This document shows, in pieces, positions 1 to 64,000 of a stretch of 64,000 nucleotides of DNA. The stretch's first letter is position 1. Each line of letters begins with the position of its first letter. The stretch covers positions 352,001-416,000 of the forward strand of contig OZ219920.1 of NCBI GenBank assembly GCA_964291415.2. The letters are read 5' to 3'. A program made the position numbers and the translations under genes. Under the pieces are notes generated by a model. It worked only from the letters and a program-made list of their open reading frames with translations, ran no database searches and had not been told where the DNA came from. The stretch comes from Alphaproteobacteria bacterium. GTDB taxonomy: Bacteria > Pseudomonadota > Alphaproteobacteria > SP197.

Positions 1-705
1 CCGGATTGCTTCCGGAGAATCGAGCAGCGGATTCCAGTTCTCGTCGTGATAGAGGCCGCCCTGCGAATAGAGGTAGTTGGCCCACTGCATCGAGATGCAG
101 TCACCTCGCTGGCCCTGGATGACCGTGCCGTAGAGGTCCCGGTTGCCGTCCCCATCGGTGTCGCGGGTGAAAAACTCGACCTGCTTCCAGTACTCGTCCC
201 AGGTTTGCGGCACCCTGAGTTCCATGCCGTAGGCTTCCTGGAAGGCCGCCTGCTCGTCGGCATCGTCGATCAGGTCCTGGCGATAGATGAGCGCCATCGA
301 GTAGTTGTAGAAGGGCAGCATGTAGAGAACGCCGTCGACCCTGCCCACCAGATCCATGAGCTTGGGCACATAGACGTCGACATCCACGCCGTCGCGTTCG
401 ACAAGGTCGTCGAGCGGCATCAACCAGCCGGCCTTGGTGAACTCGCCGACCCAGTAGAAGTCGACCACGATGAGATCGTAGCTTCCTTCCGGGGCAATGA
501 GCTGCGGCACCAGCTTCGAGTGCATGTCGATGTAGCTGATGGCCTCGATTTCGACATTGATGCCGGTTTCCTCCTCGAACTGAGGCAACAGCTCCTGGAT
601 GTACCGGGTATCGGGAACCGTCTCCATGAGGATTCGGATGGTCTGTGCCTGGGCGGCGCTGACGACGAGGGCCAGCGCGGCCATGACAGAAAGGAACAAT
701 CTCAT
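1..705 (-). CDS. Sugar (CUT1) ABC transporter substrate-binding protein; 3' end runs off the window
   Basis: Not in the ORF track because it is open at the window edge. Manual translation from ATG 705 (GGAGG RBS upstream): MRLFLSVMAALALVVSAAQAQTIRILMETVPDTRYIQELLPQFEEETGINVEIEAISY...YMLPFYNYSMALIYRQDL...VPQTWDEY; signal peptide; follows a sugar permease. Confidence 0.85.
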   Translation of the reverse strand, partial: MRLFLSVMAALALVVSAAQAQTIRILMETVPDTRYIQELLPQFEEETGINVEIEAISYIDMHSKLVPQLIAPEGSYDLIVVDFYWVGEFTKAGWLMPLDDLVERDGVDVDVYVPKLMDLVGRVDGVLYMLPFYNYSMALIYRQDLIDDADEQAAFQEAYGMELRVPQTWDEYWKQVEFFTRDTDGDGNRDLYGTVIQGQRGDCISMQWANYLYSQGGLYHDENWNPLLDSPEAIR

Positions 706-769
706 GATCCACCTCCACTAGTTGTTGAACAGTAACGACGCAATGACGACTCCGTTGATCGATTGATGC

Positions 770-1621
770 CTACTTCAATGCCCCCAGTGAGAGGCCCTTG
801 ATGAGGTAGCGGCGCAGGAAAGGCAGCAGCACGATGGCCGGCAGAATGGCGCAGATCGTCGCCGCCGACAGCAGCGCGATGTCGACTCCCCGGTGGGTCT
901 GGAATGACGACAGGCCAACCGGCAATGTGTTCGTGTGCGGACCGCTCAGGATGAGGGCATAGAGGAACTCGTTCCAGCTGAGCAGGAAGGCGAGCAGTCC
1001 GGCCGCCAGAATTCCCGGGGCGGCCACGGGCAGCGTGATGCGTACCAGCGCCTGGAAGCGGGTGGCGCCATCGGTGCGCGCGGCCTGCTCGAGTATGGCC
1101 ACCTCGCCGTCGAAGAAGGCGACCAGGAGCCATGCAAGAAAGGGCAGGCTGAGCGTCATGTGCGCCAGGATGAGGCCGGGGAGCGTGTTGATGAGCGACG
1201 CCTTGAGGAAGAGCGTGAAGAGCGGCAGGACGAGGATGACCGGCGGCAGCATCTGACTCGACAGGACGAACAGGCGCAGCGACAGGCCGCCGGTGTTGTA
1301 GCGGGCAAAGGCGTAGGCCAGTCCCACCGCCAGCGGCAGGGCGAACATCGTGGCGCCGAGGGCGACCGTGGCGCTGTTGAGGAAGTAGCTGAAGAAGGGG
1401 TAGCCGGTGAAGATCTCGATGAAGTTGTCGAGATTCGCCTGACCCCACTCGGGCGGAATCTTGTAGGCGGTCGACTTGTCGGTCAGGGCGACCCGGAGCA
1501 GCCACAGAAGGGGAAGCAGAATCACCGCGCTGAACACCACAAGGATGCTGTGGGGCAACAGCCAGGAAAGGAATCTCCAACGTCCTCGTTTCCTCATGGC
1601 GCCACGGATGTTCGCAGTCAT
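770..1621 (-). CDS. Carbohydrate ABC transporter permease (MalG-like)
   Basis: 6-TM pattern, EAA-type loop LEQAARTDGAT, FLLSWNEFLYAL, C-terminal YLIKGLSLGALK. Confidence 0.9.
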   Translation of the reverse strand: MTANIRGAMRKRGRWRFLSWLLPHSILVVFSAVILLPLLWLLRVALTDKSTAYKIPPEWGQANLDNFIEIFTGYPFFSYFLNSATVALGATMFALPLAVGLAYAFARYNTGGLSLRLFVLSSQMLPPVILVLPLFTLFLKASLINTLPGLILAHMTLSLPFLAWLLVAFFDGEVAILEQAARTDGATRFQALVRITLPVAAPGILAAGLLAFLLSWNEFLYALILSGPHTNTLPVGLSSFQTHRGVDIALLSAATICAILPAIVLLPFLRRYLIKGLSLGALK

Positions 1622-1797
1622 TCCCTCATCGACATCCAGGCGCGCTCAGAAGCTCCCCCAAGGCTCTGGAAGCACGAAGTCTGCGACATGGCGAGGGCTT
1701 CTTCAACAGCAAATCGGCCGTCAAGGATCACTCTTGCATGTGAACCGCGGGCGGCTGCCTCTATGCTGGTTGCGGGTCAGCGGGAACTGTCAGCGGG

Positions 1798-2901
1798 ATG
1801 CCGGAAGTCTTCGCCAGCGGTCATGCGGTCGCATCGGACTGGCAGGAAGCGGTGCGATCGGTCGCCGCTCAGCTTGGCGACCTCGATGACGACGACATCG
1901 GTTTTGTCTATGTCACGGACCATGTCGCCCATCATCTGCACGATGTCGTCAGTTTTCTGGCCGCGGCGACCGGGCTTGATCAATGGTGCGGAACCGTGGG
2001 CATCGGCGTCCTGTCCAATCCGGTCGAGTCGTTTGACAAACCGGCGATCGTCGCGCTTGCGTGCCGCCTGCCGGGCGCCAGGGCCCACGTCTTTCGCAGT
2101 GTCGACGAGGCGGTCGGGAGGTGGCGGCAGCCGGATTCCGGCGATACGGCCGGGTTCGGCATCGTCCATGGTGATCCGCGCCACGCCGATGTCCTCGACG
2201 GCCTCGTCCGCCTTGCCCGCGAGACGGGCAGCTATCTGGTGGGCGGTCTCGCTTCATCGCGGGCCGGATCTCCCACCCATGCCGGCGGCGCCGCCGGTGA
2301 CGGTCTTTCGGGCGTGCTGCTGAGCGGGGCTCGGGTCGCCACGGCGCTGACCCAGGGATGTTCACTGCTCGACGGCTCCCACGAAGTCACAAGGGCCGAC
2401 GGCAACGCGGTCCTCGAACTGGATGGCCGGCCCGTGTTCGACGTGCTCGGGGAGAGATTCTCCGGCGCCCGGGGGTCTGAGCGGCCCGTCGACCCGGCGT
2501 CACTCCATGTGGCATTGCCCATTGCCGGATCGGACGCCGGCGCGTTTGTGGTCCGCAACATCGTCGGCATCGATCCCGACCAGCATGCGATGCTGTTGGC
2601 AGAAGACGTCAGCCGCGGCGACGTGCTGATGTTCTGTGTGCGTGACCATGAAGCTGCCGAGGCGGACTTGAGACGCATGCTGCAATCCCTCAAGTCCCGG
2701 GTGTCCCGGCCTCTCGGCGGGCTCTACTTCAGCTGCCTTGCCCGCGGGCCCCACATGTTCGGCGCCGTCAATCGGGAGATGGAGATCATCCGTGATGTCC
2801 TGGGCGACGTGCCGGTGGCCGGCTTCTTCTCCAACGGCGAAATCTCGCTCGACCGTCTCTACGCCTATACCGGAGTTCTCACCCTGTTCAGGGACGATTG
2901 A
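1798..2901 (+). CDS. FIST N/C domain sensory protein
   Basis: VATALTQGC, LELDGRP, VVRNIVGID, LYFSCLARG, GFFSNGEI...YTGVL are FIST_C motifs. Confidence 0.85.
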   Translation: MPEVFASGHAVASDWQEAVRSVAAQLGDLDDDDIGFVYVTDHVAHHLHDVVSFLAAATGLDQWCGTVGIGVLSNPVESFDKPAIVALACRLPGARAHVFRSVDEAVGRWRQPDSGDTAGFGIVHGDPRHADVLDGLVRLARETGSYLVGGLASSRAGSPTHAGGAAGDGLSGVLLSGARVATALTQGCSLLDGSHEVTRADGNAVLELDGRPVFDVLGERFSGARGSERPVDPASLHVALPIAGSDAGAFVVRNIVGIDPDQHAMLLAEDVSRGDVLMFCVRDHEAAEADLRRMLQSLKSRVSRPLGGLYFSCLARGPHMFGAVNREMEIIRDVLGDVPVAGFFSNGEISLDRLYAYTGVLTLFRDD

Positions 2902-2907
2902 GCAGGA

Positions 2908-3942
2908 TCACTCCTCCAGGGTCGTGCGGACGGGGGAGTCGGGAAAGAAGGCGTGCCAGGCGAAGGCGAAGTCGACCATGTAGACGACATCGACCGGGCC
3001 GGACTGCGTCATGCGCTGCACGGTGACATTGCCCACATCGACTCCGGACGCGATATCGCGGGTGTCGAGTGCCGACGCCTGGCCGGGCTCCCATGTGATG
3101 ACGAGGTCGCCCTCGACGAGCTGCCCCTCCTGGCGGAGAAGATCGAGGGACCATGCCGTGTCGTCCACGCGCACCACCCGCGCCAACGGCGCGATGTCCG
3201 GCGGAAGGTCGCCCCGGAAGAAGCCGAGGGGGCTGGTTCTGCTGTCGTAGCCGGCGTAGGGCGTCCAGCCGTAGGGCCGCTGGAAGGCGTCGCCGGCGAC
3301 CAGCACCGTGCCGTCGGGGTGTCGTTGGCGGAATCGGTCATAGGACTCGAGCCTCGAGGGCCAGGCCTCGAGCTTCGTTCCGGTCATCGCGCCGACGATG
3401 GCACGACCGGTGAACTGCTGCCACCAGCTCTCGGTCTGGCGGTCGTACATGACAAGATCGGAATGGCGCAGCTTTCCGGTGACGCCAAAGTCAAGAACGG
3501 TGCCGTCAACCTCCCTCTTGAACACGATTCCCGTGTTGCAGAGCGGGCAGTAGGTCACGGACAGAGGCACACCGTTGATGTCATCGTTGACGATTTCGTG
3601 CCAGACCAGGATGCGCAGGGGATAGGCCCGCGCCGCGCCATCGACCGTGACGGAGATCACCGGTTCGACGCCGGGAAGACCGTCATGGTCGGCAACGGAA
3701 ACGGTGCGCGGGTCGTCGATGGCCGGAATGCCGTCCTTCGGCGGTCCGCCGGAGAGGATGTCTGCGAGATCGATCGCGTGCCGGGAGAAGTCCGTGTTCG
3801 GCCATTCGTGGCGCCACAACTCCTCGCTGGCGGACGCCCACGGTGCCTGCGCGAGGACGAACGCCGCTGCGAGCATCAGCGTGCGGGCCCTAGGCCGTCC
3901 CGGTGGTCGCGTTTCACGTACGATCCCGTTCCCGGAATTCAT
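2908..3942 (-). CDS. DUF3179 family exported protein (start uncertain)
   Basis: SGGPPKDGIPAID, WHEIVND, TYCPLCNTG, GKLRHSDLVMYDRQTESWWQQ; signal-like segment LMLAAAFVLAQAPWASA. Confidence 0.85.
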   Translation of the reverse strand: MNSGNGIVRETRPPGRPRARTLMLAAAFVLAQAPWASASEELWRHEWPNTDFSRHAIDLADILSGGPPKDGIPAIDDPRTVSVADHDGLPGVEPVISVTVDGAARAYPLRILVWHEIVNDDINGVPLSVTYCPLCNTGIVFKREVDGTVLDFGVTGKLRHSDLVMYDRQTESWWQQFTGRAIVGAMTGTKLEAWPSRLESYDRFRQRHPDGTVLVAGDAFQRPYGWTPYAGYDSRTSPLGFFRGDLPPDIAPLARVVRVDDTAWSLDLLRQEGQLVEGDLVITWEPGQASALDTRDIASGVDVGNVTVQRMTQSGPVDVVYMVDFAFAWHAFFPDSPVRTTLEE

Positions 3943-4163
3943 GATGCAGCGCTGAAGCTGGAGACGGGCGAGAATGGCCCGATGTACCCGGTCGACAAGA
4001 CCGCCGCCGCCCAGTCGTCCGCATCGGCGTCGGTCATGAGAGTTGTCACCATTGCGGGCGGTCTCCATGGGCGCGACCGTCTCGCGGAGGAGGCAGCCGT
4101 CCTTTCGCTGCCCGAGCAAGGTCGCCGGGCGAACCGTACAGTGTAACCGGCGACCTTGTCAGC

Positions 4164-5283
4164 TTACATGCCGAGCGTGACCTCTTCCCAGAGCCTCACG
4201 TACTTTTCGTCGAACTCTTTCGGTATCGGCTTCAGGAAGTTGCCGATCTCCAGGAACCTGTTGGGATCGGGCAAACCGACTTCCTCAAGACGTTCTGCCG
4301 GAACCAGATCGAAAGCCTTGGCGTTGCCGTGACCATAACCGTACTCACTGATCAAGAAGGCCCCGGCCTCGGGCGACATCATGGCGTCAAGAAAGTCATA
4401 GACACGTTCGTCGCTGCTGACTCGGAGTTCCGGAACGGTGAGGACGAGGCCGCAGACCCAGGTGCGCGCGCCTTCCTTGGGAGTCATGAATTTGACCTGA
4501 AGACCCTCGTCTTTCATCGGCTTGACAAGACTGTTCCAGGCGTAGGTCGCGACTATCTCGCCGGCAGCCATGGCCTGGCCGGCCTCCGACTGGCTGTCCC
4601 AGTAGAACCGAAGCAATCCACGCTGCTTCACAAGGAGCTTCCTGATCTCTTCGAGCTGCGCGTCGGTCAGCGTTTCGAGATTCTCGTAGCCGAGTATCAT
4701 GGCCGGGACCTGCACGCCGGGGTATGGCGCGTTGTAGGTCGCGAGCTTGCCCTCATAGCGCTCGTCAAACAGCAGACTCCAGGACTCTTCCTCGATTTCG
4801 ACAATATCGGTACGGTAGAGGATCGACGAATTGCCCCATTCAAACGGAATGAACAGGTTTTCGCCGTCAGCGGTGAGGGTTTCGTCGATCTGCGCGAATA
4901 CCTCGAAGTAGTCCTCCCAGTGCTTCAGCCGCTCGGTGTCGATCGGCGCAAGGAGTCCGGCTTCGTACCACGGAGTGACGTTGTCCGAACAGGGATGGGA
5001 AACGTCGGCGCGGTAGCCTGCGCGGAGTTTCTGCATGGCTTCATTCACACTGGCGAAGTACCCGATGTCCGGCGAGACGCCGTACTTGTCGATGTAGCTC
5101 TGATGGAGCTCGGGCAGCTCGTAGCCCGCCCAGGTCAAGTAGTGCGCTTCCGCGTCCTGGGCCGAGGCGTTGCGCGTCACCAATGGCACGGTCGCGACGC
5201 CCAGCCCCAACGAGGCGAGTGTCTGGCTGAACTCACGCCGGCCCATGCGGCCCGACAGCAACATGTCAATAGGATCCCTTGTT
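4164..5283 (-). CDS. PotD/PotF-type polyamine ABC substrate-binding protein with Tat signal; 5' end interrupted by an IS (original start at 7297-7299, residual ATG at 5264)
   Basis: GRREF Tat motif, YLTWAGYE, IPFEWGNSSILYRTD, PKEGARTWVCG; excising the IS restores GGGAGG-N5-ATG-TTRDPIDMLLSG. Confidence 0.85.
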
Positions 5284-7289
5284 GAGGCTTCTGCGTTGTA
5301 GCGATTTTGGCGCGGTGCGGCATGAGCCTTGGCTCTGCGGTCGCCGGTGAGTCACCTTCCACGGGCCCTGGGGCCGGCGTCAGGCGACCGGTTTGACGTT
5401 GTGGCGCGGGATGTCGGGCGCTGTTGAGACCCGGCGGCGGCGTTCAGGCGTGCGGAAGCCGTCCGCGTGATGGATCTCGCGGACGCCGGGCGGTCGTGTC
5501 CGCCGGGATCAGCCTGGATCGGGTGGGGCTGCTGCCCGCACGAGACTCCGCATCAGGTGTGGCTGCCGTTCTTCGGCGCTGGCATGAGCCAGGGCCATCA
5601 TGACGGCAAGGGCGAGGTTGATCCGCGCCGTCATCCGGCCCAGGCCGCGGATGTGGTGATGCTCGAGGCCGAAGTTCTGGTCGAGGCGGGCGTTGATGCG
5701 TTCCAGAGCCGTGCGCCCGCGGTAGCGGCGTTGCCAGGTCAGCGAGCTGCGCGGCGTCGGGGTGAAGATGCGGCGGTCGGTGTCGAGGGGAACACGGACG
5801 ATGCGGCCGTAGCCTTGTGAGTGACAGTCGCCGGCGGCCTCGCAGTCCTTCCGGCCCTGGCATGCGAACCCGTAGGTCGCTGCGGGGCAGCGGTACTTCA
5901 GAGTTCCCCTCGTCGCCTCGAAGCCGTGGAAGGCGAGATCGCGCTCGGTGCCGGTCTCGGGGCAGATGCAGCGCACCTCGCCGCGTTCCGTGTAGACGAT
6001 GGTGTCGGCCTTCCCGGCATGGAGCGGCCGGGTGATGGGCTTCGTGCGGTCATGGCCGGGCTCGGCCTTCTCGTCGCGCCACATCTGGCGCACATCGATG
6101 ATCGGGCGGACCCGCCAGGTCTCCCACAGGGTCTGCTTGAGAGGCCCGCTGTCGTAGCCCCGGTCGGCACTCATGTCCTGGCAGCGCAAGGCCAGGTCCG
6201 GAGTGTCCTCGAACACGTCCTCCAGCAGCGTCTCGAAGGTCGTCACCTCCGAGGCCGACGCCTTCGTCACCGCCGCCGCCACGGGGATCTCGTAGGTGGT
6301 GTCGGCGATCAGGTGAAGGGTGTAGCCGAACCACGTCTTGACCTTGGTCCACGCCTTGCCCTCGGCGGTCACGCCCCTGGTCTCGTGCCGGCCCCAGTCG
6401 GCATCGCGATCCGACGTCTGTCCTGTTGCCGCGTTGACCGTGCCCGTTGACTTGCTCGCCACCGCCGTGCCGTCGCAGCCCAGATGGGCGCCGAAGTCGG
6501 GGATGAGATCGATCAGGCGATGACGCAGCTCGACGATCATCTCGGACAGCAGTCCCTCCTCCTCTTCAACCTTGAGCAGGGAGGCGACGAAGCGCGAGAC
6601 GTTCCAGCTCGAGGGGATCGACGAACGCTCCGGGGGACGGATGATGTGGATCACCTTGCTGTGCGGATCCTGGACAAGCTTGCGCCGGCCCCGCGTCGGC
6701 ACCGGATGGAAGCCGCAGGCATCGAGCAGGGCCGGGTTGCGGTTGAGCTCTCTCAGGAGAGCCTCGATGGAGGGATGCTGGAACACCATGCCGGCCACCA
6801 GGGCCCGCCACATGGCGCGAACCGGATAGTCGTTGCGGCCGCGGCTGCGGCGCCTCTCGAGGGCCGCGATGAGCGCCTCGTCGGGCAGGGCGTCGAGGAC
6901 CCGCCTGAGGCGCTCGAGATCGCCAAGGCTCTCGACGTGGGACCAGGAAAGAAGTAAAGGAGTGTGTGTCGTCATGGCGCGTGTCGGACCTCCTTCGCGA
7001 GGTGGGCTTTGACACTCGAGACATAGCCCATGGCGACACTTTTTGTCCACATGAACAGCCAGTTATTCCACACCGCGCGATACGTGACGGATCTGGATCG
7101 CATCGCGCGCGAACGCTCCGGGACGGCGTGTGGGAAGCCTGTGGGGTGGAATCCCGACGGATGAGCCGGCGCCGGTAAGGCGAATCGCGTCTTCTCAGGC
7201 AGTTGCCGAGCGCCGGTTGGGGTAACAAATATTCCGGACCCCAACTTCCCTGCATCATCTCAGTGAATTACAAACAACGCAGAGGTCTC
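5284..7289 (-). mobile_element. Insertion sequence, 2006 bp, with 16-bp imperfect terminal IRs and a 5-bp target duplication TTGTT
   Basis: IR GAGGCTTCTGCGTTGT (5284-5299) vs reverse complement of 7274-7289 GAGACCTCTGCGTTGT (14/16 match); TTGTT at 5279-5283 and 7290-7294; encloses a DDE transposase. Confidence 0.85.
5509..6975 (-). CDS. DDE transposase (DUF772 + DDE_Tnp_1 type; IS4/IS5/IS1182 superfamily)
   Basis: LGDLERLRRVLDALPDE, GRNDYPVRAMW, GCDGT, WFGYTLHLIAD, SADRGYDS, YRGRTALERINARLD. Confidence 0.9.
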   Translation of the reverse strand: MTTHTPLLLSWSHVESLGDLERLRRVLDALPDEALIAALERRRSRGRNDYPVRAMWRALVAGMVFQHPSIEALLRELNRNPALLDACGFHPVPTRGRRKLVQDPHSKVIHIIRPPERSSIPSSWNVSRFVASLLKVEEEEGLLSEMIVELRHRLIDLIPDFGAHLGCDGTAVASKSTGTVNAATGQTSDRDADWGRHETRGVTAEGKAWTKVKTWFGYTLHLIADTTYEIPVAAAVTKASASEVTTFETLLEDVFEDTPDLALRCQDMSADRGYDSGPLKQTLWETWRVRPIIDVRQMWRDEKAEPGHDRTKPITRPLHAGKADTIVYTERGEVRCICPETGTERDLAFHGFEATRGTLKYRCPAATYGFACQGRKDCEAAGDCHSQGYGRIVRVPLDTDRRIFTPTPRSSLTWQRRYRGRTALERINARLDQNFGLEHHHIRGLGRMTARINLALAVMMALAHASAEERQPHLMRSLVRAAAPPDPG

Positions 7290-7539
7290 TTGTTGTCATG
7301 GTTTCCTCCCAATCATTGTCAAATTGGAATTCTTCCAAGAATAGCACCACGGCCGGTAGGCAACAAGGAAACCGGCCGGCGATCCCTTCATCCGGAACAA
7401 CCGCTGACGGCTCTACTGCGCGGGCCATTGTCGAACGCGCCAGAACCGCAGCCTCGGCGCAGCCGGAACGATGGGGGATCGGGCCCGTAGGCCTGAGGCA
7501 TCTCTTCTGACGACGGCCGAGTTTCGATACCATGCGTCG

Positions 7540-8397
7540 ATGTCGTCGGAACCTGTCACGGATGAGATCGGCGATCTGGTCGACCTCGAACGCTACCCGC
7601 TCGAGCGGACCGACAGCCAGGAGTACTTGGCGCTGGTCGAACGGTGCCGTGAGGTGCACCGGGAGAACGATTGCGTCAACCTCCCCGGTTTCGTGAGGGC
7701 CGATGCGCTTGCTGCCTTTGCCAGGGAAGCTTCGGTGCTCCTCGAACGGCACGGCTACCGGAAATCCCATCAGCGGACGGCGCTCTTCAACCAGGGCGAT
7801 CCGTCGAAACCCTCCGGCCACCCGGCCAACCGCCTCTTTCGCGAGAGATCGCTCCAGGTCGCCAACGACCAGATCGGCGATACCCTGATCCGCCGTATCT
7901 ACGAGTGGCAGCCACTGACCGACTTCATCGCTGCCGTCGAAGACTGCGAACGGCTCTACCGCATGGCCGACGAGTTCCAGGCATTGAACATCATCGCGCA
8001 CGAAACGGGCAACGGCCTACCCTGGCATTTCGACGTCAACAACTTCACCGTCACGCTGCTGCTTCAGGCGAGCGAAGCAGGTGGCGAGTTCGTCTTCGTT
8101 CCCGAGATGCGCTCCGGACGGGATGTCGACTTCGTCCGCATGGAGAGACTCTTCGAAGGCGACGGGTCCTTCGTTCACACCACGGAACGATCAGGCGGCA
8201 CACTCACCCTGTTTCGCGGCCGCAACGCGCTCCATGCGGTGACGGCCGTCAAGGGACCCACGTCCCGGATCACCGCCGTTCTGACCTACGACGAGAAGCC
8301 CGATTGCGTTGCCAGCGAACGGGGGAACGCGTTCGTCTACGGCCCGCGGGTCGAGGCGATCTACAGGGAACGCAGGGAACGCGCACGATTGCCTTGA
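7540..8397 (+). CDS. Fe(II)/2-oxoglutarate-dependent dioxygenase (ArpA/BesD-like fold; HxD motif suggests a hydroxylase)
   Basis: LPWHFD (HxD), TVTLLLQ...GGEF, LFRGRNALHAVTAV...RITAVLTY. Confidence 0.75.
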   Translation: MSSEPVTDEIGDLVDLERYPLERTDSQEYLALVERCREVHRENDCVNLPGFVRADALAAFAREASVLLERHGYRKSHQRTALFNQGDPSKPSGHPANRLFRERSLQVANDQIGDTLIRRIYEWQPLTDFIAAVEDCERLYRMADEFQALNIIAHETGNGLPWHFDVNNFTVTLLLQASEAGGEFVFVPEMRSGRDVDFVRMERLFEGDGSFVHTTERSGGTLTLFRGRNALHAVTAVKGPTSRITAVLTYDEKPDCVASERGNAFVYGPRVEAIYRERRERARLP

Positions 8398-8429
8398 CTT
8401 GGCGCAGGGGAACGACAAGGGAGGATGAC

Positions 8430-9725
8430 ATGCTAAGGGATTCGCACGAAGCGAAGGGGCTCTATGCGTACTTCGCGGAGAATCCGGACGAGGCGCGCCG
8501 GCAGTTCTTCGAGCCTGCGCCGGGTGTGAGCCGGCGCGGCTTCTTCGCCGGTGCGGGGTTGGCGACCTCGGGCGCCCTGCTCGGCATGGCGATCCCGTTT
8601 TACGCCGACATGCCGCGTGGGTTGGTTCCGGCAGCCTTTGCTGCGGAGGACGTGCTGGTCGGCAAGGACGGCCTGACGTTGCTGAACGATCGGCCAATCA
8701 GTGCCGAGACACCGGCGCACCTGCTGGACGACGCGATTACGCCCACCGCCCGGCACTTCATCCGCAACAACGGCCTGCCGCCGGAGGACGTCGATCCTGA
8801 GAGCTGGATTCTCACTGTCGACGGGCTGGTGGAGAACCCGATGGAACTCTCCATCAGGGACCTTCGCACACAGTTCGAGGTGGTGGCCATGGCGCTCGCG
8901 ATCGAGTGTGGCGGCAACGGTCGGGCTTTCTTCGATCCACCGGCCAGGGGCAACCAGTGGACGGTGGGCGCGGTGGGCTGCTCGGAATGGACCGGGGTGC
9001 GGCTCGCCGATGTGCTGAGGAAGGCCGGGGTCAAGTCGGACGCGGTCTATACCGCGCACTACGGCGCCGACACCCATCTCTCCGGCAAGGAGGGCAAGCT
9101 TCCGATCTCGCGCGGAGTGCCGATCGCGAAAGCCCTGACCGACAACGTGCTGATCGCGTTTGCGATGAACGGCAGTTCGCTGCACCTGCAGAACGGAGCG
9201 CCGCTGCGCCTCGTTGTGCCGGGCTGGCCGGGCTCCTGCTCGCAGAAGTGGCTCACCCGCATCCAGCTTCGCGACATGGTGCATGACGGGCCGAAGATGA
9301 CCGGCACGGCCTACCGGGTGCCGCGCTACCCGGTCGCCCCCGGCGACGAGGTAGCGAGGGAGAATCTCGAAATCATCGAGCGCATGCCGGTGAAGTCACT
9401 CGTGACGTCGCCGGAAAGCAACAGCGCTGCCGGCAGGGAAGTGGAAGTGCGCGGTCACGCCTGGTCGGGTGACCGCACGGTATCGGCGGTCGATCTCACG
9501 ATCGACTTCGGCAGAAGCTGGATGGCGGCCGAACTGGACGGGCCGGTCAATCCCGGCGCATGGCAGAATTGGCGCCGCACGGTTGCCTTCCCGGAAGCCG
9601 GCTACTACGAGGTCTGGGCGCGCGCCACCGACGTCCAGGGCGAGATGCAGCCCTTCGCCATCGCCTGGAACCCGAAAGGCTATCTCAACAACACCATGCA
9701 TCGGGTGGCGCTGCGTGTCACCTGA
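8430..9725 (+). CDS. Molybdopterin sulfite oxidase/dehydrogenase (SorT/SoxC family), Tat-exported
   Basis: SRRGFF Tat motif, TPTARHFIRNNG, ECGGNGR Mo-ligand Cys, NGAPLRLVVPGWPGSCSQKWL, WNPKGYLNN; GGAGGA RBS before ATG 8430. Confidence 0.9.
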   Translation: MLRDSHEAKGLYAYFAENPDEARRQFFEPAPGVSRRGFFAGAGLATSGALLGMAIPFYADMPRGLVPAAFAAEDVLVGKDGLTLLNDRPISAETPAHLLDDAITPTARHFIRNNGLPPEDVDPESWILTVDGLVENPMELSIRDLRTQFEVVAMALAIECGGNGRAFFDPPARGNQWTVGAVGCSEWTGVRLADVLRKAGVKSDAVYTAHYGADTHLSGKEGKLPISRGVPIAKALTDNVLIAFAMNGSSLHLQNGAPLRLVVPGWPGSCSQKWLTRIQLRDMVHDGPKMTGTAYRVPRYPVAPGDEVARENLEIIERMPVKSLVTSPESNSAAGREVEVRGHAWSGDRTVSAVDLTIDFGRSWMAAELDGPVNPGAWQNWRRTVAFPEAGYYEVWARATDVQGEMQPFAIAWNPKGYLNNTMHRVALRVT

Positions 9726-9750
9726 CCGCCGGCGCGGACGGGCCGCTTTG

Positions 9751-10449
9751 ATGCGGTCCGCCATTGCCGTGACGCTGCTGCTGTTCGCCTGTGCCGCGGC
9801 GCCCGTCGGCGCGGCCGATCTGGAGGCGCGTCTCACCGCAGCCGATCCCGGCCGGGGCGAGAAGATCTTCCGCAAATGCGTGGCCTGCCATACGGCCGAA
9901 GAGGACGGTCGCAGGAAGACAGGCCCCAACCTCTGGGGCATTGTGGGCGCGCCCGTGGCCGCCGGGGAAGGGTTCCGTTACTCCGGGGCGCTGGCGGAGT
10001 TCGGCGGCAACTGGACCTTCGAACGCCTTGACGCCTACCTGGCGAATCCACGAGCGCTGGTGAAGCGCACTTCCATGATCTTCTCCGGCCTCAGGCGCGA
10101 GGCCGACCGCGCCGACGTGATCGCCTTCCTGAACCGGATGAGCGACAGCCCGGTCGAGTTCGGGCCGCGGCCGGCAATGCCGGCGGTTCCCCTGACACCG
10201 GAGCCGGAAGAGTTCGGCGTCATGGTGGCGGCGCCCGGGGCCTCGGAGACCTTCGACGCCTGCGCGTCCTGCCACTCGGAGCGGATCGTCGCCCAGCAGG
10301 GGTTGACGTGGGAGCAATGGGACGAGCTGCTCGACTGGATGGTCGACGAGCACGAAATGGAGCCGATGGAAGGAAGCGCCCGCACGATCGTCCTCGACTA
10401 TCTGGCGGAGCACTACGGCCCGGACCGTCCGAACTTCCCGGGAAACTAG
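9751..10449 (+). CDS. Two-domain c-type cytochrome (c2-like + small SorU-like domain), probable electron acceptor of the sulfite oxidase
   Basis: Signal peptide; CVACH...TGPNLWGIVG and CASCHS...W..LLDWM...DYLAEHYGP. Confidence 0.85.
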   Translation: MRSAIAVTLLLFACAAAPVGAADLEARLTAADPGRGEKIFRKCVACHTAEEDGRRKTGPNLWGIVGAPVAAGEGFRYSGALAEFGGNWTFERLDAYLANPRALVKRTSMIFSGLRREADRADVIAFLNRMSDSPVEFGPRPAMPAVPLTPEPEEFGVMVAAPGASETFDACASCHSERIVAQQGLTWEQWDELLDWMVDEHEMEPMEGSARTIVLDYLAEHYGPDRPNFPGN

Positions 10450-10669
10450 ATGGCCGCGGCTGCCCGTCGGAGATTCAGCGCCCGGAGAAAGAGGAACGCA
10501 TGCTGGAGAAGATGGCCGACGAGATCGGCGGCTGCGTCTACTCCGATCGCTTCTGCCCCGCCGGGCTCCTGCCGACATCATACCCGCTGCCCCGGATGAA
10601 CGGTCGCCACCTCAGAAGACGGGACGGGTCCGGCCGGAAGATGGAGACGATCGGCGGGACCGGCGGCCG

Positions 10670-11144
10670 AAACGAAACCCTGCTTCGGGTTCTCTGTTAC
10701 GATTGCCCGCCCTAGCGGGCTCATCGGAGGCTGCCGGTATCGGGCGAGTCGGCGCTGTTCCAGGGCTCGGACGAATGGCTGAAGCTGCTGGCGGCGAAAT
10801 CGCCTCTTGCGGTTCGTCTCGGCTCGCTCAAGTTCCGGGGTTTCGAGCCGAAACGAATCCCCATCGCTTCAGCGGCGCTGTCGGACGAGGACTTCAAGCC
10901 GCGATTCGAGCAGAAGGGAGTCGACATGCGGCTCGGCCTGGATGTTGCCTTCTATGCTGCCGACCGGTCTATCGACCGGGTTATCCTGGTCACCGGTGAT
11001 ACGGATTGCCTGCCGGTGATGAAGCGCGCGAGAACGGCCGGACTGCAAGTCGTGCTCGTTCAATTCCCGAAGCAGCGTCTCGCAAGGGAACTCATGTGGC
11101 ACTCCGACTTTCAAAGACCGGTCGAGTGGATCCAGCAGGATTGA
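10670..11144 (+). pseudogene. NYN (LabA/DUF88) domain nuclease pseudogene
   Basis: LLRVLCYDCPP*(TAG 10713-10715) continues in frame to ...VRLGSLKFRGF...EQKGVDMRLGLD...ILVTGDTDCLPVMKRAR; no N-terminal IDG motif found. Confidence 0.75.
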
Positions 11145-11357
11145 TAAGGATGGCGAGACTAGAATTCCCGGGCCCTGGTCCTGGCATCCTCTGCGCTCAG
11201 GGAGGCAGCATCGCCGACGATCTTCCAGACCCTCTTTTCTCGTGCTGGCCATGGAAGAAAAAGCACTTGCGCACTGACAGGTGGAGTCTCCCCGCAGTTG
11301 CGGTCGAGAGAGGGAATTAATGGCGTTATTACAATATCGTAGTAGAGATGATGTGCA

Positions 11358-12716
11358 TCAAGATTTCGCTGCGTCGGATGATGCCGGGAAGATGGTGCCC
11401 GGTGTGAAGGAGGCGATGGCCTCATCGATGGTGTGACGAAGAAGGTCGACGATGGTGTCGAGTTCGTCCGTTGTCGCATTGTAGGGGGGTGCGATGATGA
11501 TCTGGTCGCCCTTGATGCCGTCCACGTTGCCGCCTGTCGGATAGACGATGAGGCCATTGTCGAAACCCGTCCGCATGATCCGGTAGAACATGCGGGCATC
11601 GGGGCTGAACGGCTCCGCGATTTCCCGGTCCTCGACAATCTCGACGCCCTGGAAGAACCCCCGGCCACGGATGTCCCCGACATGGGGATGCTGGCCAAGG
11701 CTTTCCTCGAGACGCGACCGCAGCAGTTCGCCGTTGGCAGCGACCCTGGCCACGAGATCATCGCGCTCGATGATCTTCTGCACGGCCACCGCGGCGGCGC
11801 AGCATGTGGTGTGGGCGGTGAATGTGTGGCCGGTGATCGGCAGCCCGTCCACAGCGTAGATGGGTTCGGCGACGCGCCGCGAGAAGACGGCGGCGCCCAG
11901 GGGGAGGTAACCGCCACTCAGGCCCTTGGCAATGGACATGATATCGGGTTCGACGCCGTCGTGTTCCAGGGCCCGCCAGGTTCCGCAGCGTCCGACTCCG
12001 CACATCACCTCGTCGGCGATCATCAGCACTCCGGTCCTGTCGCAGATCTCGCGGATGCGGCGCGCGTAGCCGTCAGGAGCGGGAACGGCGCCTCCGGCGG
12101 CGCCGACGACCGGTTCGAAGATGAAGGCGGCGACATTCTCCGCTCCCAGCCGGGCAATCTCGTTCTCGAGTTCCGCGGCGCAGTATTCGGCAACGTCGCC
12201 GGCAGCAACCCCGGCCGGTGGCCGGTAGGTGTTCACCGGCGAAAGACGGCTCGTCTCGATCAGCGAGCCCCGGTAGGGACGCTGGCGCTGGTGGAACCCG
12301 GAGACGGAGAGCGCTCCGAGAGTGTTGCCATGCCATGAACGTTCACGGCTGATGAAGCGGACCCTTGAGGTCTCGCCCCGCGCCTGGTGGTACTGCAATG
12401 CCAGCTTGAGACAACTCTCGACGGCCTCCGAACCCCCGGTGGTGAAGATGACGTGATCGAGGTCGCCTCCCGCCTGGCGGGTGATGATCTCCGACAGCTC
12501 CTCCGCGGCGTCGCTGCGAAAGTGGAAGCGATAGCCGAAGGCAATGTCGTCGAGTTGTCTCTTGATCGCGTCGTTGACCTCGCGGTTGCCGTGACCGATG
12601 CTGAAGGCTGCCGGCCCGCCCGACGCATCGATGTAGCGCTTGCCGTCGCGGTCCCAGACGTGAATGCCCCGCCCGGATGCGATCTTCGGGAGCGTCGAGA
12701 GGGGATCGTTGATCAT
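11358..12716 (-). CDS. Class III PLP-dependent aminotransferase
   Basis: GKRYIDASGG, TTGGSEAVE, SWHGNT, AFIFEPVVG, IADEVMCGVGR, IAKGLSGGY, GHTF. Confidence 0.92.
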   Translation of the reverse strand: MINDPLSTLPKIASGRGIHVWDRDGKRYIDASGGPAAFSIGHGNREVNDAIKRQLDDIAFGYRFHFRSDAAEELSEIITRQAGGDLDHVIFTTGGSEAVESCLKLALQYHQARGETSRVRFISRERSWHGNTLGALSVSGFHQRQRPYRGSLIETSRLSPVNTYRPPAGVAAGDVAEYCAAELENEIARLGAENVAAFIFEPVVGAAGGAVPAPDGYARRIREICDRTGVLMIADEVMCGVGRCGTWRALEHDGVEPDIMSIAKGLSGGYLPLGAAVFSRRVAEPIYAVDGLPITGHTFTAHTTCCAAAVAVQKIIERDDLVARVAANGELLRSRLEESLGQHPHVGDIRGRGFFQGVEIVEDREIAEPFSPDARMFYRIMRTGFDNGLIVYPTGGNVDGIKGDQIIIAPPYNATTDELDTIVDLLRHTIDEAIASFTPGTIFPASSDAAKS

Positions 12717-12799
12717 GTCGGGAAGTCCGCTGGCCGTACCGCCGTCGATACAGCGGGCCGGACCTGCGTTCAAGCGCATCGCCGGCTCATGAGGGGTGA

Positions 12800-12876
12800 T
12801 GGTCGGAGTGGGAGGACTTGAACCTCCGGCCCCTGCCTCCCGAAGACAGTGCTCTACCAGGCTGAGCTACACTCAG
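12800..12876 (-). tRNA. Second, degenerate copy of tRNA-Pro(CGG) (probable pseudo-tRNA)
   Basis: 75/77 identical to 14460-14536; 5' end CTGAGTG gives a mismatch at acceptor-stem pair 2; T-loop variant TTCAAGT. Confidence 0.75.
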
Positions 12877-13329
12877 CCGACACGGGGCGTGACGTGTTGA
12901 CTGGAGACTACCCTGAGTTCAGCCCGATACTGGATCTTTGTGTTCTCGCTTCTTCAGCTATTCGGGAGAGTTGTCCAAGACGAACTCTTGCGGCGCCGCA
13001 ATGTTCGGAGAACCGGAGATCGGCCAGTCGACCGCTCCGCCGGCGATCATCATGCCCTGGATCATCGGACTCCAGGCAAGCGATAGCATGGACACCGTTT
13101 CCTCCGTCGTGGCTTTGACTGCTCCGCCTTCCTGGCGCATCACGATGCTACCGGGTGGATCGTCAGTCCCACCGGTGCAGAACCTCAGCGGTGCCATGGC
13201 GTCCACATGTTCGCCTGACGATGCACCTGACAGAACGGGCGGGAACCCGACCATCTTGCCATACCGGACGACAACGGTGCGGGGCTCAGTGCCTTGATCG
13301 GGACCCAACCCGACAGTCTTGGATCTTGG

Positions 13330-13983
13330 TCAGTCCGTCTTCGGCGGCTCTTCGAGAGTAATTCGTTCGGCAGGGTGAACCTTCGGAAATCGGCTATAGC
13401 GCTCACACCAATCTGCGGCGGCTGGGGAAAGCCAGCGGGTGAGCTGCATGATGTTCGCGTAGTGTTGGATGAGATGCCACTGAAGTATCGGTTCGTGATG
13501 GGCGACGCGGTTCCGGAGCGTCCTGATTTGTCTCAGCGGCCGGGAGAAGTCCTTGCGGCGGAGACCCTTGCCATCCTCCCGGCGTGCGATGTCATGGAGG
13601 ATTTGCTGCCAGAGAGTTTCGTAGCTCGGCGACAGCATCGAGGTCCAGAAGCTGAAGGTCAAAGCGGACACGATCCGCCCGGGAGTCGGGTTCTTCCGGT
13701 CGTCGGTGAGATCTTCACGCGCCTTGACAAGCTGACGGCGTTGATTGTCGACAAGCAGGAAACCGGCGTCGTCGAACCAACATTCATGTAAGGCATTCCC
13801 GAGGACGGCGTGTATCCGGTTCCGGAGCACAACTTCCAGGACCTGCAAGGGTGTGTACAGGGCTTCGGAAAGCTGCATGTTGAGGGCGTAGAGTTCGAGG
13901 GCGCGCGCCCGGTTCCCTCCCGCCCATTCAATATAGCGGGCGAAACGCTCGAGCGACAGGGCTGCTTCGAAGTCGTCGATCAC
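13330..13983 (-). CDS. Abi-family (Abi_2/AbiD-AbiF-like) HEPN ribonuclease
   Basis: LSLERFARY, ALELYALN..LSEALY..LQVLEVVLRNRIH, LTFSFW, LRNRVAHHEPI (RxxxxH HEPN motif). Confidence 0.85.
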   Translation of the reverse strand: MIDDFEAALSLERFARYIEWAGGNRARALELYALNMQLSEALYTPLQVLEVVLRNRIHAVLGNALHECWFDDAGFLLVDNQRRQLVKAREDLTDDRKNPTPGRIVSALTFSFWTSMLSPSYETLWQQILHDIARREDGKGLRRKDFSRPLRQIRTLRNRVAHHEPILQWHLIQHYANIMQLTRWLSPAAADWCERYSRFPKVHPAERITLEEPPKTD

Positions 13984-13995
13984 CAGGACAATCCC

Positions 13996-14024
13996 CTTGC
14001 AATTCGGTGGAGGCAGGCCTATAT
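13996..14024 (+). promoter_or_regulatory. Sigma70-type promoter divergent from the abi gene
   Basis: CTTGCA(13996-14001)-N17-CTATAT(14019-14024), close to the alphaproteobacterial CTTGAC-N17-CTATAT consensus. Confidence 0.65.
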
Positions 14025-14030
14025 CTGGTC

Positions 14031-14083
14031 ACGGAAACCCCGGTACCGTCTCTGCCCTAGGCACGCGGCCGGGGTAATTTTTT
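14031..14083 (+). ncRNA. Candidate ~53-nt structured small RNA associated with abi
   Basis: Starts about 6 nt after the -10; nested stems ACCCCGG/CCGGGGT, CCGT/GCGG, TGCC/GGCA; followed by a T6 run; no ORF. Confidence 0.55.
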
Positions 14084-14459
14084 GGGGCTCGGCTTCACGG
14101 CGTCCGCGTCCGACGGGCGATTCGACGCGGTGCCGAGCCTCCCGGCGTTGTTCCTTCGCTTCCGTAAAGTCGGTTCGAGCTTCTGGATGCGCTTCACCTG
14201 CCCATCAAGATGGTAGGTGTTGCCGTTCCAGTCCCCGGCCGGGGTTATTCTCAGCTCACGGCGAACCAGGCCTGCTTTCTCGAGTTTTCTGATGCTGTTC
14301 TGAATGGTCTTGTCGGAAACGCTGATCCTTCTGGCGAACTCTTTCCTCGAGGGGACGGCCGACGTTCAGTTTCCTGCCAGTAGTCCAAGAGCTCGATGAG
14401 ATGTTCATCTGCAGCGGACTGCTGCCGAGATGGCTCCGTGCTTGGATCATGAGGTGTGA

Positions 14460-14536
14460 TGGTCGGAGTGGGAGGATTTGAACCTCCGGCCCCTGCCTCC
14501 CGAAGACAGTGCTCTACCAGGCTGAGCTACACTCCG
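14460..14536 (-). tRNA. tRNA-Pro(CGG)
   Basis: CGGAGTGTAGCTCAGCCTGGTAGAGCACTGTCTTCGGGAGGCAGGGGCCGGAGGTTCAAATCCTCCCACTCCGACCA; perfect acceptor stem, CCA end. Confidence 0.97.
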
Positions 14537-14563
14537 CCGACATGGGTCGTCCGCAGAGCCGGC

Positions 14564-14592
14564 CTTATACCGGCTGCCCTGTCAGCCCGCAA
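14564..14592 (-). promoter_or_regulatory. Putative sigma70 promoter of tRNA-Pro
   Basis: TTGCGG-N17-TATAAG on the minus strand, 28 nt upstream of the tRNA. Confidence 0.55.
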
Positions 14593-16324
14593 CCGCGGCG
14601 CCGTTTCTCAGGGCATCGGTCGCCGGCTGGTCGACGGTACCGTCGCTGTCGAGGACCACGCCATAGGACCGGCGGGCCGCCTCGATGCTGACCAGGCCGT
14701 CCCTGACGTCGTGAGCGACGTCGAGGGCAGGGCGCCGGAAGGGATCACCCCATCCGCCGCCGCCGGGCGACAGGGCGTGGTAGGTGCAGGGTCCGTAGTC
14801 ATGACTGCCGTAGGCCGCGGGAAGGTGCTGGCGGCCATTGCGTTCCGTGATCGCCATGGCGCCGCCGGCCCCGTCCATGCCCCCGGCGGCGCCGTGGCCG
14901 CTGGGCCGCCCGAGCCCCTCGCTGCGGAAGTGGAAGGTCGAGGGGTCCTCAACTTCGACGAGGTAGTCCACGCCGCACCCGCCCCTCCAGGCGCCGGGCC
15001 CGCCGCCGTCGCGGCGCAGTTCGTGCCTGATGTATCGGATGGGGTAGAGCTGCTCGTAGTCCTCGAGGTTGGGAATGGTGAGCCCGCCCAGCGAAATCAG
15101 GTGGCCGATCTGCTCGAAACCGTCGCGACCCTCCACCGCGCCGCCGCCGGGCATCGCATGCCAGTGATACATGATGAAGCCGCGGTCGCGGGACTGGTCG
15201 TGCCCGGCCGCAATGGGATGAACGCTCCTGCCCCAGCCGGCGCAGGCGAGGTCCGGCCTCGCCTCGCCCAGGGCGCGCCAGATGGCATGGACGATGTGGT
15301 GGGCGATGAAGACCGTGTTCATGGTCATGGGCGCCGGAGGCCGGGGATTGACGATCGATCCCTCGGGCATCACCAGGTCAACCGAACGGAAGGTGCCCTC
15401 GTTTCGCGGCAGGTCCACGGGAAAGAACGATCCCAGCGCCATGTAGGTCGCCGACATGGTGTTGGCGACCGAACTGTTCTTGAAGCCCCGGATCTGCGGT
15501 CCGCAGCCCGAGAAATCGACCGTGATGCGGTCGCCTCGAACGATCAGCTTCACCTCGATTTCGGTGCGCCTGTCCTCGAAGCAGTCGTTGTCCGTCGCGT
15601 CGCTGCCGCGCCATGTGCCGTCAGGCAGGCTGTCGATGCAGGTGCGCAGCATCCGGTCGCCGTGGTCGAGGATCCCCTCGAAGCAGGCGAGGGCGTCGTC
15701 GCGTCCGGCGTCTCTCACCAGGGCCTGGAGACGTTCCATGCCAATCCGGGTCGAGCCCAGCATGGCGCGCAGGTCGCCGTCGAGCAGGTCCGGGGTGCGC
15801 GAGTTGAGGAGCAGAAGATTCCAGACATCCTGGCGCATCACGCCCGCCTCGACGAGCTTGAGCGGCGGAATGCGCAGCCCCTCGTGAAAGATCTCCGTCG
15901 CCATGGGGTTGTAGGTTCCGGCGGCGCCGCCACCGATGTCCGACTGGTGCGCCCGGTTGCAGGCGAAGGCGATGCGCTCGCCGTCATGAAAGACCGGACG
16001 CGCGATGACCCAGTCCGGCAGGTGGTTGCCTCCGGCGACATAGGGGTCATTCAGCAGAAACACGTCCTCGTCCTCGATGGCGTCGCCGAAGGCTTCGATC
16101 AGGGTTCGCAGCGCCAGACCGCCGCCGCCCGTGTGGATGGGGATGCCATCGGCCTGACTGATGAGAACGCCGTCCGCGTTGCCCAGAAAACACGAGAAAT
16201 CGTGACTCTGGCTGAAGATCGGGCTGCGTGCCGTGCGTGTCATGACCCGGCCCATCTGCCGGGAGATGTGATCCAGGCGGTTCTGTATGAGAGTCAGCCG
16301 AACGGGGTCGGGGGCAGGCATCAC
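14582..16324 (-). CDS. Hydantoinase B/oxoprolinase family protein
   Basis: MGRVMTRTARSPIFSQSHDFS, NDPYVAGGNHLPD, AHQSDIGG, EIFHEGLRIPP, GGPGAWRGG, PGGGGWGDP. Confidence 0.92.
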   Translation of the reverse strand: MMPAPDPVRLTLIQNRLDHISRQMGRVMTRTARSPIFSQSHDFSCFLGNADGVLISQADGIPIHTGGGGLALRTLIEAFGDAIEDEDVFLLNDPYVAGGNHLPDWVIARPVFHDGERIAFACNRAHQSDIGGGAAGTYNPMATEIFHEGLRIPPLKLVEAGVMRQDVWNLLLLNSRTPDLLDGDLRAMLGSTRIGMERLQALVRDAGRDDALACFEGILDHGDRMLRTCIDSLPDGTWRGSDATDNDCFEDRRTEIEVKLIVRGDRITVDFSGCGPQIRGFKNSSVANTMSATYMALGSFFPVDLPRNEGTFRSVDLVMPEGSIVNPRPPAPMTMNTVFIAHHIVHAIWRALGEARPDLACAGWGRSVHPIAAGHDQSRDRGFIMYHWHAMPGGGAVEGRDGFEQIGHLISLGGLTIPNLEDYEQLYPIRYIRHELRRDGGGPGAWRGGCGVDYLVEVEDPSTFHFRSEGLGRPSGHGAAGGMDGAGGAMAITERNGRQHLPAAYGSHDYGPCTYHALSPGGGGWGDPFRRPALDVAHDVRDGLVSIEAARRSYGVVLDSDGTVDQPATDALRNGAAVAG

Positions 16325-18399
16325 GGCTCCAGGGAGATCAGGTAGTTTCCGAAACGATCGATGGTGACATGATCCAGGGGACCGGCGTGAATCGTCGTGG
16401 TTGCCTCCTCGATGAGAAGGGGCCCTTCGAGCACCATCCCCGGTGCCAGAGACTCAGCCCGATAGACAGGCGTATCAGGAGCACCCTGGCCGGCACCTGC
16501 GAAGACGGGCCGGCGCGTGACGGGATCCGGACGGGCCCCCTGTCGCCGGTCGTTGGCGACAACGATGCGCGGCACCACGCCGCGCCCGGTGACATGGAGG
16601 GAGGTGATCTCAAGGGTGCCGCCTGGCTGGATATGGCCGTACATGCGCTGATGCGCTTCCTCGAAGGTGGCCCGCAGTTCAGCCCTGCTGAATCGGGGCG
16701 CGTGAATCCGCACGGACCATTGCTGGCCCTTGTACCTGAGATTCATGGAGCGGGTGATCGTGATGTGGTCCGCGGCAAAGCCCTCGTCGGCGAGAACGCC
16801 GGTCGCCTCGTCCTCGAGGAGCGTGTATGTCCGGGCGACGTCCGCTTCCTCGATGTGATCGAGTTCGCCGAAGAGGACGCGCAGAAAATCGTGCCGGACA
16901 TCGGTATTGAGCATGCCAAGGGCACACAGCGCGCCTGCCTGGCGTGGAACGTAGACGGTGCGGCAACCGATGAGACGGGCGATCGCCGCGCCATGCATCG
17001 GTCCTGCGCCGCCTCCGGCCACCAGGATCGAGTTCGCCGGATCGTAGCCTCGTTCGATGCTGATCCGCTCCACGGCATGGAGGAGGTTCTGCTCGAGGAG
17101 GGTAACGACGCCGGCGGCGGCCTCGGAGGTGGTGATGGCCAGCGGCTCGGCCACGTCCCGTGCCAGCGCCGTGGCAGCTCGCTCCGGGGCGAGCGTGATC
17201 TCGCCTGCCGCAAAGGTCTCGGCACTCAGGCGCCCGAGCACCACGAGGGCATCGGTGACGGTGGGTCGGGTACCGCCCTGATCGTAGCAGGCGGGTCCAG
17301 GGTACGCCCCGGCGCCCTGTGGCCCCAGCCTGATCATCCCTCCGGCATCCACCGAGGCGATGGTTCCGCCCCCGGCTCCCACCGTGTGGACATCGACGGC
17401 GGGCACGGCGACGTGGTAGCCGGCGATCATCAGATCGTCGCTGAGCGCCACCTCGCCGGCGTGCATCATGGCCACGTCACAGCTGGTGCCGCCGATATCC
17501 ATGGAGATGAGGTGGTCATGGCCTGTCTGCCCTGCCACGAGATCGAGAGCGCCGACGCACGCGGCCGGCCCTGAGAGCAGCAGGCTGACCGGTCGTTCGC
17601 GCATCTGGGCGACGGACGCCGCACCGCCGTTGCTCTGGACCAGGTGCAGCGGACGGCCGAGTCCACCCTGTTGCAGTGTGCTGTCGAGGCGCACGAGATG
17701 GGGAACGACCTTCGGTGCGAGGGCGGCGTTGATGACCGTTGTCGAACTGCGTTCATACTCGCCGATGATGGGCGCGACCTCACAGGAGAGACTGACGGCA
17801 TCGGCGCCGAATGTCTCCTCGAGGATTCCGGCCGCCTCACGTTCGTGGCATGGCTCCATGAAACTGTTGAGAAAGCACACGGCCACGGCGTCCACGCCTT
17901 CGGACTTCATGAAGAGCGCTGCTTCCCTCACCGCATCGCGGTCCAGGCCGACAACGATCCTGCCGTCGCGATCGATGCGTTCGGGAATGCCGATACGCAG
18001 ATAGCGCGGAACCAGAACCGGCGCAAAGGGAGTGCGGTGGTCCCACATGTCCTCGCGCACGCCGCGCCGGATGACCAGGGTGTCCCGAAAGCCCTCGGTG
18101 ACAAGGAGACCGACGCGGGCGCCGGAGTGCTCCAGCATGGTGTTGGTGGCGATGGTCGATCCATGCACGAACATGCTGCATTGTGCGAGCACGCGTCCGG
18201 AATCGATGCCAAGGCGTCCGGCCACGAGGTGAAGGGCCTGCATGACGCCCTTCGAGACATCATCTGGTGTTGACAGCGTCTTGGCAATCAACAGGGCGCC
18301 ATCGCCGTCCTGCAGAACGAGATCGGTGAACGTTCCTCCGACATCGACCGCGATGCGGTAGACGTCAGCGGACCCGTTCGCGTGCGGAGTTCCCTCCAT
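16321..18399 (-). CDS. Hydantoinase A/oxoprolinase family protein
   Basis: VDVGGTFTD, HGSTIATN, EYERSSTT, SGPAA, DIGGTSCD, GAGGGTIA, PGPACY. Confidence 0.92.
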   Translation of the reverse strand: MEGTPHANGSADVYRIAVDVGGTFTDLVLQDGDGALLIAKTLSTPDDVSKGVMQALHLVAGRLGIDSGRVLAQCSMFVHGSTIATNTMLEHSGARVGLLVTEGFRDTLVIRRGVREDMWDHRTPFAPVLVPRYLRIGIPERIDRDGRIVVGLDRDAVREAALFMKSEGVDAVAVCFLNSFMEPCHEREAAGILEETFGADAVSLSCEVAPIIGEYERSSTTVINAALAPKVVPHLVRLDSTLQQGGLGRPLHLVQSNGGAASVAQMRERPVSLLLSGPAACVGALDLVAGQTGHDHLISMDIGGTSCDVAMMHAGEVALSDDLMIAGYHVAVPAVDVHTVGAGGGTIASVDAGGMIRLGPQGAGAYPGPACYDQGGTRPTVTDALVVLGRLSAETFAAGEITLAPERAATALARDVAEPLAITTSEAAAGVVTLLEQNLLHAVERISIERGYDPANSILVAGGGAGPMHGAAIARLIGCRTVYVPRQAGALCALGMLNTDVRHDFLRVLFGELDHIEEADVARTYTLLEDEATGVLADEGFAADHITITRSMNLRYKGQQWSVRIHAPRFSRAELRATFEEAHQRMYGHIQPGGTLEITSLHVTGRGVVPRIVVANDRRQGARPDPVTRRPVFAGAGQGAPDTPVYRAESLAPGMVLEGPLLIEEATTTIHAGPLDHVTIDRFGNYLISLEP

Positions 18400-18430
18400 G
18401 CATCATCGCCCGGCGATGGCGCCGCCCGGA

Positions 18431-19546
18431 TCAGAACTTCCGGTCAATGCAGAACCCGATGAGATCCATGAGCGCATCGCGGTAGGCGTTCCCGGCAAGG
18501 TTCGCGAGGGCATCGCGCGCCATCACGGCATGGTGCCTTGCCTCATCCAGGGTGGCCTGCAGGGTGTTGTGGCGGGCGAGAAGTGTCATCGCGTGCTCGA
18601 GGTCGCCGTCGCGCTGGTCCACCTGGGCAAACGTGCGCTCCCAGAACCGCCGTTCCTCCGGCGTGCCGCGATCGAATGCCAGCAGGACCGGCATGGTGAT
18701 CTTTCCCTCGCGGAAGTCGTCGCCGATCGTCTTGCCAAGGTCGTGCTGCAATGCCGAGTAGTCGAGAACATCGTCAACGAGCTGAAAGGCGGTACCGAGA
18801 GAAAGACCGTAGTCACGCATGGCCTTGCGTGCACTCCCCTCCTCGCCGGCAACCACGGCGCCGATCTCGCTTGCCGTGGCAAAGAGCGTTGCCGTCTTTG
18901 CCTGGAGCACGTCCATGCAGGCATCCGGCGAGACGGCAAGATCGTTGGCAATGGCGAGTTGCCTGATTTCACCCTCGGCGATGACAGCCGCCGCCTCGGT
19001 GAGAATGCCAAGGATTTCCAGGGAACCATCCCTGACCATCAGGCGAAAGGCACGGCTCAGCAGGAAGTCGCCGACCAGGACGGGGGGCTTGTTGCCCCAC
19101 AGGGCGTTGGCCGTCGCCACGCCGCGTCTCAGCGTGCTGCCGTCGACCACGTCATCGTGAAGCAGTGTCGCCGTGTGAATGAACTCGATGCAGGCCGCAA
19201 GGGCGATGTGGCGGGCGCCGTCATAACCGAACATCCGGGCCGTCAGCAGGGTGAGCGTGGGGCGGATGCGCTTGCCTCCTGACGAAACGATGTGCCCGGC
19301 GATCTTCGGGATCATGGCCACCGGACTGTCGAGGAGTTCGACAATGACGCGGTCGACGGCCGCGAGATCGTCGGCAACCAGACGTCTCAGGTGCTCGATG
19401 GAATGCCCGACGGGCTCGGGGTGGGGGCGTGCAACGGACAATGGACGCTCCGGACTGCGGCACGATCGCCGGATGCGGTCCGCCGATGGACGAATCCTAT
19501 CAGCATGGGGGTCTACAATAAAGGCGCACGTGTCATCGGGTGTCAC
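18431..19546 (-). CDS. ispB: Polyprenyl (octa/decaprenyl) diphosphate synthase; true start probably near 19440
   Basis: GGKRIRP, EFIHTATLLHDDVVD (FARM), FQLVDDVLD (SARM), GKTIGDDFREGK. Confidence 0.9.
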   Translation of the reverse strand: MTPDDTCAFIVDPHADRIRPSADRIRRSCRSPERPLSVARPHPEPVGHSIEHLRRLVADDLAAVDRVIVELLDSPVAMIPKIAGHIVSSGGKRIRPTLTLLTARMFGYDGARHIALAACIEFIHTATLLHDDVVDGSTLRRGVATANALWGNKPPVLVGDFLLSRAFRLMVRDGSLEILGILTEAAAVIAEGEIRQLAIANDLAVSPDACMDVLQAKTATLFATASEIGAVVAGEEGSARKAMRDYGLSLGTAFQLVDDVLDYSALQHDLGKTIGDDFREGKITMPVLLAFDRGTPEERRFWERTFAQVDQRDGDLEHAMTLLARHNTLQATLDEARHHAVMARDALANLAGNAYRDALMDLIGFCIDRKF

Positions 19547-19587
19547 AACACGGTAAGGTCAACCGGCATGGCAGGGGACCGGCATCC

Positions 19588-19806
19588 ATGAAGGAGATTC
19601 TGCGGACCAACGACGTGGTGACGCTCTCCTGGGCGAGCGCCGTCCTCAAGGATGCTGACGTTCCCCACCACGTGTTCGATCAGCACACCAGTGCGCTCCA
19701 GGGCAGCATTCTTGCCATCGAGAAGCGTCTGCTGGTGGGCGATGATGATGAAGGTCTCGCCCGTGGTCTGCTGCGTGACGCCGGGATCGATGTCCGGGGC
19801 GACTGA
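19588..19806 (+). CDS. DUF2007 domain protein
   Basis: MKEILRTNDVVTLSWASAVLKDA...FDQHTSALQGSI; usual position between ispB and the methyltransferase. Confidence 0.8.
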   Translation: MKEILRTNDVVTLSWASAVLKDADVPHHVFDQHTSALQGSILAIEKRLLVGDDDEGLARGLLRDAGIDVRGD

Positions 19807-20530
19807 AGCGGGCGAAACGCTGTTGGGCGGCAGGGTGCGCATGGCCGGCCAGGAGCATGGCCTGAAGACGACAACCGACACCGTCATGCTCGCCGCTGCG
19901 GTTGCGGCGCGGCAAAAGGCCCGTGTTCTGGATGCCGGATGCGGTGCGGGGGGCGCGATGCTGTGCCTTGCCAGGCGCCTGCCGTCGACCTGCATCACCG
20001 GGCTGGAACGTGACCCCGTTCTCGTCAACCTGGCGAGGCGCAACATCGCGCTCAATGGTGCTGCGACGCGTGTCACCGTTCGCGAAGGGGATGTTGCGGC
20101 TCCGCCCCACGACGGCGAACCGTTTGACGTCGTCATGACCAATCCGCCCCACCTCGACGCACGCCAGTCCAGGGCGCCGCAGGATCCGCACCGTGCCGGC
20201 GCCATGGTCGAGACGATGCCGCTGGAGGACTGGATCGGCCATTGCCTGAAGCGTCTCGCCCACAAGGGCTCGATCGTTCTCGTGCACCGGGCAGAAAGAC
20301 TCGGCGACATCCTTGGCATCCTGGCAAGGCGGACAGGCGCCATCGACATCATGCCGCTGCTGCCCCGCGGCGACGGGTCACCAGCGAAACGGGTACTGGT
20401 ACGTGCCACGAAGGGGTCTGCGCGACCGCTCAGACTCCTGCCGGGTCTGGTGCTGCACGGATCGGACGGCAGCTACAGTTCCCGGGCGCGGCGTGTTCTC
20501 GACGACGGGGCCGCCCTGGAGTGGTGCTGA
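19790..20530 (+). CDS. SAM-dependent methyltransferase (tRNA1(Val) A37 N6-methylase-like)
   Basis: VLDAGCGAGG, FDVVMTNPPH, AKRVLVRATKG. Confidence 0.85.
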   Translation: MSGATEAGETLLGGRVRMAGQEHGLKTTTDTVMLAAAVAARQKARVLDAGCGAGGAMLCLARRLPSTCITGLERDPVLVNLARRNIALNGAATRVTVREGDVAAPPHDGEPFDVVMTNPPHLDARQSRAPQDPHRAGAMVETMPLEDWIGHCLKRLAHKGSIVLVHRAERLGDILGILARRTGAIDIMPLLPRGDGSPAKRVLVRATKGSARPLRLLPGLVLHGSDGSYSSRARRVLDDGAALEWC

Positions 20531-20543
20531 CCCCGAAAGGCAA

Positions 20544-20573
20544 CAGGGACCGGGAGTCGCCTCCCGGTCCCTG
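20544..20573. terminator. Hairpin between convergent genes
   Basis: CAGGGACCGGGAG-TCGC-CTCCCGGTCCCTG, perfect 13-bp stem. Confidence 0.7.
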
Positions 20574-20604
20574 CCGATCCGGTGTTCTAAGGTGTCGAGG
20601 GGGT

Positions 20605-21792
20605 CTAGAGACCGGCCTTGACGTCCTCGAACATGATCTGGATCTTGTCTTCCGGCGTCATCGCAATCTGGAAGATGCCGGTCGACAGGAGTTCGTCCGG
20701 ATTCTTCGAGAGGCCGCGCTCGGCAAGCTGTTGTTCCGACACCATCTCGTAGGCCTTCACGTTGGCATGGCCGTATCCGTAGGACACGATCTCAAAGGCG
20801 CCCGCTTCGGCCGAGAGATAGGAGTCGATGACCTCGTGCGCCTTGAGAATCATCTCGTCACCGTGGTCGTCGTTCATCGTGCTGCGCGACAGGCCGCACA
20901 CCCAGGTCATGGCGCCTTCCTTGGGCTTCATGAAGGCGACAGGGAGGCCCTGGCCGCTCAGCGCCACGATGGAACTGTTCCAGGTAGCGGCCGCGACGAG
21001 TTCGCCCGACGCCAGGGAGTTTTCGACGTCGGTCATGCTGTTCGAGTAGTAGCGCAGCAGCGGCAGCTGTTCGCGAAGCAGGTTGGCGACGGTCTCCATG
21101 TCGGCAGGATCCGAGAGATCGTAGGGATTCTCGAGCCTGGCGTAGATCCCGGCGACGGCGACACCGTCGATCAGGCTGTCGATCATCGACAGGCGGCCGG
21201 CGTACTTCGGATCCCAGAGAATGCCCCAGGAGTGGTTCTCCTCGTCGACGTATTCCGGCGCCAGGTCGGTGCGGAACGTGACCGAAGTCTGGCCCCAGTC
21301 CATCGGGACAAAGATGCGCTTGCCATCGATGACGGCGTCATCGACGTTCTTCAGCGACGGCAGGATGTCATCCCAGTTGCTGAGCAGGCTGGTATCGATG
21401 TTGCCCAGGAGCCCGGCGTCGTACCACTGGCGCAGCTTGTAGGTGCAGGGCGCCATGACGTCGGGCGAAAAGCCGGCCCGCATCTTGGCGAAGGCCTCTT
21501 CCTCGTCACCCCAGAAGGCGAAATTGGAGGCGCAGCCGTACTTGTCGATGTACTGCTGGTGGAACTGGACTACGTCGTAGCCGGACCATGTGAAGGTCAG
21601 CGGCGTGTCGCTGCCACCGCAACTCTGCGCCGGAACCTCTCCGTCCTGTGCCGAGGAGGCCAGGGGCACCATGACGGTGGAGATGCCGAAGGCTCCGAGG
21701 ATGGCATTCATCTGGCGACGGTCGTACTTGCCGCCGCGGATGCCATCGGTGATCCGGTTGATGTCCAACCGGGTCGGATCGAGATGTGTCAT
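20605..21792 (-). CDS. PotD/PotF-type polyamine ABC substrate-binding protein (paralog of 4164)
   Basis: GGGAGG RBS before ATG 21792; DRRQM Tat-like motif; FTWSGYD, VPMDWGQTSV, PKEGAMTWVCG. Confidence 0.88.
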   Translation of the reverse strand: MTHLDPTRLDINRITDGIRGGKYDRRQMNAILGAFGISTVMVPLASSAQDGEVPAQSCGGSDTPLTFTWSGYDVVQFHQQYIDKYGCASNFAFWGDEEEAFAKMRAGFSPDVMAPCTYKLRQWYDAGLLGNIDTSLLSNWDDILPSLKNVDDAVIDGKRIFVPMDWGQTSVTFRTDLAPEYVDEENHSWGILWDPKYAGRLSMIDSLIDGVAVAGIYARLENPYDLSDPADMETVANLLREQLPLLRYYSNSMTDVENSLASGELVAAATWNSSIVALSGQGLPVAFMKPKEGAMTWVCGLSRSTMNDDHGDEMILKAHEVIDSYLSAEAGAFEIVSYGYGHANVKAYEMVSEQQLAERGLSKNPDELLSTGIFQIAMTPEDKIQIMFEDVKAGL

Positions 21793-21923
21793 GGATAATG
21801 ACCTCCCTGTCATCAATTTGTGGGACACCCAAGTCAACTGATCGGCCATGTTCCATGATCGGCCCCGCCCTTTCAAGGGAAGAAGCGCTGATCGCGGCAA
21901 TAGCCTCAGGCGCCCCGGTGGGC

Positions 21924-23144
21924 TCAACGGCCCTGCAGGCGGGACTTGAGGCCTTCCTCGAGCTTGAGGAGGAAGGCGTTCGTGGTGAGCCATGGGTGGT
22001 CCGGATCGATCAGGATGGCGAGGTCCTTCGTCATGTGGCCCTGTTCGACGGTGGCGACGCAGACGTCCTCCAGGGTCTCGGCGAACCCGGTGACGTCCGG
22101 CGTTCCGTCGAACTCGCCCCTTGACCTCAGACCGCGCGTCCAGGCGAAGATCGAGGCGATGGGGTTGGTCGAGGTCTCGCGGCCCTGCTGGTGCTGGCGG
22201 AAGTGACGCGTCACCGTGCCGTGGGCTGCCTCGGCCTCCACCGCCGAGCCGTCGGGTGTCATCAGCACCGACGTCATCAATCCAAGAGAGCCGAATCCCT
22301 GGGCGACGGTGTCCGACTGCACGTCACCGTCGTAGTTCTTGCAGGCCCAAACGAAGCCGCCCTCCCACTTCAGGGCCGCAGCCACCATGTCGTCGATGAG
22401 ACGGTGTTCGTACGCGATGTCCCGGGAAGCAAACCGCTCCGCGAATTCGTTGTCGAAGACCTCCTGGAAGAGGTCCTTGAAGCGTCCGTCGTAGGCCTTG
22501 AGTATGGTGTTCTTGGTCGACAGGTAGACGGGCCAGCCAAGGCTCAAGCCATAGTTCATGCAGGCCCGCGCAAAGCCGCGGATCGACTCGTCGAGATTGT
22601 ACATGGCAAGGGCCACGCCGCCTGCCGGGAAGTCGTGGACTGTCCGTTCGATGGCCTCGCCGCCATCGGCGGGGGTGAACGTGACGGTGAGCGTGCCGGC
22701 TCCCGGCACCACGAAATCCGTCGCCCGGTACTGGTCACCGAAGGCGTGACGGCCGATGACGATGGGCTTGGTCCAGCCGGGAACAAGGCGGGGGACGTTG
22801 GAGCAGATGATGGGCTGACGGAAGACCGTGCCGCCGAGAATGTTGCGGATCGTGCCATTGGGCGACAGCCACATTTTCTTCAGCCCGAATTCCCTGACCC
22901 GCGCCTCGTCGGGCGTGATGGTGGCGCACTTGACGCCGACGCCGTGCCGCTTGATGGCCTGGGCAGCCTCGACGGTGATGCGGTCGTCCGTTGCATCCCG
23001 TGATTCGATCCCGAGATCGTGGTAGAGAAGCTCGACATCGAGCCAGGGAAGGATCAGCCGGTCCCTGATAAACCCCCAGATGATGCGGGTCATCTCGTCG
23101 CCGTCGAGCTCGACCACCGGGTTCTTCACCGGAATTCTCGCCAT
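21924..23144 (-). CDS. icd: NADP-dependent isocitrate dehydrogenase
   Basis: [57 protein letters not shown]. Confidence 0.97.
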
Positions 23145-23368
23145 GGCCTTTGTCTCCGCCTCATGCTGCGGTGCAACATAGTGAATTCGCGTGACCGGAC
23201 AACCGGAATGAGCGGCCTCGCACATTTGGCATGTCGATGGTAGTCTTGCCGCCACCATGCGCCCGGTTGTTTGTCCGTGACATCTGCCTTGAGGAACGCA
23301 TCCCTGCCGCCACCGTCCGCTTCCTCTCCTGACGAGGGGAGCATCCTTGATCGTCCGGGAACTCCGAC

Positions 23369-25522
23369 ATGAAGAAATTCAGCGCCGTGATCGTCGTGCT
23401 GGCCGTTCTGCTCCTTGTCCTGTGGCTTGTGATGCGCGACGACCGAGGACCCGGCGACGCCGTCACCACCGCCCCCGCCGAGCCTGAGACGGAGACCATC
23501 GACACTGCGGCCTCCGACACGGATGGCGCGCCCGAGGAGGACGCCGCTGCCGTTGCCGTGAGCGAGGAGGACACCGCGGTCGCCGAGGACGAGGAGATGG
23601 TGACCGATGCGGATGGCGCGCCCGAGGAAGACGCCGCCGCCGTTGCCATGAGCGAGGAAGACGCCGCGGTTGCCGAGGACGAGGAGTTGGTGGTCGACGC
23701 GGATGGCGCGCCCGAGGAGGACGCCGCTGCCGTTGCCGTGAGCGAGGAGGACGCCGCGGTCGCCGAGGACGATGAGATGGTGGCCGATGCGGATGGCGCG
23801 CCCGAGGAAGACGCCGCTGCCGTTGCCGTGAGCGAGGAAGACGCCGCGGTCGCCGAGGACGATGAGATGGTGGCCGATGCGGATGGCGCGCCCGAGGAAG
23901 ACGCCGCTGCCGTTGCCGTGAGCGAGGAAGACGCCGCGGTCGCCGAGGACGATGAGATGGTGGCCGATGCGGATGGCGCGCCCGAGGAAGACGGCGCCGC
24001 CGTTGCCATGAGCGAGGAAGACGCCGCGGTCGCCGAGGACGAGGAGTTGGTGGCCGACGCGGATGGCGCGCCTGAGGAGGACGCCGCTGCCGTTGCCATG
24101 AGCGAGGAAGACGCCACGGTCGCCGAGGACGAGGAGTTGGTGGCCGACGCGGACGGCGCGCCCGAGGAAGACGGCGCCGCCGTTGCCGTGAGCGAGGAGG
24201 ACGCCGCGGTCGCCGAGGACGAGGAGTTGGTGGCCGATGCGGATGGCGCGCCCGAGGAAGACGGCGCCGCCGTTGCCGTGAGCGAGGAGGACGCCGCGGT
24301 CGCCGAGGACGAGGAGTTGGTGGCTGATGCGGACGGCGCGCCCGAGGAAGACGCCGCTGCCGTTGCCGTGAGCGAGGAGGACGCCGCGGTCGCCGAGGAC
24401 GAGGAGTTGGTGGCTGACGCGGACGGCGCGCCCGAGGAAGACGCCGCTGCCGTTGCCGTGAGCGAGGAGGACGCCGCGGTCGCCGAGGACGAGGAGCTGG
24501 TGGCCGATGCGGATGGTGCGCCTGAGGAAGACGGCGCCGCCGTTGCCATGAGCGAGGAAGACGCCGCGGTCGCCGAGGACGATGAGATGGTGGCCGACGC
24601 AGAAGACGGCGCCTCCGTTGCCTCGAGTGAGGATGGCGCCACGATCGCTGATGACGAAGACGTGATGTTGGGAGAAGATTCCGGGGAAGCGGCCGATCCT
24701 GACTTCGATGTGGTGAGGGTCGAGGTCACCGGAGACACGGTGATGGCAGGCGTGGCGGAGCCCGGAGCCACCATTGTCGTGACGTCAGGCGACGACTTGA
24801 TCGGCGAGACTGTGGCCGACGATGCCGGTTCCTGGGTGATCGTCACCGAGGACCCCCTGGATCCCGGGGCCCACGAATTGAAACTCACATCCGAGAACGG
24901 GCATGGCGAGACCACGCAGTCCGACACGGTCGTTGTGGTTTCGGTGCCGCAGGAATCGGAGGATGGCGAGACTGGCGATGTTCTGACGGTGATGATGAAC
25001 GACGAGGATGGCGGCGAGGTCGAGATCATCCAGGGGGGAGACGACGGGATCGGCATCTCCGGCGGCGGCGACCTGGCTCTCGAGAGCCTCAGCTACGACG
25101 AGGAAGGCAATGTTTCCATGGGTGGCCAGGCGACAGCGGGTGACACGGTCGTCGTCTACGTCGATGACCGCGTCGCCGGCGTGGCAGATGCCGAGGACGG
25201 CGAGTGGACGGTGGAACTCGACGAGTCAGTTGACGAGGGCACCCATGCCCTGAGGGTTGACGAGATCAACGAGGAAGGTGATGTCGTCGCCCGGCTCGAG
25301 ACGCCATTCGTGCGTGCCGTCTTCATCATGCCGGATGCCTCTGATCAACTGATCGTGATCCAGCCTGGCAACAACCTTTGGCGGATAGCCCGCCGGTCTT
25401 ACGGCCGCGGTATTCTCTATACCCTCATCTACGAGGCCAACAGAAGCCAGATCGCCGATCCCCATCTCATCTATCCCGGCCAGATCTTCGTCATGCCGCA
25501 GGACAGGGTGGCGGTGAACTGA
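23369..25522 (+). CDS. Membrane-anchored LysM protein with a long acidic repeat and Ig-like domains
   Basis: N-terminal TM; [18 protein letters not shown]; C-terminal [40 protein letters not shown]. Confidence 0.9.
23521..24600 (+). repeat. 12 x 90-bp in-frame tandem repeat (30 aa: [30 protein letters not shown])
   Basis: GGA(T/C)GG(C/T)GCG recurs at 23521, 23611, 23701 ... 24511. Confidence 0.97.
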
Positions 25523-25769
25523 AGGCGGCACGCCTGATGAACGAACAAGGCCGGAGCGTCTACGAACCTGCCGGACCGGCCAGCGAGGCGCTGTCGTCCT
25601 GGTATGTCAGGAATCTCGTGCAGCGCACCATTGACCAGGCTTTCAAGGCGTCGCCGCCGGCCGATGACGGGGCGCCGGAGACCGGCGGGACTGGAAATCG
25701 CCGCCGCAGCAACGTATAGACACGCCACCGGAACAACGGAGCCATCCCCGGATGGCTCGCGAGGACGTC

Positions 25770-27149
25770 ATGACCGCACATTGGACACCGTCAGGCTGGC
25801 GCGACTTCCCTGTTCGGCAGATGCCGGACTATCCCGACCGCGACGAGTTGAAGGTCGTGGAGGACCGACTGCACGGTTGTCCGCCCCTGGTGTTCGCCGG
25901 CGAGGCACGTTCACTCAAGCAGGCCCTGGCGCGGACGGCGGCCGGCGAAGCCTTCCTTCTCCAGGGTGGCGACTGCGCCGAGAGCTTTGCCGAGTTCCAC
26001 CCCGACACGATCCGCGACACCTTCAGGGTGCTTCTGCAGATGGCTGTGGTCCTCACGTTCGGTGCGGCCTTGCCGATCGTCAAGGTCGGCCGCATGGCAG
26101 GCCAGTTCGCCAAGCCGCGTTCGGCGCCCGTCGAGGCCCAGGGTGATGTCGAGCTGCCGAGCTACCGGGGCGACATCATCAACGCCATCGGATTTTCCGA
26201 AGACGCCCGCCGGCCCGATCCCCAGCGCATGCTGCAGGCCTATCATCAGGCGGCCTCGACGCTGAACCTGCTGCGCGCCTTCGCCCAGGGCGGTTTTGCC
26301 GATCTGCAGCGCGTGTCGAGCTGGAACAACGACTTTGTCGCGGACAGCCCCCAGGGTCATCGCTACGCTGAAATCGCCGAGCGTATCCAGGAGGCGCTTT
26401 CCTTCATGAACGCCTGCGGCCTGACGCCCGAGAATGTGCCGCAGATGCGCGAGACCGACTTCTACACGTCCCATGAAGCGCTGCTGCTCCCCTACGAGGA
26501 GTCGATGACGCGCATCGATTCGACCACAGGAGGGTGGTACGACACCTCGGCCCACATGCTCTGGGTCGGTGACCGCACACGCCAGAGCGACCATGCGCAT
26601 GTTGAGTTCCTGCGCGGCATCAACAACCCGCTCGGCATCAAGTGCGGGCCGTCGCTGGAAGCAGACGACCTGCTGCGCCTGCTCGATATCCTCAATCCCG
26701 ACAACGAGGCCGGCCGCATCACGCTCATCACCCGAATGGGCGCTGGTCAGGCGGCGGACCATCTGCCCAGGCTGATTCGCCAGGTCGAAAGGGAGGGACG
26801 CATTGTCGTCTGGTCCTGCGATCCCATGCATGGCAACACGATCAAGGCCGCAAACGGATACAAGACCCGGCCCTTTGACAGGATCCTGACAGAAGTGCGC
26901 GAGGTGTTCGCCATTCACCGGGCCGAAGGGACCCATGCCGGCGGCGTCCATTTCGAGATGACGGGGCGCGATGTCACGGAGTGTATCGGTGGCGCCCAGG
27001 CGATCTCGGATGACGATCTCTCGGACCGCTACCACACTCATTGCGATCCGCGCCTCAACGCCAGCCAGGCCCTCGAACTTGCGTTTCTCATCGCCGAACA
27101 GTTGAGAACTGAGCGTGAACAGACATTCAGGGCGGTTGCAGCGGAGTGA
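25770..27149 (+). CDS. Class II DAHP synthase
   Basis: [54 protein letters not shown]. Confidence 0.95.
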
Positions 27150-27197
27150 TCGTTCGCATGTCGGTCGCCTGAGGCGTCGTCCACCGGAAGGACTGCC

Positions 27198-28367
27198 GTG
27201 ATGCCGGCCGTGGACCGGGAATGCCCGCAATGGCTTCGTGACGGGGAGGTGAGCAGGTGGACGGACACCTATCTCAACCGCACGAGAAAGGCCGTTGCCT
27301 CCTTTGGCGACTGCCAGGTGACGTATGCCGTCTTCATGCGCCGGCCGGTGGTATCGGCCCCCCGCCTGATGACCGACTGGCTGCGTGCGATCGCCCGCAC
27401 GCGAGGCGTGACGATCGGCATCGACCTCGAATACGAGGAAGGCCGCTGGATCGGCGCCGGTGAACCCATCGCCTACATCACGGGTTCCTTCGAGCATCTC
27501 GTGGATCTCGAGACCCTGTTCCTGCAGAAGCTCGGGCCGGCGTGCGTGGCCGCCTACAACGCCTACACCATGTGCGTCGACATGCCGCAGACCGACTTCC
27601 TCGCCATGGATGCTCGCCACTGTGCGGGCACGGAGATGGCAGAGATCATGGCCTACGCTGCCGCCGTCGGGTCCATGCGGGCGCGCCGCAAGGTCGGTGC
27701 CCGGGGCTTTGTCGGCAACGCGACCGATGCCACGAGCCACTACTTCGGCAATGAGCGCGGCTTTGGCACCATGCCCCATTCACTCGTCGGCTATGCCGGC
27801 AGCACGGTGGCGGCCGCGGAGATGTTCCACGAGGTCCATCCCGACCTCCCCATGACCGTTCTGGTCGACTACTTCGGCCGGGAAATCAGCGATTCCCTTG
27901 CAGTCTGCCGGCGATTTCCGGACATGGCGGCGTCCGGTGACCTCGCCTTGCGCATCGATACCGGCGGTGGCCGTTTCGTCGAGGGTCTCGATCCGCCGCG
28001 CAGCTATGCCGTTCTCGAGCGCAACCGTCCCGACGCGATTCGCGGGTACCGTTCCGAAACGGAACTGCGCTACCTGATCGGCACGGGCGTCTCGGCAGCC
28101 GCCATCTGGCACCTGCGCGAGCAGCTCGATGGCGCGGGCTTTGCAAGGGTCAGGATCGTCGCATCGTCAGGTTTCGACCCTGCCAAGTGCAAGGTCATGG
28201 CCGTCGCCGCCGCGCCGGTGGACGTCATCGGCACCGGAAGCTATCTGCCCGAACGGTGGAGCGAGACCTATGCCACCGCCGACATCGTGGCCTACGACGG
28301 CACGCCCCGGGTCAAGGTTGGACGCGAGTTCCTGTTGCGTCACGAGGGGCGATCGTCAGGCGAATGA
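27198..28367 (+). CDS. Nicotinate phosphoribosyltransferase-like protein
   Basis: WTDTY, AMDARHCAG, GTMPHSLVG, VLVDYFG, IVASSGF; overlaps the nadE start. Confidence 0.8.
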   Translation: MMPAVDRECPQWLRDGEVSRWTDTYLNRTRKAVASFGDCQVTYAVFMRRPVVSAPRLMTDWLRAIARTRGVTIGIDLEYEEGRWIGAGEPIAYITGSFEHLVDLETLFLQKLGPACVAAYNAYTMCVDMPQTDFLAMDARHCAGTEMAEIMAYAAAVGSMRARRKVGARGFVGNATDATSHYFGNERGFGTMPHSLVGYAGSTVAAAEMFHEVHPDLPMTVLVDYFGREISDSLAVCRRFPDMAASGDLALRIDTGGGRFVEGLDPPRSYAVLERNRPDAIRGYRSETELRYLIGTGVSAAAIWHLREQLDGAGFARVRIVASSGFDPAKCKVMAVAAAPVDVIGTGSYLPERWSETYATADIVAYDGTPRVKVGREFLLRHEGRSSGE

Positions 28368-30019
28368 CCGACACCCTGAGAATTGCCCTCGCCCAGCTCA
28401 ATCCGGCCGTCGGTGACGTCGACGGCAATGTGGCGAAGTTGCTGGCGGCGCGCGGCGAGGCCGCGGAAGCGGGAGCCGATCTCATGGTCGCATCGGAGCT
28501 CGTGATTGACGGCTATCCGCCCGAGGACCTGGTATTGCGCCCGGCCTTTCAGGACGATGTTGCAAGAGGGGTGGCCGCAGTCGCTCGCGAGACCGCGGAT
28601 GGTGGACCGGCGGTGGTGCTGGGCGCCAGTCACGTGGAGGATGGCAGGCTCTTCAACGCCGCCCACCTCATCGACCGTGGAACGGTGCGCCACACGCGCC
28701 TCAAGCACGACCTTCCGAACTACGGCGTCTTTGACGAGAAGCGCGTTTTCTGCCCGGGACCCCTGCCTGGTCCTGTCCCGTTCCGCGATACCCTGCTCGG
28801 CATCATGATCTGCGAGGACATGTGGAGCGGTGAGGTCACCGAGTGCCTGGAGGAGAACGGCGCCGAGATCATGGTCGTGCTCAACGGTTCACCCTTCGAC
28901 GTGGAGAATGTGGCCCGGCGCATGAATCAGGCCGTGGCCCGTGTCACCGAGTGCCGCCTGCCCCTCATCTATGTCAACCAGGTCGGTGGCCAGGACGAAC
29001 TGGTGTTTGATGGGGCCTCCTTCGTCCTCGATGCTTCCTGGGCGCTGCGCTCCCAGCTTCCCTCGTGGTCGTCGTCGGTGGTCACCACCACCTGGCACCG
29101 CCTCGAGACAGGTTGGAGCTGCGAGGCGGGGCTGATCGCGGCGGAACCGGATCGACTGGAGTCCATGTACAGGGCGCTTGTCACGGGGCTTGCCGACTAT
29201 GTGGCCAAGAACGGTTTCGCCGGTGTTCTCATCGGCCTCTCGGGAGGGATCGACTCCGCGCTTTCGGCGGCCATCGCCACCGATGCCCTCGGGTCTGACA
29301 GGGTGTGGTGCGTCATGATGCCGTCGCGTTACACGAGCCAGGAGAGTCTCGACGATGCGACGGCCTGCGCCGGGCTGCTCGGGACGCGTCTTGACTCCGT
29401 TCCGATTCATGGCGCCGTCGATGCCCTGGACGGCATGCTCGCAAGCCATTTTGCCGGCCGCGATCCCAACGAGGCGGAAGAGAACATCCAGGCCCGCAGC
29501 AGGGGCATGGTCCTGATGGCGCTCTCCAACAAGTTCGGCCACATGGTGCTTTCAACCGGGAACAAGTCCGAAATGTCGGTTGGTTACGCGACCCTCTACG
29601 GTGACATGTGCGGCGGGTTCTCGGTGCTGAAGGATGTCTACAAGACGGATGTCTATCGCCTCGCGCACTGGCGCTCCTCCCATTCGGGCGACGGTTTCCT
29701 GGGGCCGGCAGGACCTGTCATTCCCGCTTCCATCATCACCAAGGCGCCAACCGCCGAACTGCGGGCGAACCAGAAGGACCAGGACAGCCTGCCGGCCTAT
29801 GAGGATCTCGACGACATTCTGGGTCGCCTGGTCGAACAGGAGATGACCTTCGACGAGATTGCCGCCGGGGGCCACGACCGTGCCCTTGTCGAAGAGGTCT
29901 GGACCATGCTGATGCGGGCTGAGTACAAGCGCCGCCAGGCGCCGCCGGGGGTCAGGATCACACCGCGGGCCTTTGGCCGCGACCGCCGCTATCCCGTGAC
30001 CAACCGGTTCCGCAGGTAA
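28364..30019 (+). CDS. nadE: Glutamine-dependent NAD+ synthetase
   Basis: Nitrilase domain (GYPPEDL, LPNYGVFDEKR, ICEDMW) + GLSGGIDS, ENIQAR, TGNKSE, AEYKRRQAPPG. Confidence 0.96.
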   Translation: MTDTLRIALAQLNPAVGDVDGNVAKLLAARGEAAEAGADLMVASELVIDGYPPEDLVLRPAFQDDVARGVAAVARETADGGPAVVLGASHVEDGRLFNAAHLIDRGTVRHTRLKHDLPNYGVFDEKRVFCPGPLPGPVPFRDTLLGIMICEDMWSGEVTECLEENGAEIMVVLNGSPFDVENVARRMNQAVARVTECRLPLIYVNQVGGQDELVFDGASFVLDASWALRSQLPSWSSSVVTTTWHRLETGWSCEAGLIAAEPDRLESMYRALVTGLADYVAKNGFAGVLIGLSGGIDSALSAAIATDALGSDRVWCVMMPSRYTSQESLDDATACAGLLGTRLDSVPIHGAVDALDGMLASHFAGRDPNEAEENIQARSRGMVLMALSNKFGHMVLSTGNKSEMSVGYATLYGDMCGGFSVLKDVYKTDVYRLAHWRSSHSGDGFLGPAGPVIPASIITKAPTAELRANQKDQDSLPAYEDLDDILGRLVEQEMTFDEIAAGGHDRALVEEVWTMLMRAEYKRRQAPPGVRITPRAFGRDRRYPVTNRFRR

Positions 30020-30145
30020 TGCGAACGGTCACGTCCGACTGACGCCGGCAGGTTTGCCATCCAGCGTGGCGGCGGCTATTGAACAGCAGACCTGAGGGAT
30101 CGGGCTGACGAGGGGAATGGGGCCCTCGTTCCGGGGATCTGCTTC

Positions 30146-31489
30146 ATGACGCTTTCGTTCCACAATACTCTCTCCCGGCGCAAGGAGACTCTGGTTCCCG
30201 TCGAGGCGGGCAAGGCCGGACTCTACGTGTGCGGGCCAACCGTCTACGACCTCATTCATCTTGGCAACGCCCGGCCGCTGGTGGTCTTCGATGTTCTCTT
30301 CCGCCTGCTGCGCCACCACTTCGGCGACGTTCATGTCACGTATGTGCGCAACATCACGGACATCGACGACAAGATCAACGCAGCGGCCCTGGAACGGGGC
30401 ATCCGGATCAGGGACTTCACGGCCGACACCATTGTCGCCTTTCACCGCGATGTCCGCGCGCTTGGATGTCTCGAACCGTCGGTCGAACCCCGCGCGACGG
30501 ACCACGTGGCGGCGATGATCACCCTCATCGGCCAACTCATCGAAAGGGGCCATGCCTACGAGGCCGAAGGCCACGTTCTCTTTGATGTGCCGTCATGGCC
30601 GGACTATGGCCGGCTCTCCGGCAACACGATGCAGGACATCATTGCCGGAGCCCGTCTGGATGTGGCTCCCTACAAGAGGAATGATGCCGACTTCGTGCTC
30701 TGGAAACCGTCCACGGGCGATCTTCCCGGATGGGAGAGCCCCTGGGGTTACGGGCGTCCGGGCTGGCACCTCGAGTGCTCCGCCATGAGCGCCTGCCATC
30801 TCGGACTGGACTTCGACATCCATGGCGGCGGCCACGACCTTGTCTTTCCACACCACGAGAACGAGATTGCCCAGACCTGTGCGGCACATCCTGACGCCGG
30901 ATTTGCCCGGATCTGGATGCACAACGGCTTTGTGACCGTCGACGGCGAGAAGATGGCCAAGTCTCTGGGCAATTTCCACACCGTGCAGGACCTCCTTGAA
31001 GACTGGTCGGGCGAGGTCCTGCGCCTGACCCTTCTCGGCACCCACTACCGCAAGCCCCTCGACTTCGGTTTCGAACTGCTGAGGCAGGCCAGGTCCCAGG
31101 TCACCCGCTTCTACCGCGCCCTTCTGGAGGCGGGGGACCCCCCGGCCGCGTCTCCTCCAGACGAGGTGGTCGAGGCGCTCGGCGATGATCTCAACACGCC
31201 GCGCGCGCTTGCCGTGATGCATGGTCTCGAGAGTCGGGTGCGCACTGGCGAAAGCGGAGCCGGCGGCGCGTTGCGTGGGGCAGGGGGGCTTCTTGGAATT
31301 CTCCAGGAGCCGGCAGAATCCTGGTTCCGGGGGACGATGGACGACGACATCGCCGAGGCGATTGCCAGGCGAGACGAAGCCCGGGCGAAAAAGGACTTCT
31401 GCATGGCGGACCGCATCCGCGATGAACTCAGGGACAGGGGAATCGAACTCATGGACGGCCCCGGGGGAACGACCTGGAGGCGAATCTGA
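30146..31489 (+). CDS. cysS: Cysteine-tRNA ligase
   Basis: [37 protein letters not shown]. Confidence 0.97.
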
Positions 31490-33078
31490 TGGGAGAGCGG
31501 GTCTACCTGTTCGACACAACCCTGCGCGACGGCGCCCAGACTCATGGCGTGTCGTTTTCCCATGCCGACAAGATCCAGATCTCCGAGGCTCTCGATCGCC
31601 TCGGCGTCGACTACATCGAGGGTGGATTTCCCGGAGCCAATCCCGTGGATGACGCCTTCTTCGCCGCGCCGCCGTCGTTCGCCCGGGCACGGTTTACCGC
31701 CTTTGGCATGACGCGCCGCGCCGGGCGCAGCGCCGCCAACGATCCGGGTCTCGCCGGTGTCATGGCCCCCGGTACGCCTGCAGTCTGTCTGGTCGGCAAG
31801 GCCTGGGGCTTTCACGTTGATCTGGCCCTCGGGATCACCAGGGACGAGAACATCGCCATGATCGCCGATTCCATGGCGCACATCGTTGCCAGCGGCGCCG
31901 AGGCCCTCTTCGATGCGGAGCACTTCTTCGATGGCTACAAGGCCGACAGCGGCTATGCCCTGGCCTGCGCCGAGGCGGCCCTCGAGGCGGGAGCGCGATG
32001 GGCGGTGCTGTGCGACACCAACGGCGGAACGCTTCCAGGGGAGGTGGGAGAGATCGTCGGCGACGTTGCGGCGCGCCTGGGGGGCGAGCGTCTCGGCATC
32101 CACGCCCACGATGACGCTGGAAACGCCGTCGCCAACTCCCTGGTCGCGGTGGATGCGGGCGTCCGCCAGGTGCAGGGGACGCTCAACGGCCTGGGAGAGC
32201 GCTGCGGCAACGCCAACCTGGTGTCGGTCATTCCGACACTCCTGCTCAAGACCGACTTCGAGACGGGGATCGGCGATGACGACCTGAAGCATCTGACGCG
32301 GGTCTCGCGCATGCTCGACGAGATGCTCAACAATCCGTCCGATCACCACGCGCCCTACGTCGGCAGCGCTGCCTTTGCCCACAAGGGCGGCCTGCATGTC
32401 TCGGCGGTGATGAAGGATCCGGCGACCTATGAACACGTTCCGCCGGAACGTGTCGGCAACCGCCGTCACATCGTGGTCTCCGGGCAATCGGGGCGTTCCA
32501 ACATCCTGGCCCGCCTCACCGAGGCGGGAATCGAGGTCGACGTCGACCATCCGCGCCTTGACAGCCTGGTCGACGAGGTCAAGGCCCGGGAGTTCGAGGG
32601 CTATTCCTATGACGGCGCCGGGGCGAGCTTCGAACTGCTCGCCCGGCGGATTCTGGGGACGGTCCCCACCTACTTCGAGGTCGAGAGCTTCCGGGTGCTC
32701 GTGGAGCGGCGACAGAACGCCCTTGGCAAGCTCGTGACGAGTTCGGAGGCGACCGTCAAGCTCGTCATCGGCGGCGAACGCCTGCTTTCGGTGGCCGAGG
32801 GCAACGGTCCCGTCGATGCCCTCAACCATGCCCTGGCGAAGGATCTCGGCAAGTACGCCGGCTACCTCGGTGGCTGGCGCCTGGTGGACTACAAGGTGAG
32901 AATCCTGTCGCCCACGGCCGGCACCGGGGCGGTGACGCGGGTCGTCATCGAGAGCACCGATGACGGCGACATGCCGTGGAGCACCGTCGGGGTTTCCGCC
33001 AACATCATCGACGCCTCGTTCCAGGCGCTCGTCGATTCCATCACCTACAAGCTGCTGCGCGAGAATGCGCCTGCCTGA
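31489..33078 (+). CDS. cimA: Citramalate synthase
   Basis: DTTLRDGAQ, DAEHFFDGYK, GERCGNANL, AFAHKGGLH, EGNGPV; downstream of cysS as in other alphaproteobacteria. Confidence 0.92.
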   Translation: MGERVYLFDTTLRDGAQTHGVSFSHADKIQISEALDRLGVDYIEGGFPGANPVDDAFFAAPPSFARARFTAFGMTRRAGRSAANDPGLAGVMAPGTPAVCLVGKAWGFHVDLALGITRDENIAMIADSMAHIVASGAEALFDAEHFFDGYKADSGYALACAEAALEAGARWAVLCDTNGGTLPGEVGEIVGDVAARLGGERLGIHAHDDAGNAVANSLVAVDAGVRQVQGTLNGLGERCGNANLVSVIPTLLLKTDFETGIGDDDLKHLTRVSRMLDEMLNNPSDHHAPYVGSAAFAHKGGLHVSAVMKDPATYEHVPPERVGNRRHIVVSGQSGRSNILARLTEAGIEVDVDHPRLDSLVDEVKAREFEGYSYDGAGASFELLARRILGTVPTYFEVESFRVLVERRQNALGKLVTSSEATVKLVIGGERLLSVAEGNGPVDALNHALAKDLGKYAGYLGGWRLVDYKVRILSPTAGTGAVTRVVIESTDDGDMPWSTVGVSANIIDASFQALVDSITYKLLRENAPA

Positions 33079-33797
33079 TGGCTCCGCCTGCCATCATTCT
33101 GGTGCGCCCCCAGCTCGGCTGGAACATCGGTGCGGCGGCCCGTGCCATGGCGAACTTCGGACTGGACGATCTGCGGATCGTGGCGCCGCGCGACGGCTGG
33201 CCCAATGAAGACGCCCGGGCGATGGCGACGGGAGCCGGAGAAGTTCTTGACCGCGCCAGGATTCATGCCACCGCGCGCGAGGCCGTCGGCGACCTCCATC
33301 GCCTGTGGGCCACCACCGCGCGGCATCGCGACATGGCCAAGCCCGTCCTCACGCCCGGCGAGGTGGCACGGGCCTGCCGTTCCGGGGATCTGCGGACCGG
33401 CATCCTCTTTGGTCCCGAGAGCACCGGCCTTGCCAACGACGAGGTGGTGCTCGCCGATGCCCTCGTGCGCATCCCCACCGCGGGCCCGCAGCGTTCGCTC
33501 AATCTCGCCCAGGCCGTCCTTGTGCTGGCCTGGGAGTGTGCCGGACCCGCCGAGGACGTCACGCAGTGGCACACCGCCGCCACACCTGCGACCATGGCGG
33601 AGTTCGACGGGTTCTTCGATCAGCTCGTCGGCGCCCTCGATTCATCGGGATTCCTGCGCAACCGGGAGCAGAGACCGGTGACGGTGCGCAACCTGCGCAC
33701 CATGTTCCAGCGCGCCGGTCTCTCCGGGAGGGAAGTGAGGACGCTGAGGGGCGTGGTGAGCGCGTTATCAGGACGTTCGGACGGGGATACGGTTTGA
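33078..33797 (+). CDS. trmJ: SPOUT tRNA methyltransferase (TrmJ/LasT)
   Basis: ILVRPQLGWNIGAAARAMANFG, LFGPESTGL, SLNLAQAV. Confidence 0.88.
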   Translation: MAPPAIILVRPQLGWNIGAAARAMANFGLDDLRIVAPRDGWPNEDARAMATGAGEVLDRARIHATAREAVGDLHRLWATTARHRDMAKPVLTPGEVARACRSGDLRTGILFGPESTGLANDEVVLADALVRIPTAGPQRSLNLAQAVLVLAWECAGPAEDVTQWHTAATPATMAEFDGFFDQLVGALDSSGFLRNREQRPVTVRNLRTMFQRAGLSGREVRTLRGVVSALSGRSDGDTV

Positions 33798-33822
33798 CAA
33801 GGCCGACGCGCTTGACTACAAG
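33794..33822 (+). promoter_or_regulatory. Sigma70 promoter of rpsD
   Basis: TTGACA-N17-TACAAG about 50 nt upstream of rpsD. Confidence 0.6.
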
Positions 33823-33872
33823 GCGCCGGCACTCTCTCCCGAGAACGTGAACAAGAGAACTGTGAAGGCCGG

Positions 33873-34493
33873 ATGACCAAGCGCCTGTCGTCGAAGTACA
33901 AGATCTGCCGCCGCAATGGCGAGAATCTCTGGGGCCGACCCAAGAGGTTCCTGACAAACCGGCTCTATGCGCCCGGTGAGCACGGCCAGTCGAGACGCCG
34001 CCGGCCGACCGACTACGGTGTCCAGCTTGCGGCCAAGCAGAAGCTCAAGGGCTATTACGGCAACATCACGGAACGCCAGTTCCGCCGTGTCTACGAGGAA
34101 GCCTACAGGCACCGCGGCGATACCATCGAGAACATGATCGGCCTTCTCGAACGCCGGCTCGATATCGTGATCTACCGCATGAAGTTCGTGCCGACGGTCT
34201 TTTCGGCCCGGCAGTTCGTCAATCACGGCCACATCCGCGTCAATGGACGCAAGGTCAACATTCCGAGCTACCGGGTGAAGCCCGAGGACGTGATCGAGGT
34301 CAAGGAGGCCTCCCGCGAACTGCCCCTCGTGCTCGAGGCCGTGGTGTCAGGCGACCGCGACGTGCCGGAGTACCTCGAAGTCGACATCGACCGCATGCGG
34401 GGCGTCTTCCACCGTACCCCGGCCTTCGCCGAGGTTCCCTATCCGGTCAGGATGGAGCCCAATCTCGTGGTGGAGTTCTACTCCAAGGCCTGA
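33873..34493 (+). CDS. rpsD: 30S ribosomal protein S4
   Basis: [48 protein letters not shown]. Confidence 0.98.
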
Positions 34494-35026
34494 TCCCCCG
34501 GCGCAACGGGTTCATTACGAGCCGGCGCCTTTTCTTCGCACCGATCATTGTCCGTGACCCTCGGCGCATGTCCCCACGCCGGAACACGCCGCCCGGATTG
34601 CTCCTTGCCTGGTCGTTGGACACCGATCGCCCGCATGGCCAGCATTCGGCAACGGCGGGCGCCAGGACATCCGCATTGCTGGTGACCAGCACCCCGGACA
34701 CTGCAGAGAGCAGGCCGGATCGGTCGAACGAAACGGAGGCGAAACCGGACGCTGCTGCTCTTCCAGAGGCAGCGGCTCCACCACCGGCGCGAGGTGCGGC
34801 ACGGCCGGAGACCGGCGGCGCCGGCGCCGTTCGTTCTTCGCAAGGTGAGCGTCCGGAGGCCGCGGCCCCGGCATCTCCTTGCCCGTCTCCGGGTCGACCG
34901 GCCGCGGACGGTTGAGCGCCGTCGCGTCGCGTGTCAGCCCGAGGGCCCGGTGTTGTCTCGCACATTGTTTGACCGCGGGTTTTCCGGATTGGCGGATTGT
35001 TTCGATGCTGTTCCGGCGGTGTCCGC

Positions 35027-37789
35027 TCAGAAGTCCACTGCAATCAGCCCCATTTCCCTGGCGCGGCGCACCGCCTCGGTCCGCTTGCGCACACCGAGTT
35101 TGGTGAACAGCTTGCGGATGTGATAGCGCACGCCATACGCGCTCAGACCGAGCTCGGCGGCGATCACCTTGTCCCGCTGGCTTGCGAGCCGCTGCAGCAC
35201 TTCCTTCTCGCGCTCGCTCAGAACCGGATGCCGCGGGTTGTCCGCCCGATCCATCGCCGTCAGAAGCAGTCGCGCAGTTTCCCGGTCAGCACCGTCCGGC
35301 ACCCCTTCCAGCAGTGCGGCAAGGGCCTGGCGACAGTCCTCGCGTTCCCGCACCAGCGGTCCGGCGTATGGCGTCTTCGCGTACAACCGCAGGTACGACT
35401 CCAGATGTCCGGACGCCGCCGCCTCGCCTGCCCGAATCTCGAGCACCGCCGACAGCGCCAGCGCGCGCATCAGCGTCCGTCTCAACCCCCTTTCGGCTGC
35501 CAGCGCGCGCAACTCGTCGGCGAAACCGCGGCCCTCCTCGAAGCGCTCGCTCCCGATGAACAGGCGCAGCCGCGCGCAGGACACCGCCTCCATTTCCCGC
35601 CAGCTCTGACCCGTCAGGTCCAGGCAGTCGGCCGGACGCTCCGGCAGATCGTCTGACGTCCATGCGCTTTCCGCTTCAACGATTCGTCCGGCGATCGCCA
35701 GCAAGGAAACCCTGAGCGCCGACACGTACCTGGCCAGCGCCGGCAATCGGACACCCCGCACGTAGCCCAGCATGGCTTCCGCAGATGCCAGCGCACTCTC
35801 CGCGCCCTCGTCCCGCAGCTTGATCGCCAGCGCCGTGCCGCTCGCCGCGGCATAGGCCTGGAAGGGCGAACTGCCCGTCGCCAGCACTTCGGGAATGCCG
35901 ACCGGCTCCGCGTCGGGCAGGGCGCGGCCGCATTCCTGCGCAAGTTCCCGCAGCAGGACCCCGCAAATCGCGACCGGCTCGCTGCCGGCCCCGTAACTTT
36001 CCCTGGCGACCCTTTCGGCGCTGCCGTAGTACGCCGCTGCGTCCTTCACCTGGCCCTGCGCCATGGCGATTTGCCCGACATGAATGTCAATGAACATCGT
36101 CATCCAGCGGCTGCGGCGCAGGCACTCCCGCGCCCGCACGGCATGATCGAGCGCGGCTTCGAAAGTCGCCGTCATGCTGCCCGCCAGGCAGAGGCTGTAC
36201 TCCATGATGCCCCGCGTCAGGGCATCGATACGCGATGAGGCTGCAAGCCGTGCGACCTCGGACAGATGCCTGCGAAACAACTCCGAGCCGAGGGGCTCGC
36301 CGCCATACAGGACGATCATGCCACGAACCACGCAATGGTCCACCGCCAGCTCCAGCGCCGCGTCGCCGGCATCGTCTTCCAGATTCCCGATGAACGCGGC
36401 GAGGGAACGGTATCTCTCTTTCGCCTCGTCCATCCGCCCCGACAGGATCAACGCCAGACAGCGCGCCAGTCCCAGACGCGGCCGCGCGGCGATCACTCCC
36501 TCGCTCAGCCGACGTTCGGCGTCCCGGAACTGAACCAGCCCTTCGCGGGAGAACAGGCGAGGGCCGCCCGCGCGCTCCATGATCTCGCCGGCGAGTTCTG
36601 CCTCATCCGCTTCAACGGCATGACCCATGGCAGCAGCGGTCTGACCCCGGCGTTCAAGGGCGCCGGCAATACGCCGGTGGATCGTCCGATAGCGCTGCGG
36701 CGTCTCCCGGAAGCGCCGTCTTACGCAATGTTCCCGGATCAGCGGATGCAGCCGCCAGACATCCGTTGCGCCGTCGGGCACCGGCTCGAGCATCCCCACC
36801 AGGAGGGATATGCTGTTGATCCGATGCATGGAGTCGGTTCTCTCAAGCGCTTCGTCGACAAGCGCGGCATCGATCCACTCGAACAGGCCGATATCGAGCA
36901 GAAACTCCCGGTCTTCCGCCCCGAGCCCGGCGAAGAGCCGGGACTCCACCCAGTTCTCGACGAATTGCTGCGATGCGCGCGTGTCATTCCTCCTGTTGCT
37001 CCCCATTTCGTTTCGGGAAATCCTCAGCGCAAAAGGCCAGCCACCCGATTCCGACATCAGTTCGCTCACCCGTTCTCGGCTGAGCGTCCCCTCGAAGAAC
37101 GCGGCCACCTCCGAGCGGGAGAACCGCAGGTCCTCCGTCGCAAGGATCGCACCGCGGCCCTCCAGCACGGCGCCGGCGACGTTCACGCCGGCGGGGAGAT
37201 CTCGGCATGCGAACGCGAGGTGCAGATTGGGCGGACCACGCTCCAGCAGCAAATCAATCAACGCTACGGAGTGAGGGTTCGCCAAGCGCTCCAACTCGTC
37301 GAACGCCAACACGAAGGGCCCGTCGAGATCAGCGATCTTGCGCATCGCAATCAGGGTGCGAGGTTCCGTCTCGTCCCGCAGCTGGCCCAGGTCCGAGTTC
37401 GCAAGGCCTTCCAACCCGGAGATGGAGCCAGCGGTGGCGCTCTGGCATGCGTAGGCAATGTAAGTGTCCAGAACGGCGGGCTCGTCCTGTTCATCCACGG
37501 AAACCCACGCGGTCGCGACCCCTTGCTCTCGCACGCGCCGGCAGCATTCGGCAAGCACGATCGTCTTGCCGAATCCGCCAGGTGCCTGCAGCACCGTGAG
37601 GCGGCGTTGCGTCGGCATGGCGCGCTCCACCAATTCGGCGCGGTGGAGACAACCGGCCACCGGCTCGGGCACGACGATCTTCTGACCCAGAAGCCAGGGA
37701 AGCGGCTCCCGGTCCCCGGAGGCACCGTCCAGGGCCGCGGGGGATCTCCCCGGGCCGGCGACCTGCGTATTCGAAACGGTTTCGCTCAT
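35027..37789 (-). CDS. MalT-like ATP-dependent LuxR-family transcriptional regulator
   Basis: Walker A APGGFGKT, LRFSRSE, GGWPFAL, RLHPLIRE; C-terminal LuxR HTH LSEREKEVL...IAAELGLS..GVRYHIRKLFTKLGV. Confidence 0.9.
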   Translation of the reverse strand: MSETVSNTQVAGPGRSPAALDGASGDREPLPWLLGQKIVVPEPVAGCLHRAELVERAMPTQRRLTVLQAPGGFGKTIVLAECCRRVREQGVATAWVSVDEQDEPAVLDTYIAYACQSATAGSISGLEGLANSDLGQLRDETEPRTLIAMRKIADLDGPFVLAFDELERLANPHSVALIDLLLERGPPNLHLAFACRDLPAGVNVAGAVLEGRGAILATEDLRFSRSEVAAFFEGTLSRERVSELMSESGGWPFALRISRNEMGSNRRNDTRASQQFVENWVESRLFAGLGAEDREFLLDIGLFEWIDAALVDEALERTDSMHRINSISLLVGMLEPVPDGATDVWRLHPLIREHCVRRRFRETPQRYRTIHRRIAGALERRGQTAAAMGHAVEADEAELAGEIMERAGGPRLFSREGLVQFRDAERRLSEGVIAARPRLGLARCLALILSGRMDEAKERYRSLAAFIGNLEDDAGDAALELAVDHCVVRGMIVLYGGEPLGSELFRRHLSEVARLAASSRIDALTRGIMEYSLCLAGSMTATFEAALDHAVRARECLRRSRWMTMFIDIHVGQIAMAQGQVKDAAAYYGSAERVARESYGAGSEPVAICGVLLRELAQECGRALPDAEPVGIPEVLATGSSPFQAYAAASGTALAIKLRDEGAESALASAEAMLGYVRGVRLPALARYVSALRVSLLAIAGRIVEAESAWTSDDLPERPADCLDLTGQSWREMEAVSCARLRLFIGSERFEEGRGFADELRALAAERGLRRTLMRALALSAVLEIRAGEAAASGHLESYLRLYAKTPYAGPLVREREDCRQALAALLEGVPDGADRETARLLLTAMDRADNPRHPVLSEREKEVLQRLASQRDKVIAAELGLSAYGVRYHIRKLFTKLGVRKRTEAVRRAREMGLIAVDF

Positions 37790-37946
37790 CCCACCTGCCA
37801 CGCCGCGGAGAACAGGCCGCGTCCACAATGCGCGCCGTTCCATTGGACGGCAGCAACCTTCATCGTGCGCAACCCGTCCCTGCACATTGCCTGCTTGCCG
37901 CACACGGACTTGCTGCAAACATAGCCCTTGGACAAGGGACGCGCAT

Positions 37947-38018
37947 CCCAACAAATGTGTAGCGTATATTGTTGGCGGTACTACACATTTATGGGTCAAT
38001 TACTACATGTAAGTTGGC
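37947..38018. promoter_or_regulatory. Candidate operator: 10-bp inverted repeat plus a third half-site
   Basis: AAATGTGTAG(37953-37962)-N18-CTACACATTT(37981-37990), then ACTACATGTAAG; AT-rich intergenic region upstream of luxR. Confidence 0.5.
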
Positions 38019-38206
38019 TTCTCTACACAACAAATTCCCTTCCGGCGGGTCATTTCACAGGTCTTAATTCAATTGTCTTGACCGTGCCGAAACCTTGCTC
38101 ATACCGTCATGGAGGGGCGTCCGCGACCGACCGTCAACACCGGCGTCTGGCATGCCCGACCCAGACGAATTACTCGCAATTCTTGTCACAGCCGAGCGAC
38201 TCGTGA

Positions 38207-39871
38207 GTGCACGACATGCCCACACTGACGCCAGATAGCACGCCTGCCCAAGGTGGCGGCGCAATTCCACTCGAAAATGCAGCCAGTCGCGTTCTCCGCG
38301 CGATCGCCTGCGCCGCGATACTCGGCCTCGCGGTCGCGACGCTCGCCGCAACGTCATTCGCAACCGAACCCAGACCGGGCGGCACCCTGGTCGTCGCCGC
38401 CGGACCGGGCCTGCGCCACCTCAATCCCGCAGTGCAATCCGGCGCCCACGCCGGTATCGGCGTGCAGCTTTTCGCCGGGCTGGTGCGGGCCGACGACGCG
38501 TTCCAGCCTCAACCCTATCTGGCCGAGCGCTGGGAGGTCTCCGAGGACGGCCTGAACCACACGTTCCATCTCGTCGCCGACGCCCGTTTCCATGACGGCA
38601 CGCCGGTCACGTCGGAAGACGTCGCCTTCTCGCTCGCCGTCGTGAAGGAGCACCACCCGTTCGGGATCGCCATGTTCGATGCCGTCGACCGGGTGGATAC
38701 CCCCGACGCACACACCGCGGTGATACGTCTGTCCAAGCCTCACCCGGCGTTGATGCAGTCCCTGGTTCCCCTGCTCATGCCCATCCTGCCGAAGCATGTC
38801 TTCGGGGACGGCCAGGATCCGAAGACCCACCCCATGAACGCCGCACCCGTCGGCTCTGGTCCCTTCAGGTTCAAGGAGTGGATAAGGGGCGGGCACGTGA
38901 TCCTCGAGCGCAACGACGACTTCTTCCTCGAAGGACGGCCTCTTCTCGACCGGATCGTCGTCAGGTTTTTCAACCTGCCTTCGGTGCGCATGCTCGCGCT
39001 GGAAAAGGGCGAAGTCGACTACTACCCGTTCGCGGGCGTGCGCTTCCGGGACATCCCGAGAATCGCCGACAACCCCGATCTCAGCGTGAGTACCAGGGGC
39101 TACGAGGCGTTCGGCCCGGTCAACTATGTCGAGTTCAACCTGCGAGGGCCGCCCTTCGACGACCTGCGGGTTCGCCGGGCGGTTGCCTACGCCATCGACC
39201 AGGACTTCATGGTGAACACGCTGCACGGGGGCCTGCCGCGACCGGGCCACGGCCCGCTGCACAGCTCGAGCCCGTTCCACGTCGACGGGCTGAACGAGTA
39301 TCCGGTGAACCTGGCGCGCGCGCGGGCCCTGCTCGACCAGGCCGGCTACGCACCGGATACGGAAGGCGTGCGCTTGCGGGTCACTCTTGACTACCCTCCG
39401 TTTCACGCCGACAGCCTCGCCACCGGCGCCGAGTACATCAAGGTCCAGCTGAAGAAAGTCGGCATCGCGGTCGATCTGCGTGCGCCGACCGACTTTGCGA
39501 GCTGGGCGCAGCGCATCGGCTCCTGGAACTACCGCTTCACCATGAACAGCCACTGGACCTACCCCGATCCGGTCATCGGCGTGCACCGGATCTACCTCTG
39601 CGGCAACATCCGCAAGACGATCTGGTCGAACACCCAGGGCTATTGCAACGAGCGCGTGGACACGCTGCTCCGGATGGCGGGATCGGCCCTCGACATCGCC
39701 AGGCGCAAGGAGTTCTACGCGGAGTTCCAGCGCATCGTCAGCGAGGATCTGCCCTTCTACTTCGTCAACGAGGAGCCCTATGTCACGCTATCGCACAGGT
39801 CGGTCATGGATCCGCCGGAGACGGGGTGGGGCCCCATGCAGCCCCTGGACCGGGTCTGGCTCGATCGCTGA
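38207..39871 (+). CDS. Peptide/nickel (family 5) ABC substrate-binding protein; start uncertain
   Basis: PYLAERWEVSEDG, FHDGTPVTSEDV, PVGSGPF, VRRAVAYAID. Confidence 0.9.
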   Translation: MHDMPTLTPDSTPAQGGGAIPLENAASRVLRAIACAAILGLAVATLAATSFATEPRPGGTLVVAAGPGLRHLNPAVQSGAHAGIGVQLFAGLVRADDAFQPQPYLAERWEVSEDGLNHTFHLVADARFHDGTPVTSEDVAFSLAVVKEHHPFGIAMFDAVDRVDTPDAHTAVIRLSKPHPALMQSLVPLLMPILPKHVFGDGQDPKTHPMNAAPVGSGPFRFKEWIRGGHVILERNDDFFLEGRPLLDRIVVRFFNLPSVRMLALEKGEVDYYPFAGVRFRDIPRIADNPDLSVSTRGYEAFGPVNYVEFNLRGPPFDDLRVRRAVAYAIDQDFMVNTLHGGLPRPGHGPLHSSSPFHVDGLNEYPVNLARARALLDQAGYAPDTEGVRLRVTLDYPPFHADSLATGAEYIKVQLKKVGIAVDLRAPTDFASWAQRIGSWNYRFTMNSHWTYPDPVIGVHRIYLCGNIRKTIWSNTQGYCNERVDTLLRMAGSALDIARRKEFYAEFQRIVSEDLPFYFVNEEPYVTLSHRSVMDPPETGWGPMQPLDRVWLDR

Positions 39872-39952
39872 GCCGTCCCTGACCACGCCGGGGCGCCCGG
39901 TCCTTTCCCGCTGTCGGCCGGGTCCCGTCAAGGCACTTCGGGTACCGGAGGC

Positions 39953-40951
39953 ATGCAGTTCATCCTGACCCTCGGACGCCGGCTCCTCGGCGCCGCCGCG
40001 CTGATCGCGGCGGTTCTCATCCTCAACTTCACGCTGATCCACCTGGCGCCCGGCGATCCGGCGCTGACCATCGCGGGCGGAATGGGAGGCCTCACCGAGG
40101 AGATCCTCCGCGACGTCCGCCGCGCCTACGGCCTCGACGCCCCCCTCCATCGCCAGTTCCTCCTCTACATGGAACTCGTGCTGTCGGGCGATCTCGGCCG
40201 CTCGCTGTTTTACAATGCGCCGGTCCTCGACCTCATCCTCGACCGCCTGGGCCCGACGGTCCTGCTCGTCCTGGCCGCGATGTCGATCGCGCTCATCCTC
40301 GGCACCTTCCTGGGCGTGCTCGCTTCGCGCAAGCCGGGAGGTGTCGTAGCCAACCTCGTCACGGCTTTCACGCTCGCCGGCTATTGCGCGCCTGTATTCT
40401 GGGTCGGGATCCTGCTGCTGCTCGTCTTTTCCGCCGCGATTCCCCTCTTTCCCCTGTCCGGCATGTACGACGTCCGCGCCGACAGCGCGGGCTTGCTCCG
40501 GGTGCTCGACGTCGCCCATCACCTGATGCTGCCGGCGATCACGCTCTCCATCGTTTTCCTCGCGCAGTACAGCCGGATTGCGCGCGCCAGCATGATCGAC
40601 GTGCTGGGCGCCGACTACATCCGGACGGCGCGCGCCAAGGGGCTGAGCGACTGCGGCGTGCTCTACGGGCATGCGCTGCGCAATGCGGCGCTGCCCGTGG
40701 TCACCCTCGCCGGCTTGCAGTTCGGCAACGTGCTCTCCGGCGCGGTGCTGGTCGAAACGGTGTTCGACTGGCCGGGCCTGGGTCTGCTCGCCTTCGAATC
40801 GATCCTGCGCCGCGACTATCCCACCGTCCTCGGCATCCTCTTGTTCGCAACCGCGATGGTGGTCGCCGCCAACGTCCTCACCGACATCGCCTATCGCATC
40901 GTCGATCCCCGGATTTGCGCCGGGACCGACGCGCCGAACATCGCAAGATGA
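39953..40951 (+). CDS. Peptide ABC permease (DppB-like)
   Basis: HLAPGDP, GDLGRS, DYIRTARAKGL, HALRNA, ETVFDWPGLG, DPRI. Confidence 0.92.
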   Translation: MQFILTLGRRLLGAAALIAAVLILNFTLIHLAPGDPALTIAGGMGGLTEEILRDVRRAYGLDAPLHRQFLLYMELVLSGDLGRSLFYNAPVLDLILDRLGPTVLLVLAAMSIALILGTFLGVLASRKPGGVVANLVTAFTLAGYCAPVFWVGILLLLVFSAAIPLFPLSGMYDVRADSAGLLRVLDVAHHLMLPAITLSIVFLAQYSRIARASMIDVLGADYIRTARAKGLSDCGVLYGHALRNAALPVVTLAGLQFGNVLSGAVLVETVFDWPGLGLLAFESILRRDYPTVLGILLFATAMVVAANVLTDIAYRIVDPRICAGTDAPNIAR

Positions 40952-41829
40952 CCGCGCACGGAACGAGTCGCGCCACCGCACGCGCCCCGTCCCCGGCGCG
41001 CGAGACGTTGACGAAGTTCCTTCGCAACGGATCAGCCGTCTCCGGGTTCGTGCTGCTCGCGCTGGTCTTCGCAATGACCCTTGTCCTGCCCGCCTTCTAT
41101 CCCGCCGATCCCTTCGACATCGTATGGCGGCCGCTGGCGCCGCCCGGCGAAGCACCGGCGATACCGCTGGGAAGCGATTTCCTGGGGCGCGACGTGCTGG
41201 CAGGAATCGTCCACGGCGGCCGCGCCACCCTCGCGGTGGGCGCGAGCGCCGCCGCGATCTGCGTGATCGTCGGCATCGCCGTCGGCGCCGCTTCGGGATT
41301 CTACGGCGGTCTCGTCGACGAAGGACTCATGCGCATCGCCGAATTCTTCCAGGTGCTGCCCGCCCTGCTCTTCGCGATGACCCTGGTCAGCCTGTTCGGC
41401 CCGAGCCTCGTGACCGTAGCCATCGCCATCGGCGTGGTCGGCTGGCCGCCGATCGCCCGCCTCACCCGCGCCGAGTTTCTCAGAATCAAGGCACTCGACT
41501 ATGTCAGAGCCTCGCGCGCGATCGGCGCTGCCGACCGCCGTCTCATCTTTCGCGTGATCCTGCCCAACGCGCTGCCCTCCCTTGTCGTCGCCGCCACGCT
41601 CACCGTCGGCGCCGCCATCCTGTTCGAGGCGGGACTCGCGTTTCTCGGCCTCGGCGATCCAAACGCCATGAGCTGGGGCCTGATGATCGGCGCCAACCGG
41701 GACTTCGTGCTGGAGGCATGGTGGCCGGTCACCCTGCCGGGCCTTGCGATATTCCTCACCGTGCTGGGCGTCACCCTGATCGGCGACGGCCTCTCCGACG
41801 CCCTCGATCCGAGGCGGCATGGACGGTGA
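40948..41829 (+). CDS. Peptide ABC permease (DppC-like)
   Basis: PLGSDFLGRDV, YVRASRAIGA, ILPNALP, LAFLGLG...SWG, GDGLSDALDP. Confidence 0.92.
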   Translation: MTAHGTSRATARAPSPARETLTKFLRNGSAVSGFVLLALVFAMTLVLPAFYPADPFDIVWRPLAPPGEAPAIPLGSDFLGRDVLAGIVHGGRATLAVGASAAAICVIVGIAVGAASGFYGGLVDEGLMRIAEFFQVLPALLFAMTLVSLFGPSLVTVAIAIGVVGWPPIARLTRAEFLRIKALDYVRASRAIGAADRRLIFRVILPNALPSLVVAATLTVGAAILFEAGLAFLGLGDPNAMSWGLMIGANRDFVLEAWWPVTLPGLAIFLTVLGVTLIGDGLSDALDPRRHGR

Positions 41830-41976
41830 TGGCAAGGCCGATGTGAGGTGTGGTGAGCGTCGCCGCACAGCTTGCACTCGTTCGCCCTGGTGACCCGGGC
41901 TCCCTTGGCTCCCTCATCCACAAGAAGAGTCCTGATTCCTGGTAGAGCATCGTCATCGCGATCCCGCGCCAGCGTG

Positions 41977-42220
41977 CAGTGTCCTGATTCCGGAGTATTG
42001 CAGATTTGCCTTTGACGTTCGGCGGTTTCGAGGGCTGTGAGGCAGAAGCGTTCGATGGTTGCGAGGATGTCGTCTGCGGACTTTGTCCCGCGCAAGGGTC
42101 TGGGATTTGCGTTGACGGTGTCGAGGTCGCCCCGGATGGCCTGTTCGAGTTCCCAGGTCGAGCGATGGACCCCGCGGTGGAGCTGTGTGTCGGTCAAGGC
42201 GGTGAAGAAGCGCTCGATCC
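41977..42220 (-). pseudogene. IS630-family transposase C-terminal remnant
   Basis: IERFFTALT..QLHRGVHRS..ELEQAI...NANPRP...TKSADDILATIERFC. Confidence 0.75.
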
Positions 42221-42460
42221 CGCTGCGCCGGGACTCGGTCGCGGCACTCGACGCGTGGTTCAAGGAGCGTGGCGGCGAGCCCTGTGACCCGGTCTTCCCC
42301 AACCAGCGCTGCAGACCGCTCACCCATGACAGCTTCGCCTGTCCCCTGGCTCGCAACCTGGCTGTCGCGCGGTCAGACTGCCCGTCGCTGGGATGCAAGC
42401 GGGTGACGCCCCACGCCCCATACCCTGCGGCACAGCGCCGCCATGGACCTGCTTCGCAAC
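42190..42460 (+). pseudogene. Tyrosine recombinase remnant
   Basis: RSIPLRRDSVAALDAWFKERGGEPCDPVFPN...CPSL..KRVTPH, then a frameshifted LR.S.AMDLL-like motif. Confidence 0.65.
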
Positions 42461-42649
42461 GTGCGGAGTATCGCGAGAGTAGCCACCGAGTTTCACGCAA
42501 AGTAGGCATGGCGTTCTGCAAGCCCTCCTGAGTGCTGCCGGGGTTTGGCGGCGACGATCCTGCAGCGGCCTCGTCGCCTGCTCCATAGCATCTACTTTGC
42601 TGAGAATCGGTGGCTGCGTTGGATGAGAATCACCGGATACATTGGTGAG

Positions 42650-43225
42650 AGTCGGCAGGCGAAGTGCAGGAACTCCGCGTTGTACAGAAGGCCGCCCCCG
42701 GCGGCGCGGTCGTCGGACAGCACGGCGGCGCGCATCTGATCGAACAGCATCCTCCGGAACCCCGCCGAACGTCTCGAAGGCGCTCTCCAGCGCCTCCATC
42801 AGCATCGCCATCGTCTGCCGCGGAAAGAAGCTCAGCCACAACAGACGGGAGTAGCCAGCACGACCACCAGGGCATGGCGCCGGCCCCAGGAAAGCGTGAA
42901 GGTTCCGAAGTCGACCTGGCCCTGCCGCACCACCGGCTCGACCGGCTCGCGGGGGCCGGGCACCCCGCACGTAGTTCCGCACGCTCTCGTAGCAGCCCGC
43001 ATAGCCCGCCGCGCGGACCTCGTCGAACAGCCGCCTCGCCGAAAGCTCGGGAAACGCCTCAAGACGCGCGTCGATGATCCCCTTGCAGGGATCCAGCTTG
43101 TGTGCCACCGGAGGTCGCGGCGAACTTCCGTCGGACCGGCCAACAGGTCCCGGTCCAACTGCTCCGTCTTCGAGACGCCTTGGTCGAGGTAGTGCTTCAG
43201 CAGCATCCTGGTCTCCCATCCGTGC
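42650..43225 (-). pseudogene. IS21-family istA N-terminal remnant (frameshifted)
   Basis: GWETRMLLKHYLDQGVSKTE, HKLDP.KGIIDARL..FPELSARRLFDEVRAAGY, QGQVDFG, GYSRLLWL. Confidence 0.8.
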
Positions 43226-43284
43226 CCCGCATCCAGCCCTGTTGGAAAGCCCACAGAGCGGGTCTTCCGGGGGACGGATCGCCC

Positions 43285-43350
43285 GCCGAACACCGACGAC
43301 GTTGGTGCGACGCTTGATCCCGGCATTGAGACGGTCGAGAGGATTCGCAG
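43285..43350 (-). pseudogene. IS256-family transposase fragment
   Basis: NPLDRLNAGIKRRTNVVGV. Confidence 0.6.
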
Positions 43351-43530
43351 AGTCCGGTATCGGTTTCCGGGGCTTTCCTGCACGTTGCTCGATCGGCAAC
43401 TGCAGCATGTTCAGCGCGTTTTCTGCAGTTTTGGACTGTAGCACGCTTCTTCCAGATATGCAGTTGGCGATTGCAGCAAAATACCGCGCAGGACTACAGT
43501 TATTTTATGGTGAATTTTATGGAACCATAG

Positions 43531-43559
43531 TTGACTGGCACCGAAACTTGAACCGTAAT
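43531..43559 (+). promoter_or_regulatory. Putative promoter of the Cys-rich protein gene
   Basis: TTGACT-N17-CGTAAT; a homologous TTGACT-N17-CGAAAT lies upstream of the pseudogene paralog (52264-52236, minus). Confidence 0.55.
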
Positions 43560-43617
43560 CAGGAGAATTCGGCAATCGTCCTGCCACGCTGACCAGAACA
43601 CGGAGGCTCAGGGAACC

Positions 43618-43992
43618 ATGCGAATGCAGACAATGAAGTGGATGGCCGGCACGTTCGTGCTTGTCGGGATTCTCGCCCTTTCCAGTGCAAGTCATGCCTC
43701 CTGCACAGGGGACAACAGGGTCGACATACCGGACGCAAGTTGTCTTTCTGGAAGCCATAGCAACACTTGCTCGTTCAAAGTATTCGGCAAGTGCCTCAGT
43801 TATCAGTCCTCTTTCTGGGCGGAGGCAAAAATCACTTGCGTCCAGAATGGCGACAAGGTCGTCGCGAAAATCGATTTAAAGGATCGAATGGACGAAACGT
43901 GGCATCTGTACAACCACGACACAAATAAGGGTGGGGCAGATACCTATGCCAGGGGCGTCTATTGCTGCAGCGACCTCGGCAGGTGCAACTAA
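43618..43992 (+). CDS. Small secreted cysteine-rich protein (8 Cys), unknown family
   Basis: Sec signal MRMQTMKWMAGTFVLVGILALSSASHA|; mature ~97 aa with 8 Cys ending YCCSDLGRCN; lower GC than flanks; paralog in the window. Confidence 0.8.
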   Translation: MRMQTMKWMAGTFVLVGILALSSASHASCTGDNRVDIPDASCLSGSHSNTCSFKVFGKCLSYQSSFWAEAKITCVQNGDKVVAKIDLKDRMDETWHLYNHDTNKGGADTYARGVYCCSDLGRCN

Positions 43993-44429
43993 CCACAACG
44001 CGTAGCAATGGCGGGCTGGAGTCTTGCGGCCTGGCGGACCAAGTGAAAGCCGAAGAGGATGCCCGCCGCCGCGGAGCGGAGCCGAAACGCAGGCAGGCTC
44101 GGTCGATCGCCGCTCACGATATGCTGGACACACGCAAGCCAGGGTCGTGCCGGCACCAGGATTGTAAGTCGCGAAGTCCGGCGGTTGGTGGTCCCGGGCG
44201 AACGTCAGGTTCGCAGGCGTAGTCCTTGCGCTTCCTCTGCGACGTCGGCGGCTTTGCGGCTGATATCTCCAGGAGCGGGGCTGCCTTCGGCAGACAACTC
44301 AAGGTGGGACGCGACAGCGCAGGCACGCAGCCGTCGCCCGCCGGGGCAGACGCGTCCCGCGACCGACGGCACCGGCTGAGGTTGCCGGGAAGCCGGGGCT
44401 TCGAAAGCGCGAGGATCGGGTGAGCACCA

Positions 44430-46232
44430 ATGGACCGGCATTCATCCAGCGATCCGGGCATGACGCACCAGGAGTCTTTCATCCATGAAAACATCCTGGA
44501 GAACCTGCTCGACGGTGTGATGTCCCTGGGTCTCGACGGCAACGTCAGGACCTTCAACCAGGCGGCCGCCCGCATGCTCGGGCTCGACCGCGACGAGGTG
44601 GTCGGACACACGCTGGTGGAGGTCTTCTTCGCGGTCGAGGGTTTCGAGGCATTCACCCAGGCGATACTCGATGCGGTCGTCGAGCGCAAACGGACGGAAC
44701 GCCGCGTGGTCGAGGTCGGCGGCGACAGCGGACGGCGCGCATTCTCGATGACGACGTCCTACCTGAGGTCTCCCGAGACCGGGGACCCGATCGGCGTGAT
44801 CGCCGTGTTCAGCGACATCACGGAAATGCAGGCGCTCCGCGAGGCCGAGGGCCGAATGGCAAGGGAGCTGGCCGAGCAGAACGCCGAGTTGAAGAACTCG
44901 TACCGGTTGGCGGAAGAAAGACGCGAGCGGCTGGACACGGTGCTGAAGAGGGTCCAGGCCGCGCGGGCTGTGGCGACGGTTCTGGTCATCGCGCTGTTCC
45001 TGGGTGCGGGGGTATGGAGCTGGGGCGGGCTGGAATCGCTCGGGACGCCACAGCCATCCGGCGCCGCAGCGCAGGACGGACAGGAACGTGTGGAAACGCT
45101 CCGCACGGTGACGCTGGCACCCGAAGAATTCACGTCGAAGACATCGCTCATCGGCCGTCTCGTCCCGTCGCGCGAGGTTGCGGTGACGAGCGCCACGGCC
45201 GGCCACATCGCCGAGATTGGCTTCACGTACGGCCAGCGGGTGTCGCAGGGCGAGGTGCTGTTGCGCCTCGACATGGACGAGACCCGGCTTCTGTACCTGG
45301 AAGCGCAGGTCGAGTACGAGAACGCGAAGAAAGCCATCGACGACCTCGACAGGTGGGAGACCGGCACGGAGGTCACCGCCGCGCTCCGGTCGTTGAGCAA
45401 GGCGCAGTTGGCCATGGAAGGCGTGGCCGCCGACTTGAAGCAATCGGCTTTCCTGCTGGACGAGGGTCTCATCCCTGCCTCGCAGCACGAGGACGCCAGG
45501 CGCCGTTACGAGAGCCAGCTGCTCGACCTGGAGGCGGCCCGGCAGAACCTCGACGCGGTGCGGGCCAAGGGCGGAGACGATGCCAGGCGGGTGGCGAACG
45601 TGAACCTCGAAAAGGCGCGCAGCCGCCTGAGCGCCGTAGAGGCCGCGCTCGCGCAGGACACCGTCGTGGCGCCCATCTCCGGCGTGGTCCAGATGCCGGC
45701 CACTCCCGAAGGGACGCTTGTTCGAGGCCTGAGTGTGGAAAAGGGCAACGCGCTGCTGACGATCGCGGACGTCGACCGTCTGGCCGTGTTGGCCCAGATC
45801 GACGAGGTCGAGGTGACGGCGATCCGCCCCGGCCAGCCGGTGACCGTGCAGGGCGACGCCTTTCCCGGCCTGGTGTTGCGCGGCGTGGTGAGTCACGTGT
45901 CCCAGCAACCTCGCGCCTCCAAACCGACCGAGGGCGTGCCGCTGTTCGACGTCACGGTGGGACTCGACGACCTCGGCGAGGCGCAGCGTCTGCAGCTGCG
46001 GATCGGGATGTCGGCGCATCTCCACATCGTCACCTACAGCAGTCCGTCGGCGCTGATGGTTCCGATCGAGGCCGTGGGCGAGAGTGACGGCACGTCGGTG
46101 ATTAGGGTTCTCGACGAGGCCACCGGCGAGGTGCGGCCGCGGGCCGTCGAGGTCGGCTTGACCACACTCGACAAGATCGAGGTGACGGGCGGGCTGAAGG
46201 CCGGCGAGACCGTGGTGCTGGACGGGGCCTGA
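44430..46232 (+). CDS. PAS domain fused to a MacA-type periplasmic adaptor (membrane fusion protein)
   Basis: ILENLLDGVMSLGLDGNVRTFNQAAARMLG...VIAVFSDITE (PAS), coiled coil, one TM, GQRVSQGEVLLRLD, VVAPISGVV, IDEVEV..IRPGQPV, VEVGL....IEVTGGLKAGETV. Confidence 0.88.
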   Translation: MDRHSSSDPGMTHQESFIHENILENLLDGVMSLGLDGNVRTFNQAAARMLGLDRDEVVGHTLVEVFFAVEGFEAFTQAILDAVVERKRTERRVVEVGGDSGRRAFSMTTSYLRSPETGDPIGVIAVFSDITEMQALREAEGRMARELAEQNAELKNSYRLAEERRERLDTVLKRVQAARAVATVLVIALFLGAGVWSWGGLESLGTPQPSGAAAQDGQERVETLRTVTLAPEEFTSKTSLIGRLVPSREVAVTSATAGHIAEIGFTYGQRVSQGEVLLRLDMDETRLLYLEAQVEYENAKKAIDDLDRWETGTEVTAALRSLSKAQLAMEGVAADLKQSAFLLDEGLIPASQHEDARRRYESQLLDLEAARQNLDAVRAKGGDDARRVANVNLEKARSRLSAVEAALAQDTVVAPISGVVQMPATPEGTLVRGLSVEKGNALLTIADVDRLAVLAQIDEVEVTAIRPGQPVTVQGDAFPGLVLRGVVSHVSQQPRASKPTEGVPLFDVTVGLDDLGEAQRLQLRIGMSAHLHIVTYSSPSALMVPIEAVGESDGTSVIRVLDEATGEVRPRAVEVGLTTLDKIEVTGGLKAGETVVLDGA

Positions 46233-46436
46233 CGTGAACACATGGGCGTTTCGGTGGCGGGGCATGTGCAAGGCCTCCATGCCCGGCGCCGTCGAGGATC
46301 CGGCGCGCCGCGGCATCGGCCCGGACGCGGCCGCGGCATACGCGCCGGTGACCGGGAATCCCCCGGGCCTCGGCAATTCCGCATCGGTGTGCGTCCCCGG
46401 GTTCCCTGGCCGGCTACGGCCGGCATTGTCTCTCTC

Positions 46437-47624
46437 ATGAGGATCAATGCATGGGAGGGACTGCGCAGCCTCTCCCGGGCGAAACTGCGATCGGCACTCG
46501 CGCTCACCGGGATCGTGATCGGCGTCGGCTCGGTCATCACGATGATCTCCGTAGGAGAGATCGCCCGAGAAACCTCCCGCGCCCGGTTTGAGGCGCTTGG
46601 AACCGACATCGTCACCATCGGCAATGTCGACGGCGCGAGCATCGCGCCGGGGCGGAGCATCGTTCTCGCCGACGCGCTGCTCCTCGCGGACTCCGTCCCG
46701 TCCATCCTTGAGGCGGCGCCCAGAATCGAGTTGCGCGGCAAGTTCCACTACGCCGGAAGAGAGCTGGACCGGGGCGCCGTTCACGGCGTGACAAGGTCCT
46801 TTGCGCGCCTCAACAAGCTGGAGCTGGCGCAAGGACGGTTCATCTCCCATCTCGATCGACACCGGCACTTCTGCACGGTGGGCGCAGGCGTCGCGGAGGC
46901 CATGCGCCGCGCCGGCGCTACGCGCGTCGTCGGCGAGACCGTTACCATGATGGGCCGATTGTTCACCGTGACCGGCGTGCTTCGCGAGGCGGCCGAGAAC
47001 TACGCGCTGCCGTTCCAGGTCAAGGCGAACAGCTCCGTGTTCATTCCTATTTCCACGGCGCGGCGGATCAGACCCGATATCGGCATCGACGCAATCGTCG
47101 CCCGCACGACTCCCGACATCCACTACGCGCTCGCGACGAGCGAGGTGCTGGAATGGTTCCGCACCCGGCAGGAGAAACTGGAAATCCACGTCACGAGCCC
47201 GACCCAACTCGTCGAGCAACAGGAAGCGCAGATGCGAATCATGACCCTGCTGCTCGCCGCGACCGGCAGTATCTCGCTCATCGTCGGCGGCATCGGGGTG
47301 ATGAACGTCATGCTGGTCTCGGTGACCGAGAGGCGGCAGGAGATCGGCATTCGCCGCGCTCTCGGCGCGCGCCGCCGCGACATCCAGAACCAGTTCCTGG
47401 TGGAGTCCGTGGTCCTGTCCGCGGCCGGCGGTGTTCTCGGAGTCCTGCTCGGTACGGCCGGCACCTGGACGATCTGCCGGTTCACGGAGTGGGACTTCTT
47501 CGTCTCCATGGGCGCGACGGGCAGCGGCCTTGCCGTGTCGTCGGCGATGGGGATAGCGTTCGGACTGCAACCGGCGAACCAGGCGGCGCGGGTCGATCCG
47601 ATCATGGCGCTCCAGGGGCGCTGA
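46437..47624 (+). CDS. MacB/FtsX-type ABC permease
   Basis: LRSALALTGIVIGVGSVI, ISLIVGGIGVMNVMLVSVTERRQEIGIRRALGA, QFLVES, PANQAARVDPI. Confidence 0.92.
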   Translation: MRINAWEGLRSLSRAKLRSALALTGIVIGVGSVITMISVGEIARETSRARFEALGTDIVTIGNVDGASIAPGRSIVLADALLLADSVPSILEAAPRIELRGKFHYAGRELDRGAVHGVTRSFARLNKLELAQGRFISHLDRHRHFCTVGAGVAEAMRRAGATRVVGETVTMMGRLFTVTGVLREAAENYALPFQVKANSSVFIPISTARRIRPDIGIDAIVARTTPDIHYALATSEVLEWFRTRQEKLEIHVTSPTQLVEQQEAQMRIMTLLLAATGSISLIVGGIGVMNVMLVSVTERRQEIGIRRALGARRRDIQNQFLVESVVLSAAGGVLGVLLGTAGTWTICRFTEWDFFVSMGATGSGLAVSSAMGIAFGLQPANQAARVDPIMALQGR

Positions 47625-47642
47625 ACCGGCTGCGCCGGGCGG

Positions 47643-50600
47643 CTACTGGCGGCGGATAGCTGCGCCGTCACCCTTGAAGAGCGACAACGCGAGGCGAAAG
47701 GCGTCACGCCCGATCTGCTCGCCGATCAGGCGCCCCGGAATGTCGTCGGCCGGTGGGTGGATGCCTCCCCAGATACGCGAAAGGCTGCATTGGTCGGCGG
47801 CGTCGCGATAGGTGGCCCATTGCAACTCCATGCCGACCGACGGGCCGCTCTCGAAGACGAGGAAGGTGTCCGCGGGAACCGGGAAGGCGCTCTTGCCTCC
47901 CGGAAAGAAGGGATCGCCGGTCAGCGCGGTCAGCACCTCGGCGGCGGCGCGCGAGAAGGTGGAATGACCGGATACGTATCCTGCGAAGGGTGGCGTCACG
48001 AAGGTCGGGCGCTGGTAGGGCCACCAGTCTTCGGCGCGAATCCAGCCCACGCCGGCCGTGCCGGCCGCTTGCCGGTCGACATGGCCGGGGCCGCGCCAGG
48101 CGAGCAGCTTGACCTTGCCGACATGCTCGCCGTTCTCGCCCGCAAGGAGGTCGCCGGAGCCGATGCGTTCGATAAGCCCCGCCGCCAGCGGGATGCCCCC
48201 TGACGGCTGTCCCGGTGTCTCGGAACCGTCGGACCGGCTGCGGTCGGCCAAGGCCCGGAGCGCCGAGACCGGCCGGATGTAGTCGTACCAGCCCTTGATT
48301 CCCCAGGCGGCAACCGCGGCATCGTGCATCGCCCCGCCCAGGACGAAGTACGCCTTCACGTCCCATTCGAGCCGGTCGAGCACCGGGCCCGTCCCACCGA
48401 GGCGCCTTGCGAGACGTTCATGGTCGCCGACCGCATTCAGGATGGTGAACCAGTGTCCGGGCGGGGTCTCGGAGTCGGGTCCGTCCGCCCAGTACTCGGC
48501 GAGCACCCGGGTATAGTCGCCGCGCGGCACCCACTGAGGCGCATAGGGTTTTCCCGTGGCCGGGTTGATGCGATAGCCGGGGCCCCATGGAACCGGGTCG
48601 TAGAAGTCGGGATAGTCCTCGAACCGGCGCGGCAGGGGGCCGAGATCGCCCATGCCCGAGGGCGCAATGTCGATCAGGACGCCGTCATCGGGCGAGAGAT
48701 GGGACGACCAGCGGGAGACGAGGACAAAGCCCCACTTGTAGTGTTCGGAGAGCGGGCCGTTGAAAGTCGGCGGCGGTCCGGGATCGTGATAAACGTGAAA
48801 TTCCGCGCCGTCGCGCCGGTAGACAGTCAAGTCATCTTCCGACAGGGCGAAGGGCGTGACTTGGCCCCACTCGGGCGACACGAATTGCGCCGCGCCGTCG
48901 AAGGCATGGCCTGACTGGTCGATGTAGCGCGGAAGATCGAGCGGCTGCCAGCGGTTCGGATCCTTGAGCGTGATGTTCCCCGGAATGGACGGCACCAGGG
49001 CCGGATTGACCGGTTCGTAGAACCGGGCCGCGTAGTCGTTGCTCTCGTTCGATCCGTCTTCGAGGCCACGGGCGATATAGAACTCGGCGAGGCAGCGCCC
49101 GAACGCCGCCGCCGGCCCAGCCGCCAAAGCCGGGTCGTGGCCGAGTGCGGACATGAGCGCGTCGGCATTCGCCATGGTCTGCGCTGCGCCCGGCGAGCGT
49201 CGGAAGCGGTGACGCAGGATCTGCAGCGCGGCATGGGACATCGCCTCCTCGCGCGCACGTCGGATATCGCTGTTCGGCGGCGGGCCGGGCCGGGCGCAGG
49301 GCGTGTGGCCGGCGCCGAAATGCCAGGGCTTCGCCTCGTCCGACCAGCCGGCCCAGGCGTCGTACATGGCCCCGGCGACATGGAAGAGGTTCCGCGCGTG
49401 CACGGTCGGGCGGGCCGTGTCGTCCCGGATGGCCTCCAGGAGCACTTCGATCCAGCGTTGCGCCACCGAGACGCTCGCATCGGCCAGGGGTGGGCCCGGC
49501 AGGTAGTGCGGGAACACGCGCGCCGAACCGTGCGGCATGGTGACGGTCGTCCTGGCGGCATTGACGTCGTCGAAGGAAATGCCGCCCTCACCCGTCCAGC
49601 GATGGAAGCTGTGGGTCCCGCGCACCGCCTCGGCTTCTATGGCGACCCGGGAGCCGGCGGCGTGAAGGCCGGTCCCGGCGCCTCCGACGACGGACAGCAG
49701 CTGGCCGGCGGGTTCCGGCTGCCGGACGGTCAGGCGGCGGTTGGCCTGCACGGTCTCGATCCGGGTGACCCGGTTTCCCGGGCCGGGCCAGTCGATCTCG
49801 ATCTCCCGGACTGCCGGATCCGGGCCCAGACCGAAATGCAGTGTCGTCGGGCCCTGTGACAGATAGTTGCCGCCGAGACGCACCTCCTGCACCTGCCGGC
49901 CCGAGTCCGTGTGCACCGTGACCCGGGCGCCAACGGCGAGCGGGTTCGCGTGCCGGCCCTCGAGATCAATGGCCAGCCAGTGATTGTCCGTCTCGAGACC
50001 GTTGCGATAGACCGTCGGCGCCGCGTTGTGATTGGCGATCAGAATGTCGACCCGGCCGTCGCCGTCATAGTCGGCGCAGACCGCGCCACGGCCCTGGCCC
50101 GTGTGGCGGATGCCCAGTTCGGACGCCAGCTCGGTGAAGGTGCCGTCGCCGTTCGCCATGAACAGCCGGGAGGGATCGTCGACGAATCCGGCGTACCTGT
50201 GGACATACTCTTCCGCCAGGCCGTAGTGGCCGGGCTCGGTCACGCCGTAGCCGTTGGTATGGAAGATGTCGACATGGCCGTCGCTGTCAAAATCGGCGAA
50301 ACAGGCTCCCCATCCCCAGCCGCCCTCCCGGACCCCGGCCGCGTCCGTCGCATCCTCGAACCGGCCGTCACCGCGATTTCGGTAGAGCCGGTTGCCCGTC
50401 GGCCCTTCTCCCGACCGGCCTTCCGGATCGTGAATGCTGGTCACGAACCAGTCCATGTCGCCGTCGCGGTCGAAGTCCGCGACCGCCGCTCCCATGCCGT
50501 TCTCGTCGGTGATGACCGCATCGCGGATGTCGACGAAGCGCCTGCCGCCTTCGTTGCGCAGGACCTGGCCGGTCCCGAAGTCGCCCGCCAGCAGGATGTC

Positions 50601-51383
50601 CGGGTAGCCGTCGCCGTTGATATCGCTGAAGGTCGGGGTAAAGGACACTTCGAGTGGCGTTGTCAGGCCCGGTTGTTGGACGGCGCGGATCGGCACGATA
50701 TCGGTGATGTCCTCGAATCGCCCCCGGCCGTCGTTGCGCCAGAGATAGTGGAAGGGCGCGTTGAGTCCATCCGAGAGCTTGCCCCATTGGGCAAAGAACA
50801 GGTCCAGATCGCCGTCGCGGTCGAAGTCGCCCGCGGTCATGGAGTAAAGATCGCTCTTGGCGGAGACCGACGGCAAGGGGTCGGGCATCTCCGCGAAGCG
50901 CCCGCTGCCGTCATTGCGGAACGCCTGCGCGCCGTGTCGGTGGATGGACAGGAAGTCCAGCGCGCCGTCGTCGTCGAGATCGACAAAATACCCGGCCCGG
51001 TCCGGCGCCGTCGGGTCGATACCGCCGTTGTCGAAGCGCGCCACGAACTGCCGGCCGTCCCAGGAGAACAGCCGGCCGGGCTCGTCTCCCCCGGTCGCAA
51101 CATAGAGTTCGGGCTTGCGGTCGCCGTCAATATCGACAAGGGCCAGTCCGCCGTCTACCAGCCGGGCGGCAGTCTCCCAGTCGTCGTAGGGTTCGACCGG
51201 ACGCACCACATAGGCCAGACCGACTGTCCCGGTAACGTCGACAAAACGGCCGCCCCGGTCCGCAGCGGCCGCGGACGGCGCCACGTCTGCCGGCGCATCA
51301 GCCATCGCCAGCATGACCACGAGGCAGGCAGACGCGACGAACGCGCGACACAGAGACTGCGGCACTTGAAGCGATGGTGTCAT
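47643..51383 (-). CDS. Secreted FG-GAP/ASPIC-UnbV (CRTAC1-like) protein fused to a vanadium-dependent haloperoxidase (PAP2-superfamily) domain
   Basis: Repeated DxDxDGxxD motifs, GGNYLSQ...LHFGLG...IEIDWP; C-terminal WGIKGWYDYIRP, TPPFAGYVSGHSTFS, SRIWGGIH. Confidence 0.88.
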   Translation of the reverse strand: MTPSLQVPQSLCRAFVASACLVVMLAMADAPADVAPSAAAADRGGRFVDVTGTVGLAYVVRPVEPYDDWETAARLVDGGLALVDIDGDRKPELYVATGGDEPGRLFSWDGRQFVARFDNGGIDPTAPDRAGYFVDLDDDGALDFLSIHRHGAQAFRNDGSGRFAEMPDPLPSVSAKSDLYSMTAGDFDRDGDLDLFFAQWGKLSDGLNAPFHYLWRNDGRGRFEDITDIVPIRAVQQPGLTTPLEVSFTPTFSDINGDGYPDILLAGDFGTGQVLRNEGGRRFVDIRDAVITDENGMGAAVADFDRDGDMDWFVTSIHDPEGRSGEGPTGNRLYRNRGDGRFEDATDAAGVREGGWGWGACFADFDSDGHVDIFHTNGYGVTEPGHYGLAEEYVHRYAGFVDDPSRLFMANGDGTFTELASELGIRHTGQGRGAVCADYDGDGRVDILIANHNAAPTVYRNGLETDNHWLAIDLEGRHANPLAVGARVTVHTDSGRQVQEVRLGGNYLSQGPTTLHFGLGPDPAVREIEIDWPGPGNRVTRIETVQANRRLTVRQPEPAGQLLSVVGGAGTGLHAAGSRVAIEAEAVRGTHSFHRWTGEGGISFDDVNAARTTVTMPHGSARVFPHYLPGPPLADASVSVAQRWIEVLLEAIRDDTARPTVHARNLFHVAGAMYDAWAGWSDEAKPWHFGAGHTPCARPGPPPNSDIRRAREEAMSHAALQILRHRFRRSPGAAQTMANADALMSALGHDPALAAGPAAAFGRCLAEFYIARGLEDGSNESNDYAARFYEPVNPALVPSIPGNITLKDPNRWQPLDLPRYIDQSGHAFDGAAQFVSPEWGQVTPFALSEDDLTVYRRDGAEFHVYHDPGPPPTFNGPLSEHYKWGFVLVSRWSSHLSPDDGVLIDIAPSGMGDLGPLPRRFEDYPDFYDPVPWGPGYRINPATGKPYAPQWVPRGDYTRVLAEYWADGPDSETPPGHWFTILNAVGDHERLARRLGGTGPVLDRLEWDVKAYFVLGGAMHDAAVAAWGIKGWYDYIRPVSALRALADRSRSDGSETPGQPSGGIPLAAGLIERIGSGDLLAGENGEHVGKVKLLAWRGPGHVDRQAAGTAGVGWIRAEDWWPYQRPTFVTPPFAGYVSGHSTFSRAAAEVLTALTGDPFFPGGKSAFPVPADTFLVFESGPSVGMELQWATYRDAADQCSLSRIWGGIHPPADDIPGRLIGEQIGRDAFRLALSLFKGDGAAIRRQ

Positions 51384-51819
51384 GGAATGCCCGGCGCTGG
51401 CGGTATGCGGATGAACCGGCCATCGAAGCGTCGGTCCGGCATGAAGTCCATCGCCTGCGCCTCGTTCCGCACCACCACCTGGCGCGATACGGGCGATTCC
51501 GGCTGGCGACGGGACGACATTGGCGACAACTTCAATCAGTCCCTGTCTCCTGAACACACAATTGCGCTGACTTTGCTGAAGTGCATGGACAACGGTCGGC
51601 CACCATTCAGCATGCGGCGTTGCGACTCAGCGTTGTGACGTTCATGGTCGGCGCGCAGATGTGGTTGAACGCCGTCGTCGCGCCATTCAACAGCGTTCAA
51701 CCGACGGGAGCCTGGCCATTCCGGCGCGGTTCCATGGCAGCCGACGGCGCCGGGACCGTCTCCGGTTACCGCCCTCCCCGCCTGACCAGGACTGTCCATC
51801 CCGTCGATTCTGCGCGTCC

Positions 51820-52177
51820 GTTGCACCGGCCAAGCTCGTCGCATCAACAAACGCCCCTGACTCTCTTGAAAACCGAGCCCTTTCTCATGGCGTAGTCTTG
51901 CCGATGTCACGTCTTGTCGCTTTCGCCGACGATGTCGACTTTTGCGACCACGTTGTCCGCGAATTGGCTGTCCGCCTCGTACGCGGAAGAACAGGTGACG
52001 CCACTTCCGAACATTCTGCCGGTTCACTTGTTGCTCCAACTTCCATCCAGACAGCCTGCTTCACCGAGACCAAGTCCGTTGCTCCCTGTGCACGAGGCAC
52101 GGCCTGCACCGGTCATGGCCAGGACTCCAAAACAACGCGAGGGCGCCAACTGCTCATTTCATGGGTTGCGTTCGCAC
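51820..52177 (-). pseudogene. Pseudogene paralog of the 43618 Cys-rich secreted protein
   Basis: VRTQPMK*AVGALALF/fs/GVLAMTGAGRASCTGSNGLGLGEAGCLDGSWSNK*...NVVAKVDIVGESDKT*H...VRGVC*CDELGRCN aligns end to end with 43618-43992. Confidence 0.85.
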
Positions 52178-52864
52178 ATTTGCTCGCTCTCACATGTCAT
52201 GGCCGGCATGACCTGGGTGGCATCGGAGTCTCTCAATTTCGGCTCAATGTTCTGTGCAAGTCAACGTTAACTCATGAAAATGATCGGAAAAAAATCGGCA
52301 GTAGTTTCGAGGATTTTGCGATGCAGGAATTGACTGCAACTGAAGCAAAATCAGACTACACATTTGTGCAGATCGTCCTGCAAACAACGCTCGTTGCACG
52401 CGGCGACCTGCCCGCGCATCCTGCCTTCCTGGCCGGACCCCGGCATATCGGACACAGGGCGGGGAAACGGGAATGCGAACGCAATCGGGCATGCGGACCG
52501 GGCCCATATCAGGGCGTGGCATTCGTAGGCGCGCCGGCTCGGCCCGCTTTCCCCGGTCCCGTCTCGGTGACCGTTTGGCCTTGCCCCCCGGTCCCGCCTT
52601 GCCTTCAGTCTCCAGCATTTCGCCGCGCCGCCCGGTGAGGTTGCCGCGGGAACGCCGCAGGCCTGCTTCGTCATGGCCGACGCCCAGAGCATGGCCGCCG
52701 GCCCGGGGGTGCAGGCGTGTCCTCTGCCGACGCCGCAAGGGCCCAGGCCAGTCGGAGAACTCCGCGCCCGGTGGAGTCCTTCAGGCGGCGGGGCCCGCCC
52801 GGCCCGTCTCTCTGTCCGGTGTGCCGCGTCGGGGATGGAGCGCAGCGGCCGGTTCGACGTCTTC

Positions 52865-54259
52865 ATGAGGGCGCGGCATGCGGGTCCCTGCGCGCTGTGG
52901 CTTGCACTCGCCTGCCTGGCGGGGCCGGCGGGAGCGCAGACGGGCGGGCCGGAGCGCCTCGACCTCTCGCTGGAGGAGGCGGTGTGGCTGGCACTCACGA
53001 GGAGCCGGTCGGCGATCCAGGCCCGGCTCGAGCGGGAGGAGCAGCAGCTCGCGCTGGAAGGCGCGGAGGAACGATACGATCCGATGGCGGACCTGAGCCT
53101 GGAGACGACCGCCGCAAGCCGGAACGACGAGACGGCGGAATTCTCCATCGGGCCGAGCCTGCGGGTGCCGACCGGCGGTTCCTTCCGACTTTCCATCAAC
53201 AAGCCGCTCGCTGGCGAGCGCGACCGCGGGGCGAGCACGACGCTCACGTTCTCGCAGCCGCTGCTCAGAGACTTCGGGCCGGAACTCGACACCCAGCCGG
53301 TCCGCGAGGCGCGGCTGCAGGAGCGGATCAACCTGCATGCCTTCCGAGACACCGCGGCCGGCATCGTGGACTCGGCCGTCTCCGCCTATCGCGGCGTACT
53401 GCGGGCGCGGCAACAGACGGTCATTGCGCGCGAGGCGCTGGAGCGGGCGCGGCGGCAGCTCGAGACCAACCGCGCCCTGGTCGAGGCGGGCCGCATGGCC
53501 TCGCAGGACCTCGTGCAGTCCGAGGCCGACGTTGCCGACAAGGAATACGCGCTGATCGACGCCGAGAGCGCGCTGGAGACCGCGATGTCACACCTCGTCA
53601 ATACGCTCGACCTTGAAGAAGGGGTGCGAGTCGAGCCGCAGGCGGAGCTGCCCGTACAGCCCGAGCGGCCTGACCTCGTGGAGAGCCTGGAGACGGCCTT
53701 CGCCCGGCGCACGGACTGGCTCAGCGCCAAGATCGGGGTGGATCTGGCGCGCATGGTCCTGCACCGCGCGGAAAACGCGCTCCTGCCGGACCTCAGCCTG
53801 AACGGGCAGGTCGACCATCTGACCGGGACCGACCGCATGCACTGGACGGTCGGGCTGAAGCTGACGGTTCAACTCCACAATGACGAGTCCCGGCGGGCGC
53901 TGACGCGGGCGCGCAACAGCCTCCTGCGGGCAGAGATGGCGCTCGCCGAGCAGCGCCAGTCGATCCGCATCCAGGTGCGCCAGGCGGTGGAGAATGTGGC
54001 GGTGGCGCTGCGCCAGATTGACCTTGCGCGCCAGGCGCGGGAACTGGCCGAGCAGAAACTCGACGTGGAGCGCCGCAAGCTGCAGCAAGGCCTTTCCTCC
54101 GCGTTCCAGCTCGGTCGCTTCGAGGACGACATGGTGGCGGCGCAGAGGCGCGAGCTGGACGCGGTGGCCCGCTACCGGGATTCGCTCGCCGGCCTCGACC
54201 GGTCGCTCGGCACGACGCTGGACCGGTGGGGCATCAATGTGGAGCAGGTCGGACAGTGA
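52865..54259 (+). CDS. TolC-family outer membrane efflux protein
   Basis: Signal peptide, LSLEEAVWLAL, FSQPLLRDFG, LLPDLSL, AEQKLDVERRKLQQGLSS. Confidence 0.88.
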   Translation: MRARHAGPCALWLALACLAGPAGAQTGGPERLDLSLEEAVWLALTRSRSAIQARLEREEQQLALEGAEERYDPMADLSLETTAASRNDETAEFSIGPSLRVPTGGSFRLSINKPLAGERDRGASTTLTFSQPLLRDFGPELDTQPVREARLQERINLHAFRDTAAGIVDSAVSAYRGVLRARQQTVIAREALERARRQLETNRALVEAGRMASQDLVQSEADVADKEYALIDAESALETAMSHLVNTLDLEEGVRVEPQAELPVQPERPDLVESLETAFARRTDWLSAKIGVDLARMVLHRAENALLPDLSLNGQVDHLTGTDRMHWTVGLKLTVQLHNDESRRALTRARNSLLRAEMALAEQRQSIRIQVRQAVENVAVALRQIDLARQARELAEQKLDVERRKLQQGLSSAFQLGRFEDDMVAAQRRELDAVARYRDSLAGLDRSLGTTLDRWGINVEQVGQ

Positions 54260-54333
54260 CCGGGCCAGGCATCCGCCGCGAAAGCCTAGAAGCGGTCGAG
54301 ATCGTGCTGGTTCCGGGGAGTTGAACACGGGCG

Positions 54334-55032
54334 ATGCTGGAACTTGTCGACATCCGCAAGACCTTCCGCCTCGGGCCAGTGGAGGTCGAGGTGCTGAAGG
54401 GCATCGACCTCCGTGTGGAAGCGGGCGATCTCATGTCGATCATGGGGCCTTCGGGCAGCGGCAAGTCCACGCTGATGAACATACTTGGGCTGCTGGGCCG
54501 CCCGACCTCGGGATCCTACCGGCTCAACGGGCGCGATGTCTCGACCATGAACGACCGGGAGCTCTCCGCCTTCCGCAACGAGAACATCGGCTTCGTGTTC
54601 CAGTCCTTCAACTTGCTGGGGCACCTGACGGCGCTGGAGAACGTGTCCCTGCCATTGGTCTATCGGGACTCGGACCGGCGCGGCGCACGTCGCCGGGCGG
54701 TGAACATACTGGAGAAGGTCGGCATGGCGGACCGGCTGGACCACAGGCCGGACCAGCTGTCCGGCGGGCAGAAACAGCGGGTGGCGATCGCGCGGGCGCT
54801 GGTGGGGACGCCGTCCGCCGTGTTGGCGGACGAGCCGACCGGCGCTCTCGATTCCGACACCGCCGAGGAGGTGATGCACCTGCTGATCCGCCTCAACTGC
54901 GAGGAGCGGGTCGCCGTGGTCATCATCACCCATGATCCGGCGGTTTCCCTGCAATGCCGGCGCCGGGCGCTGATCCGCGACGGCTCGCTGCTCGAAGAGG
55001 CTGGCGAAGCACGGGAAACCGGCGCGGCATGA
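54334..55032 (+). CDS. MacB/LolD-type ABC ATP-binding protein
   Basis: GPSGSGKST, GFVFQSFNL, LSGGQKQRVAIARAL, LADEPTGALD. Confidence 0.95.
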   Translation: MLELVDIRKTFRLGPVEVEVLKGIDLRVEAGDLMSIMGPSGSGKSTLMNILGLLGRPTSGSYRLNGRDVSTMNDRELSAFRNENIGFVFQSFNLLGHLTALENVSLPLVYRDSDRRGARRRAVNILEKVGMADRLDHRPDQLSGGQKQRVAIARALVGTPSAVLADEPTGALDSDTAEEVMHLLIRLNCEERVAVVIITHDPAVSLQCRRRALIRDGSLLEEAGEARETGAA

Positions 55033-55185
55033 AGCATGCGATCCAGGCGGCTGCTTTGGCCTCCAGCCCGTACACCCGGCCGGGGGCCTCGATTCCGTCG
55101 CCGTCCCGCAAGGCAATCGAAGCGCCCGCAACCTGAGAGCCGGCGCGAAGTCCGCGCGCCGGCAAGATGAAAGGAAGTTCAGATC

Positions 55186-55935
55186 ATGAAATGCCCTCTC
55201 GTGGCGGCCCTGGTCGCGTTGGCGCTCCTGGCGCCCCTTGCGGCGGTGGCCCACCCCGGTCACGGCGCGAACCCGGACAAGGGCGCAATCGAACGGATTG
55301 TCCGCGACTACCTGCTGAGCAACCCCGAGGTGATCGAGGAGGCCATCGACGTCCTTCGGGTGAAACGCCAGGCGGAAGAGCGCAAACGCGCTGAAGCCGC
55401 CATAGCCCGCAACCTCGAGGCGCTGCGCTCGCATCCGATGTCGCCCGTCTCCGGCAACGCCGCGGGCGACGTCACCGTCGTCGAGTTCTTCGACTATCGC
55501 TGCGGCTTCTGCAAGCGCGCGCTGCCGGCGATGGAGGCGCTGCTGGAGGAGGACGCGAACGTGCGCGTTGTCTGGAAGGAGTTCCCGATCCTCGGCCCCG
55601 TCTCGGAGTTCGCCGCACGCGCAGCCATGGCGGCCGACCGGCAGGGCAAGTACTACCCCTTCCACCTCGCGCTGATGAAGGAGCCGGAGCTCACCGAAGG
55701 CCGTGTGCTGGAGATCGCCGTGAAAGCCGGGCTCGACCCCGAGCGGCTCCGCCAGGACATGGAGGACCCGGCGATCGCGGCCTACCTCGACGAAACCCGC
55801 GCCCTGGCGCAGGAGATCGGAATCACCGGCACGCCGGCGTTCGTGGTCGGCGGTACGCTGGTTCCGGGCGTCATCGATGCCGCCGGCATGAAGGCCCTCG
55901 TCGACGCAGCGCGCACGGCCGGCAATGCGGGATGA
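55186..55935 (+). CDS. DsbA-family thiol-disulfide oxidoreductase
   Basis: Signal peptide, VRDYLLSNPEVI, EFFDYRCGFCK (CxxC), KEFPILG, GITGTPAF (cis-Pro). Confidence 0.92.
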   Translation: MKCPLVAALVALALLAPLAAVAHPGHGANPDKGAIERIVRDYLLSNPEVIEEAIDVLRVKRQAEERKRAEAAIARNLEALRSHPMSPVSGNAAGDVTVVEFFDYRCGFCKRALPAMEALLEEDANVRVVWKEFPILGPVSEFAARAAMAADRQGKYYPFHLALMKEPELTEGRVLEIAVKAGLDPERLRQDMEDPAIAAYLDETRALAQEIGITGTPAFVVGGTLVPGVIDAAGMKALVDAARTAGNAG

Positions 55936-55948
55936 GGGAGCGGCCGAC

Positions 55949-56653
55949 ATGAAAATCGAAACGCGCCAGTCGGGTTCTACCGTGATCGTCGTTCCTTCCG
56001 GGCGGCTGGACGGCATTGGCGCGCCGGACGTTGAAGACCAACTCGTCGCCGCTGCAAAGCGGCACCGGGGCTGCGTGGTGCTGGACTGCCGCGCCATCGT
56101 ATACATCAGCAGCGCGGGGCTCCGCGCGCTGCTCCTCGGCGCAAAGGCCTGCGCGCGGGAAGGCGGCGAACTCACTGTTGCCGCGCTCCAGCCAAACTGC
56201 CGGACGGTCATGGAGGCGAGCGGGCTGCTGTCCGTGCTCCAATACACCGAAACCGTGGAGGCCACGTCCAAGGGAGCCCGCCGCCCGCGTCGAAGGCCAG
56301 TGCGCGACGCCATGGAAGTCGGGGAACGGCGCGAGGCGCATGCGGTCGTCCTCTCGCCGGTCGGCCAGCTGGACAGCGACAGTGCTCCCCTCCTGTTGAA
56401 GAGGATCGGCGACGCCATCGAGAGCGGAGATACGCGCGTGGTGCTGGATTGCGCTGGTGTGAGCTATGTCAACAGTGCCGGCCTGCGCGCCCTGCTGATC
56501 GGCGCCAAGCAATGCCGCAAGGCAGGCGGGAATCTCGTCATCGCCGCGCTTGCGCCGCAGTGCCGTTCGGTCATGGAGATGAGCGGCTTTCTCACGATCA
56601 TCGACTATTGGGAGACCTCCGAAGCCGCCGTCGTCGCGCTCGCCAGCGAATGA
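55949..56653 (+). CDS. Tandem STAS (anti-sigma-factor antagonist) protein
   Basis: Two repeats: GRLD...VVLDC..IVYISSAGLRALL and GQLD...VVLDCAGVSYVNSAGLRALL. Confidence 0.88.
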   Translation: MKIETRQSGSTVIVVPSGRLDGIGAPDVEDQLVAAAKRHRGCVVLDCRAIVYISSAGLRALLLGAKACAREGGELTVAALQPNCRTVMEASGLLSVLQYTETVEATSKGARRPRRRPVRDAMEVGERREAHAVVLSPVGQLDSDSAPLLLKRIGDAIESGDTRVVLDCAGVSYVNSAGLRALLIGAKQCRKAGGNLVIAALAPQCRSVMEMSGFLTIIDYWETSEAAVVALASE

Positions 56654-56806
56654 AGTCGAAACCGTCAACGGCGGCGGATCAGTGTCCTGCACGGAGCGTT
56701 CACGGCGCAAGCATGGCGTGCGCAGACGGCGCAAGGAGGCACCATCACAGGAAAAAGCCCAGCACGACGGCAACCACCAGCCCCGCTCCCGTCGCGATGA
56801 CGCCGT

Positions 56807-57581
56807 GCGAGGTTGCGGTGACGAGCGCCACGGCCGGCCACATCGCCGAGATTGGCTTCACGTGCGGCCAGCGGGTGTCGCAGGGCGAGGTGCTGTTGCG
56901 CCTCGACATGGACGAGACCCGGCTTCTGTACCTGGAAGCGCAGGTCGAGTACGAGAACGCGAAGAAAGCCATCGACGACCTCGACAGGTGGGAGACCGGC
57001 ACGGAGGTCACCGCCGCGCTCCGGTCGTTGAGCAAGGCGCAGTTGGCCATGGAAGGCGTGGCCGCCGACTTGAAGCAATCGGCTTTCCTGCTGGACGAGG
57101 GTCTCGTCCCTGCCTCGCAGCACGAGGACGCCAGGCGCCGTTACGAGAGCCAGCTGCTCGACCTGGAGGCGGCCCGGCAGAACCTCGACGCGGTGCGGGC
57201 CAAGGGCGGAGACGATGCCAGGCGGGTGGCGAACGTGAACCTCGAAAAGGCGCGCAGCCGCCTGAGCGCCGTCGAGGCCGCGCTCGCGCAGGACACCGTC
57301 GTGGCGCCCATCTCCGGCGTGGTCCAGATGCCGGCCACTCCCGAAGGGACGCTTGTTCGCGGCCTGAGTGTGGAAAAGGGCAACGCGCTGCTGACGATCG
57401 CGGACGTCGACCGTCTGGCCGTGTTGGCCCAGATCGACGAGGTCGAGGTGACGGCGATCCGCCCCGGCCAGCCGGTGACCGTGCAGGGCGACGCCTTTCC
57501 CGACCTGGTGCTGCGCGGCGTGGTGCGTCACGTGTCCCAGCAACCTCGCGCCTCCAAGCCGACCGGGGGCGTGCCGCTGTT
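56807..57581 (+). repeat. 775-bp near-identical internal copy of the adaptor gene (45172-45946); truncated pseudogene
   Basis: Colinear at offset 11635 with about nine substitutions seen by eye; lacks PAS, TM and C-terminus. Confidence 0.95.
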
Positions 57582-59358
57582 TACGTTGAACAATCGTACG
57601 GATCGAGGATGGAAGCTGCGGTTCAGGACCCGGGACGACAATGTGGGTCGAAGCCCAACCGCAACAGCAGGTACCGACTATGACGATGTCCATGAAAAGG
57701 CTGGCACTGCTGACAATTGGAGCGAGCTGATCTTTGAGCAGGGAGTAATCACCAAAGTGGTTTCGATCGACACCCATGCCGACGCACAGGGCGACGATGG
57801 CGAGTGGTTCGCAGTCAAGTTTGTCAACCATGAAGACAACGCAGGACGGATCGTGTTCGGGTAAACCGGTTCCGACTGGACCACCCGAGTCAAGATCACC
57901 AACGACGGCCCGATGCCGAAGGCGTGGCTTGCGCGCTTCGGGCGCACGGTGGCCGAGCAGGCCATCGAGGCGGTGGAGGCGCGGTTCGATGCGTGGCGCG
58001 AGGCCGGGTTCACGGGGACGCTTGCGGGCCAGCCGCTCGGCGGCGGCGCCGAGGGCGAGGAGCCGGTACCCGAGGCGGACGCGGCGCGCGGCCTCGGGAC
58101 GCTCTCCGGGTGGCTGCGGGGCGAGACGGACGAAGAGGACGCCAACGGCTTCGTCGAGGGCACGATGGGCCCGGGCGAGCTGCTCGCGAGCTCGTCCTTC
58201 TCGCTGACCCGGGGCACGGCGGAGACGGGCTTCGCTTCCGTGTGGGGCCGGGGCGCGGTGACGCGCTTCGACGGGCGCGACGGCGCGCTCGCGGTCGACG
58301 GCGAGGTGGCGAGCGCGATGGTCGGCGCGGACTTCTCGCGCGATGCGCTGCTGGCCGGGCTGATGCTCTCGCACAGCCGGGGCGAGGGCGGCTACCGCGA
58401 CGGCTCGGGCGGCGGCACGGTGGAGTCGACGCTGACCGCGCTCTTCCCCTACGCGCGCTACGCGCTCACCGAACGGCTGTCGGTGTGGGGGATGATGGGC
58501 TACGGCGAAGGGACGCTGACGCCCGAGGGACAGGCGGCGCTTCGCCTCGACATGGACTTCGCGATGGGTGCGTTCGGGGTGCGCTCGGTGCTGCTCGACG
58601 GCGGCGCGGACGGGGCGACGCTCACAGCGAAGTCGGACGCGTTCGCCGTGCGCACGGGCACCGATGCGGTGTCGGGACCGGACGGGAAGCTCGAGGCGGC
58701 CGAGGCCGATGTGACGCGCGTGCGTCTCGCGCTCGAAGGGTCGCGTCCGCTGCACTTGAGCGAGACGGTGGTGCTGACGCCGAGCCTCGAGCTCGGGGTG
58801 CGCCGCGACGGAGGCGATGCGGAGACCGGCTTCGGGACGGACATCGGGGCGGGGCTCGCGCTGTCGGACCCCGCGCGGGGCCTGAGCGCGGAGATCCGCG
58901 TGCGGGGGCTGCTGACCCACGAGGACGAGGGACTGAGCGAGCGGGGCCTCTCCGGCACGCTCGCCTTCGATCCCGCGCCCGAGTCCGGGCGTGGCTTGAG
59001 CCTGAGCCTCACCCAGACCGTGGGCGCGGAGACCTGGGGCGGCGCGGAGGCGCTGCTCGAGCGCACCACGCTTGCGGGGCTCGGCGCGGAGGAGGACGAC
59101 AGCCTCTCGGCCCGGCGCCTCGATGCGCGCGTCGGCTACGGCTTCGCCGTGTTCGACGATCGCTACACGGCCACGCCCGAGCTTGGGCTCGGTCTCTCCG
59201 ACAGCGGCCGCCAGCTCCTTCTCGGCTGGCGGCTTACCGAGCGCCTCTCCGCGGGGTTCGCCTTCGGTTTCGGTATCAAGGGGACGCTGCGCGAGGCGGC
59301 GAACGACGATGCCCCGCTCGGGACCGGCATCGGGCTGCGGCTCAGCGCGTCCTGGTGA
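57582..59358 (+). pseudogene. Truncated autotransporter: Calx-beta-like passenger fragment, in-frame TAA (57862-57864), intact beta-barrel ORF 57913-59358
   Basis: TATAGTDY...LIFEQGVITKVVSIDTHAD...GEWF.V*...ITNDGPMPKAWLARFGRTVAEQ; VWGRG, LTPSLELGVRRDGGDAETG, terminal W. Confidence 0.75.
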
Positions 59359-59394
59359 GGCGGCGGCGTGGAGGCAGGGACCGGGGACCGCCCT

Positions 59395-59699
59395 GCGGCA
59401 GCTCTGATCGACCGCCTGGTCCATCACTGCCACATCGTCAACATCCGCGGGAACAGCTATCGCATGCGCGATCATCAGAACCTGCTGCAAGCCAGCGCCG
59501 AGCGGCGCCGGAAGAAGGACGGATCATGATCGCCGCCGCCAACAAAGACTTCGGTGCGAGCCGCCCGCTGTGGATAACTGGCCCCCCGCCGCCAGACTCG
59601 TGGCGGTCGCTGCGGCGGGCCAGTTACCCACAGCTCAACCGAGCCACAGTGAGAGATTTTCGATCGGCGAAAGTGTGCAATTTTCAGTCGGCATTGACA
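59395..59699 (+). mobile_element. IS21-family right end: istB C-terminal remnant and terminal repeat
   Basis: ALIDRLVHHCHIVNIRGNSYRMR; end ...GATTTTCGATCGGCGAAAGTGTGCAATTTTCAGTCGGCATTGACA with internal repeats and a CA terminus. Confidence 0.8.
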
Positions 59700-59929
59700 C
59701 ACCATCCCGGTCAATCCACCACACGTTCAATGTGGCAAGAATCCCCGGGCCCCTACCGAACTAAACAGGGAACCAACAATCGTCCTTGGGGCTGTCGCGA
59801 TCGACGCGTGAGGTGCATGGGCTATCAGGCTGAAGCGTTTCACCGATTGGATGCGAGCAGAGTCGTGTCGAGGTCGCATCGGGATCTGGAACTGGGCCAT
59901 AGGGGTGGGCTCGACGGTTGTGTCTCACC

Positions 59930-60240
59930 GCGTGGGGCGGAACTGCGGGTCGAGGTCGCGTCTGGTAAGGTGGCGGAAGCCCGCTACCAACATGCCGAGG
60001 GCCTTCACCCGGGGACGGCGCTTCGTCACCGGATCCCAGCCCCGGGTCTGCAGCAGGTCACGCCGATGCGGTCCAGGGTCGTGCGCACCACCTCGTCGTG
60101 GGCCCGCACAACGCGGGCGTCGCCCATCGCCAGCGCCTCCAACGACACCGGCATCGAGAAGGCGACGTCCCAGCCCGGACGGTGCTGTCGCGCCCTTGAT
60201 GATCCGGCCCAGTCGGATGGCGCTCTTTGGCACTCGGCCT
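59930..60240 (-). pseudogene. MobF/TrwC relaxase remnant
   Basis: HRPGWDVAFSMP.VSLEALAMGDARVVRAHDEVVRTTLD /fs/ LLQTRGWDP...MLVAGFRHLTRRDLDPQF. Confidence 0.7.
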
Positions 60241-60771
60241 GAGAGCGCCGACTCGATGCGCGACGACACCACGTGACCCCTCATGTTCGAGCCCGCCGCC
60301 GCGGTGCCCTGCCAGAAGCTTGCCTTCCTGTGTTCCGGATCGTTCTTCGCGTAGTAGCCATCCTTTCAACCTTGACACTACCAGCTTCATCGTTGCGACG
60401 ATCTCGGCGATGCCGTTCAAGTCTCCGATGTCCAGATGCAAGCTCATTCCGACATCTTCACCGCCCATCAGAGCGATCCGGAACTCGTTCGCGGGCGCGA
60501 AGCGAGCGGATTTGCTGAAGGCGTCCAATGGTTCGTGTCGCATTTCGTCAATGGAGTCGGTGACCGCTTCCGAGGAGGTCTCGTAACCATGTCGAGGAAT
60601 GTGTGTTCGTGCCTACAGTCGATGACAACCGCGTGTGTTCCGAATTTCGACCCCATCTCCCCTGCCGCGCGCACCTGCCTGGTAAGTCGGTTCAGGCATG
60701 TGGCGTAGTCGGGGTCCCTGGAAACAACTTGAGAGGAGCAGATTACGTAGGGGTGCAAAGTCCTGGCGCAC

Positions 60772-61242
60772 TTGAACGAAGGGGGATTCTACACGGACAT
60801 TGCAGAAGCGATTCGGCAGATCTCCAGCAAGCCGGTCAACGATCGGCAAGAGCTGTGGCGCCGGATCGTCTTCACCATCCTTGTGTCGAACAACGACGAT
60901 CACCTGAAGAACCACGGGTTCATCTATGCCGGCAGCGACCGGTGGCGGCTGTCGCCGGCCTTCGACATCAATCCGTCTCCGTCACGGCATCGGGTCCTGG
61001 CGACGGGCATCATCCAGGGTGGTTCATTCGAAGCATCGCTTGACCTGGCTCTCGAGGCGTCCGAGTTCTTCGATATCGAATCTGCCGCCGCGAGGCAGGA
61101 AGCGCACAGGATGGCCAGGATCGTCGCCGGCAACTGGAAGCAGGTCCTGCGCAAAGAAGGGGCGTCGAGTGACGAGATTCGCGGATATGCGGAAGCTTTC
61201 GAACACGCTGAGGCAGAACGGGCCATGGGCCTTGACGGGTGA
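60772..61242 (+). pseudogene. HipA-family kinase, C-terminal fragment
   Basis: Y.DIAEAIR, ELWRRIVFTILVSNNDDHLKNHGF, WRLSPAFDINP; N-lobe absent. Confidence 0.8.
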
Positions 61243-61411
61243 TGCCGACGCTGTTGCGGCAACTCACCACATCCGGTTCAGATGGTGTCCAGTTCCAGTC
61301 CTGTCTTGCCGCTGGTCGCTCACAATGCGGGCGGACGAGCGAGGAAGCACCTCGCTGCGATCTTCGAATCCCTGCCGCAGCAGGCACCGGCGGTCCACGA
61401 CGGAGACGCGC

Positions 61412-61870
61412 TCAGCCGTTCGCTTCTTCCTCACCTGATAGCCGGCGCTGAAACGAGCCGGGAGAGAGTATCGGCACGGTGAATGCGTCTGCGAGCGCCA
61501 GGATGTCGGCATCACCGGTGACAAGCACATCCGCCTGCCCGGCTACGGCAAGGCTGAGGAATGCCCTGTCGAACGGATCGCGGCGTTGCGGAATCGCGGC
61601 CTCGTTGCCGGAGACGTCGACGCTTTCGCAATAGGGGAGGTAGTCATCGAGCAGCTCGCGTTGATCGTCGGCACTCAGCGCAAACTTTGGGTAAGCGAGG
61701 ACCCGGATCAACTCGGCAGTGGTCTCACGGCTGGCGAGCGGGCGGATGCGGCCCAGCCGCCAGGCTCCACGGAGCCACGATACCTGGCCGGTGTGGAACA
61801 GCAGTGACGAGACCAGCACGTTTGTGTCGAGGACCGGGCGAACTGGCGTCAGTCGCCGGACCGCGCCCAT
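61412..61870 (-). CDS. PIN-domain toxin (PIN_3 type); start uncertain
   Basis: VLDTNVLVSSLL, RDPFDRAFL, ADVLVTGDADIL. Confidence 0.88.
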   Translation of the reverse strand: MGAVRRLTPVRPVLDTNVLVSSLLFHTGQVSWLRGAWRLGRIRPLASRETTAELIRVLAYPKFALSADDQRELLDDYLPYCESVDVSGNEAAIPQRRDPFDRAFLSLAVAGQADVLVTGDADILALADAFTVPILSPGSFQRRLSGEEEANG

Positions 61871-62073
61871 GCCACCGCATCCTTCACGTCGGTATCCGAG
61901 AGCCCGAGTCTGGCGAGCTTCGCCCGCACGCCATCGGCACGGTTGACGCGAACCGGCGTGAGAACGATACGGCCATCCTCCGTGGTGACATCGAAGTAAT
62001 CAGTTGTCTCCACGGCCGCGACCACTGCCTTGGGCAGGGTCAACTGGTTCTTGGAGGTCAGCTTGGCGAGCAT
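61849..62073 (-). CDS. AbrB/MazE-type antitoxin
   Basis: MLAKLTSKNQLTLPK...GRIVLTPV; overlaps the PIN gene. Confidence 0.88.
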   Translation of the reverse strand: MLAKLTSKNQLTLPKAVVAAVETTDYFDVTTEDGRIVLTPVRVNRADGVRAKLARLGLSDTDVKDAVAWARSGD

Positions 62074-62102
62074 GATCGGTTTCCAAATGATGAATGCGAA
62101 GT

Positions 62103-62143
62103 AAGGAAACAATGCAACATTGTTCCGGCAAAATCAAGGAAAC
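62103..62143. promoter_or_regulatory. Candidate TA autoregulatory operator
   Basis: Palindrome AACAATG-CAA-CATTGTT and repeated AAGGAAAC upstream of the antitoxin. Confidence 0.45.
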
Positions 62144-62301
62144 CTCCCATTGTGTGTTTGGCGATGCCAACCGGATCGATACGTGACGCCTTGGCGAAGG
62201 CATGCAATCGGCGACGGTCGCCGTTGCTTCCTCCAACTTGCGTTGTCCGTCTCCATCGGGCACGGTTCGAGGGACACTGAATTCGCACTGAAGGGGATAC
62301 C

Positions 62302-62583
62302 ATGGCCAAGTTCGTCATGCTCGGAAAGTACACGCAAGGGTCGATGGAAGGGATCAGCGCATCGCGCACCGACCAGGCGGGAGAAGTCATCCGGGAGAGC
62401 GGTGGCGAGGTGATCGGCATGTACGCGCTGCTCGGGGCCTTCGACCTCATCCTCTTGGTCGAGTTGCCGGATATCGAGACCGCGATGCAGGTCTCACTGA
62501 AGTTGACGCGCCTGACCGGGGTCGGGTTCCTGACCTCGCCCGCCGTCGACGTGGAGACGTTCGACGCCCTCGCTTCGAGCTAG
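62302..62583 (+). CDS. GYD domain protein
   Basis: MAKFVMLGKYT..., YALLGAFDLILLVELPD; AAGGGG RBS. Confidence 0.8.
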   Translation: MAKFVMLGKYTQGSMEGISASRTDQAGEVIRESGGEVIGMYALLGAFDLILLVELPDIETAMQVSLKLTRLTGVGFLTSPAVDVETFDALASS

Positions 62584-62680
62584 CGTTCGACCCGCCTCCT
62601 TGAACTTCGCTGGATCCGGCGGTTCTCCCGCGGCGACCTCCGCCACTCGCGCGCCAGCTTCGAAATCCTGAAGGCCAGCC

Positions 62681-64000
62681 TTACCCTTTCGCGCGGGCGT
62701 GACGGCGGCGTTCGTGGACATTGAGGAAGCGCTTGCGCAGGCGAATGGATGAGGGCGTGACTTCGACGAGTTCGTCATCGTCGATCCAGGCGATCGCTTG
62801 TTCGAGCGTAAGGCGCATCGGCGGAGAGAGGTCGAGGGCGTCATCCTTGCCAGCCGCCCGAAAGTTCGTGAGTTGCTTGGTCTTGAGAGGGTTGACGTCG
62901 AGATCGCTGCCGCGGCTGTGTTCGCCGATGATCATGCCGGGATAGACCTCTTCGCCCGGGCCGATCATCAGGCGGCCCCGGTCTTCGAGACCGAAGAGGG
63001 CATAGCCGGATGCCCTGCCTCGTTCGAGCGACACGAGGACACCCTGGCGCCGTGTCGGCAGCCTCCCGCGATGCGGTCCGTATGCATGAAAGACGCGATG
63101 CATGACGCCGGTTCCCCGGGTTCGGCCGAGGAACTCGCCGTGGTAGCCGATCAGTCCCCGCGACGGGCACTGGAAGACGAGACGCTGCTTGCCGCCGGAA
63201 AGCGTTCTCATGTCCCTCAGTTCACCCCTGCGACGGGAGAGGGTTTCCACCACGGCGCCGGCATGGTCGGAATCGACATCCACCACGACCTCCTCGATCG
63301 GTTCCTCGAGCGTCCCGCTTTCCGGATTGTGGCGCAACAGCACGCGCGGCCGGCTGATCGACATCTCGTAGCCTTCCCGGCGCATCTGTTCGATCAGGAC
63401 GGCCAGCTGGAGTTCGCCGCGCCCCGATACCTCGAGTGCGTCGTCGTCCGGCGCCGGGGAGACCTCGATAGCGACGTTGCCCTCCGCTTCCCTGAACAGG
63501 CGGTCGCGAAGCACCCGCGACGTCACCTTGTCGCCCTCGAGGCCCGCCAGGGGCGCATCGTTGATCGAGAAGGTGATTGCGATCGTCGAGGGATCGATCG
63601 GCGTGGCCGGCAGGGGCTCGCTCACGCCGGGGCTGGTGACCGTGTCGGCGACCGTCGCCACACCCAGTCCCGCAAGCGAGACAATGTCCCCGGCGTGCGC
63701 CTCCTCCAGCGCTACGCTTTCCAGTCCGCGGCGGGCGAGAACCTTGGTGATTCTGGTGGTCTCGATCAGGCCACCCTCACGGGAGAGGGCGTTGACTGTC
63801 ATGTTGGGGCGCACGCACCCCGAGGCGATGCGGCCGGTCACGATCCTGCCGAGCCAGGGGTCGGCCTCCAGGATCGTCGCCAGCATGCGAAAGTCCTCCG
63901 AATGATCGATGATCGGAGGCGGAACGTGATCGAGAACCGCCCGGAACAGCGCAGTCATGTCGTTCGCGTCACGTTGGGGCGTTAACGATGCCCAACCTTC
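62681..64000 (-). CDS. typA: Translational GTPase TypA/BipA; 5' part outside the window
   Basis: EGDKVTSR, VSGRGELQL, MRREGYE, PSRGLIGY, NPLKTKQLTNFRAAGKD, DDELVEVTP. Confidence 0.96.
   Translation of the reverse strand, partial: EGWASLTPQRDANDMTALFRAVLDHVPPPIIDHSEDFRMLATILEADPWLGRIVTGRIASGCVRPNMTVNALSREGGLIETTRITKVLARRGLESVALEEAHAGDIVSLAGLGVATVADTVTSPGVSEPLPATPIDPSTIAITFSINDAPLAGLEGDKVTSRVLRDRLFREAEGNVAIEVSPAPDDDALEVSGRGELQLAVLIEQMRREGYEMSISRPRVLLRHNPESGTLEEPIEEVVVDVDSDHAGAVVETLSRRRGELRDMRTLSGGKQRLVFQCPSRGLIGYHGEFLGRTRGTGVMHRVFHAYGPHRGRLPTRRQGVLVSLERGRASGYALFGLEDRGRLMIGPGEEVYPGMIIGEHSRGSDLDVNPLKTKQLTNFRAAGKDDALDLSPPMRLTLEQAIAWIDDDELVEVTPSSIRLRKRFLNVHERRRHARAKG

Follow-up and report, generated by a model that had tools for sequence, protein, structure and literature searches.

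Layout of the islet at the tRNA-Pro gene

The window (the whole 64,000-nt stretch of alphaproteobacterial DNA that was analysed) contains a minus-strand gene, abi, encoding a protein of the Abi_2 family, and, in divergent orientation ahead of it, a predicted small RNA preceded by promoter boxes of its own. Both are carried on a 1.66-kb islet inserted at a tRNA-Pro gene, the parts of which are as follows.

12784 to 12890, minus strand: second copy of the direct repeat, with a degenerate tRNA-Pro at 12800-12876 (ARAGORN; Rfam tRNA, 54.3 bits)
13330 to 13983, minus strand: abi, Abi_2 / predicted AbiF-fold HEPN protein of 217 aa (ORF, Pfam and structural model)
13996 to 14001, plus strand: -35 box CTTGCA of the putative small-RNA promoter (read from the sequence)
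14019 to 14024, plus strand: -10 box CTATAT, after a 17-nt spacer (read from the sequence)
14031 to 14083, plus strand: predicted small RNA (minimum free energy fold, 52-sequence consensus and covariance model R1)
~14057 to 14450, minus strand: frameshifted wHTH (HTH_36 / DnaD_N-like) remnant (three-frame translations and a profile of intact homologues)
14444 to 14550, minus strand: direct repeat with the intact tRNA-Pro(CGG) at 14460-14536 (ARAGORN; Rfam tRNA, 64 bits)

The two copies of the 107-nt repeat around the islet were 94% identical in a repeat search. The intact tRNA repeat forms the upstream border and the degenerate one, in which the tRNA copy has an acceptor-stem mismatch (non-standard pair marked by Rfam), the downstream border; in the relatives G001 and G013 the islet is missing and just one tRNA is present. 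Besides the tRNA repeat, the search (12600-14700) returned only two short two-copy families (75-79% identity), with no tandem array at the hairpin of the small RNA. An ORF downstream of abi (12958-13308) was considered as a candidate antitoxin and rejected; it had no family match and otherwise occurred only in G019, whose contig supplied the one locus found by a single-protein scan of genome contigs.

The original prediction described abi as a stand-alone gene with no protein antitoxin nearby. The latter statement was incomplete, as the remnant of a wHTH gene lies directly upstream of the hairpin. This gene is broken here: it is frameshifted, its reading frame stops inside the hairpin loop and a profile of intact homologues aligns to 14138-14356 at profile positions 76-148 only. 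Nor is abi strictly stand-alone elsewhere: of the 58 RNA-positive loci for which 700 nt or more of upstream sequence were available, 15 have a wHTH gene ahead of it and 43 do not. Azospirillum, Agrobacterium and Xanthomonas plasmids, G019 and the window have a wHTH gene on the abi strand ahead of abi; in the window and in G019 it is frameshifted while abi is intact, and in intact loci its stop codon falls 3-27 nt before the hairpin. Intact homologues matched HTH_36 (E 1e-13 to 5e-15) and also DnaD_N, with weak RepC/RP-C-like matches (E 2.9e-10 in one homologue). A complex prediction of Abi with the wHTH protein (L015 pair; alignments A5 and A6) gave a score of 0.00, which weighs neither way. 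The wHTH gene may be regarded as an optional third part of the module.

Sequence and predicted fold of the Abi protein

The abi ORF runs from a GTG start codon at 13983 to 13330 on the minus strand. An intact HEPN motif had been claimed for it, and this was borne out, with RTLRNRVAHHEP located in an uninterrupted frame of 217 aa. The protein matched Pfam Abi_2 (PF07751) with 32.9 bits against a cut-off of 25.6 (E 1e-7; profile positions 28-182 of 184), and in a profile scan of the whole genome the Abi_2 match of abi was 30 bits over cut-off; the source genome holds one Abi_2 gene and one match to the RNA model R1 described below. Across 34 Abi homologues, residues R157, N158, R159, A161, H162, H163 and E164 are invariant, as are R54 and N55, with H58 nearly so. 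Both R-N-R..H motifs are present in Abi, and the HEPN R-x4-6-H catalytic motif is conserved. The best defence-model matches in PADLOC were PD-T4-5 (E 2.5e-12) and AbiD (E 5.5e-7), although both are protein-only models with no RNA component. Only distant relatives of Abi (at most 32% identity) were found in the phage collection, in seven records.

A search of PDB chains with the sequence profile of Abi returned no solved relative (only tektin, E 0.1). An AlphaFold2 model of Abi (pLDDT 92.4) was compared with solved structures, and the best Foldseek match was 8vz6_A, the chain of PbAbiF with its ncRNA (E 8.6e-3, TM 0.65). With VIA, the same chain aligned over 198 of the 217 residues with an rmsd of 3.2 and a Z score of 12.5; as Abi is a helical protein, a Z score near 13 is not decisive alone, and weight was placed instead on this coverage and on the gap to the next chain, 9fcv, a Cas nuclease-crRNA complex with a Z score of 5.7. 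As modelled, Abi adopts the AbiF fold. Among solved structures it clearly resembles only PbAbiF in complex with its ncRNA, and the two proteins are 11-14% identical. The comparison with AbiF made in the original prediction is thus supported by the fold.

A conserved structured RNA on the strand opposite abi

The ORF-less unit of about 53 nt that had been pointed out upstream of abi was confirmed at 14031-14083 on the plus strand, where it folds as a nested hairpin of three helices and ends in T6 (14078-14083). Its elements, all on the plus strand, are listed below.

14037-14043 with 14069-14075: helix P1 (minimum free energy and consensus fold)
14047-14049 with 14065-14067: helix P2 (minimum free energy and consensus fold)
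14053-14055 with 14061-14063: helix P3, after the internal loop CUC(U)
14078-14083: U-run (read from the sequence)

The single sequence folds only modestly better than chance (-23.4 kcal/mol, z = -2.37; 3 of 200 shuffles were as stable), and strong support for an RNA element comes instead from comparative data. An alignment-based metagenome scan recovered 502 confirmed relatives, and 80 of these were retrieved. From the homologous loci, 52 distinct sequences were aligned with MAFFT, blind to structure (alignment A3), after leaving out regex mis-matches (L089, L098 and L085, of which L089 and L085 were later detected by R1), a locus on the contig of L011 (L013), the window itself (L014) and exact duplicates such as L032. 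The consensus of A3 has 13 pairs, 8 of which change on both sides, and 669 of its 676 cells (99.0%) are able to pair. This combination of pairing and covariation was matched by none of 500 shuffles, and slid controls paired at 23-47%. In 26 sequences outside the model (one of them identical to a seed), 96.3% of cells paired and 11 of the 13 pairs showed double-sided changes. Covariation of the hairpin and conservation of its promoter among homologues, a check named in advance, were both observed.

The structure was assigned to the strand opposite abi because A3 holds 40 G-U cells and a single A-C cell when read in that direction. Pairing reached 99.0% on this strand and 93.2% on the abi strand, for which RNAalifold lost P2 and its covariation term fell from -1.25 to -0.17. 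The unpaired segments CUCUG and GCAUG are nearly invariant across loci whose proteins share 31-100% identity, whereas the P3 loop, mostly of 3-9 nt, varies in length and sequence and carries insertions at times. A T-run of at least three lies downstream of P1 in 46 of the 52 rows, and the ORF list of the window contains no plus-strand gene that ends at the hairpin. The interior, which had been called more elaborate than a plain terminator needs, is far more conserved than that function requires.

The promoter CTTGCA-N17-CTATAT predicted on this strand upstream of abi is present at 13996-14024, and its -35 box shares positions with AAGGGG (13993-13998), the Shine-Dalgarno-like stretch of abi on the opposite strand. 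A generic scan for E. coli-type promoters and terminators (12700-14700) returned no sites. The two boxes, however, agree at 10 of 12 positions with CTTGAC-N17-CTATAT, which is given as the sigma-70 motif of Sinorhizobium meliloti (PMC2873474). When CTTGAC-N16-18-CTATAT was sought in the 52 rows, 45, 34 and 20 of them matched at 8, 9 and 10 or more of the 12 positions, against shuffle means of 13.4, 2.7 and 0.3, while the corresponding counts on the abi strand were 6, 1 and 0. In 43 of the 45 matching rows, the distance from the start of the -35 box to P1 is 40-43 nt. A TTG begins 38-42 nt upstream of P1 in 48 of 51 distinct homologous loci, and these loci have in common an AT-rich block 18-12 nt upstream of P1; the conserved promoter stands 12-13 nt ahead of the start region of the small RNA. 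The start itself is placed, from the position of the boxes, at 14031-14033, 7-9 nt past the -10 box, giving a predicted RNA of about 51-53 nt.

Linkage of the element to abi was followed with the covariance model R1, for which 51 of the 70 positive loci served as seeds. R1 scored 66.6 bits at 14028-14088 on the plus strand, and neither the rest of the window nor the rest of the genome gave a further match. It was found upstream of abi in 70 of the 91 loci having at least 140 nt of upstream DNA, and was not detected in the remaining 21. In all 70, the match is on the other strand from abi and is separated from codon 1 by 50-154 nt (median 64); the RNA-positive Abi homologues reach down to about 31% protein identity. 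All but one of 72 matched loci hold a single R1 unit. Among 151 genomes of the class, eight strong matches (at least 35 bits) were obtained, of which seven adjoin an Abi gene (one frameshifted) and one adjoins an N-terminal remnant of abi; four weak matches (24.5-26.9 bits) were without abi. The RNA is also retained beside decayed abi genes in G002, L115 and L121, and was not detected in five of seven distant plasmid homologues. Its distance and orientation to abi are kept across chromosomes, plasmids and differing neighbours. At the level of sequence comparison, these data establish a conserved structured RNA, the strand that encodes it, the geometry of its promoter and its tight linkage to abi.

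No promoter for abi itself emerged from the same loci. Between the hairpin and abi, 6 of 51 rows reached at least 8 of 12 positions in the abi sense (shuffle mean 6.2), and upstream of the hairpin 10 of 51 did so (shuffle mean 5.3), which is not above shuffles. As neither interval showed an abi promoter, abi is probably transcribed by read-through from upstream. This is plausible because the wHTH stop codon lies so close before the hairpin and no U-run follows the hairpin on the wHTH/abi strand. If abi is read in this way, the small RNA would be a perfect antisense of its leader. RNAalifold of 39 abi-sense leaders gave the complement of the hairpin only; neither a terminator nor a helix sequestering the Shine-Dalgarno sequence, nor any other alternative structure, was conserved among them. 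Base-pairing between the small RNA and the start region of abi stayed at the level of shuffles, with a mean z of +0.19 and a z below -2 in 1 of 51 rows.

A candidate RNA antitoxin and its alternatives

Given the fold of Abi, the AbiF systems provide the closest comparison. These have been reported as type III toxin-antitoxin pairs, with AbiF neutralised through direct binding by its ncRNA (PMC12373285, PMC12737573, PMC13064643). Abi and AbiF (Prevotellaceae PbAbiF with its RNA AbiFr, PDB 8vz6; Clostridioides difficile AbiF with RCd22) are both Abi_2-family HEPN toxins, in the present case by prediction, with the same fold, and in both cases a short structured RNA with a sigma-70-type promoter and a U-run lies no more than about 150 nt upstream. 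In both RNAs the outer helix is GC-rich and 6-7 bp long; after a small bulge on the 5' side come a 3-bp inner helix that ends in GC and then CUCU. They differ in that the abiF motifs lie upstream on the abi strand, as in C. difficile RCd22, which is co-transcribed with abiF (PMC12373285), whereas the RNA of the window lies on the opposite strand. In the AbiF type of pair, transcription of the RNA continues into the toxin gene past a leaky terminator. The latter has no counterpart of the 6-nt 3' internal loop CAAAUC of the abiF consensus and has an extra helix, P3; Abi is 217 aa long, compared with 297 in the solved chain, and is carried by Pseudomonadota and Streptomyces, whereas AbiF systems come from Bacillota or Bacteroidota. 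A match to the Rfam abiF model, which had been named beforehand as a check, was not obtained: neither RF03085 nor any other family was found at the RNA at E <= 10 (12500-15000 and 20 homologous loci), and RF03085 had no match in the source genome, while as a positive control it recovered the true motif in phage phiC2 with 37.6 bits.

By analogy with AbiF, we hold with moderate confidence that abi and the RNA form a two-part module in which a small RNA silences an AbiF-fold RNase by binding it, a type III kind of control. One part would be the 217-aa HEPN ribonuclease. The other would be an RNA of about 55 nt, transcribed on the opposite strand from a sigma-70-type promoter of its own, starting a few bases before the hairpin formed by P1, P2, the CUCU internal loop and P3, and stopping at the U-run. 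This RNA would bind Abi and hold the RNase silent, as the upstream ncRNA does with AbiF. If phage-induced shut-off of transcription, or the loss of the islet or plasmid, cut off its supply, the short RNA would decay and free the toxin. Transcription of the RNA, its binding to Abi and the toxicity of Abi are what we infer for this module. The abi gene is intact in the window although the sole neighbouring protein candidate, the wHTH gene, is broken, and this, together with the 43 of 58 loci that have no wHTH gene, supports the RNA as the partner of abi.

Under a rival explanation, possible though somewhat unlikely, the RNA is a cis-antisense countertranscript which, with its head-on promoter, lowers abi expression through duplex formation and cleavage or through transcriptional interference, abi being promoterless and read from the wHTH gene or, here, from the tRNA-Pro gene; such an effect could also accompany protein binding. 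The anatomy fits, with a backward intergenic sigma-70 promoter, one hairpin with a U-run and a length of about 55 nt, and so do the overlap of the -35 box with the ribosome-binding stretch of abi, the abi-sense promoter signals within shuffle range and the plausibility of read-through. The ctRNA of repABC plasmids (inc-alpha) is described likewise, as an intergenic antisense RNA with a backward promoter that negatively controls the downstream gene (PMC3155836). It resembles the RNA of the window in its intergenic placement, its backward promoter of its own and its occurrence on rhizobial and Agrobacterium plasmids, but the RNA considered here is flanked by wHTH and abi rather than repB and repC, and an upstream operon partner is missing from most of its loci. 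Fixed loop letters would be unnecessary for a purely cis-antisense RNA, yet these are nearly invariant even among distant homologues; the abi leader, unlike that of repABC, has no conserved switch structure in 39 sequences, complementarity between the RNA and the abi start stays at shuffle level, and 43 of 58 loci have no wHTH gene as a source of read-through. Type I systems such as hok/sok offer a similar likeness, an antisense RNA with its own promoter lying over the 5' region of the toxin transcript if abi is read through; type I toxins, however, are small hydrophobic peptides, whereas Abi is predicted to be a soluble HEPN protein of 217 aa and its mRNA would overlap the RNA only under read-through. 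A hybrid of type I and type III antitoxin is regarded as doubtful; here an RNA from an autonomous promoter, directed head-on against the sole route by which abi would be transcribed, would be perfectly antisense to the abi leader and at the same time an inhibitor of the AbiF-fold HEPN dimer through the CUCUG and GCAUG loops. The same doubt attaches to its further proposal that the RNA descends from the abiF motif, or is a sister of it, in an inverted and self-standing form that has spread through Pseudomonadota and Actinomycetota.

It is very unlikely that the RNA, instead of inhibiting the Abi nuclease, is required for its activity or triggering as a positive cofactor or as a sensor, in an arrangement on the way to a ribonucleoprotein like Cas13. 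PbAbiF was solved as a ribonucleoprotein, the second structural match (9fcv) is itself a Cas nuclease-crRNA complex, AbiF has been discussed as an ancestor of Cas13 (PMC12737573) and the P3 loop is variable; but P3 loops mostly of 3-9 nt are too short to guide, and the RNAs of characterised AbiF systems are described as inhibitors (PMC12373285, PMC12737573, PMC13064643). The RNA also remains beside decayed abi genes (G002, L115 and L121), as would be expected of an antidote more than of a cofactor. Still less probable is a type II-like arrangement in which the wHTH protein would itself serve as antitoxin or regulator and the hairpin only as its operator, an intergenic terminator or a processing site. 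Compensatory changes and the G-U asymmetry indicate a folded single strand and not a duplex operator, the U-run of a terminator is missing behind the hairpin on the wHTH/abi strand, and wHTH is frameshifted in the window and G019 beside intact abi genes and absent from most RNA-positive loci, even though a winged-helix gene does precede abi on the same strand in the window, in G019 and on the plasmids named above. Hardly credible, finally, is the absence of any RNA gene, the hairpin being no more than an intrinsic terminator or else an att, ori or nick site that acts in the DNA of the mobile islet and travels with abi. A hairpin followed by a T-run does resemble a terminator, the islet is mobile DNA at a tRNA and the wHTH has its weak RepC/RP-C-like matches, but there is no plus-strand gene to terminate, a conserved promoter lies directly upstream at a fixed distance, position and orientation relative to abi are held across contexts and the interior is conserved beyond the needs of a terminator.

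With the RNA read as an antitoxin that binds Abi, the pair would probably be a new form of a known phage-defence module, with an RNA as the antitoxin, and the sequence data are best read as a new RNA partner, divergently transcribed, of an AbiF-fold toxin. Current opinion places AbiF and its ncRNA among the type III toxin-antitoxin systems and at the evolutionary origin of Cas13, and the existing picture rests on Bacillota and Bacteroidota systems with a same-strand leader RNA. The present RNA would add a second, large class for the AbiF fold, of about 55 nt, with a different architecture, its own promoter and the opposite orientation, and would offer a testable reason why hosts tolerate hundreds of single-gene 'Abi family protein' annotations. 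No description of a divergent small RNA beside Abi_2 genes was found in the literature searched, although the primary Cas13-origin study may cover these clades; novelty is limited in that reviews already predict upstream ncRNAs across the AbiD/F group. The R1 model could annotate an RNA family unrecognised by Rfam 15 in the searches made, and so small an RNA-protein pair would be suited to structural study of how an RNA restrains a HEPN site.

The proposed inactivation of an endoRNase by an adjacent cognate small RNA is also the principle of the classical type III systems (ToxIN, AbiQ, CptIN and TenpIN). Their antitoxins are tandem repeats located upstream on the same strand and processed by the toxin, and the toxins have the ToxN fold, not HEPN; the RNA of the window, in contrast, is a single unit on the other strand and its predicted toxin is of the HEPN type. 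Roles reported for the classical systems are abortive infection of phage and plasmid maintenance (PMC13064643). Carriers of the element described here include alpha- and gammaproteobacteria and Streptomyces, with named plasmids of Azospirillum, Agrobacterium, Sinorhizobium, Methylobacterium, Xanthomonas and Streptomyces among them, and the element is often plasmid-borne beside partition or other defence genes.

A predicted small-RNA unit on an islet at tRNA-Pro

In the window, abi is carried on a 1.66-kb islet bordered by a 107-nt direct repeat (copies 94% identical), and all genes of the islet lie on the minus strand in the order wHTH remnant, hairpin region, abi and a 116-aa ORF.

14444-14550: upstream repeat copy, with tRNA-Pro(CGG) and flanks inside
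~14450-14057, minus strand: winged-helix (wHTH) gene remnant, frameshifted
14031-14083, plus strand: 53-nt predicted small-RNA unit, ending in six T
14019-14024, plus strand: -10 box CTATAT
13996-14001, plus strand: -35 box CTTGCA, followed by a 17-nt spacer
13983-13330, minus strand: abi, 217 aa
13308-12958, minus strand: 116-aa ORF directly 3' of abi
12784-12890: downstream repeat copy, with tRNA-Pro(CGG) and flanks inside

The tRNA-Pro(CGG) at 14460-14536 is intact (64 bits) and its copy at 12800-12876 is mismatched in the acceptor stem (54.3 bits). GC content is ~0.60 within the islet against 0.65-0.73 outside, and no integrase is left inside it. Two same-genus relatives (G001 and G013) have an empty site with a single tRNA, the same islet is present in a third genome, G019 (90% identity), and further relatives carry other DNA at the site (inserts of 2-13 kb); since relatives show either an empty site or differing inserts, tRNA-Pro is an integration hot spot. 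At two metagenome loci, too, a tRNA gene lies a few hundred bases or less from the module (L039 335-405 and L064 1532-1574, both minus strand), which hints at repeated insertion beside tRNAs, as in the window. The 116-aa ORF matched no Pfam, NCBIfam or PADLOC family; outside the window a homologue was found in G019 only (75% identity), and the ORF does not belong to the conserved module. A weak Rfam match to Xanthomonas asX4 within the aminotransferase gene at 12626-12711 (plus strand; 19.8 bits, E 0.0083, gathering score 100) is most likely due to chance.

The original prediction had described a promoter and hairpin divergent from abi, and their coordinates and letters proved exact when the sequence was re-read. 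The plus-strand RNA folds into three nested helices, P1, P2 and P3 (-23.4 kcal/mol, z -2.37; 3 of 200 shuffled sequences folded equally well), a fold energy that is weak evidence taken alone. Neither promoter nor terminator was reported at this unit by a generic E. coli-type scan. The two boxes agree at 10 of 12 positions with CTTGAC-N17-CTATAT, a sigma-70 motif applied to S. meliloti small RNAs (PMC2873474). The -35 box overlaps the ribosome-binding stretch of abi, AAGGGG on the opposite strand. Five spacer positions differ between the window and G019, with both hexamers and the hairpin identical.

Conservation of hairpin, strand and promoter

Hairpin covariation and promoter conservation among abi homologues, which the original prediction had put forward as a test, were both observed. 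Relatives of the Abi protein numbered 1080 at E <= 0.001 among 1710 candidates, the best 120 being 62-100% identical and mostly 204-250 aa long. Fifteen loci were taken from 401 genomes of the class, of which 16 matched, own genome included, and 80 metagenome loci were the best 80 of 502 confirmed relatives. Even by simple inspection the hairpin was apparent ahead of abi in many loci, with compensatory arm changes such as CCCCAG...CTGGGG. In a structure-blind MAFFT alignment of the window and 51 distinct loci (A3), the RNAalifold consensus comprised 13 pairs in three helices, with standard pairs in 669 of 676 cells (99.0%) and changes on both sides at 8 of the 13 pairs (29 cells), counts that are biased for P1 because the pattern used to pick seeds demanded P1-like arms, P2 and P3 being left unconstrained. 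None of 500 column shuffles matched these pairing and covariation values, and sliding the 3' partners by 1-3 columns reduced pairing to 23-47%.

A covariance model of the element (R1) matched 70 of the 91 loci whose DNA upstream of abi reached at least 140 nt, always on the strand opposite abi and 50-154 nt (median 64) from codon 1; the 21 loci without a match mostly encode proteins of 28-39% identity. In the 26 matches outside the model seeds, one of them identical to a seed and all aligned by fitting to R1, 96.3% of cells were paired and 11 of 13 pairs had changed on both sides.

The promoter lies on the same strand as the folded RNA. On this non-abi strand A3 contains 40 G-U cells, 30 of them in P2 and P3, against one A-C cell; pairing drops from 99.0% to 93.2% on the abi strand because the G-U cells become mismatches there, and RNAalifold loses P2 on that strand and returns a smaller covariation term. 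In 48 of 51 rows a TTG begins 38-42 nt ahead of P1, an AT-rich block occupies -18 to -12 relative to P1, and a nearly invariant G-U-A stands at -5 to -3, the expected place for transcription to begin. The alpha-type consensus was matched at 8 or more, 9 or more and 10 or more of 12 positions by 45, 34 and 20 of 52 rows, respectively, compared with shuffle means of 13.4, 2.7 and 0.3 and with 6, 1 and 0 rows on the opposite strand; the E. coli consensus was matched at 8 or more positions by 27 of 51 rows (shuffle mean 6.2). After P1, 46 of 52 rows have a run of at least three T and 21 a run of at least five.

Relation to AbiF systems and possible mode of action

The Abi protein matched Pfam Abi_2 above cut-off as well as the PADLOC models PD-T4-5 and AbiD, and both of its HEPN-type motifs are invariant across 34 homologues. 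A sequence-profile search found no related solved structure. Its AlphaFold model (pLDDT 92.4) has one clear structural relative, 8vz6 chain A, 'PbAbiF dimer bound to ncRNA' (Foldseek E 8.6e-3, probability 1.00, TM 0.65, next match E 1.5; VIA-align Z 12.5, rmsd 3.2 over 198 aligned residues, next chain Z 5.7). In C. difficile, the toxic Abi_2 protein AbiF is neutralised when RCd22, an RNA of ~100 nt with two abiF motifs, binds it directly; the RCd22 gene lies upstream of abiF in the same orientation, has a SigA promoter followed by a leaky terminator, and is transcribed together with abiF (PMC12373285). Reviews give the same picture for Prevotellaceae AbiF (8VZ6), regard AbiF as the Cas13 ancestor and expect upstream ncRNAs in the AbiD/F group (PMC12737573, PMC13064643).

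The Rfam abiF model, which the original prediction had proposed to apply, gave no match at E <= 10 in window 12500-15000, 20 homologous loci or the own genome, nor did any other Rfam 15 family match the RNA there at that threshold; as a positive control, the abiF model detected the motif of phage phiC2 on the abiF strand (37.6 bits). The 5' half of the abiF consensus (CCCGCC-A-AGC-CUCUCA...GCU-CAAAUC-GGCGGG) resembles that of the present RNA (CCCCGG-(2-3 nt)-NGC-CUCU-[P3 hairpin]-AU-GCN-(0-1 nt)-CCGGGG), a likeness that may serve as a lead for common descent or convergence. Unlike the abiF motif, however, the present RNA lacks the 3' internal loop, has an extra helix and is encoded in inverted orientation. 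The module is of the AbiF-ncRNA type with a different RNA, inverted and autonomous. No earlier description of this clade's RNA turned up in the literature listings searched.

We infer that the small RNA would act as a type III-like antitoxin by binding the AbiF-fold HEPN protein; this is the most likely reading of its function, at about an even chance. The main rival, a cis-antisense RNA or transcriptional interference acting on a read-through abi transcript, gains from the lack of a detectable abi promoter; we consider it somewhat unlikely. In its anatomy the RNA gene resembles the repABC countertranscript (PMC3155836). Two results speak against a countertranscript: no conserved switch structure was predicted in the abi leader, and the RNA shows no excess complementarity to the abi start region. 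Protein binding and antisense action are mutually compatible; a hybrid, in which one RNA both silences the abi leader as antisense and docks on the AbiF-fold HEPN protein, appears unlikely.

The wHTH gene, upstream of the hairpin on the abi strand, encodes HTH_36/DnaD_N winged-helix proteins of 164-207 aa where intact, some with weak RepC/RP-C matches, and ends 3-27 nt before the hairpin. Of the RNA-positive loci, 58 extend at least 700 nt upstream; the gene is present and intact in 15 of these and missing in 43. As it is also frameshifted in the window (14057-14450, minus strand) and differently degraded in G019 (L011 6163-6568), with abi intact in both, it is therefore not an indispensable antidote.

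Carriers of the module

The RNA feature is genuine and conserved, and its linkage to abi is specific. The own genome holds one Abi_2 gene and one R1 match. Scanning 151 genomes of the class with R1 (E <= 0.001) gave 12 places in 11 genomes. Eight scored at least 35 bits, seven of them adjoining an Abi gene (one frameshifted) and one an apparent abi N-terminal remnant; the other four were weak (24.5-26.9 bits), shorter and without abi, and are probably chance hairpins. In G142 the RNA persists beside the abi N-terminal remnant (L115 1501-1562) and a second copy adjoins the frameshifted abi (L121), and in G002 it is retained beside a truncated abi (L010 2041-2101), the hairpin being ~90% identical inside a match of 73% identity; the antidote-like element seems to outlive the toxin gene.

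On A. lipoferum 4B p4, A. fabrum pAt12D13b and X. citri pv. vignicola plB the RNA is flanked by an HTH gene on one side and an 'Abi family protein' gene on the other, and on S. meliloti pEm1132b RNA and abi were present and the wHTH gene was not detected. Two of seven Abi loci in a plasmid test were positive, with the RNA 48-62 nt upstream of abi (Methylobacterium, 45 bits; Streptomyces globisporus, 37 bits); no match appeared (E <= 1, filters off) next to the more distant Abi genes of X. phaseoli, Zymomonas, Pantoea, Y. ruckeri and A. baumannii plasmids.

At locus L096, a 41-bit R1 match follows immediately after abi (1172-1229, minus strand) and has TTGCAA and TATAAT-like boxes of its own; no R1 match was found upstream of the gene. 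This match may be a tandem second module with a toxin that was not recognised. A C4 antisense RNA match (46.4 bits, gathering score 45) and an isrK-like match directly after abi at L089 (1452-1614, plus strand) suggest a P1/P7-like prophage context for that copy. On the S. meliloti and A. fabrum plasmids (L122 450-2778, L123 1-2054) the module follows a conserved trio of genes, for a nucleotidyltransferase, a DUF6602 protein and a hypothetical protein, which may be another defence system, the two together forming a small defence island. On X. citri plB (L124 218-6633) the module stands between stbB and parA/parC partition genes and the replication gene, a placement typical of plasmid addiction modules.

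Follow-up and report, generated by a model that had tools for sequence, protein, structure and literature searches.

A disulfide-rich beta-sandwich protein family probably exported by linked MacB-type pumps with PAS-fused adaptors

The window analysed here, a stretch of 64,000 nt (GCA_964291415.2, contig OZ219920.1, positions 352,001-416,000 of the forward strand), encodes a small cysteine-rich protein, D1, next to the genes of a tripartite pump (Table 1; all coordinates are window positions). We favour, with a probability of roughly 0.6, the reading that D1 is a Sec-exported beta-sandwich module for binding or adhesion that is exported by the linked PAS-MacB/TolC pump. Judged from gene content, the PAS-adaptor pump is probably a dedicated exit for the family of proteins built from D1 and a second Cys-rich domain, D2, which is present in many D1-family members. 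D1 would reach the periplasm by Sec, lose its signal peptide to signal peptidase I and form its disulfides there, a step in which the linked ScsC-type DsbA may help in this lineage. The folded protein would then enter the pump (MacB-type permease, separate ABC ATPase, PAS-fused adaptor and TolC) from the periplasm and be expelled across the outer membrane, comparable to the export of STII by MacAB-TolC and of dispersin by Aat. The cytoplasmic PAS domain of the adaptor probably gates ATPase and pump activity on a cytoplasmic signal. D1/D2 modules would act outside the cell, most likely in binding or adhesion, in sponge-associated bacteria.

Table 1. Features of the cluster, in window coordinates.
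Feature	Position	Strand	Description and basis
Short-form D1 protein (proposed cargo)	43618..43992	+	124 aa, 8 Cys; ORF, homologs
PAS-fused membrane-fusion (adaptor) protein	44430..46232	+	Pfam, NCBIfam
MacB-type permease without ATPase domain	46242..47624	+	Pfam, NCBIfam
FG-GAP/ASPIC + vanadium-haloperoxidase-like protein	47643..51557	-	1304 aa; Pfam FG-GAP_3, UnbV_ASPIC, VCPO_2nd
Decayed D1 paralog (pseudogene)	51820..52128	-	tblastn
TolC-family outer-membrane channel	52673..54259	+	Pfam OEP, NCBIfam type_I_sec_TolC
Stand-alone ABC ATPase, MacB/LolD/DevA type	54334..55032	+	232 aa; Pfam ABC_tran, NCBIfam
Periplasmic DsbA-family thiol-disulfide oxidoreductase with ScsC N-domain	55186..55935	+	Pfam DSBA, ScsC_N
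Tandem STAS-STAS protein	55925..56653	+	Pfam STAS x2
Duplicate of adaptor-gene segment	56801..57581	+	781 bp; blastn, repeat search
D1-D2-Calx-beta-barrel gene remnant	57583..59358	+	tblastn, structure model, Foldseek
IS21 IstB fragment, right edge of island	59368..59529	+	Pfam IstB_IS21 3.4e-09, C-terminal 28 residues only

Linkage of D1/D2 genes with PAS-adaptor pumps

Barrel-less D1/D2 genes adjoin PAS-adaptor pumps in eight loci; two of these belong to a cyanobacterium, and the others to alphaproteobacterial genomes and one metagenome contig. In the window, L001, L003 and L004 they neighbour genes for TolC, PAS-adaptor, ABC and permease proteins; the window and L001 loci are not independent, because they are close relatives (about 80% identity). 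When the pump alone was queried, using the adaptor, four of eight loci carried barrel-less D1/D2 genes within a few kb: L021 (three D2 repeats only), L029, and L030 and L032 (two genes each). The pump loci L003 and L032 are cyanobacterial. D1/D2 genes number one to three per locus, with a make-up of D1, D1-D2 or D2x3. Within the window's own taxonomic family, one genome of 33 carries members of the D1/D2 family, and the other 32 have no D1. Because so rare a family recurs at four of eight loci found through the pump, its linkage to the pump far exceeds chance.

The first-pass annotation had named pump-independent homologs as evidence against its proposal of a dedicated secretion pathway. Homologs away from the pump do exist, both as autotransporter-like passengers and as a pair of barrel-less D1-D2 genes in L002 with no pump within 10 kb; the L002 genome carries the pump on another contig, with its own divergent D1-D2 gene there. 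PAS-adaptor pumps also occur without the D1/D2 family, at L022, L031, L039 and L038, the last of which stops 115 bases beyond its tolC match. The proposal of a dedicated pump is nevertheless supported by comparative genomics (the eight loci, the barrel fusions and the lack of a secretin), while those of its parts that made the cargo toxin-like and DsbA and STAS core components are not. The genes could also lie side by side because they are co-regulated, with the pump exporting another substrate.

The pump and related systems

ORFs and Pfam matches placed the cargo, adaptor, permease, tolC, ATPase, dsbA and STAS genes where the first-pass annotation had them, and its count of one complete tripartite pump holds for the window; elsewhere in the genome there is only one further MacB_PCD gene. 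The adaptor matches PAS_4/PAS over residues 20-132 and HlyD_3/HlyD_D23 over residues 248-513 in Pfam, and RND_mfp in NCBIfam (7.9e-42; 143.3 bits, cut-off 94.9); the PAS fusion is retained in L003 and L004. Both HlyD models, and the OEP model matched by TolC (6.6e-35), exceed the Pfam cut-offs. TolC, which also matches type_I_sec_TolC (NCBIfam, 4.9e-23), likely starts near 52835. The permease matches MacB_PCD (1.1e-29; 104.6 bits, cut-off 27) and FtsX (1.8e-18) and corresponds to the C-terminal part of MacB (NCBIfam, 1.8e-50). Its start may be an internal ATG at 46437, since the alignment with distant homologs begins only at about residue 57-72. NCBIfam matches of the ATPase are to the N-terminal part of MacB (1.7e-76), LolD (9.5e-72), DarD (7.8e-64) and DevA (3.3e-56). 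ATPase and permease are separate polypeptides encoded in different gene blocks, not fused as in E. coli MacB, and the MacB equivalog model is split over the two proteins (171.9 and 257.9 bits, cut-off 966); NCBIfam MacA/MacB equivalog scores are all far under cut-off for the window proteins.

Full-length PAS-adaptors were found in 2 of 32 genomes of the family, 3 of 400 of the class and 2 of 400 of the phylum. The window's genome, which is marker-complete, holds no secretin (PF00263). An RNA-library run labelled sponge metagenome contains contigs that are almost identical to the genes for the adaptor, permease, FG-GAP protein and ATPase, which we count as weak support because DNA carry-over is possible.

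E. coli MacAB-TolC likewise combines a MacB_PCD/FtsX permease, an HlyD-type adaptor and a TolC duct, and exports Sec- and DsbA-processed STII out of the periplasm, a substrate that is Sec-exported, disulfide-bonded and periplasm-derived, as proposed for D1 (review PMC5985334). In contrast to MacAB-TolC, the window's ATPase is separate, its adaptor carries a cytoplasmic PAS domain and its pump genes appear dedicated and lie next to the cargo gene; in contrast to STII, the cargo belongs to a new family with about 97 to 250 mature residues across members. A dedicated MacB-type pump with its own Sec-dependent, beta-rich surface protein of about 10 kDa is known from Aat (AatPABCD), which exports the 10-kDa dispersin, and from CexPABC with CexE (same review). 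The window differs from these in its Cys-rich cargo, unrelated in sequence, and in the PAS domain of its adaptor. In the gene inventory at 43.6-59.4 kb, drawn from Pfam and NCBIfam matches and homology, no ORF was recognised as an AatD-type acyltransferase or AatC, and the long ORFs are all assigned to other families.

DevBCA-HgdD, from heterocyst-forming cyanobacteria, resembles the window pump in having its permease (DevC-like) and ATPase (DevA-like) on separate polypeptides, together with an adaptor and a TolC homolog, and related PAS-adaptor pumps occur in a cyanobacterium too (L003, L032). The cytoplasmic N-terminus of its adaptor controls export: deletion of the DevB N-terminus blocks export while the pump stays associated (PMC5985334). 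Unlike DevBCA-HgdD, the window pump has no glycolipid synthesis genes nearby and is neighboured by a secreted-protein gene. Membership in the DevB/DevA subfamilies was rejected (TIGR02971 DevB, 44.9 bits, cut-off 129; TIGR02982 DevA, 190.3 bits, cut-off 295.8). Assignment of D1 as a type I secretion substrate was also rejected, given its N-terminal signal and a permease of the MacB type instead of a 6-TM ABC exporter.

The D1 module, its barrel-fused relatives and rival readings

The D1 protein begins with a hydrophobic signal segment (approximately residues 1-27, ending ...SSASHA|SC) whose SHA|SC end is kept in homologs. The motifs singled out by the first-pass annotation are confirmed: all 8 Cys, KVVAKI, TWH and YCC.DLG.C are invariant in the six closest members, as is HASC at the end of the signal peptide. 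Across the wider family, the A-x-A site is followed by the first Cys at +1 to +3, and where the lipobox consensus has Leu, at position -3, these proteins have H, D, N, Y or Q. The 124-aa protein matched no family in Pfam or NCBIfam. The D1 family is rare, with 68 cluster representatives at E<=1e-3 among 1.84 billion; in the 66 of these that were scanned, no Pfam family matched D1 or D2, and two had a Calx-beta match. The mature part of the proposed cargos ranges from about 97 to 250 residues and contains 6-19 Cys. With about 175-250 mature residues and 12-19 Cys, the long forms considerably exceed the largest MacB-type substrate known, which has 10 kDa (PMC5985334). By these sequence features, D1 appears to define a rare, modular, undescribed family of disulfide-rich, predicted secreted proteins of sponge-associated bacteria.

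The AF2 model of the 124-aa protein is all-beta (pLDDT 86.6), and D1 is confidently predicted to fold as an Ig-like beta-sandwich of about 95 residues. Foldseek gave no match of the model in the PDB at E<=0.001, and a D1 search of the ESM Atlas gave no usable match. The best VIA-align match was tendamistat (Z 5.3, 65 residues superposed at rmsd 3.2 A, 17% identity), with a score that, as the tool itself notes, chance arrangements also reach. Like D1, tendamistat and other small Ig-like domains are small all-beta sandwiches; the Cys pattern of tendamistat is unlike that of D1. The cargo thus matches no curated sequence family and has no close counterpart among solved folds, in line with the first-pass annotation, which did not recognise it. 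Its description as defensin- or toxin-like does not stand, given the modelled Ig-like sandwich and the position of the domain at the tip of adhesin-like, autotransporter-like proteins; the model looks like a binding module rather than a defensin.

That position is seen in metagenome loci: in 11 of 15, a homolog of the barrel from the window comes after the D1 gene, and these barrel-bearing loci contain no pump genes. Two genes of L013 were read from end to end; each is one ORF of about 800 aa, made up of a signal peptide, D1, D2, Calx-beta, a helix and a barrel with a final aromatic residue (F or W). D1-D2 in these relatives is thus predicted to be the N-terminal passenger of an autotransporter-like outer-membrane beta-barrel protein, which would need no pump because it has its own C-terminal barrel. 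The remnant in the window aligns to residues 232-807 of L013 ORF 7237-9666 (46% identity, tblastn E 2e-126) and holds a partial Calx-beta region, the linker helix and the barrel; one in-frame stop interrupts it, and the signal peptide, D1 and D2 are missing. Its low-confidence model (pLDDT 48.9) shows a helix at residues 3-30 followed by about 19 strands, and its Foldseek matches are all outer-membrane barrels of many kinds (best E 1.1e-6), with EspP ranking only 34 and 39. The predicted passenger-linker-barrel layout resembles that of type Va autotransporters, which differ in having 12 strands rather than the approximately 19 modelled here; the short form of the window has no barrel. The barrel proteins matched neither the Pfam autotransporter model, even at E<=5, nor any solved chain in a PDB sequence search. 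One extracellular module seems to use two alternative exits, a pump or its own barrel, which supports the reading of the pump as its exporter.

A different reading, which we consider unlikely, is that the pump exports a non-protein substrate, for example a glycolipid (the substrate of DevBCA-HgdD) or a metabolite that the FG-GAP/haloperoxidase-like neighbour produces or modifies, and that D1/D2 are co-regulated envelope or surface proteins that are periplasmic or leave by another way. The split permease/ATPase layout is that of DevCA (PMC5985334), four pump loci lack D1/D2, four retain the FG-GAP/VCPO-like gene, and the long-form cargos seem large for a TolC duct. However, the cluster contains no lipid or polyketide biosynthesis genes, the DevB score is well under its cut-off, the genome has no secretin as another exit, and the barrel-fused relatives argue for a module that works outside the cell. 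The cyanobacterial and L004 loci, moreover, pair D1/D2 with the pump in the absence of the FG-GAP gene.

Two further readings keep D1 at the pump in another role. D1/D2 could be toxic or antimicrobial proteins and the pump mainly an immunity exporter that clears the producer's periplasm, with release as a by-product; MacB-family pumps do confer resistance to peptide antibiotics such as bacitracin and colistin (PMC5985334), the best structural match, though weak, is a secreted inhibitor, and the genes often vary and occur in several copies. This is improbable in view of a generic Ig-like sandwich that matches no toxin or bacteriocin family, the adhesin-like layout of the Calx-beta proteins that carry the module at their tip, and a cluster in which a separate immunity gene is not evident. 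More improbable still is a reading in which D1 is no substrate but has a structural or regulatory part in the pump, for example as a lipoprotein or as a subunit in the periplasm or at the outer membrane. The tight, repeated adjacency of D1 to adaptor or TolC genes and the invariant HASC would fit such a role, but the placement of the first Cys and the lack of Leu at -3 speak against a lipobox, and copy number and domain make-up vary, four pumps do without D1/D2, and the module also serves as an autotransporter-like passenger.

Accessory genes and decay of the cluster

The window DsbA matches Pfam DSBA (5.3e-27) and ScsC_N (2.5e-13), and its ScsC-type N-domain presumably marks it as the isomerase type. 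Homologs beside the system occur only in L001/L040 and L004, and a STAS-STAS ortholog is present in L001/L040; none of 32 genomes of the window's family has the tandem STAS form. Because DsbA accompanies the pump in three loci only and tandem STAS in two, both appear to be lineage-specific extras and not core parts of the system, as the first-pass annotation had assumed them to be.

That annotation was silent on the FG-GAP/ASPIC/VCPO-like gene, the adaptor-segment copy and the truncated autotransporter-type gene. The FG-GAP/VCPO-like gene sits between the two gene blocks and has remained a neighbour of the pump at four loci, all alphaproteobacterial, with homologs in L001 (80% identity), L029 (61%) and L030 (64%); the cyanobacterial and L004 loci lack it but retain the D1/D2-pump pairing.

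In this genome, the cluster was probably acquired horizontally and has partly decayed. A decayed D1 paralog had been proposed and is present (38% identity over 108 aa, tblastn E 5e-17), upstream of the FG-GAP gene and oriented away from tolC. It contains three in-frame TGA codons, aligned to C51, W95 and C116, and its signal-peptide part, as read from the sequence, has a frameshift and one more TGA; no SECIS-like hairpins were found after the TGAs. The adaptor-segment copy derives from an internal segment of the adaptor gene (45166-45946; 98.6% identical) and replaces the 5' part of the autotransporter-type gene. Its 3' junction is bridged by a contig from run X1, spanning 57528-57945 with 0 differences.

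Gene content and decay of the cluster

ORF listing and Pfam/NCBIfam scans agreed on the genes named in the first-pass annotation, which had proposed a dedicated secretion system for an 8-Cys cargo with DsbA and STAS proteins. Three further features had escaped it: the FG-GAP gene, a copy of an adaptor-gene segment, and the remnant of a barrel gene. The four pump genes (PAS-fused HlyD adaptor, permease, stand-alone ABC ATPase and TolC) and one gene for D1, the Cys-rich module of the proposed cargo, are intact; one D1 paralog and an autotransporter-type gene are pseudogenes. We assign the pump to the MacB-type tripartite class, with a novel PAS-adaptor and a split permease/ATPase layout that resembles DevCA. 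The adaptor contains zero Cys by residue count, which in our reading excludes a LOV-type photocycle of its PAS domain. The linked DsbA gave a weak match, below cut-off, to a thioredoxin-like (seleno)lipoprotein model (E 5.6e-11). The OppC-type permease and the D1 gene are separated by a stretch of lower GC (0.61), positions 41800-43450, that contains no intact genes; its translations resemble transposase debris by eye, and its three long ORFs gave no Pfam match.

Features of the window and of comparison loci (L numbers; genomes or metagenome contigs)
Locus	Feature	Position	Strand	Remarks
Window	D1 protein, 124 aa, 8 Cys	43618-43992	+	N-terminal hydrophobic segment ends SSASHA/SC; no Pfam/NCBIfam match
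Window	Adaptor	44430-46232	+	PAS (residues 20-132), then transmembrane stretch (read from sequence), then HlyD domains
Window	Permease	46242-47624	+	MacB_PCD and FtsX, without ATPase domain
Window	FG-GAP/ASPIC/vanadium-haloperoxidase (VCPO)-like gene, 1304 aa	47643-51557	-	Between the two gene blocks
Window	Decayed D1 paralog	52128-51820	-	38% identity, E 5e-17
Window	TolC	52673-54259	+	Pfam/NCBIfam scan
Window	Stand-alone ABC ATPase	54334-55032	+	Best matches in order: MacB N-terminal half, LolD, DarD, DevA
Window	DsbA-family protein with ScsC N-domain	55186-55935	+	Pfam/NCBIfam scan
Window	Tandem STAS protein	55925-56653	+	Pfam/NCBIfam scan
Window	Copy of adaptor-gene segment 45166-45946, 781 bp	56801-57581		Direct duplication; 98.6% identity, 11 mismatches
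Window	Decapitated D1-D2-Calx-beta-barrel gene (remnant)	57583-59358		One in-frame stop
Window	IstB fragment	59368-59529		After the barrel-gene remnant
Window	OppC-type permease and BipA			Flank the whole region
L001	FG-GAP/VCPO-like gene	14588-18355
L029	FG-GAP/VCPO-like gene	3775-7326
L030	FG-GAP/VCPO-like gene	11802-15539
L029 (L002 genome)	Diverged D1-D2 gene			Divergent from TolC; E 2.7e-17
L030	Two D1-D2 genes			E 2.7e-70, 3.1e-64
L032 (second cyanobacterial locus)	Two family genes			E 3e-42, 3.1e-19
L021 (congener of the window's organism)	285-aa secreted protein, 19 Cys	6247-7104	+	Three tandem D2 repeats, without D1; E 1.7e-16
L022	Small Sec-signal protein, 168 aa	6823-7329	-	Beside pump; no family match
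L031	Small Sec-signal protein, 161 aa	12117-12602	+	Beside pump; no family match

The decay noted for the D1 paralog was borne out: its frame is interrupted by three TGA codons, which align with C51, W95 and C116, and its signal-peptide region is disrupted. Decoding of these codons as selenocysteine was considered. Two of them align with Cys, and the window's own genome encodes tRNA-Sec (anticodon tca; C1:1063305-1063400, outside the window), so the organism may use selenocysteine. This explanation was rejected because the remaining TGA aligns with an invariant Trp and a frameshift is also present; the 55-nt stretches after the three codons folded no better than shuffles (z +0.61, -0.96, +1.65). 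Genome G034 held no copy of the paralog for comparison. We read the paralog as a pseudogene.

The barrel-gene remnant aligns in one frame to residues 232-807 of a protein of about 800 aa from metagenome locus L013 (46%, E 2e-126). Shortly after the STAS gene, the duplicated adaptor segment takes the place of the 5' part of this autotransporter-type gene; the 3' junction of the duplication is bridged by a contig of sequencing run X1, probably the source sample. The decapitated barrel gene, together with the D1 pseudogene, indicates that the island is decaying. Horizontal acquisition of the cluster appears probable, since D1 and tandem STAS are missing from all 32 other genomes of the window's family (where every STAS match was single-domain), the closest pump relatives (~80% identity) lie in a genome outside the searched set of that family, and an IS fragment borders the region.

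The D1/D2 protein family

A word-indexed search recovered only six close homologs, the window's own protein included, and all six retain eight Cys together with the motifs KVVAKI, TWH and YCC.DLG.C. With an exhaustive phmmer search, 68 representatives were found at E<=1e-3 among 1.84 billion. The shared D1 core spans about 95 residues and six Cys (C29, C42, C74, C116, C117 and C123), and C51 and C59 are additional in the window's subgroup. Lengths of 190-230 aa, with a second Cys-rich module, D2, are seen in many members, and a few reach 300-800 aa. Pfam recognized Calx-beta alone, in two of 66 members. A lipoprotein reading of the HASC motif was rejected, as the first Cys does not sit at a constant spacing and the residue at -3 is atypical.

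An AlphaFold2 model of D1 built from the family alignment was all-beta, with a mean pLDDT of 86.6 and values of 94-98 across most of the mature part. Foldseek searches of the PDB with this model returned zero matches at E<=0.001, and the ESM Atlas yielded no usable match. Exhaustive VIA-align comparison placed tendamistat at the top (Z 5.3, rmsd 3.2 over 65 residues), followed by generic Ig-like sandwich domains at Z 4-5, a range that, according to the tool, may mean a common arrangement only. The model depicts D1 as a small Ig-like sandwich with no recognizable relative. D1 matches a defensin in neither size nor fold, and the earlier description of the cargo as defensin-like was abandoned. 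A literature search found neither a description of the D1/D2 family nor one of cargo of this kind paired with a PAS-fused adaptor, and we class the cargo as a new family. These proteins offer a new small fold, modelled with confidence and accessible to structural work.

Linkage of D1/D2 genes to the pump

Searches seeded with D1 gave three genome loci and 15 metagenome loci, which were compared with the window proteins by tblastn; three of these (L006, L012 and L018) were too short or ran off the contig. Barrel-less D1 genes are paired with the pump in four cargo-first loci: the window, L001, L003 and L004. L001, from a Thalassobaculaceae MAG, carries three tandem D1 genes, one of them frameshifted, with adaptor and permease (~80% identity), FG-GAP, STAS, DsbA and ABC genes, and TolC further on. 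In L003, titled Aphanocapsa feldmannii, TolC-PAS-adaptor-ABC-permease has a divergently oriented D1-D2 gene (202 aa) next to it, and the metagenome contig L004 has two D1-D2 genes followed by the same series. Directly downstream of the L004 permease lies an HTTM-domain gene (14016-14984, +; vitamin-K-dependent gamma-carboxylase-like, E 2.2e-68). L002 has two D1-D2 genes amid housekeeping genes, with no pump within 10 kb; downstream, some 600 bases past this pair, an ORF (11196-11690, +) resembles a DsbB-type disulfide-formation membrane protein by eye.

The reciprocal, pump-first search was queried with only the adaptor and showed full-length PAS-adaptors to be rare: they occurred in two of the 32 further genomes searched from the window's family, in 3/400 genomes of a class sample and in 2/400 of a phylum sample, both from one genus. 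The genomes of L001, L002 and L003 hold 3, 1 and 2 copies, respectively. Eight pump loci that had not been found via the cargo were translated in six frames and scanned with HMMs from alignment A2 and its D1 columns. D1/D2 family genes adjoin the pump in four of the eight (L021, L029, L030 and L032); the L021 D2-repeat protein was also matched by hhalign (probability 89%, E 2.2e-6). The HMMs found no D1/D2 gene in L022, L031, L038 and L039, of which L038 ends 115 bases past its tolC match. A heuristic scan for other Sec-signal Cys proteins beside these four pumps gave one each in L022 and L031, with 4-6 Cys, and none in L038 or L039; the two may be alternative cargos or a coincidence, such proteins being common.

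Adjacency of D1/D2 genes and pump by chance would be very unlikely, given that D1 occurred in none of the 32 other family genomes, as against D1/D2 genes in half of the pump-first loci. The original observation is confirmed and, as far as gene neighbourhoods can tell, its main inference, a dedicated pump route for D1, is strengthened.

The elements that recur across lineages are TolC, PAS-adaptor, ABC ATPase, permease and D1/D2 genes. The PAS fusion was shown by Pfam in the window, L003 and L004, and elsewhere is implied by alignments starting near residues 1-22. DsbA and tandem STAS, both originally counted as parts of the system, are not core: tandem STAS is found with the pump in the window and L001/L040 alone, and DsbA only there and, 6 kb off, in L004. 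Tandem STAS proteins are also far commoner than D1 (152 clusters at E<=1e-10). A complex prediction that paired STAS-STAS with the ATPase dimer, in the manner of MlaB, gave a score of 0.00 (mark 0.32), an answer in neither direction. Single-domain STAS genes lie near PAS-adaptor genes in two unrelated genomes, at 1.7 kb in L039 (7111-7419, +) and about 6.4 kb in L022 (17579-17962, -), and may hint at a recurring STAS-pump link. The FG-GAP/VCPO-like gene stands beside the pump in four alphaproteobacterial loci, and in three of them (L029, L030 and the window, there as the pseudogene) it has a D1 gene immediately upstream in the same orientation.

A different arrangement was found in 11 of the 15 metagenome loci (L005, L007-L011 and L013-L017, with L014 and L015 apparently one sequence), where a homolog of window ORF 57913-59358 comes after the D1 gene; none of these 11 contains pump genes. 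L013 encodes two such proteins in tandem, of 809 and 829 aa and each from a single ORF; both comprise a signal peptide, D1, D2, Calx-beta, a helix ('AWIARFGRTV...') and, at the C-terminus, a long beta-rich domain whose last residue is F. This last domain had no Pfam or PDB sequence match; its model, of low confidence (pLDDT 48.9), shows a helix and then about 19 long strands, and all of its significant Foldseek matches were outer-membrane barrels (best E 1.1e-6). We call the ~800-aa relatives autotransporter-like and treat them as candidate members of that class.

Proposed export route and habitat

No secretin (PF00263) was detected in the genome, which is 100% marker-complete, and control genomes gave matches; a type II route is thus unavailable. 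D1/D2 modules come in two settings: some are fused to a barrel of their own, and others lack one and lie beside a TolC pump. The best explanation of this distribution is that the barrel-less proteins depend on the pump to cross the outer membrane. Precedents exist: PMC5985334 describes STII as leaving via MacAB-TolC after Sec transport and DsbA oxidation, MacB as accepting its substrates in the periplasm and having no transmembrane substrate path, and the 10-kDa dispersin as exported by Aat. The same review reports that DevB without its cytoplasmic N-terminus no longer supports export and that the pump stays associated (PMC5985334), a result that makes a regulatory role of the adaptor's PAS domain plausible.

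Taken at its widest, our reading is that PAS-adaptor MacB-type pumps would form a distinct protein secretion pathway. Fully folded proteins of up to about 250 residues, with several disulfides and in some cases several domains, would leave the periplasm through it, with PAS acting as the gate on the cytoplasmic side. This pathway would be interchangeable with autotransporter barrels in secretin-less sponge-associated bacteria of at least two phyla, deploying D1/D2 as a new class of host- or matrix-binding modules. We consider this reading possible, at a probability of about 0.3. To our knowledge, the known protein substrates of MacB-type pumps are few (STII, dispersin and CexE), each of at most 10 kDa. 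That range would widen if a family of pumps were dedicated to a recurrent cargo family, the proposed cargo reaching several disulfide-locked domains and the adaptor bearing a sensor domain. The natural swap between built-in barrel and pump would also provide a clean test of folded-protein passage across the outer membrane.

Near-identical pieces of the window were found in sponge-metagenome-labelled runs of two studies besides the probable source. Records of DNA run X4 differed at 0-1 positions over 170-269 nt. Pieces of the adaptor (2 differences/392 nt), permease (0/241), ATPase (2/414) and FG-GAP genes came from RNA-library run X2; the D1 gene appeared there at low depth and in a variant contig only, and such contigs cannot prove transcription. 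The D1/D2 family is concentrated in sponge-metagenome-labelled material and a cyanobacterial genome, that of A. feldmannii, which we take to be a sponge symbiont. This concentration makes D1/D2 proteins candidate symbiosis factors in adhesion or host-matrix binding. In the cyanobacterial locus L003, a gene downstream of D1-D2 (10805-13264, +) encodes a fibronectin type III repeat protein of more than 820 aa, likely another surface or host-interaction protein.
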